A stretch of DNA of 60,237 nt, from positions 86,110-146,346 of the forward strand of contig JBNGIO010006336.1 of assembly GCA_049999805.1 (NCBI GenBank), given 5' to 3'. The notes below the pieces were generated by a model. The model worked only from the letters and a program-made list of their open reading frames with translations. It made no database searches and was not told where the DNA came from. The position numbers and the translations under genes were made by a program. The DNA comes from Folioceros fuciformis. Taxonomy: Eukaryota. Shown piece by piece: positions 1 to 60,237 of this stretch (within the stretch, counting starts at the first letter, position 1; each line of letters opens with the position of its first letter).

Positions 1-3000
1 CGGCGTCTTCTTCAACTTCTTCGACCTTAACAAGCGGCTGCAAGGGTCCCGTCTCTTCTCCAAGCGCCTTCCCGCAGGTGCGCATCATCTTCCGTTTTCA
101 AATGAATCATGTTTGCTCTGAGCTTAGCTAAGCTGAGCTGAGCTGAGCTGAGCTGAGCTGAGCCCGGGTTGTGGGTTTGAATGCTGCAGAGAGGCCGAGC
201 AGGGAGAAGGAGGCCAAGGCTGGCAGAGACGACAGCCTCATTGCCGCCAAGCTGCTGCTGGTACGACCGTGGCAGCTCGCATTGCTTTGCCCTCGCATTT
301 TCCGCGTGTTGCGTTCCGTTGGCGTGCAATGTTCGAGCTTGCGTGGACTGAATTGCACCGTTGTCTTATCGTTGCGGTGCAGATTGCGGACGAGAACAGG
401 TCCGTTCCGTCCAGCAAGAAGGCTTCTCCGGAGAAGGCCAAGAGCTCCAAGCAGGGATCGGCGCCTGCGCCTGCGCCTGTGAGCTGCAGTAGCACTGGCA
501 AGGATGGAGTCGTGGCGGTTTCGCCTCCGAAACGAGTGCCAGGCGTTGTGGCACGGCTCATGGGCTTGGAGTCGTTGCCCTCCACCGGCGACACGCGCAG
601 CACCAGCTCAGGCAGAATTGCGGATTGTTCGCATCCCTCCTGTGCACCTCTGTCTCCGAAGTGGCAGCAGCAGCAGCAGCAACAGGAAGCTTGTACCCGC
701 CCAAATTCCGCAGGAGACAGGGATCGGAGCAAGATGTCGTGCAAAGGGAAGGTGCCGACTTCCGTTCGGAGAACATCTCCATCTCCATCTGTTTCTCCTT
801 CTTCAGCCGGAGAACGGAAGTTGCAGTCTCCTCATTCTTCGTCTTCGGCTGGGATGGGGAAGGGAAGGAAGGCTGTGGTTACGGTCGCGGCCGTGGCCGC
901 GGCCTCAGCCTCGGCCTCGACTTTGCATGTGCAGGCGACCGAGCTTGGTCCTAAGAGATCCCCAAGGCACCACATGCACCATCAGCACACGGCTGCTGTC
1001 GACAGTCGATCCAGTTACAGCAGCGACTCGAGGTTCTGTGAGTCCAGTGGGTTGTCAGCAATGGATGTGGATCCTGTCCTGACGTGCAGCACCAAACCTG
1101 TTCTTGCTGCTGCTGGCTGCAAGGGTGCTGGAGTGGTCCAGGAGGACATGAAGGCTGGCCTGCCCAAATCCAATCCCAGCTCTCCCCGGCGCCCCATTCT
1201 GCTGCCGTCCAAGAACAACAAGAAGCTATCATCCCCAATTCGGAGCCCCACCAGGATGGGGAGCAAGAGTGCAGCCATTCTGCTGGAAGCTGCGCAGAAG
1301 TTCCTGGAGCCCAACAACGTGAAGGGGAGGGTGGCGGGCCGTCCTTCTCCCGTCAAGCCTTTCCAGGACTCTGACAGTGCGGGCCTTGGCCCTGGGGGAA
1401 GGCGGACTTTGGATTTCAGGGGAATCAGCAGCGGTAGCGAATGGTGGGAACAGAATGAAGATGGAGATAGTGGCGGGAGCAGGAGGCGAGTAGGGTCCTC
1501 ATCTCCGGGACTCAGACCCCAAAACGTCCTGGGCATGCACTCTGTGGTCACGCTGCGTCCTTGCTCGCCTGTCCCCTCCGACAGGCAGTTTGGTGGCAAT
1601 AATGGTGCTGGAGCTGGACATGCGATGAGAACCCGGGGTCTTGATGGGGTTGGCGAGGTAGATGAGGGCAGGTCCCAGGTACCCATAGCCAGAGCCATCC
1701 TTTTTGGTACAACTTCACCAACACGAAAGCGACTGGGGCACCTTGCCGATGTCGATGCCATTCCCACACCTTCTACTTCCTTCCGGGTGCAGGCGGCCAG
1801 GGACACGGATTTCGAAGCGGTTTTGTCTCGATACCAGGATCCTCCTAAGGTGGAAATGGGCAGGAAGAAGGAGAAGGAGATGTTCGGGAAGTACAACCAG
1901 CTGGGGAAGATGACAGCAGAGCAGAAGTCGGAGCTTGTGCGGAGCCTGAGTGTGACGGACCAGACTGAGGCTCTGCACCGGAGCGGGAGCGTCAAGGAGA
2001 AGGTGTCGTCCAAGGTGGGCTCCCTTCTCCGGAGCAAGAGTGCGAGGGAGGACAAGAAACTGGTGAAGCAAGCTCAGTTTGCGGAGGGTCAGTCTCAGCA
2101 GCAGCAGCAGCAGCAGTTGAAGGGGAATGGTCATGGGGTTGACAAATCGGGTCGTGTCCCAGTCCAGCGTCAGTCTTTGACCGGCGCTGGAAATTCCAAG
2201 GCTTTCCCTGGGACGACAGGGGCTTCCAGCCCATATGTAACAGCAGGAAAGGTGGAATCTGGCAAGCAGGATAGTGCCGGAGCTCGAGCTATGAAGGTGC
2301 TCCGAGGGAAGCCTGGCGGAAGAGCCAGGCAGGAGCTGGAGGAGGACGCCCAGGAGTGCAATGACGTGAGCCCGCCAACTGTTGAGAGTAGTGTGTTTCC
2401 TGCAGCAGTAGGGGATGCTGACATGCCTACTTACCTCTCGCCTGGCTCCTCCTCGGAGTCCCAGGGAGGTTCTGAGGGGAGCACTTCTGGTGGCGGAAGA
2501 GGGATCTTGAGCTACAGCAGGCTTTTCAGGGGGCGGAAAGAGGGGCATGGTGATGGTGAGGAGGAGCAGAGCCCCAAGTCGTCTCACTCTGTGAGGTCTC
2601 TCTTCAGGCGGAAGTCCACATCCCCGGAAGTTTCTGCTCCGGTTGTGCTTCGGAGAGGTTCGAAGCGAATTCAGGCTGACATGAAGGTGCCTGGGGCTGG
2701 GCAGGCCTTAAGTATGTCGTTCGATCTGGATGCGGAGGGATTTGAGAGAGGGTTATCGTTCGACATGGGGAAGCTTCCTCTAGGCTGTCTCGTCAGCGAG
2801 CTCGCAGATGTGTTAGAGTGTAAGGACAAGAACACGACCTCGGAGGAGAGATATCTCGGTCCCTCCACGAATACAGCTGCCCTCGACCCTGTTGATGCAG
2901 ATGACACCATCCAGCTCAGGGAGACTTGTCGGGGAGGAGGACAGAGTGCTACCAGATCGTTTCAGCTACCGGACACGGATAGGTTTGAAGAGAAGACAAT

Positions 3001-4690
3001 CGACCAGGATTACCAAAGGCGGAAATCTCAGGCCAGGCTCACGAGGGCGCTGCAACGTGGTGCTGTGACTCAATTCAGGGGGGATGTCTTCAAGTACGAT
3101 TTTAGTGTGGATGCCACCATGGAAGAAGAGGAGCCTGAAAAGATGTTTGCAGCATACATCAAGTCCGGCATCATCGAGGAGTTCACCATGGAGAGCATGT
3201 TCCAGCAAGACGAGCCTGACAAGAATTTTGCTGGATACATTGCTGCGTCCGACGCCATGATGGATCAGGATCTTGTCTGCCACAGTCTTTCTCTCTCAGA
3301 TGATACTGCTTTGGATACGGATGGGGTCCGAGCCGAAAAGGATGCCATCTGCGTCCTGACTGCAAACAGCCAACTGCTCGACAACCTTAAGGTACGCGTT
3401 GTGGCCAAACCAGTGATATCAGTGTGAGCTGTATCTTCTCTATTTTTTTATGTCTGTCTCTGGCTGACGTATCTGTTCAATCTTGCTTGCTCGTTTGCAG
3501 CCGTCAAGCATCAGCTTTGATATTGGCTCGTACGGGTCAGGCAGCCCCTTGGCTGTACCGTTTGTAAAGAGCCGGGTGTTTCTGTCTGACGAGCATGGTG
3601 ATCCAACAGAAGCAGCTCGGAAATCCGCATGCAGTGATGACATCGGGCAGCCGAGTCCCGTGTCTCCTCTGGAAGCTCCTTTCCAAGACGAGGCTCAAGA
3701 TGCAGCGTCTCAAGAAGGGTCGTCTCCAAAGGCCTCACACGGCTTCGTGGTCCCTCTGGATGAGCTTGAAGGTAAACATCTTCCTCTGCTGCCCACAGCC
3801 AGAACCTGCATTTGCCTGCAGTCTTCCCCTCAATCTGATCCTTACTCCGAAAACTTCAATGTGTTTGTGCAGAGCGGAAGGCAGTTCTGAGCACAGGGGT
3901 GGACGACTCCACAGCCAGCCACCATGGGGCCGAAAAGGAGCAGCAGAGCAAAGTTGATGGGTCGTCTGCACCCATAGAGACGGCCAGCATCTTGGAAGCC
4001 ATCCTGGACCTCTCCCGCATTCGCCAGATCGACCTTGAAGACATAGGCATTGTGGAAGGGGTTGCAGCAGGAGCAAGAGCAGATGATACAGAGGACGAGG
4101 ACCAGGCCTACATTACGGACATCCTCACCAAGTCCAAGTTCCTGGAGAAGGAACCATCTACATGGTTCTCACAGACGCTGCCAATCAACCCTGATGTCTT
4201 TACCCAGCTGGAGAATCAGGAGCGATCCTGGAGCGAAACAGATTCTTGCAGAGCAGACAGCTCTGTAGCAGACAGCGACGCCACCAGCTGCTCCAGAAGT
4301 GACCTCAAGCTTTTGCAGGTACAATGGCTGGACCGCAAGCTGTTTTTCGACTGTGTGAATGAGGCTGTGTACGAGAGGCTGTCAGAGTACAGCATGGGCG
4401 AACCATGGGTGAGAAAACAGGTCCTGCGTGCGGTTCCTGCACCCACCGGGAAGCAGCTTGTGAAGCAGGTATGTGAGCAGGTGAGCCAGTGGAGGAACAT
4501 GGATGTGGAAAGCGTGGAAACGTTGATCCTGTATGACATGAGCCACGGCAGTGGACAGTGGACGGATTTAGGGCGTGAGGTTAGGGAAATAGGACTAGAA
4601 ATAGAACGTCACATTTTCAGAGTGATGATCGAAGAGCTCGTGAAGGAAAGACTAGGTAATGTTCTTGCAGACCTCCATTGTAATTCGTGA
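1..4690 (+). CDS. TON1-recruiting motif (TRM)/LONGIFOLIA-family protein; 5' end lies outside the window. Inferred exons <1-77, 190-260, 383-3391, 3501-3771, 3873-4690
   Basis: The spliced reading gives GVFFNFFDLNKRL..LFSKRLP and LLL|IADENR, the PGVVARLMGLESLP motif, the QPSPVSPLE motif and a DUF4378-like C-terminus (DRKLFFDCVNE...W.D..REVREIGLEIERHIFRVMIEELV). GT-AG junction phases are consistent. The ORF-track start at 269 lies in an intron. Confidence 0.9.
121..163. repeat. (AGCTG)n pentanucleotide microsatellite in a TRM intron
   Basis: Six perfect AGCTG copies at 131-160 plus degenerate flanking copies. Confidence 0.95.
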
Positions 4691-4874
4691 CTGTCATTTG
4701 CGCTTTTGTACATTACAACTGTGACAGAGTAGGTAGAACAACGGCAACCAATTTTCCTGGTGCTGGGAAGGGCACTGTGTAGAGATTAGATCATGCTTTG
4801 ACATGACGTGGAGAAAAAACTGGGCAAAAATTGGACGCATACACGGCCTTTTGGTTCTGAAGAAGCCGTATTTG

Positions 4875-7529
4875 CTAATAGTGATCTCCGCAAGAGCAGG
4901 CCCCATCTTTGAATCGGTGGACTCGGTGTGAATCTCTGATAGTGATTTCTCTCCTCTCGATTCTGGAGATGAACTTCGTTCCTCCATGGCAGTTATTGCA
5001 CATTCGGAGATCCTTGGTGATGAGCAGACCAGTACCTTCGGGTGTGTTGAGTATACCGAATGACAAGGCCAGCTTCTCAGCATGTCCACACAAAGCATCC
5101 TCCCTCCGCTGATCAGGCTTCAGCAACGAGTCCACTCTCGGGACAAACCCCTCCTCTTTCATCTGGAGACCCAGACTCCTGAGCTTTGTGTAAGCTGAAT
5201 CACTCATTTCGAAGCCTGTATCTCCAACAACAAACTCATGCACCTTGTTGTTTACTTCGATGGAGGCCCTTGCGGGTTTCTTCTGGGCACCTGCGTCCTT
5301 TCGTAGGTTCTCTATCTCTTCGACTTCCTCCCATCTGCTGGCCTCCACGTACATGTTGGTCATGAGAACATAAGCAGAAGCCTCCTGGGGATTCATCCTC
5401 ACAAGTCGGTCGAAGCATTGCCTTCCCAGTTCCACGTTGCCATGTGACTTGCACGCATTCAACAAAGACGTCCAACCGACACTGTCGGCCTTGAACGGCA
5501 TGGACTGCAGCAGAGATTCTGCGTCTTGTAAGCATCCTGATCGTCCAAGGAGATCAACCATGCAGTTGTAGTGCTCAACTGAGGGCCTGATGCCGTAGGC
5601 TTCTTGCATGAGCTTAAAGTACTGCTGACCCTCACTGACCAGGCCTACGTGGCTGCAGGCCACGAGCAGGCAGGTGAAGGTCGACGCATTGGGCTCAAAC
5701 CCCTGTTCGAGCATCTTGTCAAAACATTGCAGAGCCAGTTGACCTTGACTGTGCTGGCCATAGCCATTTACCAGCGTATTCCATGTTGCTGTATCCCTTG
5801 TTTGCAGACTGTCGAACGCTGTCTGAGCCTCTTCCAGTCTCCCACATTTCACATACATATCCACCAGGCTGTTTCCAACGATGACGTCTGTCAAAAGTCC
5901 CCTTTTCAGTACCTGAGCATGGATTTGTTTGCCTGCTTGGAGGGCCCCCTTGGTGCCACATGCTTGTAAAGCACTAACAAATGTGACATTATCGGGAAGC
6001 TTGCCATCCTTCTGCATCCTGTCATACAATTCAAGAGCCTCCTGGCCAAACCCCTGCTGGGCATAGCCCGTGATCATAGCAGTCCAGGTCACGACATTCT
6101 TGGAAGGCAAACTGTCAAACACTCCACGAGCTTCCTCCAAGCACTTGCATTTCACATACATGTTCATGAGAGCCGTTCCAACAAAAACGTCGGCCTCAAG
6201 TCCCCTCTCCCTAATCTGATCATGGATCTCCCTACCTTCCTCTACTCTGCCAATGCTGCCACATCCTGTCAGGATGCTGACAAATGTGACATTGTTTGGC
6301 ACTATGCCTGACTGCTGCATCTTGTCAAATAGTTCCAGCGCTTCTTCGCCAAGGCCACGCTGTGCATATCCTGCAATCATGGCATTCCAAGTCACCAGAT
6401 TCCTGGTCGACAAGGTGTCAAACACTCGGCGAGCATCCACCAGGCTCCCACATCTAGCGTACATGTCCACCAAGGTATTCCCAACAAACACATTGGACTC
6501 AAACCCACTCGCCAACACGTCTGCATGTACCAGCTTCCCCGACGTTAAATCCCCTGCTCCTCCACAAGCTTTCAGCACAGCCACAAAGATATAATCATTC
6601 GGTTTTATCCCCACCTCGTGCATCCGCTGGTAGATTTTCAGCGACTGGTCAGCTTGCCCATGCTCCCCGTTTGCAGAGATAATGGAAGCCCATGCAAACG
6701 TATCTGGTGCCGGCAACTTGCTGAAAACCTGGTTTGCTTCCACCAGACACCCATGAGAAGCATACATGCGAATGACCTGGTTCCCCAAGAAGGTGCTCTG
6801 CTCGAGCCCACTCAGCACCGTGAGAGCGTGCACACGTCTGCCAATCGCCAAATTCTTCTGTGCGATACACCCTCTCAACAGCAGATACAACATGTGCGGG
6901 GAGACGAACACTCCTTTTGCAGCAATATACTCCAGGGTCTGGAATGCCTCATCGAGCTCTCCCTCATCACACAACTTGCTCAGAAGGGCTTCAAACCCCT
7001 CAGTCGACTGAACAGCATTGCCCCCATTCGCCGCCAACAACCTGCAGATGATAAACCATTAAGAAGGGCAAGAACCTAAAGTCCAATCTGCTCTCATCAA
7101 GCTAGAACGAATATCCACACACCTGCTTTGTCCAAACCCAGTGTCCTCCTTTGGTGTTCCGTGCACAGACTCCAAAAAGCCCTTCACCTGAGATGACGAC
7201 GATCATCCACCATTAATCCTCATCCAAAACACATGATGTGCCAGAACTCCGTCTCTACCAAAGCCTTCTTTCTCACCTTGCTGGACCCATCAGGCAACCA
7301 ATTCGGAGGAGAAGCGGGCACCGGCCGTTCCCTCAATTTCCCCCCTGCTCATGCTCATGCAGAACCAGAACCCATGAGCAAAAATCCGAGAGGAAAACAA
7401 TAACCAGAGATACTCACTTCAATGACTGACTCCCTCACCTGGCGTACTGCCTGTTCCCAGGCTGGAAACTCCCCTGCACCATCCTCCTGCAAATATGAAC
7501 CTGGTGCCCTGGTGCCCAGTTCTCCTCAT
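4875..7529 (-). CDS. PLS-class PPR protein with E1/E2 and DYW:KP domain (candidate U-to-C editing factor), ends ...CSCGDHY. Main exon 4875-~7041 plus three small 5' exons; start at 7529 (alternative 7664)
   Basis: P-L-S repeats with 4 MY..CG-type S motifs, KKPARASIE box, HAEKLA, CNNCH. Upstream exons MRRTGHQGTRFIFAGGWCRGVSSL / GKLRERP..SK / VKGFLESV..QSR splice in phase and resemble an organellar targeting peptide. Confidence 0.9.
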
Positions 7530-8401
7530 CACCACAATGAAACCGGAACCAGAAGCAGGCAATCCGGTCCGTACAGTGAGGGGGACGGTTGGCAAGCCAT
7601 CACCCGTGGCAGCGGGAAAGGAAAGGTGGAAATTGACGGGTAGAGGAAGAAACCCACATCTCATTCCTGTCCAAGTCCACTTTAATCGACACACGCACGA
7701 ATTCCCTTTTCACTTTCTACCAGGAGACACGAACACTCTCGCACACGAGATTACAGTCCATCTGCGCAGACGTGGCAGCCGTTTAGGCTTTTGCCCACAG
7801 GACAGCGGGGAAACTTCTTCGCTGGTGTGTAACTCTCTGCCCCACAGCTCATTCCCATCAGGCAGCACCTGGGCCGGAGTCTGTACCTCGGTTCGATCTC
7901 CTCAGCCAGACCAGCCCAGCCCTGCCATGTGCTTGACTTGAGTCTGCGCGTGACTGACCTCATTTTCCCCGTTGCCTGCGTACTCGCTGTGAGCTGCCAG
8001 CTGCTGGACGGGAATGTTGCGGACTGGCTGCTGAGCTACTTGTTGGTTCCGATCCAATTACTTTCGTCCTTCCGGACCTGCCGGTCCTCCCTTCTTCCTC
8101 GCAATCCTTTGTTCCGGGCTGAAATTTGCTGTTCCCTTGCTGGATCGATTGACATCAGAGTAGCACTAGCAGTAGCAGTAGCACAGCGAAGGGTATTCTT
8201 TTGCGTTGGGCTTGTTTCTCATTTTGTTGGGCGTGCGGATCCGTTGACCTTGCACAGGATGTGATGTGATTCCGGTGATGAGAAGTCGGAATTGATCGGA
8301 TGATCGGTATCTCTAAGTGACAACAGCAGCAAGACAAGGAGCAGCAGCAGCAGGGACGAGGAGGGCAGGAGAGCGGTAAAGCAGCAGCAGGAGGTGTAGG
8401 G

Positions 8402-10216
8402 ATGGCCCCGGTGCAGCGGAAGCTGCGGAAGGCTCTGGGGGCCGTGAAGGACCAGACTAGTATCGGGCTGGCCAAGGTGGCCAGCTCCCGTGCCCCGGAC
8501 CTGGACATTGCCGTGGTGAAGGCCACCAGCCATTCGGAGTCTCCGGTGGACGACAAGTATGTGCATGACCTGCTGCAGTTCATGTCCTACTCCCGGCAGT
8601 ATGCCACAGCCTGTGTAGGGGCCGTAGCCAGGCGGCTGAGCAAGACTCGGAACTGGGTTGTGGCACTCAAGTCCCTCATGCTGGTGCACCGGCTGCTGCG
8701 GGACGGGGAACCCAGTTTTGACGAGGAGTTCGTCCACGGTAATCGGGTCTTGCACATCCTTAACATGTCGGGGTTCAGGGATCATTCCAGCTCTAGTGCC
8801 TGGGATTACTCCGGGTTTGTGCGGACATACGCAATGTATCTGGATGAACGTTTGAGGAGCTTGCCTCCCAGATTGCAAGAAAACAAGAGTGGAGGACGAA
8901 GGGGACATGGGGAGTACCTTTCCAACGCGGGGGAACGGGAAGAGGACGCACGCAACTCCAAGAAAGAGCAGCAGCCCACCAACATCAAGGACATGAAACC
9001 AGAAGCCTTGCTGCAGAGACTGCCTGACCTGCAGCAGTTGCTAGAGCGGGTGATAGGATGCGGTCCCACTGGTGCTGCAAGGACGCATCGTCTTGTGCAG
9101 ATTGCCCTGTATTCTGTGGTCATCGAGAGCAGCCTGATATACGCCGATATATTTGATGGGGTCACCATTCTGCTGGATGGCTTTTTCGACTTGGAGTACA
9201 ACGACTCTGTAAAGGCCTTGGACATTTACAAGTTGTCGGCCAAGCAAGCTTCCAGCGTTGCCTCCTTCTATGGGCTGTGTAAGAACATCGGTATAGGTCG
9301 GCCTGTAGATTACCCCAATGTGCAGCCTGTGTCTCAGGACAGCTTGGACACGTTTGAGGAATACGTGAGGAACATGCCCAAGGGTCGGGGTAGACGGCGG
9401 AGCAGGAGCCCTGAGCCACAGGCTACGAGGGTGGATCCTCCCCCACAAGCAGATCCTGCCAAGCCCTTGGGTGACAAGGTTGAGAGGGCTCCCGAGTGGA
9501 CCAACGGGGGGACTGCACGGGAGCACAACAAGGGTGATGATCTCTTGAACATGGATGAACCAGCTATATCAGCGGATGAGCAGCACAACAGCCTAGCGTT
9601 GGCTCTGTTTTCGGAGTCCACATCCACGCCTACGCCCAAATGGGAACCCTTTGGCCCATCAACCGAGCAAGCAGGTCCTCCAAATGGGACAGCCACACCA
9701 GCAGAGTCAGAGACAGGACAGGCTGGGTGGGAGCTGGCTCTGGTGGAGGAATCAACAAACATTCGGGCTGCACACAGGGCCCAGATGGCTGGTGGGTTCG
9801 ACAACCTACTGCTGGAGAGCATGTACGAGCAGGGAGCAGCTGTGCAGCAGGCTGCGGTGGCCACCTCCTTCATCGGCGGCAGTGCCAGCAGTGTGGCTCT
9901 ACCCAACCGACCTGCCTCCTCCTTCTTGGCACTGCCAGCACCTCCTGGTGCGGGTCCACTACCCACAGCAGGAGGGGAGGACCCATTTGCGGCTTCAGCT
10001 GCCGTGCCCCCTCCTGCTTATGTGCAGATGGCAGACCTGGGGAAGAAGCAATCGTTGCTGCAGCAGGAGCAACTGGCATGGCAAAGGTATCAGGCGGATG
10101 GAATGCAGGGATATCACGGCTTCATGAGAGTAAACAACAACCCTTACCTGACAGGTTCACTTAGCTTCAACTCCAACCGCGGATTGCAGGGTCCAGGGCC
10201 TTATGCACACTACTAG
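8402..10216 (+). CDS. ANTH-domain clathrin assembly protein (AP180/PICALM family), single exon, 604 aa
   Basis: RKALGAVKDQTSIGLAKV, DIAVVKATSH, RLSKTRNWVVALKSLMLVHRLL, and C-terminal GWELALV, GGFDNLLLESMY, DPFAAS..VPPPAYVQM motifs. Confidence 0.95.
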   Translation: MAPVQRKLRKALGAVKDQTSIGLAKVASSRAPDLDIAVVKATSHSESPVDDKYVHDLLQFMSYSRQYATACVGAVARRLSKTRNWVVALKSLMLVHRLLRDGEPSFDEEFVHGNRVLHILNMSGFRDHSSSSAWDYSGFVRTYAMYLDERLRSLPPRLQENKSGGRRGHGEYLSNAGEREEDARNSKKEQQPTNIKDMKPEALLQRLPDLQQLLERVIGCGPTGAARTHRLVQIALYSVVIESSLIYADIFDGVTILLDGFFDLEYNDSVKALDIYKLSAKQASSVASFYGLCKNIGIGRPVDYPNVQPVSQDSLDTFEEYVRNMPKGRGRRRSRSPEPQATRVDPPPQADPAKPLGDKVERAPEWTNGGTAREHNKGDDLLNMDEPAISADEQHNSLALALFSESTSTPTPKWEPFGPSTEQAGPPNGTATPAESETGQAGWELALVEESTNIRAAHRAQMAGGFDNLLLESMYEQGAAVQQAAVATSFIGGSASSVALPNRPASSFLALPAPPGAGPLPTAGGEDPFAASAAVPPPAYVQMADLGKKQSLLQQEQLAWQRYQADGMQGYHGFMRVNNNPYLTGSLSFNSNRGLQGPGPYAHY

Positions 10217-10921
10217 TGTCCCAGACAAGGCTATGCAAGTGTTCTTTCATCGACTTCACCTCTGTCCATGGTTTGGACCCACCTCGTTCTGTCATGGGAT
10301 TTCTGGTGGGTTTACGGTTTTGAGAGATTCAGCTTTCTCTTTGATACTACATTGCTGCATTCGGTTTTCCCAGCGGCACTTGAGAGTTTTGTGGACATAA
10401 TTCATTCCATCACCAGTAGATACAGACCTTGACTGATTTCTTGTACTAAATTCTTCTACCACATAGTAGGGGTCTCTGAATTGCAGCAGTTGTTTGACCA
10501 TCTTATAAGTGGATGTCCCAGATGGACATGTGTACCTGCCTGAGACCAGGCTTCACGTATATTTCATGCTTGCATGATCGATGATTGACCGGGGCGACGA
10601 AGTTTAAGGCCATGTAAAATTCCTCACAGCCCAACAATGAGTGTTCTAAAATTCTCTACTCTGCCTACCTACCTACCTACCAACCTGTCATTTACAGCTT
10701 CACTGTCTACTAATCAGCTTAGCAAGATCAAGCCCCACCAGACAGACGAGTTTCTACTAGCTCCCAAGTCCCAGATGAAGGAAGTGCCGTGGTCTTCTCC
10801 CGAAAGCAACGCGTACCTCCACGCCGAAAGAGGACGCTTTGCATCTCCCTTGACAAATACTTAACTCTTGAAGCATGAAGAACTAGCTTCGGGTCTTGTG
10901 AGCTCGTGCTCTTAGCAATTT

Positions 10922-12723
10922 TCAAAGAGCAGCCCCAAGGTCGAAGTCCATTGTATGGTCGTATTGGATCGTGGGAATCACAGAGGCTACAAACTTGAGA
11001 AATAAGAAGAGGTACCTGCGAGATATCGTAGGAAACACAGAATGCTTAGACATGAGTACTAATCCACACGCCCAAGCCCTGAAATACCTACTTGATAATG
11101 ACTTACTTGTCAACTTCCGGGTCAACCCCTCTTGACATGAGACCATCGATCATCTTCTTCATAACAGCACCGTGCCGGCAGGGATGCACTGATGCGTGCT
11201 TTCCTGTGATGTGTGGATGATCCTCAATGGTAACCTAAGCACGATTCAAAACGGTCAGGTCAGGTCAGTCAACCCTTGGTAACCTCTTTTACACACGTAA
11301 GAAGTCATGGACAGCTGAAGAGGGAAAAGGTTGCAGACCGTCTTTCGAGCATGATCCTGACTGACATCCTCCAGCACGAGCTCAGGTTGCAGCAGCATGT
11401 GACTCTGCATACGCAGCATCTCCGTTGTTATTTTGAGTCCGTGAATTTAGCGACAAGAAGCAGAAAGGTCCTGCAGCCTGGCTTACCTCGTCATAGCCCG
11501 TCAACCAGACCCTTGGTGTTTGATAGTACTGATCATACCTGAAGAAGGTGAACAACCAAGAAGAAGTGAAAATCCAGGCAAGGCCAGAGAGTACAACCAC
11601 AGTACTAGAAGTCAAGCGCTGGAAAGAAGCTCACATACGTTATGGTAACGTCATAAGTGCGTGTGCGAAGAATGTTGTCATCGTCAGGCTCGTGAGCAAC
11701 CAAGTAGTTTGGTGGCAAGGTGGCCTGCAAAAAGTTTTTGCAAATTTTGGGCACAATGGTGCGAAAACAGCACAAGAAAGGGAGAAGACCAGGTGAGCGA
11801 CAACATGGTCAAGACAACACGACTCTGTGGATACATACCACATCCTCCATGTTCTGACTGCTCTCAAATTCCGACATGTCAGGGACATCATCGTCCTCAA
11901 CAGAAGCATAGCGTGGGATTATCCTGCTCCCCTGTCTCTGGACGCTCTCAGGTACAGTTTCCGAAACATTATCCAAATCCGCATCATCATCATCCATGGA
12001 CGGAAGATTCTCCTCGTCCCCCTTAGTTCCTATAACACCCGCTCTGTACGCAATGAGTGTCATCAACCACAAATAACATTGCAAAGTCTGGTGCATCAGC
12101 ACAGAATTGGTTCCACACCAGCAGTCACACGTCAACAAGAGCAGTGATACGAGGAAAATGGCAGTCACCTCGGGGAGCACCATGTGTCGCCCACCAGCCT
12201 CCATCATCGTCGTTATCCACCAGGACTTCTCCCCCTGCTGCTACATAGTCCTCCTCAACTGAAGCAGCCCTCTTAAAGCATGGCACTGCATTCCACGATG
12301 TAAAGTCAGCACGGGATCCGTACACCCAGCCCCTCCATGCAAACAGCTCATACAGCATACATATCCCCACAATACCTTACCATTCCGAGTGATTAGAAAC
12401 TGCTTGTCAGGATGCAAATACGACCTCCGCTTATTGGAATCACCCGACTCCCTACAAAGGAAGCAACAGCAGCTCCAATGAAATTTTGCAACGCCTTAGA
12501 CAGAAGCACTTGGAAGGAGGAATAATTGGAATATTCGTCACTAGCAGTGGAGAAGCACTGACCAGGCCCACGTCGGGCACTTGGCCACCAGATTGTCTCC
12601 TGCTTGGATGAACTCCTCGGGAGTGAGGACACCCTTCTCCTTGAAGGCTGACACGGAGCGCGGTGCCGTGATCCTCTCCACAGCAACCTTAAATGCATCA
12701 TGGATCTTCTGCGACAACACCAT
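10922..12723 (-). CDS. ATG3: Autophagy E2-like conjugating enzyme ATG3, multi-exon
   Basis: Exon peptides [58 protein letters not shown], catalytic [15 protein letters not shown] (~11150-11200), [26 protein letters not shown]. Confidence 0.95.
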
Positions 12724-13510
12724 CCTGCCTGGATGAGGCAGCGCTCAGATTCCCCTGGCCTTCCGCTTGCAGGGTCCGCAGAGCTCCAGGGCCGCAGCAG
12801 CAAACCCTCTCCTTTACCTTTGCTCACCAGTCTAGTGCTCCGGCCACAGGATTCGAGATTTTCCAACAGGATTCCGCCCGTGCAGATGAGGAGATACTAG
12901 GGTTTGTGGTGTCCGCCTGCGTCGTGCCCTGCCCGCGCCCTTTCCACTCGCGCTTTGTTTGGGACTGTGTGTGTTGTGTCTTGCTGTCTCCTTGCACGAT
13001 GTTCCCATTTATGAATGTTGTACAAAACACACAAGGTTAGTGCTAAAGGGAGCCCTGCAGGCTTTACTAGCCAATTACGCCTCTTGGCTCTCTTATTACG
13101 GGGCTTCATTTATTTCCAGTGCATATCAAGATGTTGCTTTTAGGAATCCTGCATCTTCATATGCATGTGCATACATACATGTGTAGATAGCCACTATGTA
13201 CAGTAGTTGATCGATCAGATGGGTGCCCGGAAGGAGTCGATGGCCTCCCTACATATGGACCGAAGTCCGAGAACAAGAGTTGCTGCCCTTTTCGATGTGA
13301 AAGAAAATCGCCCGCCCTAAGGAAAGCGTGAGACGCCATTTGCCTTTGCCATTTCGCCGCCTTTTGCCTTCTCCACTGAAAGACGTTAATGCGTGCCAAG
13401 ATGGAAGCTCTTCCCTGGCTTGCAACCGCAGTGTCGATTGGGATTCACGACCCGATGGAATCTCTCACCACGCCTGCACCCAGACTGCGGATCGGGGCTC
13501 AAGACTCGCA

Positions 13511-14301
13511 ATGAAGGGCGGATGGATACGAGGGCAAGGGCGGGGGCGAGAGCGAGAGCGAGGGCGGTATGCACAGCAGGCGGATTCAGACGGCGACGAG
13601 GAGGAGCAACAGCAGCGGCAGGAGGGGAAGAAGGCGGTGCCGGCTTTGCGAAGGGTCCGGACCAGCACGCCGCAGGTTGGCGAGGCAAGCAGCGGCAGGG
13701 CCAAAGGTACCAGTTCCCGGGAGCAGCCAAAGAAGGCGAGCAATCAGAACCAGGAGCAAGCCCAAGCTGCGCATCAGCAAGCAGTTCTGCAGAGCCTGGC
13801 AACGTGAGGGACAAAGCGTACGCGCATTTGGCAGGTTTCGTGCGCCTCTATTCTTCCTCGGGACTGGAATGTGTGACGGAATTCGTTTCTGGCTGCCATA
13901 GGTACCTGGAAGGGGAGCTCATGGTGCGCTTGAAGGCCTTCGCGGAACTCACTGCTGAGGTAACAATTTGAGCACCGAGTCGAAGTCGTGCTCGAGTTTT
14001 TGGTAATATTCCACAGGTACGTCCCGTTGCAGGTGGAGTCCGTGAGCAACGAGCGTCTTTTCTATCGTGACAAATTGCGTCAGATCGAAAAGGTGAGCAC
14101 TACAAATTACAAGCTCATTGCACACCTGACGTCGAAGGATATAGTCACACTATGATAACAAAACTGTTGGCCGGGCAGGTGTGCGAGAAAGCACAACCAC
14201 TGGGCTCGGCAGTTCCGCTAGTCGAATCTGTGCTAGCCATACTGAGGACAACTGCCGACCAGCCTCACATTTCCACCAGAGACGGCAGCAACGGCAGGTA
14301 G
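13511..14301 (+). CDS. ~177-aa protein with a disordered R/Q-rich N-terminus and an EB1-like C-terminal (EBH) domain, no CH domain. Exons 13511-13803, 13902-13959, 14033-14092, 14179-14301
   Basis: Three GT-AG introns splice in phase to give ...LTAEVESVSNERLFYRDKLRQIEKVCEKAQPLGSAVPLVESVLAILRTT, which resembles the EB1 C-terminal signature (E.ERDFYF.KLR.IE..CQ...V..IL). Confidence 0.7.
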
Positions 14302-14464
14302 TAGCCTCTGCTCAAACACCCCTAGCAGGTGTCAGCCAACCACAACATTGAAGGGGCCAAAGGCAAGCAGACAAATTGCTGCCGCTATTGCTGCTGTTCG
14401 AGCAGCAAGAAGAATGTAACACCTACATATTACCTAATACTACTCCAGCTGCTACAGCGACAAC

Positions 14465-15370
14465 TCAACCTTCAAGTTCCTTGCCCACGAAGGGCTTGTG
14501 TGCGAACTCCTCCTCCTCCTTGGGGGAGTGGATGGTCACCATATCAGGGAGAGGCGTCATGGGACCCTGCTTGCCCTTGGGATCCCAGTCCAGCATAATC
14601 TTCACCTTGATACCCAGCACGCCCTGCCGGAGCAGCACGTGCCTCACAGCGCTGTCGATGTACTCGTTCACCGGGCTGCCTGAGGAGATCATGTAGCCGT
14701 CCTTGAACTTCATAGACTTGGCTCGCTGCGCACGAAGCTTGCCGCTCACAATCACCTCACAACCCTTAGCCCCGCTCTCCATGATGAACCTGAGCACTCC
14801 ATAGCAGGCCCTGCGCACCGCCAGCCCGCCCAGCAGCTTGTAGCGCAGAGACTCGGCCTGCGCAATGGCGCACAGCCCCCGGTTGTTCACCTTCTCCGCG
14901 TACAGCTCCACCGTACCCTCGGGGAAGCTGAATCGCTTTTGAACGGCGGAGGTGAGCTCCCGGATGCGCCTCCCCTTCTCTCCCAGCACGTTCTGAGTGC
15001 GGGTGGCCCGAATGATGATTTCGGTGCGCATGGGCGTCACCCGAACCTCCACCCCCGAGTACCCATCCTCCGCCAGCTCCCTTGTCAGCATCTCATTCAG
15101 CTCCGCGAAGAAAACTCCATCCGCCACGAACTGCAAATCCGTCCCACCCGCCAGAGTCTCAAAACACACACAAGGACACACAGAAGACAGCACCACCAAC
15201 GCAACCAAAAAACCCTTGCAGCATCCAGCGTCCATGCATCCCCACCCGGCGGCGACGAATTCAGCGACATCAGCACACTGCAAAGTCTACTCGAAACCGA
15301 ATTCAGCTGCAAATTCACAGGACAATTCCGCAAATCCGACCTTCCTCTTCTTGCTCATCTGAGTAGCCAT
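14465..15370 (-). CDS. RPS3: 40S ribosomal protein uS3. Exons 15370-15341 and 15130-14465
   Basis: [70 protein letters not shown]... Confidence 0.98.
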
Positions 15371-15471
15371 GGCTGCCGATGAATCGAAACAAACGGTGGT
15401 GCTGCTGTCGACGCCCGCGTACACCAGCGGAAAGAGAACCTAGTCGGGGACCCCATCCTTCTTAAAGCTAG

Positions 15472-15484
15472 CCCTAACCCTAAA
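15472..15484. promoter_or_regulatory. Telo-box-like element upstream of RPS3
   Basis: CCCTAACCCTAAA about 100 nt upstream of the RPS3 ATG. Telo-boxes are typical of plant ribosomal-protein promoters. Confidence 0.45.
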
Positions 15485-16887
15485 ATAGAGCTGTGCAGTT
15501 TCGAGGAACGAGGAACACCGATGAAAGTGTTTTAGTAGGTACATAATAGTTTGTATGTATAAACAACCGCCGGATTTCTAATGCTGATCCAGCTTTCGGG
15601 AGCCTCGGTAGCGGAAAACTGTATGGAGTGAGCAGGATTCGTGCTCCGAAGGCTTCTTGGAGAAGTAGCCTCGGACAGTTTGAAACCTGCAAGCTACTTT
15701 TGAGGGTTTGGGAACGCCCGCTGCCCTAGAAAAATTCAAGCCTGTAAATCTTTCCGATCCTCTGATACCAGCTTCCCGAGGTTTGTAAGCAAAGGTGCTC
15801 GCTGCAACTGTTCTAAAAAGTCATCCAATGAAGACGCAGGGATTGCCGTTTCTTTTCTTGCGAAGATGTGTAGCAAGCAGTCAATCATGACTTGGATCGG
15901 CCCTGGACAAGGCGAAGGTACTTAGAATGTGATGGTGTGAAATTTATTGGATGATGGGAGGCGAGACGTCGCTGTCAAGTGGCAGGATTGTGAGGTTCCG
16001 CACACATATAGGACGGATGCTCGATTTGTGAGGTTCTCCACGCAGACATGCCGGAGAGCGGGAATGAGTGCAACAGGTTTGATGATACGAGAGTGCGATG
16101 CATCGTAGTACTGGCCTGAACTACATCATTTCCGCATCTTTCACGACAAATGCAGTGGACAACTTGTTGGCAGGAGAGCGGAGACACGCCAAGACGCCGA
16201 CGACTCCTGCCCTCTCAACACCATGGCATGGCCTCCTCTTCAGGAGGAAAGATTAGGTCACGGAATTGTGGAGTATCATGCCCCGAACGCTGTCCTATGA
16301 TGCGTCGGGTGATAAGTATGCTGGATGTCTGTTTCTGTCCGGTTGGTACCGCACTACGGTAGCGATGGATGGTGACAGTGCTCCACGCTTCATCACAAAT
16401 TTCTAACGGAAGGGCCTGGCTACAGCCACTGGATCACGTGAGTTAGTGTGAGAAGGACTAAGGACTCGGGATTTGGGAGCCTAGAAGCCTGGAGGCAGTG
16501 CTTGAGTGTGGAATTCCAGGAGCAAGTTATGTGTACACATGTGCAGAAGGCGAGAGATGAACAGGGTTATCTAAAACCGTCACATGATCGGTGACCTACC
16601 CAGCCTCCCGGGTGAGCAGCTGACAAATCCTATTTGACAGAACAAAGTGGAAGCCGGCAACCCTATTTGAAAGAAGAAAGTGGCACCGACCAAGCCCAAG
16701 TGTTGACAGATAACCCGCAGATACCTAGACGTGCTGATATCATACTGTTCCTGAGTCCCCAAAGGGAGACACACACCACTGTGAGAGCGGCAAGCAGTAG
16801 AGTTGTGCAAGGTGCAAGTGCAGCATGCCCATCATGAGGGGACGGGACGGCCAAGGCGTCCAAAACGTGAGTTCTACTCTTCGGTGG

Positions 16888-16954
16888 CCGGAGCCGGAGC
16901 CTGGGCCTGAGCCTGGGCCCTGAGCCTGGGCCTGGGTCTGGGTCTGGGTCTGGG
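16888..16954. repeat. Compound hexanucleotide repeat (CGGAGC/CTGGGC/CTGAGC/CTGGGT)
   Basis: Direct reading: gccggagcctgggcctgagcctgggccctgagcctgggcctgggtctgggtctgggtctggg. Confidence 0.85.
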
Positions 16955-17498
16955 CGCCGGGGCAGGAGTAGGAGCAGGGACGGGAACTGGAGCTGGACTT
17001 GGAATTGCTTGAGCTCTGCTCTGTTGAGGCTGCTGCTGCTATTGGATTGTTTGAGGTCAGAGAGCGCACACCCGGTGCATGGTGCTAACCGGCCATGAGG
17101 TGTCGTGCCGATGCTAGTCCATGTTTGTGGTGCAGTCGGTTGGAGCACCACCGGTTTGTCATTCTGGTTGCACTTCCGTCTTAATCGGAGTGTTCCACTT
17201 CTGCCCGACGTAAGTTCACCTAAACTCCTGAGGCTGTACCGTTCCCCGCAAGTTAACCTGGGCTTATACCAATGCAAGCCATAGCCCTGGCCTAGCCTGC
17301 CCTACCCTTTCCTGACTTTGCACCCGGGATTTGAGGGCTCCGGAGTTGCGAGATTCGCCGGGAACCTCTCCCTGAATACCACCTTACCTTACCTGTGCAG
17401 GTGGGAATACTACAATGCTGCACCAGTCTATCACGCTGTCCAGGGCATTACATTTCACCCTAGTGTCCATCCCAGCGACACCTCACACTGTTAAGGAC

Positions 17499-17598
17499 NN
17501 NNNNNNNNNNNNNNNNNNNNNNNNNNNNNNNNNNNNNNNNNNNNNNNNNNNNNNNNNNNNNNNNNNNNNNNNNNNNNNNNNNNNNNNNNNNNNNNNNN
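17499..17598. other. Assembly gap (100 N)
   Basis: Run of exactly 100 N. Confidence 1.
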
Positions 17599-19617
17599 TG
17601 AGATTCATCCCCTGTACCTCACAGCTTTTCATGCCTGTTTCATCCTCATCACGTGTTTTATGCTTGCTGCGCTGCAGCTGGACCCGTAGCGTGTGTCACC
17701 TCACAGCAAGCCCCCGCAACCACAGGCCTTCCGCATCGGTTTAGTCACCCTTGCCGGGCGTCCAACGTGATTCCCTCCGGGTTGCGGCTCCGATTATGGA
17801 CTTTTACCTGCCCCAGACTACCGACTTGCTCCTCCTCTCCTGACCTACTTTGCCACCAAACCCATGAATTGATTCAAGGAGATGTTCCCTCTCTCCACAC
17901 CATGTCACGGACTGTATGTTTTCCATCCGTCAGGCAGGATAGTAACGGCGGGTGCTGGTTCCATCCATACCTCCAATCAGGTCATGCCATCCAACCGCAA
18001 TAACTGCAGTGGATGATGTGAGGAAGGAGTGGCGGAGGAGGCTAGATCCCGAGCAGCAGCCACGCCACGCCACGCCTCGCCTTGCCATGCCTTGCCTCGC
18101 GCCGCGCATCAGGCTCACAGGCCATTGACGGAAAACTGACTGCCCAGCACCGTGATCGTCCCAACCCAACCGCTAGCCCCGAAACCCTAAACGTGTCGAG
18201 GGCGACGGAACGCAAACGGCTAACTGCCAGTCGAGCCTGTCGAAACTGTTGCCTGTCAAACCAAAGTGTGACTGTTCGACCGGAATGAGGCGGCGTCCCC
18301 TCGTCCATTGGGGGATGGGACGTCGCTCTCTCTCTCTCTCTCTCTTGTTCCATTTTGCCCTCGTCTTTTGTCTGATGCTGCTCTTCTGCGTCTGTCGCTG
18401 GGAATCGGATGGATCCAGCCTGTCATTGTCTAGCCACACAGGGAGCCAGGACGCCGACGACGACGGAAAATGGGATTTGTTTTGTACATGTTTTCTGAGG
18501 TCATCTAAGCTCCTGGAGCAATTCCTCCCTCTCATAGACCAATGCAACAACAGTTTGCTCTGTCACAGTGGGGGCATACAAATGGTGAGGTGAGGAGGGA
18601 TGGAGAGGGGGCCAGGCAGCTCTGGGTAGTCGAAATGATGGCTACCGCTGCCTGAGGCCTAGGCCTGTCAGCCATCAACCCGTACCAGCCATGTCTTCCA
18701 GCGGCCGCTCCGAAAGGCGGAAGGGGCGCTCATAGCGTTGCAGGCTGTACTGTACTGTACTGCAGTACTGTTGCGAGGGTGTCAGGCTGGTTCCGTCTTG
18801 GGCCTACTCCTCCTACTCCTACTCCCGCCCGCGGCTGCTGCTGCTGCATCTGCACTTGATACAGTTGCCCTCGGCCTCCGATTCCCCTGCTATGCCATAC
18901 CACTACCACTAGTAGGTAGTTTGGCTGCTGGGCCAGCCTGACAGACAAATCTGGAATCTCCATGGCTGTCGCTACGGGTGTCTGCAGGCAGGCTCACCGC
19001 CCACCTGTTTGACTATGCCCCAAGAGAAGAGGAAGAGGAAGAGGAAGAGGAAAAGAAAGGTATTGTGGAAAGGGTTCCGGAGGACAGCCACAACAATCCC
19101 AAGGGGGCCAATGCAGGAATTTTGATCCAAGCTTCTCCCGTGCCAGTACCTACCGTGCGGGTATCGTGACACCACACCACATGACGCGCAACAAGTGCTT
19201 TCACCCAGCTCCTTCTTCTTCTCCGAGTCCCAGGTCTCTCTGCCCAACCAGATTCGGCCAGACAGTAGTGGTCGGCTAGCTTTTGCAAAGCCTGGTAACC
19301 TGCCTGCTGCTGTTGCAAATGCCATTCGCCATTGCCTTCGCGCCTGCGTTTGCCTTGCCGTCTTCATCTTCATCTCCATCTCCATCTCTTCTCTCACTTG
19401 TCACGTCTGCGTCTGCTCCTTTCATCCTTTCTTTCTAGACTCCTCCCGCTCGGGCCTGCTGCTGCTGCTGCTCCTTTTGGTCGGATCTGCCGTATATATA
19501 ATTAGATGAAATTGCCTTCTCTCGGGCATCATTCCGCCTTCGGGAGTGTGTCCCAGGCCTGCTGCAGTCCTGCCGGGCGCCCGCTTCCGCCTGCACACAC
19601 TCACTGCAAACCAAAGC

Positions 19618-19668
19618 AGCGCAGTGCAGTGCAGTGCAGTGCAGTGCAGTGCAGCAGTGCAGCAGTGC
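19618..19668. repeat. (GCAGT)n pentanucleotide microsatellite
   Basis: gcagtgcagtgcagt... about 6 perfect copies plus interrupted copies. Confidence 0.9.
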
Positions 19669-20778
19669 GGTTCTGTCCGGTGGAGTCTGACAGTAGTGCA
19701 CCCTGCACCGTCCCCCAGTCCAGTCCGGATTGCAGTGCTGTGTGCCGTGCTTCTGCTTTGCCTTCCTTTGCTCTCTGCTCTGCTACTGACGGTGTGTTTG
19801 GCATTGCATTGCGATTGCATTTCGTCCTGTGAAACCATGTCCCGCTGCTCACTCATCTGATCAATCCATGCATATGGATGCTCCCTTCCCACGGCTGCTG
19901 CTGCCTTGTACCATCGCTTTGGTAATCATTCTTGGCCATTCGGACTACTAGCTGCCAGTGGGCAGATAGAGTTCCATTGTCAGTGTATGATCTGATTCTT
20001 CTCCCGCACTTGCACTCGTAAGTTTCCCAGTCTGGAGTGTGTGGACTGTTTTCAATCTATGTGCTCCGACTTCTCTGCAATTCATCCACTGCCAGCCTGC
20101 CTCGAGTGCTCACTCAGTCAGGATACGTTCTCAGGTTTTTTACGTCTACATCTTGAATGTGGCTGCAGCTGACAGTGTCGGCACCTTGGATACGAAGGTA
20201 TTGTGCGCAAGCTTATGTGAGCGCAGTGACATTTTGTGGGTCTCTCATATACGCTCAGACCTGGTTACTTGTCACGAGCAATTGAGGCCAGGCTCAGGCT
20301 CATCAGGCTCAGGCTGAGAGCTGAGAGCAGAAGGGGCGTCTAGTGTGCCACCTCTCCTTGCCTTCTCCTTGGAACTCCGTGGCATCAGCTGAGCAGGCTG
20401 CCCAAGCTTGCATCTGCTAGACTGGCCTGGAAACCGCTCCCTCGGCTGACTCAAGACATTTGCTCCCTCCCAATTAGCGGAGTCCCTTCGGCCTCTCCTC
20501 CACAACATCATCGCCGAATGCCAAGCAGCAGATCTGGCGGTCACTGACAGCTCCGCCTTGAAGTTCGCCCCAGCGCATTTGAGTTAGCAAGCCAGTCTGA
20601 GGGGAAACCTGCAGCTCAATCCCCCTCGGCAGATCTCTTCGTACAGTACCCGTGCTCCGACGGGATGTTGCAGCAGTGGATTTGAGAATTCGAGGAAATC
20701 CAGAGCCCCGTGGCTGCAACAGGACCACGTTACGCTCCGTATACACACGCAGTAGGAGCTACAGTTATCGTGGTCACC

Positions 20779-23760
20779 ATGGTAAGCTCCCGTGAATGAC
20801 ATATTATCTCCTGTCAGACTGCTCTCTGGAAGCAAAAAAAGGGCATGCAAAAGATTTGACGCGCAGGCCTCTCACAAGCAGACTTATTGCATGTTTATTG
20901 AGCTCGGATGACAAGGCTGCTGCTTGCAACTCTTGACTTGTGCGCAGGCCCCTTATATAGCAGACGGACGTGAAAACAGCAGCAGCGCTGTGGCACCACT
21001 ACAAGCAGCGGAAATCAACTCCAACGGCAGCATCAAGCTGGTTGCCAGCGACGAGCACCCTGCCTTCAAGGAGTTGCAGCTCACAATCGATGGCTGTGAG
21101 CTGGACAAGTCCAAGCTGCAGGCCCCAGGTGACGACGAGCCTGCGGACCCCGGCCTGGTGGAGGACGGAGCAGTGGACATCCATGGCGGCCCAGTGTACA
21201 GATCCAAGACAGGCAACTGGAAGGCCTGCATTCCAATTTTCGGTAAGCTCTTGTACCTCGCCCGGCCCCGGCCCAGGCCTCACCTCACCTGAAACATGTC
21301 GTGTCTGAGAGACGTCAAAACTTAAAAAACTAGAGAAAGATTAATGCATAGAGATGATATCAGATAGAACGGTGCACACATCTCGATGCTTTACGGTGTA
21401 CGATGGTTTACGATTTTTCCGATCCTAAGCTTGCATGCATGGACATGGAAAATGCAAATGCACATGCTGCAGGCTGCGAAGTGTGCGAGAGGGTGGCATT
21501 CTACTCCATCACCTCCAACCTCGTCACCTACTTGACAACAGTGCTACACGAGAACGTTGCGGAGAGTGCCAGAAATGTGAACAACATCACTGGAACCACC
21601 TTCCTCACTCCCCTGTTTGGAGCATTTATAGCGGACGCGTACCTGGGCCGCTTCTGGACCATCGCCGTCTTCTTGTGTGGCTACTTCCTGGTAAATACTG
21701 GAAAAACTTGCTGCTCTGAGTCTTCCAATCTTCTCAAATCGGCGACGATTCATGACAATTCGAAACCTCTTCTGTCCTGTCTTGTCCCGTTCTGCAGGCA
21801 CTCATCTTCGTCACAATGGCTGTCACCATTCCTTCGCTGAAACCTCCAGAATGCAGCAGCCCAACCTGCCCAAGGGCCACAAGGTTCCAAGTTGGATTCT
21901 TCTACTTTGCCCTCTACCTCATGGCCCTGGGCGCAGGTGGGATCAAGGCATGCGTCTCCACCTTCGCCGGGGATCAATTTGACGAGACTGACGAGAGAGA
22001 GAGCATGAGGAAGAAGTCGTTTCCTAACTGGTGGTTTGTGAGCATCAGTTTCGGGACCATGCTCTCTGTCAGCATCCTGGTGTACGTTCAGGTTGGTCAC
22101 CTTCACCACAAGCAGCGGCCTCAGAGGAACCAGTCAATTCTGCCCAACAAGCTCACACTGTATATAACACCTGCCTTGAAATCACGCTATGCTGCCTGCA
22201 GGTACACGCCGGCTGGTCGTGGGGTTATGGCGCGCCGGCTGTGGTTACAGGAATCTGCACGGGCCTGTTCCTGCTGGCCACCCCCTTATACCGGCACCAA
22301 ATACCATCAGGCAGCCCTCTCACACGAGTGGCTCAGGTTATAATTGCAGCATTTCGGAAGTGGAAGGTGACGGTACCTGTACATCAGGAGCTCCTGTACG
22401 AGGTGGAAGACAAGGAATGTTCTTCTCCGCGCGTTAGGAAATTGCCTCACAGCACAGAGTTCTCGTAAGTAACAAGCTCCGCTCCTTCATGAATTCAGGA
22501 CTGCTCATTATTCAAACTTCCTGCCACTACATCCTGGATCTGCCAACTGCGGCAGCGGCAGCCTCTAATGCACCTCTCAACTGCAGGTTTCTGGACAAGG
22601 CGGCAACCGCAACTACGGAAGACGAGGCCGTCATACTCCGACTACCCAATGGGGACGCCCCTCCTGTGACAGCTCCATCAATCAACCCCTGGCGACTATG
22701 CACAGTTACACAAGTGGAGGAAGTGAAGCTGTTGATCAGGCAGCTACCCATTTGGTTCACCAACTTAATGTTTTCGGCAGTGTTCGCCCAAGTAGGGACC
22801 TTGTTTCTGAGCCAAGGTTCCACCATGGATAGGAGCATGGGACCCAACTTCAAAATCCCAGCGGCATCCTTCCCTCTCTTCATCACGCTCACCATCTGTA
22901 TCTTTCTGCCACTCTATGACAAGTACTTCGTGCGGTTTGCACGCACCTTCACCGGAGATGAACGGGGCTTGACTATGTTGCAGCGAATCGGAGTGGGTCA
23001 GGTAACTACAATCCTTGCCACGTGCTGTTCCAAAAACTCTGCCATTTCACTGACACACCAAAACATTCATAATTGGTCAGGGTGCTGATCACAAAACTTG
23101 ACGGCCGTGCAACAGGTGATTTCAACAATTTCCATAGGCATAGCGGCACTTGTAGAAATCAAGAGGCTGAAGGTGGCCAGGGAGCACGGCCTGCTGGACA
23201 TGCCGCAGGAGGTTGTTCCCATGTCCATATTCTGGCTTCTCCCCCAGTACACTATCACTGGCTTCTCCGAGGTATTTATCTCTGTAGGACAACTAGAGTT
23301 TTTCTACGACCAGGCACCTGACACAATGCGCAGCGTCGGGACAGCTCTCTATCTCAGCACCGTTGCTGTCGGGAGCTACTGTAGCAGTCTACTTGTGACT
23401 GTGGTTACCCGAATCTCTTCCCCAAATGATAGCACCGGGGGCTGGATTGGGAACAACCTCAACAGAAGCCATTTAGACTACTTCTATTGGTTACTCACCA
23501 TACTTAGCACCCTCAACTTCTTCATATACTTGGCCTGCGCCCACTGGTACACGTACAAGAGTATTCCAGGGAACCTCAGCGCAAGGAGGTCGTCGGAGAG
23601 GGCAGCTTCCAAGGTGATCATACGATATGTGGATCCGACTACCAAGGGCATAGTGCAATACATCAATCCTGTGACTACTACAGAGCTGCAGACCCTCAGC
23701 AACATTTCACCCAGGCAGGAGCGACAAAGTCCAGACCTTTCACCTCTTCGCCTCTTCTAG
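20779..23760 (+). CDS. NRT1/PTR family (NPF) proton-coupled transporter, probably NPF8/PTR-like. About 7 exons; the first coding exon is probably the ATG alone (20779-20781)
   Basis: TGNWKAC..IFG|CEVCERVAFY (ExxER motif), ADAYLGRFWTI, ALGAGGIKACVSTFAGDQFD, GSPLTRVAQV, FLDKAA, WRLCTVTQVEEVK, GQLEFFYDQAPDTMRS, HLDYFYWLL. Confidence 0.93.
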
Positions 23761-25469
23761 TATAATTTTTGAGACGCGCAGATGATTGTCTGAGGTCTTA
23801 TCTCAGGGAGAGCCCTGCGGCAGGCAGACAGGCAGTGAGGATTCTTCCATTCGGGGCCAAGTTTCAACAAAAGAGTGTCCCAAGAGCAGGAAAGCGCACA
23901 AATTACGGCATCGACCATTGTGTATATGCGGGATATAGGTGAGCATTTACCAGTCCATAGGAAGTCTACTTGAAATTTTTACCTCTAGTTCACTCTTTAA
24001 ACTAGAAACCGTGATAGCACCGCATGCTTTGGCACCTCTAGAAAGAAGGTGCTTGTAACCCATCTAGACCACAACATAAACTTTTCCTAGTCACTCTGTA
24101 AGCTTAAAACCCCAATTTAAAATTGGCAATCACTTAGCTCACGTCTTCTTTTTCTTTTTGGGGCCTGCTACTACCCAGCCCCCAGATAGCAAAGAATGAG
24201 ATTACGTCAGGCTTTCTTACCATACATACGCCTGCACAGATTCCTTTCTTCTGCTTCGTCCCCGGACGCATCCTTTAGAGCACAAAATGTAGTTACAGAT
24301 GGTTCAGATCACTCCGGTGCCCACGTAGCTGCAGCTGCACTGCTGGTATCAGCATTTCTCCTGGAATAGATTCTCAGACACGAGTTACAGATGAAAGTGT
24401 TACATCAATCTGAACTTGTGGGCCATTGATGTCACCAGGTGCTGACTCATGGCATTCTAGCAATGACAGCATCTCACAAGCTATACCGGATGAGAGCAAT
24501 GCGCGAGACCCAGACCGATCCTCTACACCAAACAAGTCCCCAAGTCATGGCACACACACTCTCACGGTTTCGTGGAAGGCCCAGGTTTCGATGCTCAACG
24601 CAGGAGCAACAGGTCGAGTGAAGAACAGCTCTGAGAGAAAACTTTTGGCACACAACAAGTATTTGGAAACTGCAAATTGAACAAGGAAGACACGCAGGCC
24701 CCGGATACAATGTCCCGACCCAGAAACTCACCACCTGGGTTAAAAGATATCAAAGAAGGGTACTGATGCTGTAGGGACAGAACATGTCCACAGTGGACAA
24801 CACGAAGACAGCTCCCTGGCTGAAACCCTAGCTTTACCAAGTACAGTACATTCTCGTCATGATTCGATCAAAAAGCCCTAGGCACGGGAGTCAGGTCAAG
24901 AGGCCTGCCAGGGCGGAGTGTGCATTCCACACGAGGTAAACAAACAAGAGATACAACACACCGTGCATCGTCCTACAGCAGCTGTAATGCATCACAAACT
25001 TACAGCTACATGCCACTGCCAAGTGGCAGGAAGATGCTGGAAGATGGGCGGGCAGCAGCACTTTGCGGAGAATCTTGACAAGCCCTCGCAAAAGAAACCG
25101 CCACAAGCTTATAGGATGCAGTTTTGGCGCCAAAAACATACTTTCAACCAGCCTACTGCTCCCTAACCAAATGTGGCCCGTTAATGTCTTTCCCCTCTAC
25201 TTCCACTCCCACAGATACGTCACCGTCAAAACCCTATCTATGCCTACCTACCTCAAACAGGCATCGGTGCATGAATTCCTATTCCAGATCTGCAGTCTCG
25301 GACAACCAGGCTCAATCCTTCGGATCTCCTGAATCGATCCAATCCTTCAGCTCCGGACTCCATGCCCCCGATACAATCTTCCATCTTCCGTATAAATCCT
25401 TTACTGAATCCACTGGCTTCCCGATGAAGAGAGGGGCAGGACGCAGCAATCAGGACCTGGCAGCAGCAT

Positions 25470-26159
25470 CTAAGCCAGGGCGATGTGATCTCCGCTCTGC
25501 TGGCCGGCAGCCAATCTCTCCAGCAGGGCGCGGGCATGTAGCTGCACCTCATGATCTTCCTCCGCAGCAGCAGCTGCGGCCTGCACCACGGCCTCTCCTC
25601 CAGTCACGCTGCGCACCGCCTCGAGCCCCGCGTCACACTGCACCAGGTTGGCCAGAACCTCCAGAGCGGCGCGCCGAGTCTTGTCATCAGGCGCTGTGTG
25701 CAACATACGCATCAAGGGGGGCACTGCACCTGCCTCCACCACGAACTTTCGCCTCTCGTCCTTGTAGGCCATGAGGTTGAGTCTGTAGGCTCCGCTGCGC
25801 TGCATAAAGGGATCCTCGCATCGCACCTGCCCGATGGCTGGCCGCACCCAGCTGTCTCCCATGCTAATCATCACGTTCATGGTGCCGTACAGCAGCGGCA
25901 CTCCCAGTGCCACCTTCATGATCCCTAGCACCATGCGATGCATTCGGGAGATGGTTTCCTTGTTGGGATCCTCTTCCGGCACCTCCTCTTCCAGCCCTTC
26001 ATCAGAAGCATCATCTGTTTGCGCCTGCCCTTCAGCATCCGCCTTTGCTGACAAGGGCCGTAGCAACAGCCTGCTGCGAGTAGCGTCGATTTCGCAGATT
26101 TTCTTACAACCCAGCGCTCTTGCCAAGGAGGAGAATACCCGGAGCCTGGCTAGCGCCAT
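25470..26159 (-). CDS. Armadillo/HEAT-repeat-like protein with an N-terminal organellar targeting-like peptide and one hydrophobic segment; single exon, 229 aa
   Basis: MALARLRVFSSLARAL... start; ARM-like RRKFVVEAGAVPPLMRML...RRAALEVLANL segment. Confidence 0.7.
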   Translation of the reverse strand: MALARLRVFSSLARALGCKKICEIDATRSRLLLRPLSAKADAEGQAQTDDASDEGLEEEVPEEDPNKETISRMHRMVLGIMKVALGVPLLYGTMNVMISMGDSWVRPAIGQVRCEDPFMQRSGAYRLNLMAYKDERRKFVVEAGAVPPLMRMLHTAPDDKTRRAALEVLANLVQCDAGLEAVRSVTGGEAVVQAAAAAAEEDHEVQLHARALLERLAAGQQSGDHIALA

Positions 26160-28129
26160 GGCTACTCTGCGACCACTAATCAGCTGGCATTAAAACAGAG
26201 ACGGGGTGTGTAGGACGAGGGTTAGTATTTCGAGGGTTGGCCACCTCCAGAGCTACCCTCGTGCAGACAGATACATGCACATACTGACCTACGACTCTTA
26301 TGGATGAATGCCTGTAGAAGCAGCTTCTTGTCCTCCTCGCATGGACTCAGTCCCCGCACAGCTCATGGAGCCCAATCTGCCCATTGTTGATGTACACAAC
26401 ACAGTGCCACGGCGCGGATCCGAGGTCTGTCAAGCAATACGGGTCCTTAGGGCAGGTGCAACAAAAGACTCTCGTCATCACTTCAAACATGAAACAAGAA
26501 AACAGTATGGAATGTTAACAGCCTGGCCTCACAGCAGCCGTCTTGGAGAGGAAGCAAGGCGTGCACGACCTTTGCCTATTCATGGGAAGAAGACCGCCCC
26601 CTGAATGCATGTTTCTTCCTTTCCACAATCCTTCGTTTACGTGAAGGCATGTCCTTTTCGCTGCCAGGCTTTACGGCGAGAATCTTAGACTTCGCATGTG
26701 CCTGGATGGTAAACCATCGTGGCACCTATCAGGTGCCTATTGGAGGGCGGTCATTTCAGGGTATCCGTAGATCTCATGCTAGGCTGAGAAAGGACGCGGC
26801 AGGAAGGTTTGCGGCCAGAAAGTTTTTCGTTTGTCAGCTTGCCAGCGGCATATGATACATGCAGCTCATGGCAAGAGCTGGAGGAGGGTGAGCAAATGAA
26901 TTCATGCTCATGTTTTGGAATGTGACCCGGAGTCGGATGAGTTTGGTCGGTGGATTTGTATGCCAATTGTGGGTGTAAGGTGGACCGCCCGGAAGGTGTT
27001 TGATGGCTGGTTCCAGCGAGATGTGGTGACGGGGAATGTGACGCTCGCAGAATGTTCTCAGCAGGAGGAACATCAAGAAATAGCAACAGTGAGGGAGAAT
27101 CGTGAGATGCACCACCAAGCTGGGGATATGCCGAATGCACGGACGTCTAGGATGGGAAGGAGGTGAACTGAGGTGGGAGATTCGACCGTGGTAGGACACC
27201 GGGAAGGTATCCCCTGTTCCACCTTCGTCTTCTCCCCTTCCTGTTCGTTCATCGACCCCGGATCGGGGGTAAAGTCGGATCGCGCAATGCAAAACGAAGT
27301 CCGCGAGAGTGTGGAATTTTCTCGTTCTCGCTTGTTTTCATTTCTCGTGCTGAAGGACGAATTCCATTTAAATGCTAACGAATTACTGACGAACCACCGC
27401 CCTCAGTTGATGACTGTACCAACTCATGATTTCATCCGTTAAAGCCCTGTGTATCATCCGAGTGACGAGCAAACTCACCAGGAGACCCGCAACGTAACAG
27501 GATAGTAGTGGCGCCGAACCTGGAGACTTCACTACGAGGACAAAGGATTCAACGGGGGCTGCTACCGGTAAAGAAAACGCACAAGAAACGCTTCCAAGCG
27601 GAAGGACTCAGCAGTGCAACAGCCCATATCGACCCTCTGTGGCCTCCAATCCAAGGCCGATAAAAGGACTTAGTGTGTAACAGATACCACTTCCCGACAC
27701 GGACGCGTAAAACCTGCACAGGCTGTCAACAGCACCTAACAAAAAAGTGCGACTAGCACCTGCTCACCCTTAAACCTGCTCATGCCTCGATATGAGTATA
27801 GCATTGAAACCTCTTATGACGCAAAAACTGCTTAGGTCGCACAGTTTTGATGTTTCCTCCATGAAGGTTTGGCCTGCCGTCCCATTCCACCATTTGGTTC
27901 CAGTAAGCAAGGCTGGAGAATATATGGACTCCCTGTATGTATGGCGGTTCACATCACGGACATCGTGCTCACCCTGCGAGGTCCAACCTAGCAATGACAG
28001 CCCAGGAGATGAGTTACCTTCAAAAATGTGCAACCCTCCCGTAGGTGTTTGGATGTATGACGTTATTGCAAGCTACCCTTTCAGAAATGCGATCATTCAC
28101 ACAACATCGCCTTGGACCCCGTCGGCTAC

Positions 28130-31100
28130 TCATGGACCCTTCTGCATAACTTGCTTGAATGTTTGTACCATCCATTCCGCATATCCTACGAACCCGTATG
28201 ACCGGTCTTCAACCATAGTAGAAAGTAGCAAATTCCCCTCTCTAGGTTGGTCTCCTTGGCGTATTGCCACACACTGTTGATACGAAGCAGGCTCATGCTC
28301 CCTTAATATTTTCAACAGACTATGTAGATGCTTTGAAACTATGTTTTTTTGCTCTCTCACCGGGACCTGTTAGCACATTATTACCAACAAAGACTACATT
28401 AGCAACCACGTCTGGGGATCAGTCGGCGATGCCAGGGACTGAAAGGTGAGAGATGCAAGGATGTCAATAGACTGCTTGACCTCTAAGCTTGACTCCTACC
28501 TTGCTTATGTCTGAGAGGTTCACAGCTTCAGGGCCGAGAATATTTGCGAGAACCTCTTGGGATAACATCTTTCCAATCCACAGTACACACCGTAAGCCAT
28601 CATCCAAGATATAGGCTCCACGTGGGTCAAGCCTCTCTGAAGAAAGGGGAAGCGATGGAGGCGAGTATTTTGGCAAAGTCTCTCCCGAAGTTACGACCTG
28701 CATGGCACCATGCGCTCTTATCCATTTGCTGAGCATCTCAGAAAAAGCAAACAGGATCATACACTAACCTGTAGAAGATGTTCATCAACCCGGTACAATG
28801 AAGGATAAAGTAGTTCTAGAAGTCGTGGTATGGAAATCGTCATGATCTCATAGGCACAGGCTGATCGTTCATCCGGCTGTGCATCCAAAGCACCTCCTCT
28901 CAATGCCAATGATTTGCAAATCGCTAGGGTGTACAGTGGAAGAAGCCTCAAAGATTCTGGGTATATCAGTCTTCCTGCTATTTGATGACTAGCTGCAAAC
29001 ATATTCCGGTACTCCCGCAAACTGCGAACCAATCTCAACTGCGTCACGTGCCGGGCATCCTCGAGTTTCGCAGACATTGATTTTTCAACCGCTACATTCA
29101 ACACGCAAATTGGTACCAGTTAGAAGCGACACAGACATCGACACTCTACTATCACAAAGCAGACAAAACACGAGGCTGAGAGTTACAACAATACCAAGCC
29201 TGCTCAATAGAGCCACAGCAGCTCCACAATCAGCTGTCCGATACATCTCAGAAAGGTCGCCAACCACTGGAGTGGCCATCGTATGCACTCTAATACGCCT
29301 TTCCCCTGATGATGATGTGTAGCTGCCAGCAAGTCAAGGGAGACGAGGTCCAAAGTGCAAATGTCTAGAAGCAAATTTGGACCAAAAAGCAATCCCTGAC
29401 TGTTCAAAACAGCTAAACTTGCCCATCCTAGGAGGACCTTGCAAAGGATACAGCAGAGCAACTTGGAAATAGACTGTTTGTGTTGTCAGCAGAGTGTCAT
29501 CCAATGATATCTGCAGACCAAACGCTTTGTCGCAATCTACAGCTGGCAGCGCCAGCAAATCTGTGCTCCTTAACATGAAATGGCCATGGAAAGTTGAAAA
29601 CCTTAACCCTGGACACACCACAGACGGGCAACATAAGGGGTGGGAAAACATCCGAGGCCTCACACACCAAAGCAAAACATTCGACAGCAACGCCTACATT
29701 ACCTTTGCCACATCTTATGCGCATAACAGCTTCCCAAGCGGTTTCTCTTGTCAAGTCCCTTGATAGATCATATCTGAACTTCTCCCCATGCAAGTGAGCC
29801 TGAAACCCGGGGTAGAAATACACCTGACCACCAGTATACTTCGCTAATGTACCTGCATTAAACATCGGTTCCGAATGACAATATGTCAGAGCAAATGGCC
29901 AGAAGGTGAATAATTTCCACCTGGTTGGTTGCTTCAGGCCCTTGCTCACCTAGAGATGCTAGATCCGTGTATCTTTCAGAAAATGCATACACATTGATAC
30001 CGATCTGAAACTTTGAACAGTCACCAGCCATTGTTTTATAGAATGGGTCCTCGGTAACGCGAATTGTATGTTCTCGATCAGTGCCATATATACGACCATC
30101 TTCACCTCTTAGCTTGAGACGTCCATTGCCTAAAGAAGGCAGAGTACTTTGAAAGATGAGCACCTTGCCTCCCAGTGGACTCTGCAACAGGGTTGTTCCA
30201 CGCAAGAGGCATTTCAAAATTTTGAGAAAAGGAAACACAACAAGAGCTCAAAAAAAAAAAGGGCGAAATGGCCAGCATCCTCCTCAATTACCATCAGAGT
30301 ATATGTGGCACGCAGGGCCGGACCAAGGGCTGATTCGATGTTGAGTGAGCTCTGGAACATTGCAGGTAGACTGTCTAGAAGGGCTTCTACAACTTTCCGT
30401 GATTCGGAAAGGTTCACCAGTAAATCCTCTGGCACTGGAAGGAACGGGTCTTCCAGGTCTGCCACCACCATCATCTGAGGCTGTGTCAAGGTACCCTGTG
30501 CAACCAACACAGGGATCAGACCCCAGGAAAACAAAACTACCGGCAAACTAGGGATTATGAGAAAGCACCTCCAAAACGAAGTGAGGTCAGTCTACTCAGG
30601 CACAGATGCTAGTCTACCTTCAGCATGTGGAAATGCAGGGTGCTGTCGAATGTGAGAAAACCAATCTGTGTCCTCGGAAAACCTGGCAGGCTGTCTAAAC
30701 TTGATCTTATAGTATCAACAGCCACCTGCACCGACCTTCACAGGAGGCATTCAGAAGCTTGCAAAACAAACAAGGTCAATGACTTGAGTGACTGCGAAAC
30801 CCATGTTCAGCAGCAGCTCCCCAATAACCGGGCACTGCAAAGAAACAGAGGCAAAGATGTTGCGTACCTGCAGCATTCCAGATCTCACTGATGCCGAAGA
30901 GACATCAATTAAGAAGAAGTAAGAAGGCGGCATGGGAGCCCTGACCATGTACTCAGTTGGAGCAACAAATTCCACACTGCCCTTGCAGAGTTCTGGCCTT
31001 TCGTCGGCATCCCTTCGCCTTCCAGTTTCATCAACAGGGCAAAAGTAATCCACCGGAACTGGCACAAACGGCTGAAAGGTCAGTATTCGAGTTCCAAGGC

Positions 31101-32807
31101 GTGAGTTTAAGGCCTCACATTAAAGGAGACAATACCCTCGTTCAGTAGAGTGCAAACATTGCAACGCCATCTTCTTCCACCATCCAGAAAAACTACGTAA
31201 GGATTTATGTAAGTGCGACACCGCCTGCATCTCACGATATTTGAAGCCCCAAAATTGACAACCGGTACTTCTTCCTGAGAAATTCAACCAGAGTGACTTA
31301 AGCCAACCAACAAACAAACCTACCGAAGCACAAGGCAGCCTAGAACCTCAGCGGTCCCACATGTCACTCAAATCACAATGGGCTCGGGAGGAACTCCTAC
31401 CCCCTTGGGTGCTTCAGCAAGAGGGTGGACGATGGTACCAAGAGGAAGATGCCAGCGAGCGAGGAGGGAATTCGAATTAGGCATGGCATTAGTAGTCAGC
31501 CGCATGAATCGAGGATGACAGTTAGCCACATACGCACGATCGGGGGAGTCTGACTGATCAGACGGCCGCGGGAGGATGGCAGGATCAATCGATGAATCCA
31601 GAGCCCCTGGAACCGGGACCACGGACAGTGACTGAAAATCTTCCTGCACAGCTTGCATGCTCGAATTCTGCGTCGTAAGATAACCTCCCACAAGAGGAGA
31701 CCCGTCCAATGCAGATCCACCAGCATACGCTGCAGCTCCTCCGGCAGCACCATAAGAACTAGGAGGGGGGCCGATCGGCGGTCTTCCGAAGGAGGAAGCT
31801 TGAGGGGGAGAAGCAGATCCATAAGTTGGCGGTCCTCCATACGGAACGCTCGTGGGAGGGGCCGATGAAAACCTAGTTCCAAAAGTAGGGGGGGCTACAG
31901 GAGGTGCACCAAAATCGTCTCCTTGAGTGTAGGCAGGGGGCACCTGGGAAGGAGGGGGTCCAACCGCCCTGACGCCCCCGGGAAGAGAGGGAGGAGGAGG
32001 AGAAACCGAGCTCGCCACTCCCGTACCTGGCAGTCTGGGAGGGGGTCCCATGGGGACAGGCGGAGTGGCCGGCGGTGGTTGGGGGAAAGGAGCAGCTGAG
32101 GGAGCAGGCGGAGGACGGAACATGGAGGGAGGAGAAGCCCCGGCAACCAGGGAAGCCGATAGCAATGACCCGCCCTGTCCCGGCGGAGCTCCAAAAGGAG
32201 GAGGAGGCCTCGAAAACTGAGATGCGGCCACAGGAGCAGAAGCCGGAGGTCCTGCATATCCTGGTGCCTGGGAAAACCCCCCTAAAGGAGCACCTGCTGC
32301 CTGCAATCCTGGGGGACCTGGAGGGCCAGCGGGAGGTCCTGGAAGACCCGTGGGAGGCCCTGGAATGCCTGCGGGGGGCCCTGGAAGGCCTGCAGGCGGC
32401 CCTGAAACGCTTGTGGGAGGCCCTGGCAGTCCTGAAAGCGGCCCCGGAGCTTGGAGGAGATTGTAGGGCCCCGGGACCTGCTGCGGAGGCTTCAAGCTTC
32501 TGATCGGCTGATGTGCAAAGGGCGATTGTCCAGAACCCGGTGGCGGCCCCGATCCGGGTCCTGGCTGCGCGGGAGGGACTCCCAAAAGCCCCCCATGCCG
32601 TGGCCCCGTGCCGAACACCGGGGGGGGCCTCGAAACGACTGGTGCACCTGCAACATCCATGGCCAATTCAAGCTCCAGCGCCAAAATTCCGCATCAACCC
32701 TAGCTCCGCTCTGCTGCAAACAGTAGCTCACCTGCGTAGGAGGGGCGTGGCCCGCCTGATGAAAACGAGGACACAGGCTCAGGGCCCGGGACTTGATCCG
32801 CGTCCAT
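28130..32807 (-). CDS. SEC24: COPII coat subunit SEC24 (SEC24A-like), multi-exon, with a Pro-rich N-terminus
   Basis: [13 protein letters not shown], zinc finger [87 protein letters not shown], gelsolin-like C-terminus ending QKGP*. Confidence 0.95.
29323..29451 (-). other. U12-type (minor spliceosome) GT-AG intron in SEC24
   Basis: 5' splice site CT|GTATCCTTT and branch site CCCTTGAC about 10 nt before the CAG|. Removal gives the conserved [15 protein letters not shown]. Confidence 0.85.
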
Positions 32808-33379
32808 AGCTCCCGATTCTCTTCTGCCTCCACTCCCAGACGACTTTCGTCACTCAACTACACTACACATCACTCCGTCGCACTCCAATAACCCTTTGAT
32901 TCCGCCCCGCCGGCCGCAACGCCTGGTTAACTACACCCGCTCTCATCACTACAACTGCGACGCGTAACCGCGGTAAATAAATACATAAAGCTCGCGGGTT
33001 CAATTCACATCAGTAACAACGCTGGTTTGCGGACATCGCACAAGAGAGTGTGTAACACAGCTTGTTAAAACAGGCTGTGGACATGCAGCCTTAGGAAATG
33101 AATGTAGCACTACTTTCATACTACTTGGAGGACTGCGAGTTCTCCTTTCCTGCTATGTACTTGGAGGAGGCCTTGAGCCGGTGTCTAGTGTTCAACATCT
33201 TTTCTTGCTCTTGCGTGGTTCTGTTCTGACCTCGCTGAAAGGGGGCGCTAGTACGTCTCTCCTTATGCGAATTTTTTACTTCAGCAAACACACTGAACCC
33301 TACCACAAGAGGAGAGGCAGAGCTGCTTGGAGCAAAAGAACAGGCGCTGGCTCCTACAGTCCTCCCATAGTTCTCATTC

Positions 33380-36300
33380 TCAGGGTCGACCCTTGCAACT
33401 GCAAGAACCATCTGCAAATCGATGCACACGGTATCCATCCCTCACGACAATGTCTCTGTGTTCTAGCCTGGACATGATCTCCGTGGAACTGTGGCAGTCA
33501 CTGCACATGCGTAGATTCTTCGTTACCACCAGGGGTGTCCCACTGGGAGTGTTCAGAAGACCGAACGCCAGAGCTAGCTTCTCAGCATGCCCGCAAAGCG
33601 CATCTTCCTTTTCCTTCTCGCACAATGGCTTCAGCACCAACTTCGTGTGCGGTGCGTGGCCGCCTTCCTGCCGTAGACGTGCATTCGTGCTCTCTACCTT
33701 CAGGGCAATGTCCTCCCTCCTTTCTCCCACCAGAAATCTATGTACCTGCTTGTTCACCTCAATGGTCGCCGCGGCAGGTTTCTTGTGAGCTCCTGCTACC
33801 GTTCTCTGTGTTTCAATCCTGCCTGCGTCGCTCCACCTGCCTTCGTCTGCGTAGGCGTTGGCCATGAGCACGTATGCGGACGCTTGCTGCGGTTCCAGTG
33901 CAACCAGACTCTCAAAACACCAGACGGCCCTCTCCAGGTCCCCGTGGCTCTTGCATGCATTCAACAGGGACGTCAAACCTACAGCGTTCCTCTGGCCTTC
34001 TTCACATGACAGTAGCATATTCTCTGCCTCGTCTAGGTGGCCTGCACGTCCAAGAAGATCGATCATGCAGTTGTGGTGCTCGATAGTAGGTTTTATACCG
34101 TGCTCTTCAGTCATGGAATCGAAGTGCTTTCGTCCCTCGTGGACCAGTCCCCCGTGACTGCACGCTGCTAGAAGGCAGATAAAAGTAACCCCGTCAGGCT
34201 GGACGCCAGCGGCTAGCATCTCATCAAAACAAGCTAGCGCTTTGCGACCATCGTCACAAGTACCGTATCCAGATATCAGGGCATTCCATGTCACCACATT
34301 CTCTGTGGCCATGCTGTTGAACACCCGGCGTGTATCATCCAGCTCACCGCATTTTGCATACATGTCCATCAGGCAGGTGCCCAACGCTACATCCAGCAGT
34401 CCTCTTTCCACAATCTGTGAGTGTAGATCCCTGCCCTTCTGTAAGGCGCCGCTGCTTGCGCAGGCCTTCAAAACGCAAGAAAACGTAACGTGGTCAGCCA
34501 AAATGAGGCTCTCCTGCTCCATTTGTCCATACAGAACAAGAGCCTCTTGGCTTTGTCCTTGCTGTACATACCCAGCTATCAGGGCATTCCATGTCACCAC
34601 ATCCTTGGTGGCCAAGCCTTCAAAAACCTGATGTGCATCTTTCAGTTCACCACACTTTCCATACATGTCCACCAGGCAGTTGCCTAGCAATACATTATCC
34701 AGGAGTCCTCGTTCAACAAGCTGTGAGTGCAACTCCCTCCCCTTCTCCAAGGCACCAGTGATCGCGCAAGCCTTCAGAAGGCAAGCAAAAGTAACATGGT
34801 CAGCAAGAACGAGGCCCTCTTGCTCCATTTGTCCGTACACAGCAAGCGCCTCTTGGCCGAGTCCCTGCTGTGCATACCCAGCAATCAGCACCGTCCACGT
34901 GACCACATCCTTTGTGGCCAAGCTGTCGAAAACCTGGTGGGCATCTTCCAGTTCTCCGCATTTTGCATACATGCCCACCAGACAGTTGGCCAGCACTACG
35001 TCATCCAGCAGCCCCATTCTGACAATCTGTGAGTGCAGCTGCCTGCCATTCTGTATGGCACCAGAGTTAGCACATGCCTTGAGAAGGCAAATGAAAGTCA
35101 CATCGTTAGCCACAAGCAAACCCTCTTGCTCAAATTGCCCATACAATTCAAGTGCCTCACGACCGAGTCCTTGCTCTGCATACGCTGATATCAGGGCATT
35201 CCATGTCAAAGCATCCTTTTTGGCCATGCTGTCAAAAACCTGGCGTGCATCTTCCAGTTCACCACAGTTTGCATACATGTCTATCAGGCAGTTGCCCAAC
35301 ACTACGTCATCCAGAAGCCCTCTTCCCACAATCGCCGAGTGCAGCTGCCTACCCTTCTGCAAGGCACCAGTGCTTGCACAGGCCTTAAGAAGGCAGGAGA
35401 ATGTGACCTGGTCAGCCAAGATAAGGCCCTCCTGCTCCATTTGTCCATACACGACCAGCGCCTCTTGGCCGAGTCCTTGCTGTACATACCCAGCAATCAG
35501 TGCCGTCCATGTCACCACATCCTTTGTGGCCAAGCAGTCAAAAACCCGACGTGCATCCTCAAGTTCACCACATTTTATGTACATGTCCATCAGGCAGTTG
35601 CCCAACACTACGTCATCCAGCAGTCCCTTTTCAACAATCTGTGTGTCCAGCTCCCTGCCCTTCTGCAAGGCGCCAGTGCTTGCACAGGCCTGCAGAAGAC
35701 AAGCAAAAGTCACATGGTCAGCCAAAATGAGCCCCTCCTGCTCCATTTGTCCGTACAGAACAAGTGCCTCTTGGCTGCGTCCTTGCTGTGCATATCCAGA
35801 AATTAGCACCGTCCACGTCACAACATCCTTTGTGACCATGTCCTCAAACACCTGATGTGCGTCATTCAGTTCACCACATTTGGCATACATGTCTACAAGG
35901 CAGTTGCCCAACACCACGTTACCCAGCAGTCCTCTTTCCACAATCTGAGAGTGCAGCTGCCGGCCCTCCAGTAAGGCACTAGTGCTCGCACAGGCCTTTA
36001 AAAGGCAAGCAAAAGTGACATGGTCAGCCAAAATGAGGCCCTCCTGCTCCATTTGTCCATACACAACAAGCGCCTCTTGGCCGAGTCCTTCCTGTGCATA
36101 CCCAGCTATTAGCGCTGTCCAGGTCACCACATTCTTTGTCGCCATGCTGTCAAAGACCTGGCGTGCTTCTTCCAATTCACCACATTTTGCATACATGTCC
36201 ACCAGGCTGGTGCCCACCAGGATGTCATCCAGCAGCCTTCTTTGCACAATCTGTGAGTGTATCTGCCTGCCCATCTGCAATTCACCAGTGCTTGCACAGG

Positions 36301-37489
36301 CCTTCAGAAGGCAAGCGAAAGTAACATGGTCAGATAAAATGAGGCCCTCCTGCTCCATTTGTCCGTACAGAAGAAGCGCCTCATGTCCAAGCCCTTGCTG
36401 TGCATACCCAGCAATCAGTGCATTCCATGTTACCACATTCTTTAATGCCATGCTGTCAAAGACCTGGCGTGCATCTTGCAGTTCACCACATTTCGCATAC
36501 ATGTCCACCAGGGAGGTGGCAACAAACACATCTGGAGGAATGCCACTGTGAAATACATCACAGTGCACATTCCTGCCAGATTCCAAGTCGGCGGCAAATG
36601 CGCACGCTTGAAGGGCAGCTACGAAGACGTGAGCATCCGCCTTCACTCCTGACCTGCGCATGTCATGGTACAGTTGCACGGCCTCCTTTGGTTTCCCATG
36701 CTTTGCGTATGCGGAGATTATGGAAGACCACATGAAGACATCTGGTCTCCCCACCTTGTTGAGCACATTCCTGGCTTCCTCTAGCCTACCTCCATTTGCA
36801 TACATGCGCAGGATATGATTTCCCAAGTATGCATTCGACTCGTACCCAAGTTTGACAATGAGATTATGAAGTCGTCGCCCCACAACCAGGTCCTTCTTAG
36901 CCGTACACAGTTTCAGCACAGTGTAAAGCAGAGACCGAGAAATGGCAGATTCTGTCTGTGCCAGAGATTCCAGGGCTCCAACTGCCTCAGAAAGCTTTCC
37001 CTGCTGACATAACAGGGTCACAGTTCCAGTCGTTACGAAGCCCATCTCCGATCCTGCGCGCCTGCCAGGTTCAGACTCGTTATCCAGGGACCTGGACTTG
37101 GAAGCAGAGGCACCATGACCCATCTGCATATCCACGGACACGAGCTGCTCATCAACCCAAGATGGTTTAAACACGTCATTTAACCACAGGACCTCGCCGG
37201 ACCCCTTACGCCGGAAGTCAGGCGAGCTGGAGCTCCTGGTGCCTCCTCTGTTGTCCCACCACATCGTAGGGTCCAGGAAAAATTGTTGCCACAAGTGCTC
37301 CTGCTCCTGGCGGCGACCATCGCTGGAAAGCGGAGGTTCTGGGCTCCTCACACTGCTGCACCTGGAGGCTTGGTTGCTTGCCAGGGCTTGAGCCCGTGAG
37401 CTGAGGGGAGAGGGAGCTCCTCGTAGAATCCCTGTAAACACACCAACGTGTTGGGTCCACAAAGAGTCCGGTTGCCATACTGTGGCCAT
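33380..37489 (-). CDS. PDF-motif + long PLS PPR array (9 S motifs, ~30 repeats) + E1/E2 + DYW:KP domain ending GRP; candidate U-to-C editing factor. True 5' end uncertain
   Basis: 1369-aa ORF with KKPAAATIE, HAEKLA, CSDCH and CSCKGRP*. N-terminal LWQQFFLDPTMWWDNR..SPDFRRKGSGEVLWL..KPSWV. Confidence 0.95.
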   Translation of the reverse strand: MATVWQPDSLWTQHVGVFTGILRGAPSPLSSRAQALASNQASRCSSVRSPEPPLSSDGRRQEQEHLWQQFFLDPTMWWDNRGGTRSSSSPDFRRKGSGEVLWLNDVFKPSWVDEQLVSVDMQMGHGASASKSRSLDNESEPGRRAGSEMGFVTTGTVTLLCQQGKLSEAVGALESLAQTESAISRSLLYTVLKLCTAKKDLVVGRRLHNLIVKLGYESNAYLGNHILRMYANGGRLEEARNVLNKVGRPDVFMWSSIISAYAKHGKPKEAVQLYHDMRRSGVKADAHVFVAALQACAFAADLESGRNVHCDVFHSGIPPDVFVATSLVDMYAKCGELQDARQVFDSMALKNVVTWNALIAGYAQQGLGHEALLLYGQMEQEGLILSDHVTFACLLKACASTGELQMGRQIHSQIVQRRLLDDILVGTSLVDMYAKCGELEEARQVFDSMATKNVVTWTALIAGYAQEGLGQEALVVYGQMEQEGLILADHVTFACLLKACASTSALLEGRQLHSQIVERGLLGNVVLGNCLVDMYAKCGELNDAHQVFEDMVTKDVVTWTVLISGYAQQGRSQEALVLYGQMEQEGLILADHVTFACLLQACASTGALQKGRELDTQIVEKGLLDDVVLGNCLMDMYIKCGELEDARRVFDCLATKDVVTWTALIAGYVQQGLGQEALVVYGQMEQEGLILADQVTFSCLLKACASTGALQKGRQLHSAIVGRGLLDDVVLGNCLIDMYANCGELEDARQVFDSMAKKDALTWNALISAYAEQGLGREALELYGQFEQEGLLVANDVTFICLLKACANSGAIQNGRQLHSQIVRMGLLDDVVLANCLVGMYAKCGELEDAHQVFDSLATKDVVTWTVLIAGYAQQGLGQEALAVYGQMEQEGLVLADHVTFACLLKACAITGALEKGRELHSQLVERGLLDNVLLGNCLVDMYGKCGELKDAHQVFEGLATKDVVTWNALIAGYVQQGQSQEALVLYGQMEQESLILADHVTFSCVLKACASSGALQKGRDLHSQIVERGLLDVALGTCLMDMYAKCGELDDTRRVFNSMATENVVTWNALISGYGTCDDGRKALACFDEMLAAGVQPDGVTFICLLAACSHGGLVHEGRKHFDSMTEEHGIKPTIEHHNCMIDLLGRAGHLDEAENMLLSCEEGQRNAVGLTSLLNACKSHGDLERAVWCFESLVALEPQQASAYVLMANAYADEGRWSDAGRIETQRTVAGAHKKPAAATIEVNKQVHRFLVGERREDIALKVESTNARLRQEGGHAPHTKLVLKPLCEKEKEDALCGHAEKLALAFGLLNTPSGTPLVVTKNLRMCSDCHSSTEIMSRLEHRDIVVRDGYRVHRFADGSCSCKGRP

Positions 37490-38198
37490 CGTTTAGAGAC
37501 CGTATGTCAGAACGTGAATCTAATAACGGACTACAGCTGGATGCCCAGGTGGTGCCTATGGCCACACCATCTTGAAGAACACATCTTGAAGGACGTCTGA
37601 CGGCCCTCAAGTACGTGCCCGGGAAAACGAGCACGCCACGGATTCGAAGTTTTGGACACCAACTGAACGATCAAACTAAATCGGTCCAAAAACCCTTGAT
37701 TCCAGAAGCGCAGGGATTCATGTGATCCTGATAACTGTCGAACACCAACCGAGGCACGTTGTGATGATAGAGCCATGCATTTAAGTCCTTGACTCAATCA
37801 CACCGTGGAGGAGCATTGGGTCTACCCTCAAGAAAAAAACCATGTCCATCAATGCCGAACGAGCTCGGTATTCCAGAATGCCTGATCGTCAGAAATTTTA
37901 GCTGGCACATCGCACTGATGGAGAAGCTTGAAGTTCTGCAAAGGTCTGATTCGAGTCTCATTCACAAGGAAATTCAGCGCAGACGACAGGACATCCGAAG
38001 CGCTGGACATGAATGCAACAGTCCAGCATCCAGGACACCAGGTGCCGCTTGCCCGCGGGCTGCTCATCAGCGATACGAACTCTGTCTGACCGGCTTCACA
38101 TGACTAGCCTATGGGAGCATTGCTTGCGTTTGCTTGAAGGCCGAAACACCGCCATATCCCAGTTGCCGCAAAAAATTGCGGGAACCCACAGGCCTCGT

Positions 38199-38313
38199 GC
38201 TCGGCAACAAGCACGGTGCATACTTGTAGAAAAACATTCGCTCGGCAACAAACATTGTGTATCCTGGTAGAAAAACATTCGCTCGGCATGAAACATTGTA
38301 CATCCTTGTAGAA
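38199..38313. repeat. 41-bp tandem repeat, ~2.8 copies
   Basis: Unit ~GCTCGGCAACAAACATTGTGTATCCTTGTAGAAAAACATTC starting at 38199, 38240 and 38281. Confidence 0.9.
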
Positions 38314-38370
38314 GAGTATTCTCCAGCTTCGTCGAAGACCCACAGGCCTACCACCCACGCCTCTGGCGGG

Positions 38371-40086
38371 ATGGCAGCATCCTTCGATATCCCCACCCTA
38401 GCTCTTGGACTAAAGTCGTCAATGAGCTGGTGCCTGATCACTCTGTCTTGGAGGAGCTTCGATGACGCAGCCCGTGCAGCTTGTTTCGAGATTTACAGCT
38501 CCGCTAGAGCCTCGTCTGTCAAGGTTTGGTTCTCCACTTACATTAGTGTTCTTCCTTGCGGTGCTACGTTCGTCTGCTTCACAGGGATGACATGCTACAG
38601 CTGGGGGTGTTCATAGGTCCTCGTACCCAATTCTGGGAACAGTTCCAAGTGTGAGGTGCAGAAGGAGGTGCTTCCCAACATGGGATGTGCGAATGTCTGC
38701 AGATGGAATTGTGGCTAACCCACTTGACTGCATACGAAAAGCAGGAGTGGTGGCCTGCCTCCGCACTGACTGGTGAGCTCCCTACCATCCTCTGCAACCA
38801 CATGCGTCCAGTTCAAAATTTTCTCATGCTCGTCACGATGTATGTATGGAACAGTGGTGAGCGGGCTTTGGAATGCGCGAGGGCTGCTCTGGACGGCAAC
38901 ATCACAGTGGTAGGCAATGGCATCACTTACATGGAACCCCGCACCGACAATCAAACTTCTCTCAGTTCTTGTGTTATTCCCATATCTTGAGCTGGCCCAA
39001 TTGTAGAACCGGATGATTTTCATTTCCCTCAACAAGTGGACATGTTGCAGCTTGAGGTGACGATGACGACCCCATTGGCAGACGAGGTACCGGCGAGATT
39101 GTCTGACGTGCGTGCCGTAGTCATGCTGGATTGACATTCTCAGTAGCTCGGAAGTGACATGCTGCACAGGTTATCGAGATCTTGGTGAAAGAGTATCCAT
39201 CAGCTCTGATTGGGGTATGTGCAGTGCCTGCTTCTTTTAGCATCTATACCGTTGCCTTAGTTCATGTGACGCTACGTCCTCTGACAAGTGTTGCTGCCTT
39301 TCAGGCTGGGACAGTTTTGTCATGGCAAGACGCTGAGAAAGCTTTGGCAGCAGGAGCCAAGTTCTTGTTCAGTCCAGTGGCTTTGGAGGTACTTTCACAA
39401 GCCTAGAAGCACCGTAGCTTGACATCATGTCATCAAACTGTGCCTCCGACCTGTGCAGGAAGTTATCACGAGGAGCAGGGAGAAATCGGTGCTCTTCATA
39501 CCGGGGGGCATGACACCGACCGAGGTAAGAGAGTAATGTGCAGCACATGGGATTCCTCTTCTCCATTGTCATCTTCTCAGTATATTGAGTTGGGTCAGCA
39601 GGTGGTGACTGCCTTCAATTGGGGAGCGAAAGCGGTGAAGGTATGTCTGGAACCTCGATCATCTCGTGTAGCTCACCGAAATGAGCATCTCTTAGCGAAC
39701 AGACACGGTGACTGTGCCATCGACCGTTTGACATGCAGCTGTATCCAGCGGCAATTGGAAGTGGCGTCCAGTTGGTGAAAGCTGTGAGGAGTGCGTTGCC
39801 ACATATTCCTTTGATAGTGTCGTCGGGGATCACTCTAGGTGCGTCACTCCACACTTCGTGAGTCATGGCATCGTATTGCATTCAGCGAGGGCAGGCCACC
39901 AAGTCGGCTTATGTTACAGATATGCTGGAGTCATATCTCAAGGCAGGAGCCATAGCAGCTATATTGTCAGATGCCATCTTCGACAAGAGCGCTGTGGTGA
40001 CAAGAGACTACAAATTGATCTCGCAGCGGGCACGAACTGTGGCAAAGAAGGCCTCTTTCTTGGTTCACAGTCAGCATGGTCTCTGA
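38371..40086 (+). CDS. KDPG/KHG aldolase (Eda-like, class I), about 10 short exons. Start uncertain (38371 or 38462); core reliable from 38703
   Basis: Spliced peptide GVVACLRT..GERALECARAALDGNITV|LEVTMTTP..|..YPSALIG|AGTVL...AGAKFLFSP|..IPGGMTPTE|V.TAFNWGAKAVK|LYPA..LPHIPLIVSSGITL|DMLESYLKAGA. The Schiff-base Lys is in AVKLYPA. Confidence 0.85.
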
Positions 40087-40194
40087 CACACTGATGTTCC
40101 ACCACACTGTTGTTCCCTGCCTTGCTCATCATCTGACTTAATAAAGTCATGCATTCGTTCCACAGTTCCCAATTCCCCCTCTCGAATTCCACCT

Positions 40195-40669
40195 CTAGTA
40201 AGCTGGGATCCGAGAGTAGCTGTAGCCTCTGCATCCGCGCCACGAGTAGTATGCAATCCTGGTCTCATAGAACCCTGCAATCCAGGAGCAGCACAGCACC
40301 AGGCAGGAAGATGAGGCTCATTTCAAGGATTTCGCAACGCATGCAAGAAACAGGGCTGGACCCGTCCCTCTCCCTCCCCCTACCTGGTAAGAAAAGCAGG
40401 ATTCCTAAGGTCAGGAAGCCATAGGCTTGAGACCTGTCACCGCCCATGTGGCTCGTGAAGATGAGGTGGGAGATGGTGAGGAAAAGCGTCCCGAACGTGA
40501 GCAGAAACACCGCCAACGCTATAGCTTTCCAGGGTACCGGATCCTTCGGCTGGTACTTGAACCGCAGATCTTCAACACGTTGCGGCCGTGGTCGCGGCTT
40601 CGCGTGCAGCATGGGCTCGTCATCCTCCTTACCCAGAGCAGAGTATCGCACGCCGGCTCGATCAGCCAT
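40195..40669 (-). CDS. TMEM230: Transmembrane protein 230 (DUF872) homolog, 2 exons
   Basis: VPWKAIALAVFLL.FG...LGILLFLPG|FYETRIAYYSWRG.RGYSYSRIPAY*. Confidence 0.9.
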
Positions 40670-40750
40670 CGCCTGCAGAAGCTAAGCCTCCCGGGACGTC
40701 GCAGCTGGGTTACGAGATGCACCTGTTTCGGTTGACCAGGCGGTTGTGAA

Positions 40751-43700
40751 ATGAAGCAAGGAGCTTTGGTGAGTCTGATTAGAAGACGCAGTTTTGGCAG
40801 AAATTTTTCCTGGCTGCAGGAACGACGCAGATCAGGAGTCAGCGTCTGTGGTAAGTGGCCGTCTGCTTAGGGTTTCCATCTGTATCGAGCTGGGCATCCC
40901 TGTGCTCCAGTTGATTCCTTGAGGTGTTGCCCATTATGCAGTGGAATCAAGTGGAGAAGAGACTGTCTGGGGCAACTTTTTGGCAGACACATCACCCTTG
41001 AGGAACAGCAGATCGAACACGGTAACTCTGCCTGGAACCTGGCCCGGAGAAGGTCAGGAAGATCAGCTGAGTGAGGTTGTTGAAGCCTTGGATCAGCTGA
41101 TAGCTCAAGAATTCTATGTCCCAAACCGACTCCTCTACCGTGTTTTGGAAGGGTGCATTGCCAGGAATGACTTGGGTGGGGGAAGGAGGGTTCATGCTCT
41201 CACGTTGGAGACTGGACTGCATGGCCCAAGTACGTTCTTGGCCAACCATATCATCCGCATGTATGCTTCTCATGGTTTGTTGGAGGAAGCTGCACAGGTG
41301 TTTGCCTCACTGGCTACACCGAACACCTTCTCCTGGTATTATATTGTTTCGGCACACGCTCAACATGGACAGCCGAAGGAGGCCATACGCCTGTATCAGC
41401 AGATGCGGGGGTCATTGGTTAAGGCAGACAGCAGAGTGTTCGTGGCGGTTCTCAAGGCTTGTGGAAGCGCAGCGGACCTGGAATGTGGGAGGCAGGTGCA
41501 TGCCGATATCCTGGATAGTCTGCTTGAGCCTGACATGTTTCTTGGCTGCAGCCTAGTCGACATGTACGCAAAGTGCCAGAGCTTAGGGGATGCACGAAGC
41601 GTCTTTGACCAGTTGGGGTCAAGGGATGTAGTAACATGGACTGCCATGATCTCAGGATATGCTCATCATGGGTGTGGTCAAGAAGCGCTTTCCCTTTACA
41701 GAGATATGCAGCTGGAGGGTGTCTCTCCAGCTGATCGCGTCACGTTCATGTGTCTCTTGAAAGCGTGCTCCACCGTCGGAGCATTACATATGGGCAAGGA
41801 TCTTCACGTACAAATTCAGGAGAAAGGCTTGGAGAGTGATGTGGTTGTTGGCAACTGCTTGGTGGACATGTATGCCAAATGTGGCAGGTTAGAGGATGCG
41901 CGCAGTGTGTTTGACAAATTGGCCGCGAAGGATGCAGTGACATGGACTGCCATGATTAGTGGGTATCTTCAGCATGGGCTTGGTCAAGAAGCCCTTGCTC
42001 TGTATTCCTGCATGCCGACAGGGGACAAGAGTTTATTCGATCCTCACACCTTTGTGTGCCTTTTAAAAGCGTGCTCCAGGGTACGGGCGCTAGAAGAAGG
42101 TAAACAGCTTCATATCCAGATTCGGAGCAGAGGGCTGGATGCAGATGTTGTTGTTGGCTGCAGCCTGGTGGAGATGTATGGAAAATGTGGCAGCTTAGAG
42201 GATGCCAACAGAGTGTTCGATGCCTTGCTGCACAAAGATGTGGTGACGTGGAACACAATGATCGCGGCATTTGCTGAGCAGGGGCTTGGCCAAGAAGCCT
42301 TGACGATGTATGCGCGGATGAGAGAGGAGAGCAGCGCTGTAGCCAATGATGTGACATTCCTGTGTCTCTTGAAAGCCTGTGCCACCAGTGGGATCCTGCA
42401 CCAGGGGAAGCATCTTCACTTCCACATCAAAAACAGTGGACTGGAGGCTGATGTGGTTGTGGGGAGCAGTTTAGTGGATATGTATGTAAAATGCGGGAGT
42501 GTAGAGGATGCTCGGAAAGTGTTTGACAGCTTGCCTACAAAAAATGTGGTGACATGGACTGCCATGATTTCAGGGTACGTGGATAATGGGCTTTGCCAGG
42601 AAGCCCTCTCTCTTTACGAAAGAATGGAGGAGCAAGGCGTCTTTCCCGCTGATCATGTAACATTTGTGTGCCTCGTGAAGGCATGTGCCAGTGTTGGAGC
42701 GTTACATCAAGGGAAGCAACTATATTCTCAGATTCAGGAAAGGGGGTTGGAAACTAATGTGGTCGTAGCCCAGAGCGTGGTGGATATGTTTGCAAGATGC
42801 AGCGGTCTAGAGGATGCACGCAGAGTGTTTGACAGTTTGCCTGTCAGAGAAGTGGAGACATGGACTGCGATGATTGCTGGGTATGCCCAGCATGGGATGG
42901 GTCAGGAAGCTCTTTCACTTCATGCTAGGATGAAACGGGAGTGCCTAGATACAGCCAGTCATGCAACATATGTGTGCCTCCTGAAAGCCTGTGCCAGTAT
43001 TGGATCCTTAGACAAGGGCAAGGAGCTGCACTGTGAGATTCGGGAAAGAGGACTTGATGCTGATGTGACTGTGAGCAATTCTCTGGTAGACATGTATGGC
43101 AAATGTGGGAGCGTGGAAGATGCTCGCCGGGTTTTCGATCAGTTGTCATCCAAAGATACGGTGACATGGAATGCCATGATTGCAGGATATGCCCAACATG
43201 GGCTTGGTCAGGAAGCTCTCAGTCTCTATGAATGCATGCAAGCGGAGGGCTTCACTCCTGCGAATGAAGTGACATACATTTCCCTCCTGAAAGCTTGTGC
43301 AAGCGTCGGAGCGTTCCATCAAGGAAAGGGTCTTCATTTGCTCATCCAGAACAGAGGCTTGGACACGGATGTTGTTCTTGGCAGTGTCCTTGTTGACATG
43401 TACGCCAAATGCAGCAGCTTAGAGGAGGCTCGGAGAGTCTTCGACGAGTTACCCACGAGGAACGTGGTGACATGGAATTCTCTGCTGAATGCATGCGGAC
43501 AGCACAACGACGGCCGAAGGGCAGTTCAGTGTTTCCAGGAGATGCAGCGGCACGGAATCGAGCCTGACAGCTCCACTTTTCTCTGTCTGCTGGTGGCCTG
43601 CAGCCACTCTGGACTGGTCCATGAAGCTAAGACGTATTTCAAGATGATGGTGGATGATCATGGAATCACTCCCAGTGTTCACCATTTCAACTGCATGGTC

Positions 43701-44378
43701 GATGTTCTTGGGCGGTCAGGACAACTGGACGAGGCTGAGCAACTGCTGCGAAGCACGCCATCCAAGCATGATTTGGTGGGCTGGATATCTTTGCTGACTG
43801 CTTGCCGGAGCCATAGTGACGTCGAACGTGGATGGCGATGCTTCGACCAAATCATGCAGCTAGACCCCAAGAACGCAGCGGCTTACGTCCTGTTATCAAA
43901 CATTTTGGCCAATGCCGGAAGGTGGAGCGAAGTAGAGCGCATAGAGACCCTGAGAAGATCCGCAGGCGCGAGCAAGAAGCCCGCAAAGGCTTGGATCGAG
44001 GTGAACGACAAGGTCCACAATTTCACTGTGGGAGAAGACAGGGGAGACGTCTCCTCCAAGCTAAGGAGCGTGAATCTCCGTCTGGAGACGGAAGGCGGCC
44101 ATGTGCCCCACACGGAGTTGGTGCTCAAACCATTGTCGGAGAAAGAGAAGGAAGACGCCCTGTGTGGGCATGCCGAGAAGCTAGCACTGGCCTTCGGTCT
44201 GCTCAACACCCCAGACGGCACAACGTTGCTGGTGACCAAGAATCTCCGTATGTGCGATGATTGCCATAGCGGCACAAAAATCATGTCCAAGCTGGAGAAG
44301 CGAGCGATCATAGTTAGAGATGCTCACCGTGTTCATCACTTCGTGAATGGGCTTTGCTCGTGTGGGGATCATCTGTAA
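40751..44378 (+). CDS. PLS PPR (8 S motifs) + E1/E2 + DYW:KP ending GDHL. Exons 40751-40850 and 40942-44378
   Basis: Exon 1 MKQGALVSLIRRRSFGRNFSW... is targeting-peptide-like and joins by a phase-1 GTAAGT..CAG intron. KKPAKAWIE, HAEKLA and CDDCH are present. Confidence 0.93.
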
Positions 44379-44454
44379 GCAGGTGCCAAGCTCGGCGGCA
44401 AGCACATGAACGAGAACGATCGCTTGACGGTCGGCCAAGTTGGTTGTGTAGCCG

Positions 44455-47400
44455 ATGAAGAAGGGTCATCCTGTAGTGTCAAGCCTGCTACAAGGCAGAG
44501 TCCGTGCTCTGAGCAGCACCGCCTTGGAGGGTGGCTGTCGACAAGCTTCCACTCTGCAGGCGGCAGCTGATCAGCGTCCATCTCTTGGTGAGGCCAGTTC
44601 GTCTTTGCTGCCTGTTGGTCCAATTGTGAGTCTGAGCCATATTGCTGGGGGATTTGCATGTGAGATCCGTTTAGCTGGCTTGCAGCGGAGGCGAGAGGAT
44701 GGAGCGCCGATAAGTTGCAGTGGTCGGGAAGCTGGACATGCCCCGACTTCATGCACGGAGCAAGGGAGGCTTTATGCGTGGAATCTTCGGGTCTGAGTGA
44801 ACGGCCGCCAGGGAGGTTGTACCAACCTGGAGTCAAGTTCTGGAGGTCCAGCCACTTTACTGCTTTGGGTTTTTTGATGCATCTGTGACAGTCTTCAGCT
44901 CTGGGGTCTGATGGTCTGGTAAATTTGACCTTGCAGGTTTAGAATTGCCGAAGACGGTTTGGGGAATGGAAGCTCCAGAGAGCTCAGTCAGGCTGTTAAG
45001 GAGTTGGACCTCCTTGTGCGCCATCGATCTGATGTTTCTGACTCAGTTTTCTACCGTGTCCTCAAGGGATGCATTTTGGAGAAGGATGTGGTGGCTGGCA
45101 GGCGTGTTCATTTTCTGGCCCTTAAAGCTGGGCATCAGAAGAATGCATTCTTGGCCAGCCACATAATTCGGATGTATGCTTCTCGCGGGAGGTTGGAGGA
45201 AGCGATGGAGGTGTTTACCGCGTTTGCTGAGCCCGACAAGTTTATGTGGGCTTCCATCATTCTGGCACATGCTGAACATGGTCAGCCCATGCAGGCGATA
45301 GAGCTTTATCGATGCCTGAATCAATCGACGTTGAAGGCCAATGATCCCGTTTACGTTGCAGTCCTGAAAGCGTGTGGCAGTGCAACTGATTTAGCTGCAG
45401 CCAAGCAGGTGCATGCCCATGTTTTGTGCAGTGGTGGTCAGCCGAGAATGTTTGTTGGGAGCTGCCTGGTGGACACGTATGTGAAATGTGGAAGCTTGGA
45501 GGATGCCCGCAGGGTGTTTGATAGCTTGCCTGCAAAGGACGTAGTGACATGGACAGCCATGATTGCAGGATACGCACAGCATGGCCTCGGACACGAAGCC
45601 CTGATGTTGTATGCAAGTATGCAACAGCAGGGCATGACCCTAGCCAATCAAGTTACTTTTGTTTGCCTCCTCAAAGCGTGTGCTTCTGTCGGAGCCTTGC
45701 ATCACGGTAGGCAGCTGCATCTCCAGCTTCAGGAAAGAGGCTTGGCCTCTGGTTTGGCGGTTGGCAGCAGCCTTGTGGACATGTATGCAAAATGTGACAG
45801 CCTGGAGGCAGCTCGCAGTGTCTTTGATGGTTTACACCTTAGAGACGTGGTGATATGGAATTCCATGCTTTCAGGATATGCTCAGCAAGGGCACGGTCAA
45901 GCAGCGCTGCAACTCTATGCAAGCATGCAGCAGGAGGGCGTTATCTCGCCCAATGAGGTCACATTTGTATGCCTTCTTAGAGCCTGTGCTGGCATTGGAG
46001 CTTTGCACGAGGGTGAGAAGTTGCACCTTGAGATTCGGGAGAGGGGATTGGAAACGGATTTGGTGGTTGGCAGCAGTCTGGTGGACATGTACATGAAATG
46101 TGGGAGCGTGGACAAAGCGCAACAATTGTTTGACCGAATGCCTGCACGAGATGTAGTGACGTGGACTGCAATGATCATAGGATATGCTCAGCATGGACTG
46201 GGACAAGAAGCTCTGGCTCTTTATACGAGCATGCTAAACCAGGGCATCCGCCCTGTGGACCCTGTTACGTTCGCATGCCTACTGAAAGTATGTGCAGGTG
46301 TCGGGGACTCTAGCCTAGGACTGCAGCTCCATGAACAGATTCGAAATGAAGGGCTGGAAGCGGATTTGCTTGTTGGCAGCAGCCTTGTGGACATGTATGT
46401 GAAATGTGGAAGCTTGGCAGATGCCCGGAAGGTCTTCGACAGAATCCCGACAAAAGATGTTGCAACCTGGAATGCAATGCTGGCGGGCTATGCCGAGGCT
46501 GACTTTCACCAGGACGCCCTTAACCTTTACGCCAATATGCAACAGGAGGGGGTCACCTTACCTGATTCTCGGACATTCGTGTACCTCCTTAAAGCATGTG
46601 CCAGCAGTGGTGCTTTAGATGACGGCAAGGAGCTACATTCCGAGTTACAAGAGAAACGAATGGAGGCAGATGCAGTTTTGGGAAGCAGCCTTGTCGACAT
46701 GTATGTAAAATGTGGCAATTTAGACGAAGCTCGGAGAGTGTTTGACCGACTCCCCTCAAGGGACGTGGTGGCATGGACTTCCATGATCGCAGGGTATGCC
46801 CAAAACGGAGATGCTCGGCAAGCCCTTGCTTTGTTTCAGAGTATGGAAGAAGTCTTTCCAGCTGACCAGGCGACCTTTGTGAGCCTTTTGAAGGCATGTG
46901 CTAACGCTGGAACGTTGCACCTTGGGAAGCACCTTCATTCCCATACTCAGAGAAGAGGGCTGGAACCTGATGTGGTTGTTGGCACCTGTGTGGTGGACAT
47001 GTATGCCAGACTTGGCGACTTGGAGGCTGCTCGCAGAGTGTTTGACAGATTACCAACTCGAAATGTAGTGACATGGAATGCCATGCTAGCAGGGTATGCT
47101 CAGCATGGTCTTGGTCAAGACGCCATCGCTCTGTACAGTGAAATGAAACAGCAAGCTGCCATACCGGCTGATAAAATTACGTTTCTGTCTCTTTTGAAGG
47201 CATGTGCTAGTGTGGGCGCGTTACATCAGGGTCAGCAGCTTCACGAAGAAATCCGGGAACGAGGATTGGAAGGTGATGCTATCATCAGCAGCGCCCTTAT
47301 TGACATGTACGCAAAATGTGGGCGCGTAGAGGATGCCCGAAGTGTGTTTGAGCGAGTGCCAACAGGAGATGTCGTAACCTGGAATGCTATGATGAACGGG

Positions 47401-48264
47401 TTTGCCCACCATCAGGATGGCAAAATGGCAATTTGCATTTTCAAGGAGATGCAGGAGCAAGGTGTTGAGCCTGACGATGCCACTTTTCTCTGTCTCCTAG
47501 TGGCATGCAGTCATGCAGGGCTCGTGCGCGACGGACAGGAGTACTTCAAAATGATGGTGGAGAACTACGGGATCAAACCAACTGCTTACCACTTCAACTG
47601 TATGGTGGACATATTTGGCCGGTCAGGGCACTTAGAGCAGGCAGAAAACTTGCTACGAAGTACGGACTGCGAGGATGATGCGGTTGGGTGGACCTCTTTG
47701 CTCAGTGCATGTAGAAGCCACGGAGACATCTCGCGCGGGATCCGATGTTTTGACCGCTTAGTCCAATTGGAACCTCAAAATGCAGCTGCTTACGCCCTTA
47801 CGTCCTCCATGTATGCCAGTGTCGGCCAGTGGAAGGACGCAGAAAGGATAGAGAACCTGCGACAGATAGCAGGTGCTTGCAAGAAACCTGCAAGGGCCTG
47901 GATAGAGATAGACAGCAAGGTGCACGACTTCCTTGTAGGGGACGAGAGAGATGACATCACGTCCAAGCTAAGGAGTGCAAATTTGCTAATCGCAGAACAC
48001 GGGGCTGATGGGCACCATACCGAGCCAGTCATGAAGCCTGATGCTCTGTGTGGACATGCTGAGAAACTGGCACTTGCCTATGGTCTGTTGAGCACTCCGG
48101 ATGGCACACCTTTGGTAGTCACGAAAAACCTTCGGATGTGCAACGACTGCCACAGCGGAACCAAGATTCTGTCGAGGGTGGAAAGGCGAGAGATCATAGT
48201 TAGAGATGCACATCGTGTTCATCACTTCGTGGACGGGTGTTGTTCCTGCGGGGATCGGCACTGA
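44455..48264 (+). CDS. PLS PPR (8 S motifs) + E1/E2 + DYW:KP ending GDRH. Inferred exons 44455-44587, 44686-44845, 44937-48264
   Basis: KKPARAWIE, HAEKLA, CNDCH, CSCGDRH*. Upstream exons MKKGHPVVSSLLQGRVRALSS... splice in phase (phase 1, then phase 2); the second donor, GTCCAG, is weak. Confidence 0.9.
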
Positions 48265-48607
48265 TTGTTTTCAGAGATTTGTGTCTGTGCACCGCACAAC
48301 TCAATCATCGGATTGGCTAGGGCTGGCCGGTGCTGCAATTGTGGCAAGCAACACCTCTTCCCACGCTTCATGATCCGGAGTTTCCAGAATTCGAAACTTT
48401 TGCATTCCTGCAAAGGGATTCTCAAACCTCATGTATCACACCTTAGCTCCACTCCACAAGAAAGGAGTTGGAGACGACTTGGAGAAACTCCTGAATTGAA
48501 AGGGGCCTTAACGTGAAATTGTATCGTCTTGTGGATGAAAGCAAATTCGGTCACACATTGTGTGAGGCAAGGAGAACTGGATTGAGCACAAGGACGAGGA
48601 GAAGGAG

Positions 48608-48707
48608 NNNNNNNNNNNNNNNNNNNNNNNNNNNNNNNNNNNNNNNNNNNNNNNNNNNNNNNNNNNNNNNNNNNNNNNNNNNNNNNNNNNNNNNNNNNNN
48701 NNNNNNN
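48608..48707. other. Assembly gap (100 N) within an AG-rich tract
   Basis: Run of exactly 100 N flanked by GAGAAG-type repeats. Confidence 1.
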
Positions 48708-48716
48708 AAGGAGAAG

Positions 48717-50332
48717 ATGAGCGCCGGGCCCTTGCCTAGAGAGATTGCAGAAGTTGTCTGCTCTGGTGGTGTTGATGGTGATGTGTCCGCAATGGACTTG
48801 GAAGTGTCGGGCGACCTCCAAACGGATGCAAGAGTTATTACAGCCAAGCTAGTGAGTGCAGAAGAGGAGGACGTTGTGCGGCTAAATCCGACTCCTTCGG
48901 CAGGTCGCAGGTCTATGGGTGGCCATGAAATGGCGGAGGACACAAACCCTGATGCACCGAAGCAGTTCGTGGAGTGGCTCATCTCTCCTATGGCACTGGA
49001 CGTATTTCTGCGCGATTACTTTGAGCGTGAACCGTTTGTGATACACCGTTCTAACAAGAGGGATTTCTTTAAGGGATGGTTTGGCAAGCAGGATGTGGAG
49101 GAGCTAATTGTGAGCGACAAAAACCTCGAGTACGGGCTGCATGTTGACGTGACAAGATATCAGGATGGGGCAAGGGTGAATCTCGATGCCGAAGGTGTTG
49201 TGGATCCGGCTGTGGTTTGGGACCAGTTCTCCAAGGGCTGGTCCGTCAGGGTGCTTCATCCTGAGAGGTGGAATGATTCCATGTTTTTGGTGCTCTCTGC
49301 CTTTGAGAGATTCTGGAATTGCGTGGCTGGTTGCAATGCTTACCTAACGCCTGCTGGAGCTCAGGGTTTTAGCCCGCACTATGATGATATCGATGCCTTC
49401 ATCATCCAGACAGAGGGGAGGAAGAGGTGGAAGTTATACAGGCCTCTGAGTGAGGAGGAGGAGCTTCCCAGGTTTCCCAGCGGGGACTTCAAAGAGGAGG
49501 AACTCGGGCCAGTTTTGCTGGATGATGTGTTAGAGCCAGGAGACTTGTTGTGAGTACAAACGTTGTCTTACAGTTCTTCGACAGTGCTGAGTGGAAAGTT
49601 GTTGCAGTACTGACTCATGTTTCTTTGATCAGGTATATGCCACGAGGAATTATCCACCAAGCTGTAGCAGCCCCAGATACCAGCCATTCATTGCATGTAA
49701 CGGTGTCCGTCAACCAGCTCAACACTTGGGCAGACTATCTCCAAGGACTTTGGCCTGCAGCTTTAGAGTTGGCTTCCACGGACTTCTTAGCTTTGAGGAA
49801 ATCCCTTCCCAGAGACTTCCTGCATGTGATGGGAGTGGCAGAAAGCGATAAGAAGTCTGCCCAAAGAACTTATTACTTGAGGCAGGCGTCTCAGTTCATG
49901 ACGAATGTCGCGAACTCAGCACCCTGGGATGCCTATGCAGATCAGATAGCGCTGAAATTTATGAGGTCTCGATTGCCTTTGCCCCCTTCCTTCCAACAGA
50001 CCAAGACACCGTCAGGGGAGACAAGCCTTCTGACTTGTACATCACAGGTGCGAATGGTAGCACCACTCGTGGCAAGGCTGTCTGTGGAGGACGAACGAGC
50101 GATCTTATGCCATGCATTGAGCAATAGGAGGGAGGTACACAATGAACATGAAGATGGTCAAGAGCTTTCCGTCCTTGATTATCCCATTGAATACACTGAA
50201 GCACTGGAGCAGCTACTTGGGTCGTCTAACTCCCCGATCTCAGTGGCATCCCTATCCCTTGATTCCAAGAAGCAGTCCGTGGACCTGGTAAAGGAGTTAC
50301 ATGAGGTTGGACTTCTCGTGATTGTCGATTAA
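48717..50332 (+). CDS. JmjC/cupin ribosomal oxygenase of the NO66/MINA (RIOX1/2) type; intron 49550-49632; the true start may lie in or before the gap
   Basis: FVEWLISPM..D.F.RDYFER.P, GCNAYLTPAGAQGFSPHYDDIDAFIIQTEGRKRW (HxD), LEPGDLL|YMPRGIIHQA (distal His), HSLHVTVS...NTWAD, LRKSLPRDF. Confidence 0.88.
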
Positions 50333-50654
50333 AAATCCTCCTCCCCTGTGTCGTTTGTCGCAAATCTGATAGAGAGCGTACTAGGTGCATAGTCTGATCC
50401 CTTGTTCGAACAATGAGGCAGATGTAATTTTTATGACATAACGAGGTGCGATAACACACGGTGGAGTCTCTTGTCTTAGCGTGCTTCATCCGACTTGAAC
50501 TTCGATTCACACCAATGCATTCCTCCCTTTTCCTGGAGATAGCATCGGACAATTCTATTGGACGAGATACTGCACGTGAGCAGAAGATGTTCACAGACGC
50601 GTACTCCTACGAATCTCCACCCGCTGGACCTCCTTCTCCAAACTATCCTGGGGT

Positions 50655-53600
50655 GTGTCAGGAGCAAAGCAGATGGTTGTCGTTCTAATTAAGGCCGGTG
50701 AGTGGTATCCTGTTCCTGCTCATAGCACGTCATTCAGACAGAGGTCTACTCCCCCTCTTGTCGCAAGCACGTGTGCAGATCCGACGAAGGAAAATGCTTC
50801 GGATAGCAAGAGTCCTACCAAAGACTCAGCGGGTCGGCACCAGGAGCTCTTGTGGCGACAGTTTTTCCTGGACCATACACTCTGGTGGGATAACAGACGA
50901 CGCAAGAAGAATGCTCGATATTCGCCTGACTTCAGGCATAAGGAGTCCCTAGAGGTACTCTGGCTGAACGACAAGAACAAGCCAGCTTGGGTTGATGGGC
51001 AGCTTGCTGCTCTCGATATGCGGATGGGTCGTGGAGGACACGATACGGGAGTTACGGCTGAAACCGTGACCCTACTATGTGAGGAGGGCCAGCTCGCTGA
51101 GGCTGTCGAAGCCTTGGGCATTCTGGTGCATACAGACTTTCGTGTCTCTCAGTCTCTATTTTTTACTGTCCTGAAAAAATGTGTGGCTCAGAGGAATCTG
51201 GTCCTGGGTCGCCGAGTTCATGCTCTCACTGTGCAAGGGGAGTGCGAGTCGGACACGTTCTTGTGCAACCACATAATGCAAATGTATGCTTCTTATGGCA
51301 GGTTGCAAGACGCCATGGATGTGTTTACAGTGGTTGCTAAACCAAATGCATTTACCTGGTCTGCCATAATTTCTGCGCACGTGAAACAGGGACAAGATAA
51401 GCAGGCCATGCTCTTGTATCACCAGATGCGCAGCTCAAGCATGAAGCCAGATGGCTATGTGTTTGTAGCAGCGCTTCAGGCTTGTGCAAGGGGGCAAGAT
51501 CTGCAATCTGGGCAGCAGGTCCATGCTGATGTGCTCGCCAGTGGGGTTGAGCCTGATTTGTTTGTCTGTAACTCTCTCGTGGACATGTATGCAAAGTGTG
51601 GATGCTGGGATGAGGCTCGAAGAGTGTTTGATGGACTTGATCGAAAAGATGTGGTGACATGGAATGCCATGATTGCAGGGTACTCCCAGCAGGGGATGGG
51701 GCAGGAAGCCCTGGATCTCCACAAGGCTATGAAAGATGAAGGCGTCGTTGCGCCTGATTCTGTGACATTCGTATGCCTCCTGCAAGCATGTGCAAGTGTG
51801 GGCCCTCCAGCTTTGGAGAAAGGGAAGCAGCTTCATGCACAAATCAGAAGACGAGGTCTCCAGATTGATGTGTTTGTGTCAAACAGTTTGGTGAACATGT
51901 ATGTGAAGTGTGGCAGCTTGGATGAAGCTCAATCAATGTTTGATGGACTTGTTCACAGGGACGTGGTCACATGGAATGCGCTGATTGCAGGATATTCCCA
52001 GCAGGGCAGAGCGCAGCAAGCTCTTGGCCTTTACACAATCATGCAAGAAAAGGGAAACATATCACCAGATGCTGTGACATTTAGGTGCCTCTTGCAGGCA
52101 TGTGCAGCTTTGGGTAACTCAAGTTTGGAGAAGGGAAAGGAACTTCACAGGGATCTTACAGATCGAGGGTTTCTGGCTGACATGTTCGTTGGCAACAGTT
52201 TGGTAGACATGTATGCAAAGTGTGGCAGCCTAGAGGATGCTCAAAGGGTCTTTGACGGACTGTGTCAAAAAAATGTGGTGACGTGGAGTGCCATGATAGC
52301 TGGGTACTCCCAGCAAGGCATGGGTGAGGAAGCTCTTGCTCTTTACAAGGCTATGCAACGGGAAGACATCAGTGCTCCTGATTCTGTGACGTTTGTGTGC
52401 CTCTTGCAGGCATGTGCAAGCACCCAGGCTTTGGAGAGGGGGAGGGAGCTTCATGCCCGGATTAGAGAAGAAAACCTTGAAGCTGACATGTTTGTAGCCA
52501 GCAGTTTGATAAGCATGTATGCGAAATGCGGCAGCCTGGAGGACGCTCGGGGTGTGTTTGACAAACTTGGCCAAAGGAACGTGGTGACATGGAGTGCGAT
52601 TATAGCAGCATATTCACAGCAGGACATGGGGCAGGAAGCCCTCGGCCTTTACACGGATATGCAAGAAGAAGGACTTGTCACACCCAATTCTGTGACCTTC
52701 GTAAGCCTTCTGCAAGCATGTGCACGTGTAGGCACGCCGACTTTGGATAAGGGAAAGCAGCTTCATGCACAAATTAGAGAACAAGGGCTTGAGGCTAATG
52801 CGTGTATAGCCAACAGTTTGGTATACATGTATGCCAAGTGTGGCAGCTTGGAAGATGCTCAAAGTGTGTTTGATGGACTTGATACAAAGGATGTGGTGAC
52901 TTGGAATGCCATGATTGCAGGATATTCTCACCAGGGCATGGGCCAGGAAGCCCTTCATCTGTACAAGGCTATGCAATCAGACGGCATGGCTGTGCCCGAT
53001 TCTCTAACATTTGTATGCCTCCTGCAGGCTTGTGCACGCGTGGCTGCTTTGCATGTGGGAAAGCAACTTCATGCTCAGATACAAGACATGGGCCTTGGAG
53101 CCAACGCGACTCTAGGCAACAGTCTGATAAACATGTATGCAAAATCTGGGAGTATGGTTAACGCTCAGCAGATATTCGATGCTTTGCCCGAGAGAAATGT
53201 TGTCACCTGGAGTTCACTGATTGCAGGATACACCCGCCAAGGCGACAGTGATAAAGTTTTCGACCTGCTTCTTAAAATGCGAGAGGACGGAGCACAGCCA
53301 GAAGGCATCACCTTCCTTAGTGTGTTGACAGTATGCAGTCATACGGGTCTAGTGACCAAAGGCCGAGAGTACTTCGAAGCCATGAGCACGCAATTCCTCA
53401 TCACTCCCGCGGTGGAGCACTACGCATGTATGGTGGATCTCCTGGGTCGTGCAGGCCAACTGCACGAGGCACTATCACTGGTAACAACAATGCCTGTGCC
53501 ACCTAACGCATCGGTTTGGCACACTCTGTTGGGTGCTTGCCGAAAATGGGGCAATGTGCAGGTAGGACGCCGTGCCTTCGATGAAGCCGTGCAGCTAGAC

Positions 53601-53879
53601 GAGAAGGATGCTGCAGCGTATGTGCTCATGATAAGCATCTACAGAGGTGCCCAGATGTGGGATCAGGCTCGCCGAATGCAGGCCAGGAGAATAGGGATGA
53701 GGGCATGGAAGCAGCCAGGACAGACCTGGTGGACAGATATGGACGGGCTGGTGCATGAGTTTCTGGTCGGGGACAAGAAGCATCATGACAGTGAAGCTAT
53801 ATACGCAACACTGCTACAGCTCCAATCCAAAATCACGAACGAAGGTTATCTGTCACTCGTTTCTTCGTCCCCGGGTTAG
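50655..53879 (+). CDS. PDF-motif + PLS PPR (7 S motifs) + E1/E2 + WW-type PG box with truncated DYW (no deaminase motif). Probable in-frame intron 50698-50778; 5' end uncertain
   Basis: WKQPGQTWWTDMDGLVHEFLVGD...EGYL then stop, with no HxE or CxxC downstream. N-terminal LWRQFFLDHTLWWDNR..SPDFRHKESLEVLWL..KPAWV. Confidence 0.92.
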   Translation: MSGAKQMVVVLIKAGEWYPVPAHSTSFRQRSTPPLVASTCADPTKENASDSKSPTKDSAGRHQELLWRQFFLDHTLWWDNRRRKKNARYSPDFRHKESLEVLWLNDKNKPAWVDGQLAALDMRMGRGGHDTGVTAETVTLLCEEGQLAEAVEALGILVHTDFRVSQSLFFTVLKKCVAQRNLVLGRRVHALTVQGECESDTFLCNHIMQMYASYGRLQDAMDVFTVVAKPNAFTWSAIISAHVKQGQDKQAMLLYHQMRSSSMKPDGYVFVAALQACARGQDLQSGQQVHADVLASGVEPDLFVCNSLVDMYAKCGCWDEARRVFDGLDRKDVVTWNAMIAGYSQQGMGQEALDLHKAMKDEGVVAPDSVTFVCLLQACASVGPPALEKGKQLHAQIRRRGLQIDVFVSNSLVNMYVKCGSLDEAQSMFDGLVHRDVVTWNALIAGYSQQGRAQQALGLYTIMQEKGNISPDAVTFRCLLQACAALGNSSLEKGKELHRDLTDRGFLADMFVGNSLVDMYAKCGSLEDAQRVFDGLCQKNVVTWSAMIAGYSQQGMGEEALALYKAMQREDISAPDSVTFVCLLQACASTQALERGRELHARIREENLEADMFVASSLISMYAKCGSLEDARGVFDKLGQRNVVTWSAIIAAYSQQDMGQEALGLYTDMQEEGLVTPNSVTFVSLLQACARVGTPTLDKGKQLHAQIREQGLEANACIANSLVYMYAKCGSLEDAQSVFDGLDTKDVVTWNAMIAGYSHQGMGQEALHLYKAMQSDGMAVPDSLTFVCLLQACARVAALHVGKQLHAQIQDMGLGANATLGNSLINMYAKSGSMVNAQQIFDALPERNVVTWSSLIAGYTRQGDSDKVFDLLLKMREDGAQPEGITFLSVLTVCSHTGLVTKGREYFEAMSTQFLITPAVEHYACMVDLLGRAGQLHEALSLVTTMPVPPNASVWHTLLGACRKWGNVQVGRRAFDEAVQLDEKDAAAYVLMISIYRGAQMWDQARRMQARRIGMRAWKQPGQTWWTDMDGLVHEFLVGDKKHHDSEAIYATLLQLQSKITNEGYLSLVSSSPG

Positions 53880-54016
53880 AGCCTCACCTGGGTTCATGGC
53901 TCTGGTTCCATACCAACACGAATGCAGGTACGTAGATAAGAAGAAGGCACACAGCGCAAACACGCAGGCCGCCTGCACTGGCCTAACACGGAAGAAGTGG
54001 AGGAATTCAATTGTAT

Positions 54017-55437
54017 CTATGGATGGGACTCCAAACGCTCGAGCTGAAAGTGCAAGCCGTTTTTGTTGAGCCTTTCTTGCAGGTCGGTGGTGGCAAAAGC
54101 AGCTCCAGGCGTGAAGACCCCCCCCTTTGGCAAGGCCTTTCTTTGATCAAGCACCAGAAGCGCAGCCTGAACCAGGCAAATGGGAGTGGTGACGTAGCCC
54201 ATTTCAGGCCCCGTTATGCGAGTGACGATCACCTTGTCCGGCAGTCGTGAGTCGCCTTGTGCAACCGCGCTGCTGTATCCTTTTCCCACAAACCACATGG
54301 AGAAACTCATGTTGTTGATGGCCTCCTCGGTCGGCCCTTCCTTGGAGAAAATCCCCAGCGAGCACAGCCTGGGGTGGTGCAGCAGCCATCTCTTGCCCCA
54401 GCGGAACTGCACCAACCTTGCCCACACGGACGCCATCAACAAGATGCACAGCAGAGGTACGCAGTTCCTGGACGTCAGGTAGCACCCGTAGTGCGCAGGC
54501 CTGAGAGACCGCCATTCCTGTTTCCTGCTCTCGCAGTCGGCATGGGAGTCCAGCCCGTCGGGATTGGTGGCCCACGTCGACTGCGTTCTGCGGACAACGG
54601 TGGCGTCAGCCACGGGGAGCTTTAGCGCCCACTTCCCGATCTTCTCCTCCCACTGCAGCAGCCCAGGCTTCCTGGCCGGGATCCCGGCAATCTGCAGCAG
54701 CCAGCGTTTCTCATTGTTCAGCCTGGGCATTAGAGGAAACGCAGAAGATGGAGAGAGCAGGATGCATGTGGCAGTACCTGAGGGCGAGTTCTGTGAGGGA
54801 CGCTGCGTCTGATTTCCGCCAGCACCTGGGCATTGGAGAGCGAGAGAATGAGGGACTCGTAAGTGCCGAAGTTGATGATAGCTCCCCGGTGCCGGTTCTT
54901 GGATGCGCCCATGACGTAAGAATCAACGCTGTTGGGAGTCCAGCCTCGCTTCAGGAATTCCTTGGTTGTGTACTGCACTCCGATCTCGGCCGGGATGGAG
55001 TCGTATCCGCAGGCCGAAACGATGAGGCACTGGTTGTGCACCGCCGTCTTGTGGTACTTCATCTCCATGCTCTCCATGAAAGCTGGCTCTCCGCAGATGT
55101 CCAGGTAATCCACCCCGGCTTGCACGCATGCTGCCACCACGGGCTCCCCATACGTGCTGTAAGGCCCCACGCAGGAGACGAGCAGCTTGGTGTGCTTGCA
55201 CAGTGAAGCCAGGGAGTCGGGCTGGAACACGTCTGCCTCGAGGATTGGGATTCTAGTGAGGAGGGAGGGATCCGGACCTCCCGCCCAGATGAGTGTGGCA
55301 GCCAGCTTGTTTTGGTCCCGTCCGGCGATGCCGATTTTCTTGTTGAACTTGAGGAACTCACGAAGCACGTACTTCCCAGTGAAACCTGAAGCTCCAAGTA
55401 TGATGATATCCAGCAGCAGTCCCTGCTCTGCGGCCAT
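54017..55437 (-). CDS. Saccharopine dehydrogenase-like oxidoreductase (SCCPDH family); intron 54692-54777
   Basis: DIIILGASGFTGKYV, IAGRD..KL, CVGPY..YGEPVV.AC...G.DYLDICGEP, SACGYDSIPAEIG, GPEMGYVTTPICLVQAAL, LPKGGVFTPGAAF. Confidence 0.93.
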
Positions 55438-56760
55438 GGCTTCCACAGGTGAGAGGCTTGGAGGACCAATTCAGTGATCGACCACCGAGTGCTCAGCCCG
55501 GGATAACTGAGGAGACGACCACAGACCAATGTGGGCATGCCAGAAACATGCAGATGCTTGCAGGTCGTGGAGCTCTATGGGTCCATTATATACAAGTCTC
55601 TTGGTGACGTTAATGGTACCTACCAACTGACCGCGGACCGGGACATCCACCGACTTGCTTTGGATCACTTCAGGACATGTGCTGCCGGGTACTTTGCACT
55701 TACTAGCTCTCTTGGCTCTCAACATAAAGCTGCTGCGCGGAGACAGTCTGTCATGCTGCACTTGCCTTTGCACCAGCTTATTTAACAACATGGGTGTCGT
55801 CGTTCTGATTGCATGCAGTACACGGAAGTGGGCTATTCACGTGAAGCTCCCGCTACCGGTATGGCCTAGACCTGACTTTGGTGGACCTGGAGCTGCCTCA
55901 TACCAAACTGGTGTGCAACCAGGCCGATGGATCTCTCTGCAGTCTGCTGCTGTCAATTCTGCTCTCTCAGATCAGTACTCTGTACTCAGGGCGTCATGAA
56001 GTGGCGGAAATATGTTTACTCATGCACTCATGGTCACGAGGCACATGGTCACATGCCTCATAAAGTAGTGTTTACCGACGGTCTGGTATACATGAGCTGG
56101 GAGAAACATTGCACCAGTGGGAACCACAACTTCCATGATTTTCCTATTCCTGTGTTTTGTGGCACCCAATGCTTCACAACAAGGTTGTGCTCGAGGGTTA
56201 TGAAACAGGCGAACAGGAATGTTGTCTCGACAAGGTGTGATTGGGATGTTACGATGAAGGATATTCGATATCCATAAACCTATTGAGTGGAAGTGATGTT
56301 ATTGTCTAGATCACAAGTGTTGCTCTGAAGACTGAGATGCTCGCAGCACCACAGCCCAGCACAGGGCTGGCTATCTTCCCCTACTTCAGAATATTCTCTC
56401 AACAGTAGCGGCCAGTGTGCTTTGCCTTGGTATGCATTCCCTCTTCCCTGCAAGGACAGCCCGAAAGAAAGCTCAGACCATGAAGCAACGTGGCTGGATT
56501 CCGATGGTCGAGCAATGTGGAGTACTCTTGTCGTTGGCTGCATTAGTGCCCTTATCTTCCACGGTGCATAGAGTTGGCCCGGCAGGAAGAGTGACCTATT
56601 TGAACATGGAGTACAGAAACAAAACCATCACTTTGGATGTTGCCGATTACCTGTATTGCATACCAAAGAGAACAGACTTGGATAGACAACGGCTATGTTG
56701 CCGCAAGTGCATTGGAAGGGAGCATGGACCAAGCTCAAGTGAAAAAGCATCTCAATGGGG

Positions 56761-56854
56761 AATGTCACAAAGTGCAATGCTTCAATGTTGGATAAATGGA
56801 GCGAGAGAATGTCACAAAGTGCAATGCTTCAATGTTGGATAAATGGAGCGAGAG
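56761..56854. repeat. Perfect 47-bp tandem duplication
   Basis: AATGTCACAAAGTGCAATGCTTCAATGTTGGATAAATGGAGCGAGAG at 56761-56807 and 56808-56854; a degenerate third start at ~56915. Confidence 0.95.
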
Positions 56855-57417
56855 ATGTACTGAGCCAAGATGAAATCGCAGCTAGAGGATGGACTAAGCC
56901 CCAGCGAAACTAGGAATGTCACAAGTGTGGAACGCTGCAATGTTCATTTAAGCCAGAAGCCCTAACTCCAGCTCACTCCCTCGAGCCTGAACTGAGTGGA
57001 CTTCGGAAGTAAGGAATCTCGGACCAGGGTAGAGCTCGAAGTAGGCACACCATGATAGATGACCCGATGAAGGACCCTAGGTTTACGTAATGTTTATATG
57101 GCATACTAATGCTATATATGTTGGTCTCCATGGGTACGGTTACCTAACGGTATGTAAGAAACCTCGGAAGCGCGCGGTTCGCAAACCATTCGTTTAGGAT
57201 TCATAAATGAGTTGTAGTGAGTCTCCATGCTGAAAGATCGAAATCTCCCTCACGACAGCCTGCTGGTCGATCTGCGGGAGACCGCCCTCTCGTGACATCA
57301 TTGAGCTCTGTTTTCTCGATGGGCTTGTCTGAACTGAACGTCGATTGAGATCTGTAGATTCGTCATCGGCGAGACCCTCGACTGCTGCCGCTGTTGTTGG
57401 CTGTGTGCTTGGCTTGG

Positions 57418-60237
57418 ATGATGAAGACCCAGAGGGGCGGGCAGACGGGGAGAGGAATGGGTGGCGCTCGGGGGGAGCGGCATGGTAGAGGCCAACATCG
57501 GAGCAGAGGGAGTAGTGGGTCTGGGGGAAGGGGGTATCAGGCAAGCAGGCGAATTCTCAACGCTGACGATGATTCGACGTCCTTCACCTTCTCCGAAAAC
57601 CTTCCTCGAAAGTAAGCGGCGCTCGAAGCTGTTCCCGCTTTTGCTCTGAGCTGAAATTGTGAGAGTCTAGTCTAATTTGAGTGCCATGGGTGTCCTCACA
57701 CCTTTCTCTGTGACTTGTTTTCGTTTTCTACTTTTGCACCAGTGTTCCTGTGGACCAAGAAACCAAGCAATATTTTGTGCAGTTATCTCTCCTGATTCAA
57801 GACGGGGGCTCTGTTGAAGATTCTGAGGATAGAGCACTTCTGACGGCGAATGCCTTAGGGGAAGCTAGTGGGAAGGAGCAACAGCTGGCCTGTGATGTCA
57901 CCTGCAGTCGAGTGCTGGAGAATCTTCTGGCTGCTGCTGATTTGGAACATGTGTTGGTCTTCCTTCGGGGCTGCAGCCCTAGTTTCGCGTCCATCTCCAT
58001 ACATTTTGCCGGCTCGCATGTGGCGGACGCAGTTTTGGGAGCTCTTTCCCGCATGGTGCGGGATGGTAGCATGTCTCGCGAAGGCCTCGGGGCTGTCGAA
58101 TCTGCCCTTGGACCTGTGTGTAAGGTATAAGTCTTTTCCTAACGTTATCGTATCCGCGTACCCAAGTCTCACATGCTGCTACTGCTGTGTACTTAATTCA
58201 ACGATGTTGTGTGTCGTTCAGGTGATCGACGGAGCTTTACTAGATGTGATATGCAGCAGATATGGATCACATGTGTATCGCAACCTCCTGGCATTATGCA
58301 GTGGAGTTGCACTTGAAGCTGCCATTCAGGGCGCAGCAGTGGTTTCGGAAAAGCTTGAATCTAGACTTGTTCAGGCATACAACGCTGCGGTGGCGCCTCC
58401 GAAGTATGTGTTCCCGAAGTTGATTCGTTCCCTGGTTGATGGGATCTTGGGGCTGGCAACTGCGGATATCAAGAGGCTTCTTGCTGACTCTGCTGCTGTG
58501 CCTGTTTTACAGGTGCGTGGCGAGTCCATGTTCTTTGTAATTGCTACCTTCAACCGAGCAATACTTCTGTTATTTTCATACTTGTTTCATCCGGTTGCAG
58601 GCTGTGCTGAAGGTACTGGATGGAGATAGTTCTGCTATCACCCGGATAGTGTCAATGCTCTTAGATAGCGGTCTGGAAAACGTTGGTCGTGACGGAAGGG
58701 TGCTAGAGGCTGCGTCTGTTCCCACAGTCTTGGAAAGCATGAAAGGTTTCTATAGCAGCCATTTATTTGAGGTGATTGTTGCTCATTGTCTAGTGAATTT
58801 TGTCTCTTGAACTAATATTGTGGGAGCAGTTATATTTTACTTATAGCTCGTTGTGTGTTTTCTATAGACTATGCTGCAAGTGGTGCCAGACTCTTTGTTT
58901 CTTGAAATGTTTGCGAGGTTCTTTAGGCAGCATCTTCTAGAGCTTTCACTCCACAAGTCTGCAAACTTCGTCGTTCAATCTTTGATTTCTTCTGCCCGGA
59001 ATAAGGACCAGGTGCGGTCAACAGTTTTGCTTGCAAATGTCCCCATCTTTGAATGTTGTTCTGCCTCAACGGCACTTACCTGGACCCGATATTGTAGGTC
59101 AACGCCATAGTTGAGGAGCTCCAGGGAGACTTTTTGGATCTAATCAAGGAAAAAAGAGCTGGTGTACTAGCTGTGCTTATCGCTGCATGTGATCGGTTTC
59201 GCACTCGCCGGCATGAGGTGTGGTCTGCACTTGCAAGTCTCATGTTGCTTGGCCAACCCGGTGATAACTCACTGAAGTGCTCACCGTCAAGTCCATCTCC
59301 TCTTTCCACAGGTTTGCAGAATCCTGGTGCATGCTGTTGCTGGGGAAACGAGTGATCCCACTGGTTTGGTGCCACGCTTTCTACGTTTGGAACGCATCTG
59401 TAGCCCGACGGACAATCATTCAGCTCCTGGAGCAAAGGGCTCCGTGATTGGGAGTACGATACTTCAGAAGATTTTTGGGTTTCCTCAGGTGAGATTGTAA
59501 CTGCGATTGAGTTCTGTCTGTGGAACCTGACAACTTTTGACGCCAACCGCATGTCCTCGCTTTGAACTGAATTTTGGTGCTCTTGGATCTTGTGCTCTCT
59601 GGGCCTGCTATCTTACATGAGCCGATTCCATCTAATATTTGACTGTGCAGGAACACTGTCAACCCTTCTTAAAAAGCATGCTGGCCATGACAGCTGCTGA
59701 TGCTGTTGACATGGTGAAGGACAGGCTTGGTTCTCATGTGATCGAGGCTTTCCTAGAGTCGTTTGCACCCGCAAAACAAAAACATCGTTTTATTGCAAAG
59801 TGGGCCCCCGACCTCCGGATTTCAATGGCTTCAAAGTTGTAGGCTGCTCAAAGTTTCCATGGCCATTGAGGTGTGTGTTAGCTCATTCGTGAATGTTCTC
59901 GCAGGTTCAAAGGGCAGTTTGCAGACCTGGCTTTGCTAGGAGCTTCCTCCTACGCCATTCTGAAATGTTTTGACAAAGCAGACATCAAGCTGAAGGAAGC
60001 AATAGTAACGGAATTGGCTCGAGTGCAGGCTGGGCTGTCAAAGACCAAGCGTGGGCCATATCTACTTAAGAGAATGGACGTTGCGATGTGGGTATTTGAG
60101 ATAAAAATAACCTCCTCGCTGATGCGTTGGCTCGTTGTGCTTTATCTGCTACATTTCTCCAGCTCTGGTTTCTTGGGTTATGAGTTTGTTGTCTGATCCT
60201 CGATGCTGCTTTGTGGTGGAGAAGATATTCCAGAGCT
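57418..60237 (+). CDS. NOP9: Nucleolar Pumilio-like protein NOP9/APUM23, multi-exon, 3' end beyond the window
   Basis: G/R-rich N-terminus, VDQETKQYF, NALGEASGKE.QLACD..CSRVLE.LL, GSHVAD, YGSHV.R.LL, SSHLFE, SANFVVQSLI, GSHVIEAFL. Confidence 0.88.

Follow-up and report, generated by a model that had tools for sequence, protein, structure and literature searches.

Organellar RNA-editing factors are usually described as proteins in which a PPR tract reads the RNA and a C-terminal E/DYW region acts on it. In seed plants, the editing machinery is completed by separate helpers (MORF, ORRM, and OZ), and some non-seed lineages without MORFs edit very heavily in both directions. The present work points to a third, N-terminal component, the PDF motif, which is conserved, constrained, and homologous to a proven ssDNA binder. 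Many PLS proteins carry this motif in lineages without MORFs.

The PDF motif is defined as a segment of about 50 aa with a conserved Pro-Asp-Phe, and according to the review the AtOSB1 motif by itself is enough to bind ssDNA (PMC6963530). OSB1 and OSB2 are reported to prefer ssDNA over dsDNA or RNA (PMC4166229), and a Kd of about 9-12 nM is given for AtOSB2 and ssDNA (PMC6451138). We found such a motif in a 1369-aa ORF of the window, the term used here for the whole stretch of 60,237 nucleotides analysed. It shares with the OSB motifs a length of about 50-57 aa and the positions LW..FF..P..WWDNR...K....PDF.HK....LWL....P.WV..L, and PDF-PPR proteins, like OSB proteins, carry one to three tandem copies with short linkers. 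However, the PDF of OSB proteins is C-terminal and follows an OB-fold-like domain, whereas that of the 1369-aa protein is N-terminal and has PPR-E-DYW as its partner. Pfam matched no SSB/OB domain in the whole protein or in its N-terminal 163 aa. Because it lacks an SSB/OB domain and has an N-terminal PDF followed by PPR repeats, the protein, as classified from its sequence, falls outside the OSB family in spite of its OSB-type domain.

The C-terminal part of the ORF resembles the hornwort DYW:KP proteins, whose variants are named 'GRP' and 'DRH' (PMC9478123). It has in common with the GRP-variant PPR proteins of that study the PLS array, the E motifs, a KPAxA-type box, HxE, CxxCH, and a C-terminal GRP. 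The GRP variant is presented there as a group of candidate U-to-C editors from which the designer proteins KP2 and KP3 derive, and designer KP proteins are reported to be active in U-to-C editing. Those designer proteins differ from the 1369-aa protein in being built from PLS and C-terminal parts only, and an N-terminal PDF module goes unmentioned in the available portion of the paper (PMC9478123).

Fusions of PPR arrays with an RRM (RRM-P, RRM-E, and RRM-DYW) are reported across Archaeplastida (PMC13386178). They resemble the present protein in joining a sequence-specific PPR array to a small, putatively general nucleic-acid-binding domain, but the added domain is an RRM and not PDF. In the main text of this kingdom-wide survey of editing-factor fusions, the terms 'OSB', 'PDF', and 'single-stranded' are absent. 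Neither the N-terminal 163 aa of the 1369-aa protein nor its 53-aa motif has a family in Pfam. Because the PDF motif has no Pfam model, Pfam-based surveys cannot detect it, and the fusion would have escaped domain-based surveys. MORF/RIP proteins, whose genes are reported in seed plants only (PMC13386178), offer a possible functional analogy only, as non-catalytic and non-specific helpers of PLS editing factors; they are unrelated to PDF in sequence and are separate polypeptides. We found no description of a PDF-PPR architecture in the searchable literature, and within this scope the statement of an earlier note on this DNA, which knew of no described PDF-PPR-DYW architecture, was borne out.

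Domain layout of the ORF and identity of the PDF motif

The features of the locus and of a second PDF-PPR gene are listed in Table 1. The frame of the 1369-aa ORF is unbroken from the ATG to the stop codon at 33380-33382, and a stop in the same frame precedes the predicted start, the ATG at 37489, by two codons. Residues 1-61 contain 11 S, 6 A, 6 R, and 6 P, only three acidic residues, and no K. Pfam detected PPR_2 (9.1e-155), PPR (4.5e-150), and E_motif (4.1e-13; 49.8 bits, cut-off 27.3) in the ORF, together with DYW_deaminase at residues 1277-1367 (110.2 bits, cut-off 24). The PPR array includes a tandem repeat of 306 bp in 7.3 copies (34275-36512), corresponding to 102-aa units. The DYW:KP signature consists of KKPAAA at 1236-1241 (a KPAxA-type box), HAE at 1301-1303, CSDCH at 1329-1333, and GRP at 1367-1369; all four were recognised by inspection with the criteria of PMC9478123. 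The ORF thus combines a PPR array, E motifs, and a DYW domain with the KP box, HxE...CxxC, and GRP of a PLS-class editing factor with a GRP-variant DYW:KP domain, and by this domain content it is a candidate U-to-C editing factor. Of four sequence runs, all consisting of contigs of uncertain kind, X1 matched the flanks of the locus exactly at low depth and looks like DNA.

Table 1. Positions of the PDF-PPR ORF, its parts, and the second PDF-PPR gene in the window.
Feature	Position	Strand	Description or basis
PDF-PPR ORF	33380-37489	-	1369 aa, single open frame
Start codon and presequence-like N-terminus, residues 1-61	37307..37489	-	composition, low pLDDT
PDF motif, residues 62-117	37139..37306	-	HMM 74.6 bits, OSB matches, AF2, dN/dS
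Linker from PDF to first PPR-like helix pair, residues 118-154	37028..37138	-	low pLDDT
PLS-type PPR array and terminal E motifs, residues 155-1235	33785..37027	-	Pfam
DYW:KP deaminase-like domain, GRP variant, residues 1236-1369	33383..33784	-	Pfam and inspection
Second PDF motif	50841..51008	+	HMM 59.1 bits, i-E 9.2e-20
Second PDF-PPR gene, 1074-aa ORF	50655..53879	+	ORF and Pfam

The earlier note had proposed that an OSB-type PDF motif at 37142-37300 sits at the N-terminus of a GRP-type (DYW:KP) PPR editing factor. The minus-strand translation of this segment gave exactly the 53 residues of that note, which are residues 64-116 and lie inside the PDF motif. WWDNR occupies residues 77-81, PDF 90-92, and LWLND 101-105, so that a motif of about 50 aa with its Pro-Asp-Phe signature is contained in a 56-aa HMM match. 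In a phmmer search with a 59-aa query against 1.84 billion representatives, 501 proteins matched at E<=1e-3, of which 97 reached E<=1e-10 and 14 even E<=1e-30, far more than chance would give. A word-indexed search with residues 55-130 among proteins of 752-2396 aa gave no match, which is attributed to the word filter, since phmmer does recover such proteins. The named matches include OSB1-, OSB2-, OSB3-, and OSB4-type proteins, among them Populus nigra 'protein OSB1, mitochondrial-like' (E 2.2e-19) and Euphorbia peplus 'organellar single-stranded DNA binding protein 3' (E 1.3e-17), and with these two the motif could be aligned end to end.

A profile HMM built from 310 PDF instances in database proteins was compared with the six-frame translation of the window. 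The best match was the motif of the 1369-aa ORF (i-E 1.4e-24, at 37306-37139), and one further match, the second motif in Table 1, was significant; the next two (i-E 2.4 and 6) were noise. With the unbroken frame, the Pfam domains, and the terminal GRP, these results confirmed the proposed fusion as well as the OSB type of the motif, and residues 64-116 are a true homologue of the OSB PDF motif.

Among 41 aligned motifs, the copy of the 1369-aa protein retained all of the invariant columns; the invariant and near-invariant columns include Trp and Phe. The same copy is the least basic of the 41. Its central loop has five K/R, the minimum of a set with a median of 6, and the copy carries a net charge of -3, where the motifs range from -3 to 8. 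A Lys conserved in at least 90% of the motifs, and belonging to the OSB consensus, is replaced by Thr, and the His of PDFxHK by Arg. The low basicity and the lost Lys and His count against reading this copy as a nucleic-acid binder.

Distribution of the PDF-PPR architecture

PDF and PPR occurred together in 74 of 272 proteins, a set gathered by PDF similarity and partly with a profile of PPR-linked motifs, so that its proportions may not be read as unbiased frequencies. Every PDF copy lay N-terminal to the repeats in 73 of the 74; 33 proteins had one copy, 33 had two, and 8 had three. A median of 85.5 residues preceded the first PDF, and a median of 16 residues separated the last PDF from the first PPR match. 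By comparison, 155 of the PDF proteins without PPR exceeded 250 aa, and in these the last PDF ended at a median of 96% of the length, an OSB-like arrangement. Most of the PDF-PPR proteins (62/74) had a PLS-type S2/E terminal region. A DYW domain was present in 20, of which 16 were PG-type and one was KP:GRP, and many of the others were E-type without DYW. All of the 71 proteins that carry names came from lycophytes, ferns, or Sphagnum, and an ORF of 1374 aa from Pteridium aquilinum combined three PDF copies with PPR repeats. The fern relatives derive from single transcriptome contigs and the frame at our locus is unbroken; therefore, the fusion is one ORF and not a merged gene model.

The second PDF motif of the window is 63% identical to the first and belongs to a 1074-aa ORF that is listed from GTG, with its first ATG six codons in. 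This ORF is PLS-type with an E motif and the PG box WKQPGQTWW, and it ends about 50 residues past the box. Pfam found PPR families and the E motif but no DYW_deaminase in it, and downstream of the gene no DYW-like match was found in any frame. In the profile search, three other DYW:KP genes of the window had no PDF motif, so that PDF is not required for KP-type editors. A degenerate PDF suspected by eye in one KP gene (40941-44378) gave no profile match with filters off and E up to 10. Among five GRP-ending proteins, PDF was present in three (the 1369-aa protein, P0139, and P0275) and absent in P0276 and P0278, and the related KP-type protein P0281 had only a degenerate trace (i-E 0.017).

With 16 of the 20 DYW-bearing PDF-PPR proteins PG-type and two of the five GRP-ending proteins without PDF, a KP- or GRP-specific feature was ruled out. 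A special link between PDF and U-to-C editing, or base conversion directed to DNA, was not supported, as the PG-box PPR of the window also has PDF. Nor is the locus a one-off: at least 74 PDF-PPR proteins are found in public proteomes, and a second copy lies in the window itself. Judging from these occurrences, PDF-PPR appears to be an old and widespread architecture of PLS-class editing factors in non-seed land plants, whatever the C-terminal type (KP, PG, or E). A one-residue insertion was considered as a marker of PPR-linked PDFs and was dropped, because the same 57-aa form occurs in many non-PPR PDFs.

A tree in which all 51 PPR-linked PDF domains form one clade was 21.3 lnL units above the free search and was not rejected (p-AU 0.782). 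The one-clade tree, the non-seed origin of all 71 named proteins, and the reports of MORF in seed plants only would fit a single early fusion of PDF to a PLS PPR. Such a fusion could have equipped editors with a helper of their own, by which they are anchored on nascent transcripts or on ssDNA of the nucleoid. Hornwort-like, moss, lycophyte, and fern lineages would have retained and multiplied this design, and seed plants would have given it up as separate MORF helpers took over. Taken as a whole, we consider this ancient design unlikely. The MORF genes of seed plants and the 71 named PDF-PPR proteins of non-seed plants show a complementary distribution, an observation on a limited sample.

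Fold, constraint, and proposed role of the PDF module

AF2 modeled the PDF motif alone with a pLDDT of 89.1 and a pTM of 0.71, in a helix-strand-strand-(strand)-helix layout. In the context model (overall pTM 0.58), the PDF blocks had pLDDT values of 81-96 and the PPR part 94-98, while residues 1-49 and about 129-148 were below 50 (129-139, 141-144, and 146-148 within the linker). PDF is thus predicted with confidence to fold as a small domain of its own, flanked by a disordered presequence and a flexible linker. A PDB sequence search gave nothing significant; the best matches, to the N-terminal region of CP29-type chlorophyll a/b proteins (E 0.05 with the single sequence, 0.24-0.39 with the profile), are treated as chance. 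Foldseek (best E 6.6) and VIA-align wide (best Z 2.6) gave no usable match to the PDF model, and the best ESM Atlas score, 0.82 to phage gp49-like clusters, was below a meaningful level. These blanks do not make the fold new; they mean only that it matches no solved fold in the searches run. A predicted complex of two motif copies scored 0.01, which gave no answer and is neutral between the readings discussed below.

Homology, architecture, constraint, predicted fold, and distribution are results of the analysis. From these and by analogy with the OSB proteins, we infer that the PDF module is, somewhat more probably than not, a tethered accessory binder of single-stranded nucleic acid; both binding by the copy of the 1369-aa protein and a role in editing are part of this inference. 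The segment would be a real, translated PDF domain kept by selection. Because PDF directly follows a putative organelle-targeting presequence, it would become the N-terminal module of the mature protein, joined by a flexible linker of about 20-35 residues to a PLS PPR array that ends in the GRP variant of DYW:KP. PPR proteins bind RNA with parallel polarity, and PDF would therefore lie at the 5' side of the stretch read by the repeats, acting on the RNA upstream of the target; alternatively, its ligand may be ssDNA at the site of transcription in the nucleoid. The module may add sequence-independent affinity for single-stranded nucleic acid and in this way aid target capture, keep the editor from drifting off, or prevent the strand from folding. 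The C-terminal parts would remain responsible for specificity (the PPR code) and catalysis (DYW). RNA is a candidate ligand only, because OSB proteins are reported to prefer ssDNA over RNA (PMC4166229).

The main idea of the earlier note was a sub-case of nucleic-acid binding in which the ligand is DNA and not RNA: PDF would bind ssDNA at transcription bubbles or at replication or recombination intermediates, and the editor would be held in the nucleoid for co-transcriptional editing. The documented ligand of PDF in OSB proteins is ssDNA (PMC6963530, PMC4166229, PMC6451138), the predicted flexible linker would suit a tether, and arrays of one to three copies, as in OSBs, scale like avidity modules. 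On the other hand, the copy of the 1369-aa protein is the least basic of the motifs aligned, and the present results do not separate DNA from RNA as the ligand. We regard this nucleoid tether as rather unlikely.

If PDF binds single-stranded nucleic acid of either kind, it would give a concrete, testable handle on how targets are found and held by these editors, perhaps while transcription is under way. Designer C-to-U and U-to-C editors, so far made without the module, may then profit from its addition, and the known range of the PDF domain would be widened beyond the OSB proteins.

The conserved, aromatic-rich face (Trp, Phe) could equally be a protein interface, and OSB2 and OSB3 run as tetramers, the responsible domain not being stated (PMC6451138). 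PDF in PPR proteins might accordingly recruit OSBs, other PDF proteins, or editosome parts, or might oligomerise, instead of binding nucleic acid. However, the motif alone suffices for ssDNA binding according to the review (PMC6963530), tandem arrays, which reached 13 copies among the phmmer matches, are typical of modular nucleic-acid binders, and there is no known partner. A protein-protein module is therefore quite unlikely in our view.

The position of PDF just upstream of the first repeat in nearly all PDF-PPR proteins, at the short median gap given above, would also suit a helper within the molecule that touches no ligand. Such a helper could cap the PPR solenoid at its N-terminal end, make that end more stable or more soluble, or aid import or folding. 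Against this, a disordered linker separates PDF from the repeats in the 1369-aa protein and the overall pTM is only 0.58, many paralogues, including three in the window, do without PDF, and unrelated OB-fold proteins use the same domain at their C-terminal end. We consider this reading very unlikely.

Finally, the motif could be a relic of a decaying old fusion, or could be absent from the mature protein, either because it is cut off together with the transit peptide or because translation begins at a start codon farther downstream. The loss of the conserved Lys and His, the low basicity, and the degenerate trace in P0281 would be in line with such decay. However, the comparison of the two window paralogues gave a dN/dS of 0.23 for PDF (57 codons) and 0.20 for the PPR repeats (245 codons), and the PDF motif evolves under constraint. 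The presequence, in contrast, diverges freely: residues 1-61 were essentially unalignable (22% identity, pN 0.62 over 55 aligned codons). The retained invariant columns, the confident fold both alone and in context, and the conservation of the architecture across lycophytes, ferns, and one moss also argue against a relic, which we hold to be extremely unlikely. In the linker (118-154), 17 of the 37 residues could be aligned to the window paralogue, which carries a deletion there.

Identity of the N-Terminal Segment and Its Gene

The 53 residues quoted by the earlier note as an OSB-type PDF motif were reproduced identically by translation, as residues 64-116 of a 1369-aa protein encoded in a single open frame. 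An in-frame stop lies two codons before the ATG, so a longer N-terminus is impossible within this exon. There was no Pfam match in the first 163 residues. When a 59-aa piece containing the motif was compared by phmmer with 1.84 billion representative proteins, 501 were matched at E ≤ 1e-3; of these, 97 reached E ≤ 1e-10 and 14 reached E ≤ 1e-30. In many of the 501, several stretches were matched (maximum 13). Exact look-up identified two matches as "protein OSB1, mitochondrial-like" of Populus nigra (P0039, E 2.2e-19) and "organellar single-stranded DNA binding protein 3" of Euphorbia peplus (P0046, E 1.3e-17). The profile search also matched angiosperm proteins named OSB1, OSB2, OSB3, and OSB4 from several species, and the Pfam SSB family PF00436 was precomputed on some OSB-named angiosperm matches. 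Our own PDF HMM, built from 310 matched domains, scored the segment at 74.6 bits (i-E 1.4e-24), and the segment and OSB repeats aligned end to end. In an alignment of 41 motifs (14 PPR-linked and 27 others), all seven invariant columns (D19, R21, D31, F32, L41, W42, and W51) were kept. These results indicated that the segment is almost certainly a PDF motif homologous to the OSB repeat, as had been proposed.

Parts of the OSB literature describe the motif as about 50 residues long, named from Pro-Asp-Phe and sufficient for ssDNA binding in AtOSB1 (PMC6963530), with ssDNA preferred over dsDNA or RNA by OSB1 and OSB2 (PMC4166229) and a Kd near 10 nM for AtOSB2 on ssDNA (PMC6451138). The 1369-aa protein shares this domain with the OSB proteins, whereas it has no OB/SSB domain by Pfam and is therefore not an OSB. 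CP29-type chlorophyll a/b proteins have an N-terminal stretch (LWLPNT.RP.WLDGSL; PDB 9hd7_R, 6kac_R, and 8bd3_R) similar to the second half of the motif (LWL....P.WV..L), with E-values of 0.05 to 0.39 that fall short of significance.

PPR families span most of the protein (PPR_2 E 9.1e-155), and Pfam also reported an E motif (49.8 bits) and DYW_deaminase at residues 1277-1367 (110.2 bits). By inspection, the DYW region opens with a KPAxA-type box (KKPAAA, 1236-1241), retains HAE and CSDCH, and has GRP as its last three residues. Hornwort DYW:KP proteins are divided, in the available part of one report, into DRH and GRP variants named from their last three residues (PMC9478123). By every sequence feature tested, the protein classifies as a PLS PPR-DYW:KP of the GRP kind, and the claimed fusion of PDF and GRP-type editing factor held in one open frame. 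The PPR tract contains a tandem array with a unit of 102 aa, suggesting that a P-L-S triplet was recently duplicated within the gene.

Features of the 60-kb window
Feature	Position	Strand	Remarks
Ser-rich protein ORF	269-3427	+	1052 aa, VARLMGL motif
PPR ORF, DYW:KP, DRH-like end	4875-7040	-	PDF absent (HMM)
ANTH-domain protein ORF	8402-10216	+	Pfam, 247 bits
Run of N	17499-17598		
Pro-rich ORF	31368-32684	-	438 aa, zero Pfam matches
PPR ORF, DYW:KP, GRP end	33380-37489	-	PDF present (HMM)
Tandem array	34275-36512		306 bp x 7.3 copies, 79% matches
phmmer query	37133-37309	-	59 aa
PDF HMM match	37306-37139	-	74.6 bits
Quoted PDF segment	37142-37300	-	53 residues
TMEM230/134-like exon	40265-40669	-	
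PPR ORF, DYW:KP, DRH-like end	40941-44378	+	PDF absent (HMM)
PPR ORF, DYW:KP, DRH-like end	44959-48264	+	PDF absent (HMM)
Run of N	48608-48707		
PPR ORF, PG box, no complete DYW	50655-53879	+	PDF present (HMM)
Second PDF copy	50841-51008	+	59.1 bits

Distribution and Origin of the PDF-PPR Architecture

Within its 60 kb, the window contains five long PLS-type PPR ORFs without introns, four of them DYW:KP (C-terminal triplets, as listed, DHY, GRP, DHL, and DRH). When the HMM was run on the six-frame translation of the window, a second PDF copy was found within the 1074-aa PLS PPR ORF, and the motif was restricted to this gene and the GRP gene among the five. The 1074-aa ORF carries a PG box (WKQPGQTWW) and stops about 50 residues after it; DYW_deaminase was not found in the ORF by Pfam, nor DYW-like sequence in the downstream DNA.

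The fusion also occurs in database proteins. Twelve of the best 150 phmmer matches also matched the PPR part of the 1369-aa protein, and all six of these submitted to Pfam contained PPR families; three further proteins in the same submission were one kinesin and two with SSB matches below the Pfam cut-off. Longer proteins were then searched with a profile built from 14 PPR-linked motifs; 388 of the 8000 candidates scored reached E ≤ 1e-5, the best 120 of which were examined. The resulting set of 272 proteins was gathered by PDF similarity, with a partly PPR-biased profile and best-ranked matches only, so its proportions are not a census: 268 had a PDF match, and 74 combined PDF with PPR. Every PDF was N-terminal to the repeats in 73 of the 74. 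Across the 74, the first PDF followed a median of 85.5 residues, and the last was separated from the first PPR match by a median of 16 residues. In non-PPR PDF proteins longer than 250 aa (n = 155), the last PDF ended at a median of 96% of the length, as in OSBs. The copy number was modular, with one PDF in 33, two in 33, and three in 8 proteins. A PLS-type terminal S2/E region was present in 62 and a DYW domain in 20, which a simple pattern typed as 16 PG with DYW end, one KP with GRP end (P0139), and three untyped.

The source was named for 71 of the 74: Diphasiastrum complanatum (60), Pteridium aquilinum (4), Selaginella moellendorffii, Adiantum capillus-veneris, and Ceratopteris richardii (2 each), and Sphagnum compactum (1); three had no species name. 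No seed plant was among the 71 in this similarity-gathered set, which is not a census. Each Pteridium entry is an ORF taken from one transcriptome contig, and one of them encodes 1374 aa with a PPR array and three PDFs. The architecture is thus present on one mRNA in a relative. In sequencing runs from three studies (X2, X6, and X20), dozens of short contigs had at least 90% identity over the PDF-coding bins; 37-63 of them crossed position 37277, coverage stopped by 37584, and loose ends lay at 37329, just upstream of the motif. This pattern is a weak hint, of little weight given short contigs of uncertain kind, of a large close-paralogue family sharing the PDF-coding start.

The DYW region (residues 1200-1369), used as a query, matched 26 proteins, three of them with a GRP terminus: a PDF (72 bits) is present in P0275, P0276 starts right at the first PPR helix, and in P0278 no PDF was found. 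None of the other KP-type proteins among the 26 had a PDF; a degenerate trace in one of them, P0281 (residues 15-44, DPSQWWYNRS, i-E 0.017), suggests that the module has been lost by decay in some paralogues. With the 1369-aa protein and P0139 added, a PDF occurs in three of the five proteins ending in GRP, a tendency at most.

On a FastTree tree of 401 PDF domains (51 PPR-linked and 350 others, thinned at 75% identity), the PPR-linked label required 10 changes, compared with a mean of 48.4 and a minimum of 44 for 200 shuffled labellings, a contrast that relatedness inflates. Both window copies grouped with P0139 (support 86). An IQ-TREE quick tree (LG+G4) of the 51 and 70 others drawn at random from the 350 required 3 changes. 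Holding the 51 as one clade improved the best log-likelihood by 21.3 units over that of the free search (p-AU 0.782), so a single origin, tested on 57 columns, was not rejected.

The earlier note knew of no PDF-PPR-DYW architecture, and our literature search agrees, Gerke 2020, Gutmann 2020, Zaegel 2006, and supplements aside. "PDF motif" and "pentatricopeptide" co-occurred in one replication review only, where they are not linked, and the papers searched on OSB or organellar ssDNA-binding proteins with PPR, DYW, editing, or lycophytes did not describe the fusion. "PPR" is absent from a 2026 study of 182 OSB genes in 59 species, as are "OSB", "PDF", and "single-stranded" from the accessible part of a 2026 kingdom-wide survey of editing-factor domain fusions. 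We rate the architecture as a widespread, conserved, and unreported pairing of two known parts, with mention in those three papers or in supplements possible.

Constraint, Predicted Fold, and Possible Role

The two PDF-PPR genes of the window were compared by the Nei-Gojobori method. Over 57 aligned codons the PDF motif had pN 0.19, pS 0.54, and dN/dS 0.23 (63% amino acid identity), close to the PPR repeats (245 codons; pN 0.253, pS 0.656, dN/dS 0.20; 57%). The 55 codons before the motif had pN 0.62 and pS above saturation, with dN/dS not computable and 22% identity. The PDF motif is under purifying selection, and it is highly improbable that the segment is a relic or is cleaved off with the N-terminus, the first 61 residues of which are rich in Ser, Ala, Arg, and Pro, with three acidic residues and no Lys.

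AlphaFold2 with the 41-row alignment predicted the motif alone at pLDDT 89.1 and pTM 0.71, with helix 2-12, strands 17-19 and 32-34, a short strand 40-41, and helix 50-58. In a model of residues 1-330 (16-row alignment, overall pTM 0.58), pLDDT was below 50 at residues 1-49 and mostly so at 129-148, 81-96 in the PDF blocks, and 94-98 in the PPR helices. The model predicts a disordered presequence followed by a folded mini-domain, which a flexible linker joins to the solenoid, that is, a confident predicted fold on a flexible tether. With this layout, a module acting as an intramolecular helper seems quite unlikely. Foldseek (best E 6.6) and VIA-align over 48,161 chains (best Z 2.6) gave no useful match to solved structures, and the PDF profile had no significant match among PDB sequences.

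The copy in the 1369-aa protein is the least basic of the 41 motifs: its net charge is -3 (range -3 to 8), its central loop has 5 K/R (median 6), Thr occupies a Lys position kept in at least 90%, and Arg replaces the usual His. We regard a protein-protein role of the module as unlikely. The module is homologous to the domain that binds ssDNA in OSBs and its N-terminal placement is conserved; by analogy, it may also bind single-stranded nucleic acid in PPR proteins.

Binding of RNA by PPR tracts is parallel: the N-terminal repeats contact the 5' nucleotides, and the DYW domain acts just 3' of the bound stretch. Because of this parallel binding, the PDF module would lie 5' of the recognised sequence and far from the edited base, which makes a capture or anchoring device likelier than a part of catalysis. 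We favour, with modest confidence, the general reading of the PDF as a single-stranded nucleic-acid binder for capture or anchoring, on either upstream RNA or nucleoid ssDNA. The co-transcriptional tether raised in the earlier note would be a sub-case of such binding, and a doubtful one. The earlier note's suggestion of DNA-directed base conversion found no support; PDFs also occur on PG-type and DYW-less proteins.

PDF Motifs Beyond PPR Proteins

At 90%, the top match of the profile search, P0174 (468 bits, many PDF repeats; cluster members P0304-P0306), falls into one cluster with proteins from a dinoflagellate, Cladocopium goreaui. The motif is described in reviews as restricted to green plants (PMC4166229); if the Cladocopium gene models are right, it also occurs outside them. 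In angiosperms, a 1526-aa gene model of Coptis chinensis (P0059) has three PDF motifs preceding a kinesin motor domain, and a 1160-aa protein of Kingdonia uniflora (P0003) has 13 PDF stretches. These two could be real fusions or expansions, or else merged gene models.

What the first reader, a model, noticed from the sequence alone, without database searches (positions are those of the whole stretch)
50844..51005. Second intact PDF motif, on a WW-type (C-to-U class) PPR: the same N-terminal cassette spans both editing classes
Seen in sequence: ELLWRQFFLDHTLWWDNRRRKKNARYSPDFRHKESLEVLWLNDKNKPAWVDGQL, which is even closer to the OSB consensus (WWDNR..K.N...PDF.HK). It is followed by a linker shared with the GRP gene (DM.MG.G...GVT..TVTLLC..G.L.EAV.AL). 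The C-termini differ: PG/WW box with truncation here versus KP..GRP there. Retention of all aromatic and PDF residues in two diverged paralogs suggests purifying selection. Inference: the PDF-PPR fusion predates the WW/KP split, or N-termini were exchanged by recombination, so this is a family rather than a one-off.
Basis: partly seen in the sequence, partly recalled or inferred. Interest (0 to 1): 0.88.

Follow-up and report, generated by a model that had tools for sequence, protein, structure and literature searches.

The report
OSB-type PDF domain on PPR protein
A plant RNA-editing-type PPR gene carries at its front end a small DNA/RNA-binding motif otherwise known from organellar OSB proteins, and the same fusion turns out to be an old, widespread and apparently undescribed protein family in mosses, liverworts, lycophytes and ferns.

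Summary
Window 50844-51005 (+) encodes the quoted 54 residues, which are residues 58-111 of an intact 1068-aa PLS-class PPR ORF (50673-53879).

**Identity of the motif.** A profile built from this motif and its paralogue at 37142-37300 (-) finds 658 proteins, among them proteins named OSB1 and OSB3. It is therefore a true PDF motif, and it folds confidently (pLDDT 91) into a helix-strand-strand-helix mini-domain with no solved relative.

**Distribution.** PDF-PPR fusions are a large family:
- 9 of the best 150 PDF hits are PPR proteins.
- 29 of the 120 nearest PPR homologues carry 1-3 N-terminal PDFs (Diphasiastrum 20 of 29; also Sphagnum, Calypogeia, Selaginella and ferns; 0 of 18 seed-plant rows).
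- They carry complete DYW:PG, DYW:KP or truncated C-termini.
- PPR-linked PDFs can form one clade, so the fusion is probably old.

- The "linker" is largely the first PPR-like motif, shared by all five PPR genes in the window.
- The gene has a PG box but no deaminase, so it is of the E+ type.
- Its PPR array groups with the KP clade and its tail with PG proteins. This mosaic signal has only moderate support.

**Selection and expression.** The motif is under purifying selection (dN/dS 0.22) and is covered by exact RNA contigs. Eight literature searches found no description of the fusion.

The parts
50673..53879 (+). Gene B: intact 1068-codon ORF (stop included) of a PLS-class PPR protein of the E+ / truncated-PG type with an N-terminal PDF domain
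   Evidence: ORF. Pfam PPR_2 E 1.5e-117 and E_motif E 1.3e-7, with no DYW_deaminase. Exact RNA contigs of run X3 lie at 50676-50878, 50906-51105, 52994-53456 and 53727-54694.
50673..50843 (+). N-terminal 57 residues before the motif: poorly conserved, predicted disordered. Possibly an organelle-targeting presequence (inferred, not tested).
   Evidence: pLDDT 46-63. 13 of 57 residues identical to gene A, with synonymous sites saturated.
50844..51005 (+). PDF motif (residues 58-111; HMM match 50835-51017), the finding itself
   Evidence: i-E 6.5e-21; profile finds OSB-like proteins; all 16 conserved columns present; pLDDT 92-97; helix 50-66, strands 71-73 and 87-89, helix 106-121; dN/dS 0.22.
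51006..51056 (+). Short variable spacer (residues 112-128) between the PDF domain and the first PPR-like helices
   Evidence: A 19-20-residue length difference from gene A falls here. pLDDT dips to 67-82.
51057..53552 (+). PPR array.
   Evidence: Helices from residue 129. Foldseek's best rows for the 209-aa model are designer PLS-type PPR proteins (5iwb, 5izw; weak, E 0.015-0.036). The same motif occurs in all five PPR genes of the window. Pfam PPR hits.
53553..53729 (+). E motif (residues 961-1019)
   Evidence: Pfam PF20431, E 1.3e-7.
53706..53732 (+). PG box WKQPGQTWW (residues 1012-1020). The protein ends 48 residues later, with no deaminase.
   Evidence: Read from the translation. Eplus_motif only at E 0.1, below cut-off. 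No DYW remnant downstream.
33380..37489 (-). Gene A: the paralogous PDF-PPR gene with a complete KP-type DYW domain (ends ...CSCKGRP)
   Evidence: DYW_deaminase E 2.5e-33. 'KKPAAA' and 'HAEK' are visible in the translation.
37142..37300 (-). PDF motif of gene A (HMM match 37130-37312)
   Evidence: i-E 1.3e-22.
40923..44378 (+). Gene D: KP-type PPR-DYW paralogue without a PDF. A possible decayed relic of the motif start lies upstream at 40788-40813.
   Evidence: The relic is 84.6% identical over 26 nt to gene A (E 0.002 in a 3-kb database) and lies in another frame. Weak.
44929..48264 (+). Gene E: KP-type PPR-DYW paralogue without a PDF. A possible relic 'CPDFMHGAREALCV' lies at 44736-44786 in another frame.
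   Evidence: The relic has i-E 2.9, which is not significant on its own.
4875..7058 (-). Gene C: KP-type PPR-DYW paralogue without a PDF

Best explanation
Window 50673-53879 (+) is a real, intact and transcribed gene. It encodes a PLS-class pentatricopeptide-repeat protein whose N-terminus carries one OSB-type PDF domain (residues 58-111, the finding), placed after a disordered presequence and directly before the first PPR motif. The domain is a true homologue of the roughly 50-residue PDF motif of plant organellar ssDNA-binding (OSB) proteins. The protein itself is not an OSB, because it has no SSB/OB domain.

It belongs to an old and widespread family of PDF-PPR proteins in non-seed land plants, whose members end in a complete DYW:PG deaminase, a DYW:KP domain, or a truncated E/E+ tail. 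So the PDF module is independent of editing direction.

Most likely mechanism (inferred, about 50%): the PDF domain is an accessory module that binds single-stranded nucleic acid without sequence specificity. Because PPR tracts bind RNA with their N-terminus towards the 5' end, the module would sit on the 5' side of the PPR footprint. There it could add affinity or keep the target single-stranded for a long array.

This gene has a PG box but no deaminase. It can therefore only act as a specificity factor that needs a deaminase in trans, or as a non-editing RNA binder.

Its history is probably mosaic (about 55%): a PDF plus PPR array of the KP lineage joined to a PG-type tail.
For: **Shown**
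- The sequence and ORF are as described.
- HMM significance in the window: i-E 6.5e-21.
- The two-motif profile finds 658 proteins at E<=1e-3 and 205 at E<=1e-10. Of the best 150, 32 carry Pfam SSB and 9 carry PPR families. Named hits are OSB3-like and OSB1-like proteins.
- All 5 invariant and 11 near-invariant columns of a 31-sequence alignment are present.
- AlphaFold2 gives pLDDT 92-97 over residues 51-110, and 91.3 (pTM 0.78) for the domain alone.
- PDF-PPR fusions occur in Adiantum, Pteridium, Ceratopteris, Selaginella and Sphagnum. They also occur in 29 of the 120 nearest PPR homologues: Diphasiastrum 20 of 29, Calypogeia 2 of 2, Sphagnum 2 of 2, Adiantum 1 of 18, unnamed sources 4 of 46, and 0 of 18 rows from Cryptomeria, 'Gb_' and Mikania.
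- C-terminal classes among 36 fusions: 10 PG-DYW, 2 KP-DYW, 24 without a deaminase motif.
- PPR-linked PDFs need only 3 label changes on the tree against a shuffled mean of 26.7. The tree with them held as one clade is 8.8 lnL better than the free search, p-AU 0.71.
- Gene A versus gene B: the motif is the best-conserved segment (35 of 53 identical; dN/dS 0.22), against 23% identity before it and 33% in the E region.
- Run X3 is RNA, because its contig skips the GT..AG intron 49550-49632 that the DNA run X1 keeps. It holds exact contigs over 50676-50878 and 50906-51105. A related organism's spliced contig (X4) spans 49633-51274 at about 90% identity.
- Mosaic signal: the 454-column tree of the N-terminal array puts gene B inside the KP clade (7 rows at 97/97*, 10 rows at 100/99*). 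The 186-column tree of the C-terminal region has a KP clade (98/95*) that excludes it, and forcing it in gives p-AU 0.040.

**Inferred or taken from the literature**
- The nucleic-acid-binding role rests on two reviews. PMC6963530 states that the PDF motif of AtOSB1 is sufficient for ssDNA binding, and PMC4166229 agrees (passages read).
- It also rests on the motif's composition, counted from the sequence: 9 aromatic and 11 basic residues in 54.
Against: - Nothing here tests binding.
- The review PMC4166229 says AtOSB1 and AtOSB2 prefer ssDNA over dsDNA or RNA. That fits the DNA-tethering rival better than an RNA role.
- RNA support is thin. The contigs have depth 3-4, and contigs cannot show the 5' end, so use of the ATG at 50673 is not shown. 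The next in-frame ATG lies after the motif.
- dS between the two paralogues is near saturation (0.90), and only 53 codons were compared.
- The mosaic reading is only moderately supported. A clade of nine KP rows that excludes gene B costs 17.9 lnL but is not rejected (p-AU 0.0755), and that group was named after the tree had been seen. Gene B's C-terminal branch is long (0.96), so its placement may be an artefact. The sliding-window identities differ only slightly.
- The genome is not held, so no genome-wide count was possible.
- No close orthologue was found in the protein databases. The best match is 52% identical.
Confidence: 0.8

Rival explanations
1. DNA tether. The PDF domain keeps its OSB-like preference for single-stranded DNA. 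It would anchor the PPR protein to the organellar nucleoid or to transcription and replication bubbles, so that the protein meets nascent transcripts. It would not contact the RNA target.
For: Reviews state that the PDF motif of AtOSB1 suffices for ssDNA binding, and that AtOSB1 and AtOSB2 prefer ssDNA to dsDNA or RNA (PMC6963530 and PMC4166229, passages read). The conserved columns are the same in OSB-linked and PPR-linked copies (invariant W, F, D, R and F across 38 sequences).
Against: PPR-linked PDFs separate from OSB-linked ones on the tree (3 label changes against a shuffled mean of 26.7). That would allow a shift in specificity. The domain sits only about 18 residues from the first PPR motif, which favours contact with the same strand.
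Confidence: 0.25
2. Protein-interaction module. In the PPR context the PDF domain mediates oligomerisation or recruits partners, for example a deaminase supplied in trans, rather than binding nucleic acid.
For: AtOSB2 is reported to be a tetramer (PMC6963530, passage read). Gene B lacks a deaminase and would need a partner.
Against: The domain is equally present on proteins with a complete DYW domain: 10 PG-type and 2 KP-type of the 36 classified, plus gene A. It is therefore not specific to truncated factors. The review attributes ssDNA binding to the motif, not oligomerisation.
Confidence: 0.1
3. No mosaic. Gene B descends vertically from a PG-type lineage that is sister to the KP clade, like the unnamed protein P0262. 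After losing its deaminase, its truncated tail evolved fast, and that misplaces it on the C-terminal tree.
For: Gene B shares the 'WK.PG' form of the box with P0262, which is sister to the KP clade on both trees. Gene B's C-terminal branch is long, at 0.96. A KP clade that excludes gene B on the N-terminal tree is not rejected (p-AU 0.0755).
Against: The free N-terminal tree nests gene B within KP rows with starred support (97/97*). Forcing gene B together with KP on the C-terminal tree gives p-AU 0.040. The E1 region carries PG-type signatures ('MPVPPN...W..LLGAC'), and mean identity switches from KP-favouring to PG-favouring near residues 896-965.
Confidence: 0.4
4. Decaying gene. Gene B is a non-functional remnant, and the motif survives only because the duplication is young.
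For: The gene lacks a deaminase. RNA contig depth is low, at 3-9. Neighbouring paralogues may carry decayed PDF relics.
Against: The ORF has 1068 codons without a stop. The paralogues are old (dS about 0.9 or saturated), yet dN/dS on the motif is 0.22 and all 16 conserved columns are kept. E+ proteins are a regular and abundant class in hornworts according to PMC13386178 (passage read). A relative's RNA contig covers the region at about 90% identity.
Confidence: 0.05

Closest known systems
[quoted passage not shown] 2006, a paper I could not read and know only through two reviews)
   Same: The same roughly 50-residue PDF motif with the conserved W..FF..WWDNR..K.N..PDF.HK...LW...P.WV pattern. 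Sequence homology is highly significant. The localisation is presumably organellar as well.
   Different: [quoted passage not shown] Here there is no SSB domain. The PDF is N-terminal and is followed by a PPR array of about 900 residues. PPR-linked PDFs cluster apart from OSB-linked ones.
PLS-class PPR proteins of the E+ subgroup (specificity factors without a deaminase of their own)
   Same: PLS-type PPR array, E motif, PG box and truncation shortly after it. According to PMC13386178, the E+ subgroup is enriched in hornworts.
   Different: Described E+ proteins are not reported to have an N-terminal nucleic-acid-binding domain. No such report turned up in the papers searched.
DYW:KP PPR proteins (U-to-C editing class of hornworts, lycophytes and ferns)
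   Same: Gene B's PDF and N-terminal PPR array group with KP-type proteins. Four KP-type genes lie in the same 60-kb window.
   Different: Gene B has a PG box rather than a KP box, and no deaminase. Its C-terminal region falls outside the KP clade.
Fusions of PPR with other RNA-binding hallmark domains (RRM-PPR and similar) catalogued in PMC13386178
   Same: The same principle: an accessory nucleic-acid-binding domain fused to a PPR tract.
   Different: That survey covers RRM, MORF and RanBP2-zinc-finger fusions. Its text contains no occurrence of 'single-stranded', and 'OSB' had 0 occurrences in it. The PDF motif has no Pfam model, so domain-based surveys would miss it. The paper's supplementary tables could not be seen.

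Membership tests
PDF motif (as defined for OSB proteins) | A roughly 50-residue motif with the conserved Pro-Asp-Phe signature and flanking aromatic residues | tested here: met
   P85-D86-F87 and all 16 invariant or near-invariant columns are present.
PDF motif (as defined for OSB proteins) | Significant sequence homology to the PDF motifs of proteins named OSB | tested here: met
   The profile search gives E 3.4e-46 to P0009 (OSB3-like, Chenopodium quinoa) and E 5.1e-14 to P0090 (OSB1-like, Drosera capensis). The HMM of 282 instances matches the window at i-E 6.5e-21.
PDF motif (as defined for OSB proteins) | Binds single-stranded DNA | not testable with these tools
   Known only from reviews of AtOSB1 (PMC6963530, PMC4166229).
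OSB protein family | An SSB-like OB-fold domain N-terminal to the PDF motif or motifs | tested here: not met
   No PF00436 hit in the whole protein or in its first 159 residues at E<=1. By contrast, 32 of the best 150 PDF hits have it. Gene B shares the motif but is not an OSB.
PLS-class PPR, E+ subgroup | Tandem PPR motifs | tested here: met
   PPR_2 E 1.5e-117 in 10 stretches; PPR E 3.5e-103 in 13 stretches.
PLS-class PPR, E+ subgroup | An E motif followed by a short PG-box stretch, without a deaminase domain | tested here: met
   E_motif E 1.3e-7. Eplus_motif only E 0.1, below cut-off. No DYW_deaminase. PG box read. No downstream remnant.
DYW:PG editing enzymes (C-to-U) | A DYW deaminase domain with the HxE and CxxC zinc-binding motifs | tested here: not met
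   Absent. The protein ends 48 residues after the PG box.
DYW:KP proteins (U-to-C) | A KP-type box and a KP-type DYW domain | tested here: not met
   The box reads WKQPG, not KKPA.A. The C-terminal tree excludes gene B from the KP clade (98/95*; p-AU 0.040 when forced in). The N-terminal array nevertheless groups with KP proteins.
Phage_gp49 (PF25690), a lead from the ESM Atlas | A match to the Pfam model or to a related PHROG | tested here: inconclusive
   Atlas scores of 0.79-0.83 are leads only. No Pfam hit at E<=10 and no PHROG hit at E<=1 for the window's motifs.

The most novel reading that the evidence does not exclude
The PDF domain was an ancestral, built-in helper of land-plant organellar RNA-editing factors. 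It is a single-strand-binding clamp fused in cis to PLS PPR proteins of both the C-to-U and U-to-C classes. In this sample it is retained in liverworts, mosses, hornwort-like sources, lycophytes and ferns, and absent from seed plants. In seed plants, helpers supplied in trans may have taken over the job. MORF/RIP proteins would be one candidate; their restriction to seed plants is recalled, not tested here.

If this is right, adding a PDF domain could change the affinity or efficiency of natural and synthetic PPR editors.
Probability: 0.15. Interest if true: 0.85.

Novelty: new variant of a known kind. Interest (0 to 1): 0.66.

Why it matters
PPR editing factors are usually described as a targeting tract plus a C-terminal E/DYW module, and surveys of their architecture rely on Pfam domains. 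The PDF motif has no Pfam model. As a result, an N-terminal single-strand-binding domain has apparently gone unremarked, even though it is present on a large share of PLS PPR proteins in several non-seed lineages (20 of the 29 Diphasiastrum rows sampled here).

The finding links two fields: organellar DNA maintenance (OSB proteins) and RNA editing. It suggests a cis-acting accessory binding step in species that edit heavily. It also gives simple experiments, namely deleting or adding the domain in heterologous editing assays, that bear on the design of synthetic C-to-U and U-to-C editors.

The mosaic signal in this gene, if confirmed, would be a concrete case of module exchange between the two editing classes.

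Tried and rejected
- **Word-indexed protein searches.** Searches restricted to the motif region found nothing: near lengths, 9 candidates with none scored; shorter lengths, 340 candidates with none scored. This is a limit of the index, because the exhaustive search found 658 proteins.
- **Whole-protein search.** It gave 3374 hits but no close orthologue (maximum 52% identity). dN/dS on true orthologues could therefore not be computed.
- **Whole genome.** It is not held, so there is no genome-wide count of PDF-PPR genes by class.
- **Zaegel et al. 2006 (PMC1785405).** Not held. What is said here about OSB1 comes from two reviews.
- **Sequencing runs.** No listed holder is on record as RNA. X3 and X4 were taken as RNA only because their contigs skip a GT..AG intron that the DNA run keeps.
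- **Uncovered stretches.** No listed X3 contig covers 50488-50675 or 50879-50905. Contig gaps prove nothing, so no transcript start is claimed.
- **Depth.** The raised summed depth over the PDF bin in the DNA run (50.8 against about 7) cannot serve as a copy number.
- **Structure searches with the PDF-only model.** Foldseek against the PDB gave 4 rows, all with E>6. VIA-align against 48,161 chains gave a best Z of 4.0 and none at Z>=5. phmmer against PDB sequences gave 0 matches at E<=1. No solved relative was found, which does not show that the fold is new.
- **ESM Atlas.** The nearest clusters are phage gp49 (0.79-0.83, below the 0.9 lead threshold). Pfam and PHROGs do not support this.
- **First C-terminal tree.** My pattern was too strict and dropped 24 of 34 rows. 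It was replaced, where 2 of 28 rows were dropped for lack of an anchor.
- **Recent N-terminal swap between genes A and B.** Rejected. All family members are roughly equidistant (47-49% identity over hundreds of residues).
- **Literature.** Eight searches found no paper that describes a PDF motif on a PPR protein. Subscription-only papers and all supplementary files were not searchable.
Full report
**Observation.** They are residues 58-111 of a stop-free ORF from the ATG at 50673 to the stop at 53877-53879, 1068 codons in all. A six-frame pattern scan finds only two such motifs in the 60,237-base window, this one and one at about 37222 on the minus strand. An HMM built from 282 PDF instances, run over the six-frame translation, returned four rows at E<=10. 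Two are significant: 50835-51017 (+), i-E 6.5e-21, and 37130-37312 (-), i-E 1.3e-22.

**The gene and its neighbourhood.** Pfam reads the protein as a PLS-class PPR (PPR_2 E 1.5e-117; E_motif E 1.3e-7). It finds no DYW_deaminase domain and only a sub-threshold E+ match.
- The PG box WKQPGQTWW lies at residues 1012-1020, and the protein stops 48 residues later.
- tblastn with the tails of the neighbouring genes finds no DYW remnant in any frame within 3 kb downstream.
- A convergent gene begins about 140 bp after the stop. The truncation is therefore not a recent frameshift.
- The window holds five PLS PPR genes. The other four (4875-7058 -, 33380-37492 -, 40923-44378 +, 44929-48264 +) all have a DYW_deaminase domain (E 2e-29 to 5e-37). 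Their translations show the KP-type signatures KKPA.A and HAEK.
- Only 33380-37492 ('gene A', ending CSCKGRP) also has a PDF motif.
- No whole genome is held for this window. I infer a hornwort-like source only from the mix of KP-type and E+ genes. [quoted passage not shown]

**Is it a PDF motif?** Pfam has no model for it: the first 159 residues give no family at E<=1. A profile of the two window motifs (alignment A1) was run against 1.84 billion representative proteins. It found 658 proteins at E<=1e-3, 205 at E<=1e-10 and 20 at E<=1e-30.

Pfam families among the best 150:

| Pfam result | Proteins |
|---|---|
| SSB domain (PF00436), with the match C-terminal and often repeated (the OSB architecture) | 32 |
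| PPR families | 9 |
| Kinesin | 1 |
| Other families | 1 |
| No family at the thresholds used | 107 |

Cluster look-ups give the names 'protein OSB3, chloroplastic/mitochondrial-like' (Chenopodium quinoa, E 3.4e-46) and 'OSB1, mitochondrial-like' (Drosera capensis), plus an osb1 protein of Phtheirospermum. One SSB-PDF protein comes from the green alga Pyramimonas. Reviews describe the PDF motif as a 50-residue, green-plant-specific element that is sufficient for ssDNA binding in AtOSB1 (PMC6963530 and PMC4166229, passages read). The primary paper was not held.

In alignments of 31 and 38 sequences, the invariant columns are W61, F65, D73, R75 and F87. The near-invariant columns are W71, W72, K78, P85, D86, K90, L96, W97, P104, W106 and V107. 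Gene B has all of them, while gene A lacks K78. The protein has no SSB domain, so it shares the motif without being an OSB.

**Structure.** AlphaFold2 on the first 209 residues, with a 31-row alignment, gives three regions:
- pLDDT about 50 for residues 1-45, which look disordered.
- pLDDT 92-97 for residues 51-110, with a helix at 50-66, strands at 71-73 and 87-89, and a helix at 106-121.
- PPR-like helical hairpins from residue 129.

The domain alone gives pLDDT 91.3 and pTM 0.78. Neither Foldseek (best E above 6), VIA-align against 48,161 chains (best Z 4.0) nor phmmer against PDB sequences finds a solved relative. The 54 residues include 9 aromatic and 11 basic residues (counted from the sequence), with a basic loop (NRRRKKNARY) between the two strands. 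That composition is compatible with binding to single strands. This is inference.

**The 'linker'.** The two N-termini are 49% identical over 183 residues, with a 19-residue gap after the motif. From 'LC..G.L.EAV.AL' onward, the three PDF-less paralogues have the same sequence at 43-50% identity. The model shows helices there. Foldseek's best rows for the 209-residue model are designer PLS-type PPR proteins, though weakly (E 0.015-0.036). So most of the 'linker' is the first PPR-like motif. The true spacer is only about 18 residues and varies in length.

**A family, not a one-off.** The nine PPR proteins among the best 150 PDF hits come from these sources:
- Adiantum capillus-veneris (two proteins, one with two PDFs), Pteridium aquilinum and Ceratopteris richardii.
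- Selaginella moellendorffii.
- Sphagnum compactum, with a complete canonical DYW ending CSCRDYW.
- Three unnamed assemblies. One has three PDFs. Another, P0063, is KP-type and the closest to the window genes, at 65% identity in the motif.

Several short hits are, by eye, N-terminal fragments that run on into PPR sequence.

I then scanned the 120 best whole-protein homologues of gene B (no close orthologue, maximum 52% identity) with the PDF HMM. 29 of the 120 carry one to three N-terminal PDFs at i-E<1e-5. The tally by name was made by hand from the listing:

| Source | With a PDF | Rows |
|---|---|---|
| Diphasiastrum complanatum | 20 | 29 |
| Calypogeia fissa (liverwort) | 2 | 2 |
| Sphagnum | 2 | 2 |
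| Adiantum | 1 | 18 |
| Ceratopteris | 0 | 5 |
| Unnamed sources | 4 | 46 |
| Cryptomeria (12), 'Gb_' (5), Mikania (1) | 0 | 18 |

A pattern-based classification of 36 PDF-PPR proteins gives 10 with a complete PG-type DYW, 2 with a KP-type DYW, and 24 without a deaminase motif, either truncated or cut gene models.

**One origin or several?** Two trees of the motif bear on this.
- *PPR-linked versus OSB-linked motifs.* A tree of 34 PPR-linked and 50 OSB-linked motifs (63 columns) needs only 3 changes of label, against a shuffled mean of 26.7 (0 of 500 shuffles were as low). The tree with all PPR-linked motifs held as one clade is 8.8 lnL better than the free search, p-AU 0.71. A single old fusion is thus not rejected and is the best tree found. 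The alignment is short, so this does not prove it.
- *Within the PPR-linked motifs.* Lineage-specific groups appear, such as a Diphasiastrum clade at 97/93*. Gene B pairs with the KP-type P0063 (96/78), and gene A comes next (91/77). All three lie inside a starred nine-row clade with P0276 (KP-type), P0004, and the Selaginella and fern proteins.

**Selection.** Between genes A and B (Nei-Gojobori method):

| Segment | Identity | Substitution rates |
|---|---|---|
| PDF motif | 35 of 53 | dN 0.20, dS 0.90, dN/dS 0.22 |
| 57 residues before the motif | 23% | synonymous sites saturated |
| First PPR block | 53% | dN/dS 0.40 |
| E region | 33% | — |

The motif is the best-conserved part of two old paralogues. 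That supports purifying selection, with the caveats that dS is near saturation and only 53 codons were compared. Possible decayed relics lie upstream of two PDF-less paralogues: 40788-40813 (84.6% identical over 26 nt, E 0.002) and 44736-44786 (i-E 2.9). They are weak, and I note them only as leads.

**Expression.**
- Run X3, from the same coded organism as the DNA runs, holds a contig that skips 49550-49632 (GT..AG) in the upstream gene. The DNA run X1 is continuous there, so X3 is RNA.
- X3 has exact contigs at 50676-50878 and 50906-51105, which together cover most of the motif at depth 3-4. It also has exact contigs at 52994-53456 and 53727-54694.
- A spliced contig from a related coded organism (X4) runs from 49633 to 51274 with 161 differing letters and 30 gap letters, about 90% identity. 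A contig from another relative (X10) covers 50845-51310 with 32 differences. So relatives keep the region.
- Contigs cannot show transcript ends, so use of the ATG at 50673 is not proven.

**Domain swapping.**
- *N-terminal array.* On 454 columns of the PPR array that follows the PDF (29 rows), gene B nests inside the KP clade: a 7-row set at 97/97* and a 10-row set at 100/99*. P0262, a PG-type protein without a PDF, is the sister of that set.
- *C-terminal region.* On 186 columns of the last PPR, E1, E2 and box region (26 rows; 2 of 28 dropped for lack of an anchor), the ten KP rows form a clade (98/95*) that excludes gene B. Gene B lies on the PG side (93/91). Forcing it together with KP costs 8.7 lnL, p-AU 0.040.
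- *Other signals.* In the window's own pairwise comparisons, A and B are the closest pair in the first PPR block (54%), but B is the outlier in the C-terminal block (36-41%, against 52-62% among the KP genes). A sliding window puts the switch near residues 896-965, where PG-type signatures appear (MPVPPN...W..LLGAC).
- *Against the mosaic reading.* A clade of the nine KP rows that excludes B on the N-terminal tree costs 17.9 lnL but is not rejected (p-AU 0.0755), and that group was named after the tree had been seen. Gene B's C-terminal branch is long, at 0.96. All relatives are about equally distant over long stretches (47-49%), which also rules out a recent swap.

I rate the mosaic reading at about 55%.

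**How it probably works.**
- *Shown:* a conserved, confidently folded and transcribed PDF domain sits about 18 residues in front of a long PLS array. It occurs on members of both editing classes.
- *Inferred:* PPR tracts bind RNA with their N-terminus towards the 5' end. This orientation is established knowledge of the PPR code, recalled here and not tested. The domain would therefore lie just 5' of the recognised sequence. The most economical role is extra binding to the single strand without sequence specificity, to raise affinity or keep the strand open (about 50%).
- *Main rival:* tethering to single-stranded organellar DNA (about 25%). This is favoured by the reported preference of AtOSB1 and AtOSB2 for ssDNA over RNA.
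- *Other rivals:* a protein-interaction role (about 10%) and gene decay (about 5%).
- Gene B has no deaminase, so it can only guide a deaminase supplied in trans, or bind RNA without editing it.

**Novelty.** Eight full-text searches found no paper that links the PDF motif or OSB proteins with PPR or DYW proteins. The 2026 kingdom-wide survey of editing-factor domain fusions has no occurrence of 'single-stranded' or 'OSB' in its text. Supplementary files and subscription-only papers could not be seen. The sequences themselves are public but annotated only as hypothetical or PPR proteins. I file this as a new variant of known kinds: a known motif fused to a known repeat protein, in an architecture that appears to be undescribed.

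Noticed in passing
window 4875-7058 (-), 33380-37492 (-), 40923-44378 (+), 44929-48264 (+), 50673-53879 (+): Five intronless PLS PPR genes lie in 60 kb. Four have KP-type DYW domains and one is a PG-type E+ gene. They are old paralogues (about 45-55% identity), not recent tandem copies.
   Followed up: partly
window 40788-40813 (+) and 44736-44786 (+): Possible decayed PDF relics lie upstream of two PDF-less KP-type genes, each in a different frame from the gene: 'TQFWQKFFL', and 'CPDFMHGAREALCV' (i-E 2.9). If real, those genes lost the domain. The statistical support is weak.
   Followed up: partly
P0262 (unnamed assembly; also P0198): These are PG-box proteins ('WK.PG') with KP-like features further on (GGHVPH, EDALCGHCEKLA; ends CSCDDYV). 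P0262 is sister to the KP clade on both the N-terminal and C-terminal trees. It may be an intermediate between the two classes.
   Followed up: no
P0063 (unnamed assembly), residues 77-141: This is the closest relative of the window's PDF. In it the core is degraded (CWD instead of WWD, RDF instead of PDF), although the protein keeps a complete KP-type DYW. Constraint on the motif is therefore not uniform.
   Followed up: no
Diphasiastrum complanatum proteins P0206, P0243, P0278 and others: Up to three tandem PDF motifs lie in front of the PPR array, and 20 of the 29 sampled PLS PPRs of this lycophyte have at least one. The domain has been duplicated within the PPR context.
   Followed up: partly
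P0055 (Coptis chinensis KAF9616283.1, 1526 aa): An OSB-like N-terminal part with PDF motifs is joined to a kinesin motor domain. This is probably a merged gene model rather than a real fusion.
   Followed up: no
window 48495-50332 (+): The upstream gene has two exons and an 83-nt GT..AG intron (49550-49632), which is spliced out in RNA contigs of three coded organisms. By eye it looks like a cupin/JmjC-type protein; this was not tested.
   Followed up: partly
window 54017-55437 (-): A convergent gene ends about 140 bp from gene B's stop codon. One RNA contig (53727-54694) covers both 3' ends, so the two transcripts may overlap.
   Followed up: no
window 17499-17598 and 48608-48707: Two runs of 100 N, which are assembly gaps.
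   Followed up: no
window 50817-51038 (+), ESM Atlas search: The nearest Atlas clusters by language-model features are phage gp49-like proteins (PF25690; scores 0.79-0.83). Pfam and PHROGs scans do not support this. One unnamed PDF-bearing protein, P0074, has a weak PHROG row for a Gp2.5-like ssDNA-binding protein (E 0.09).
   Followed up: partly
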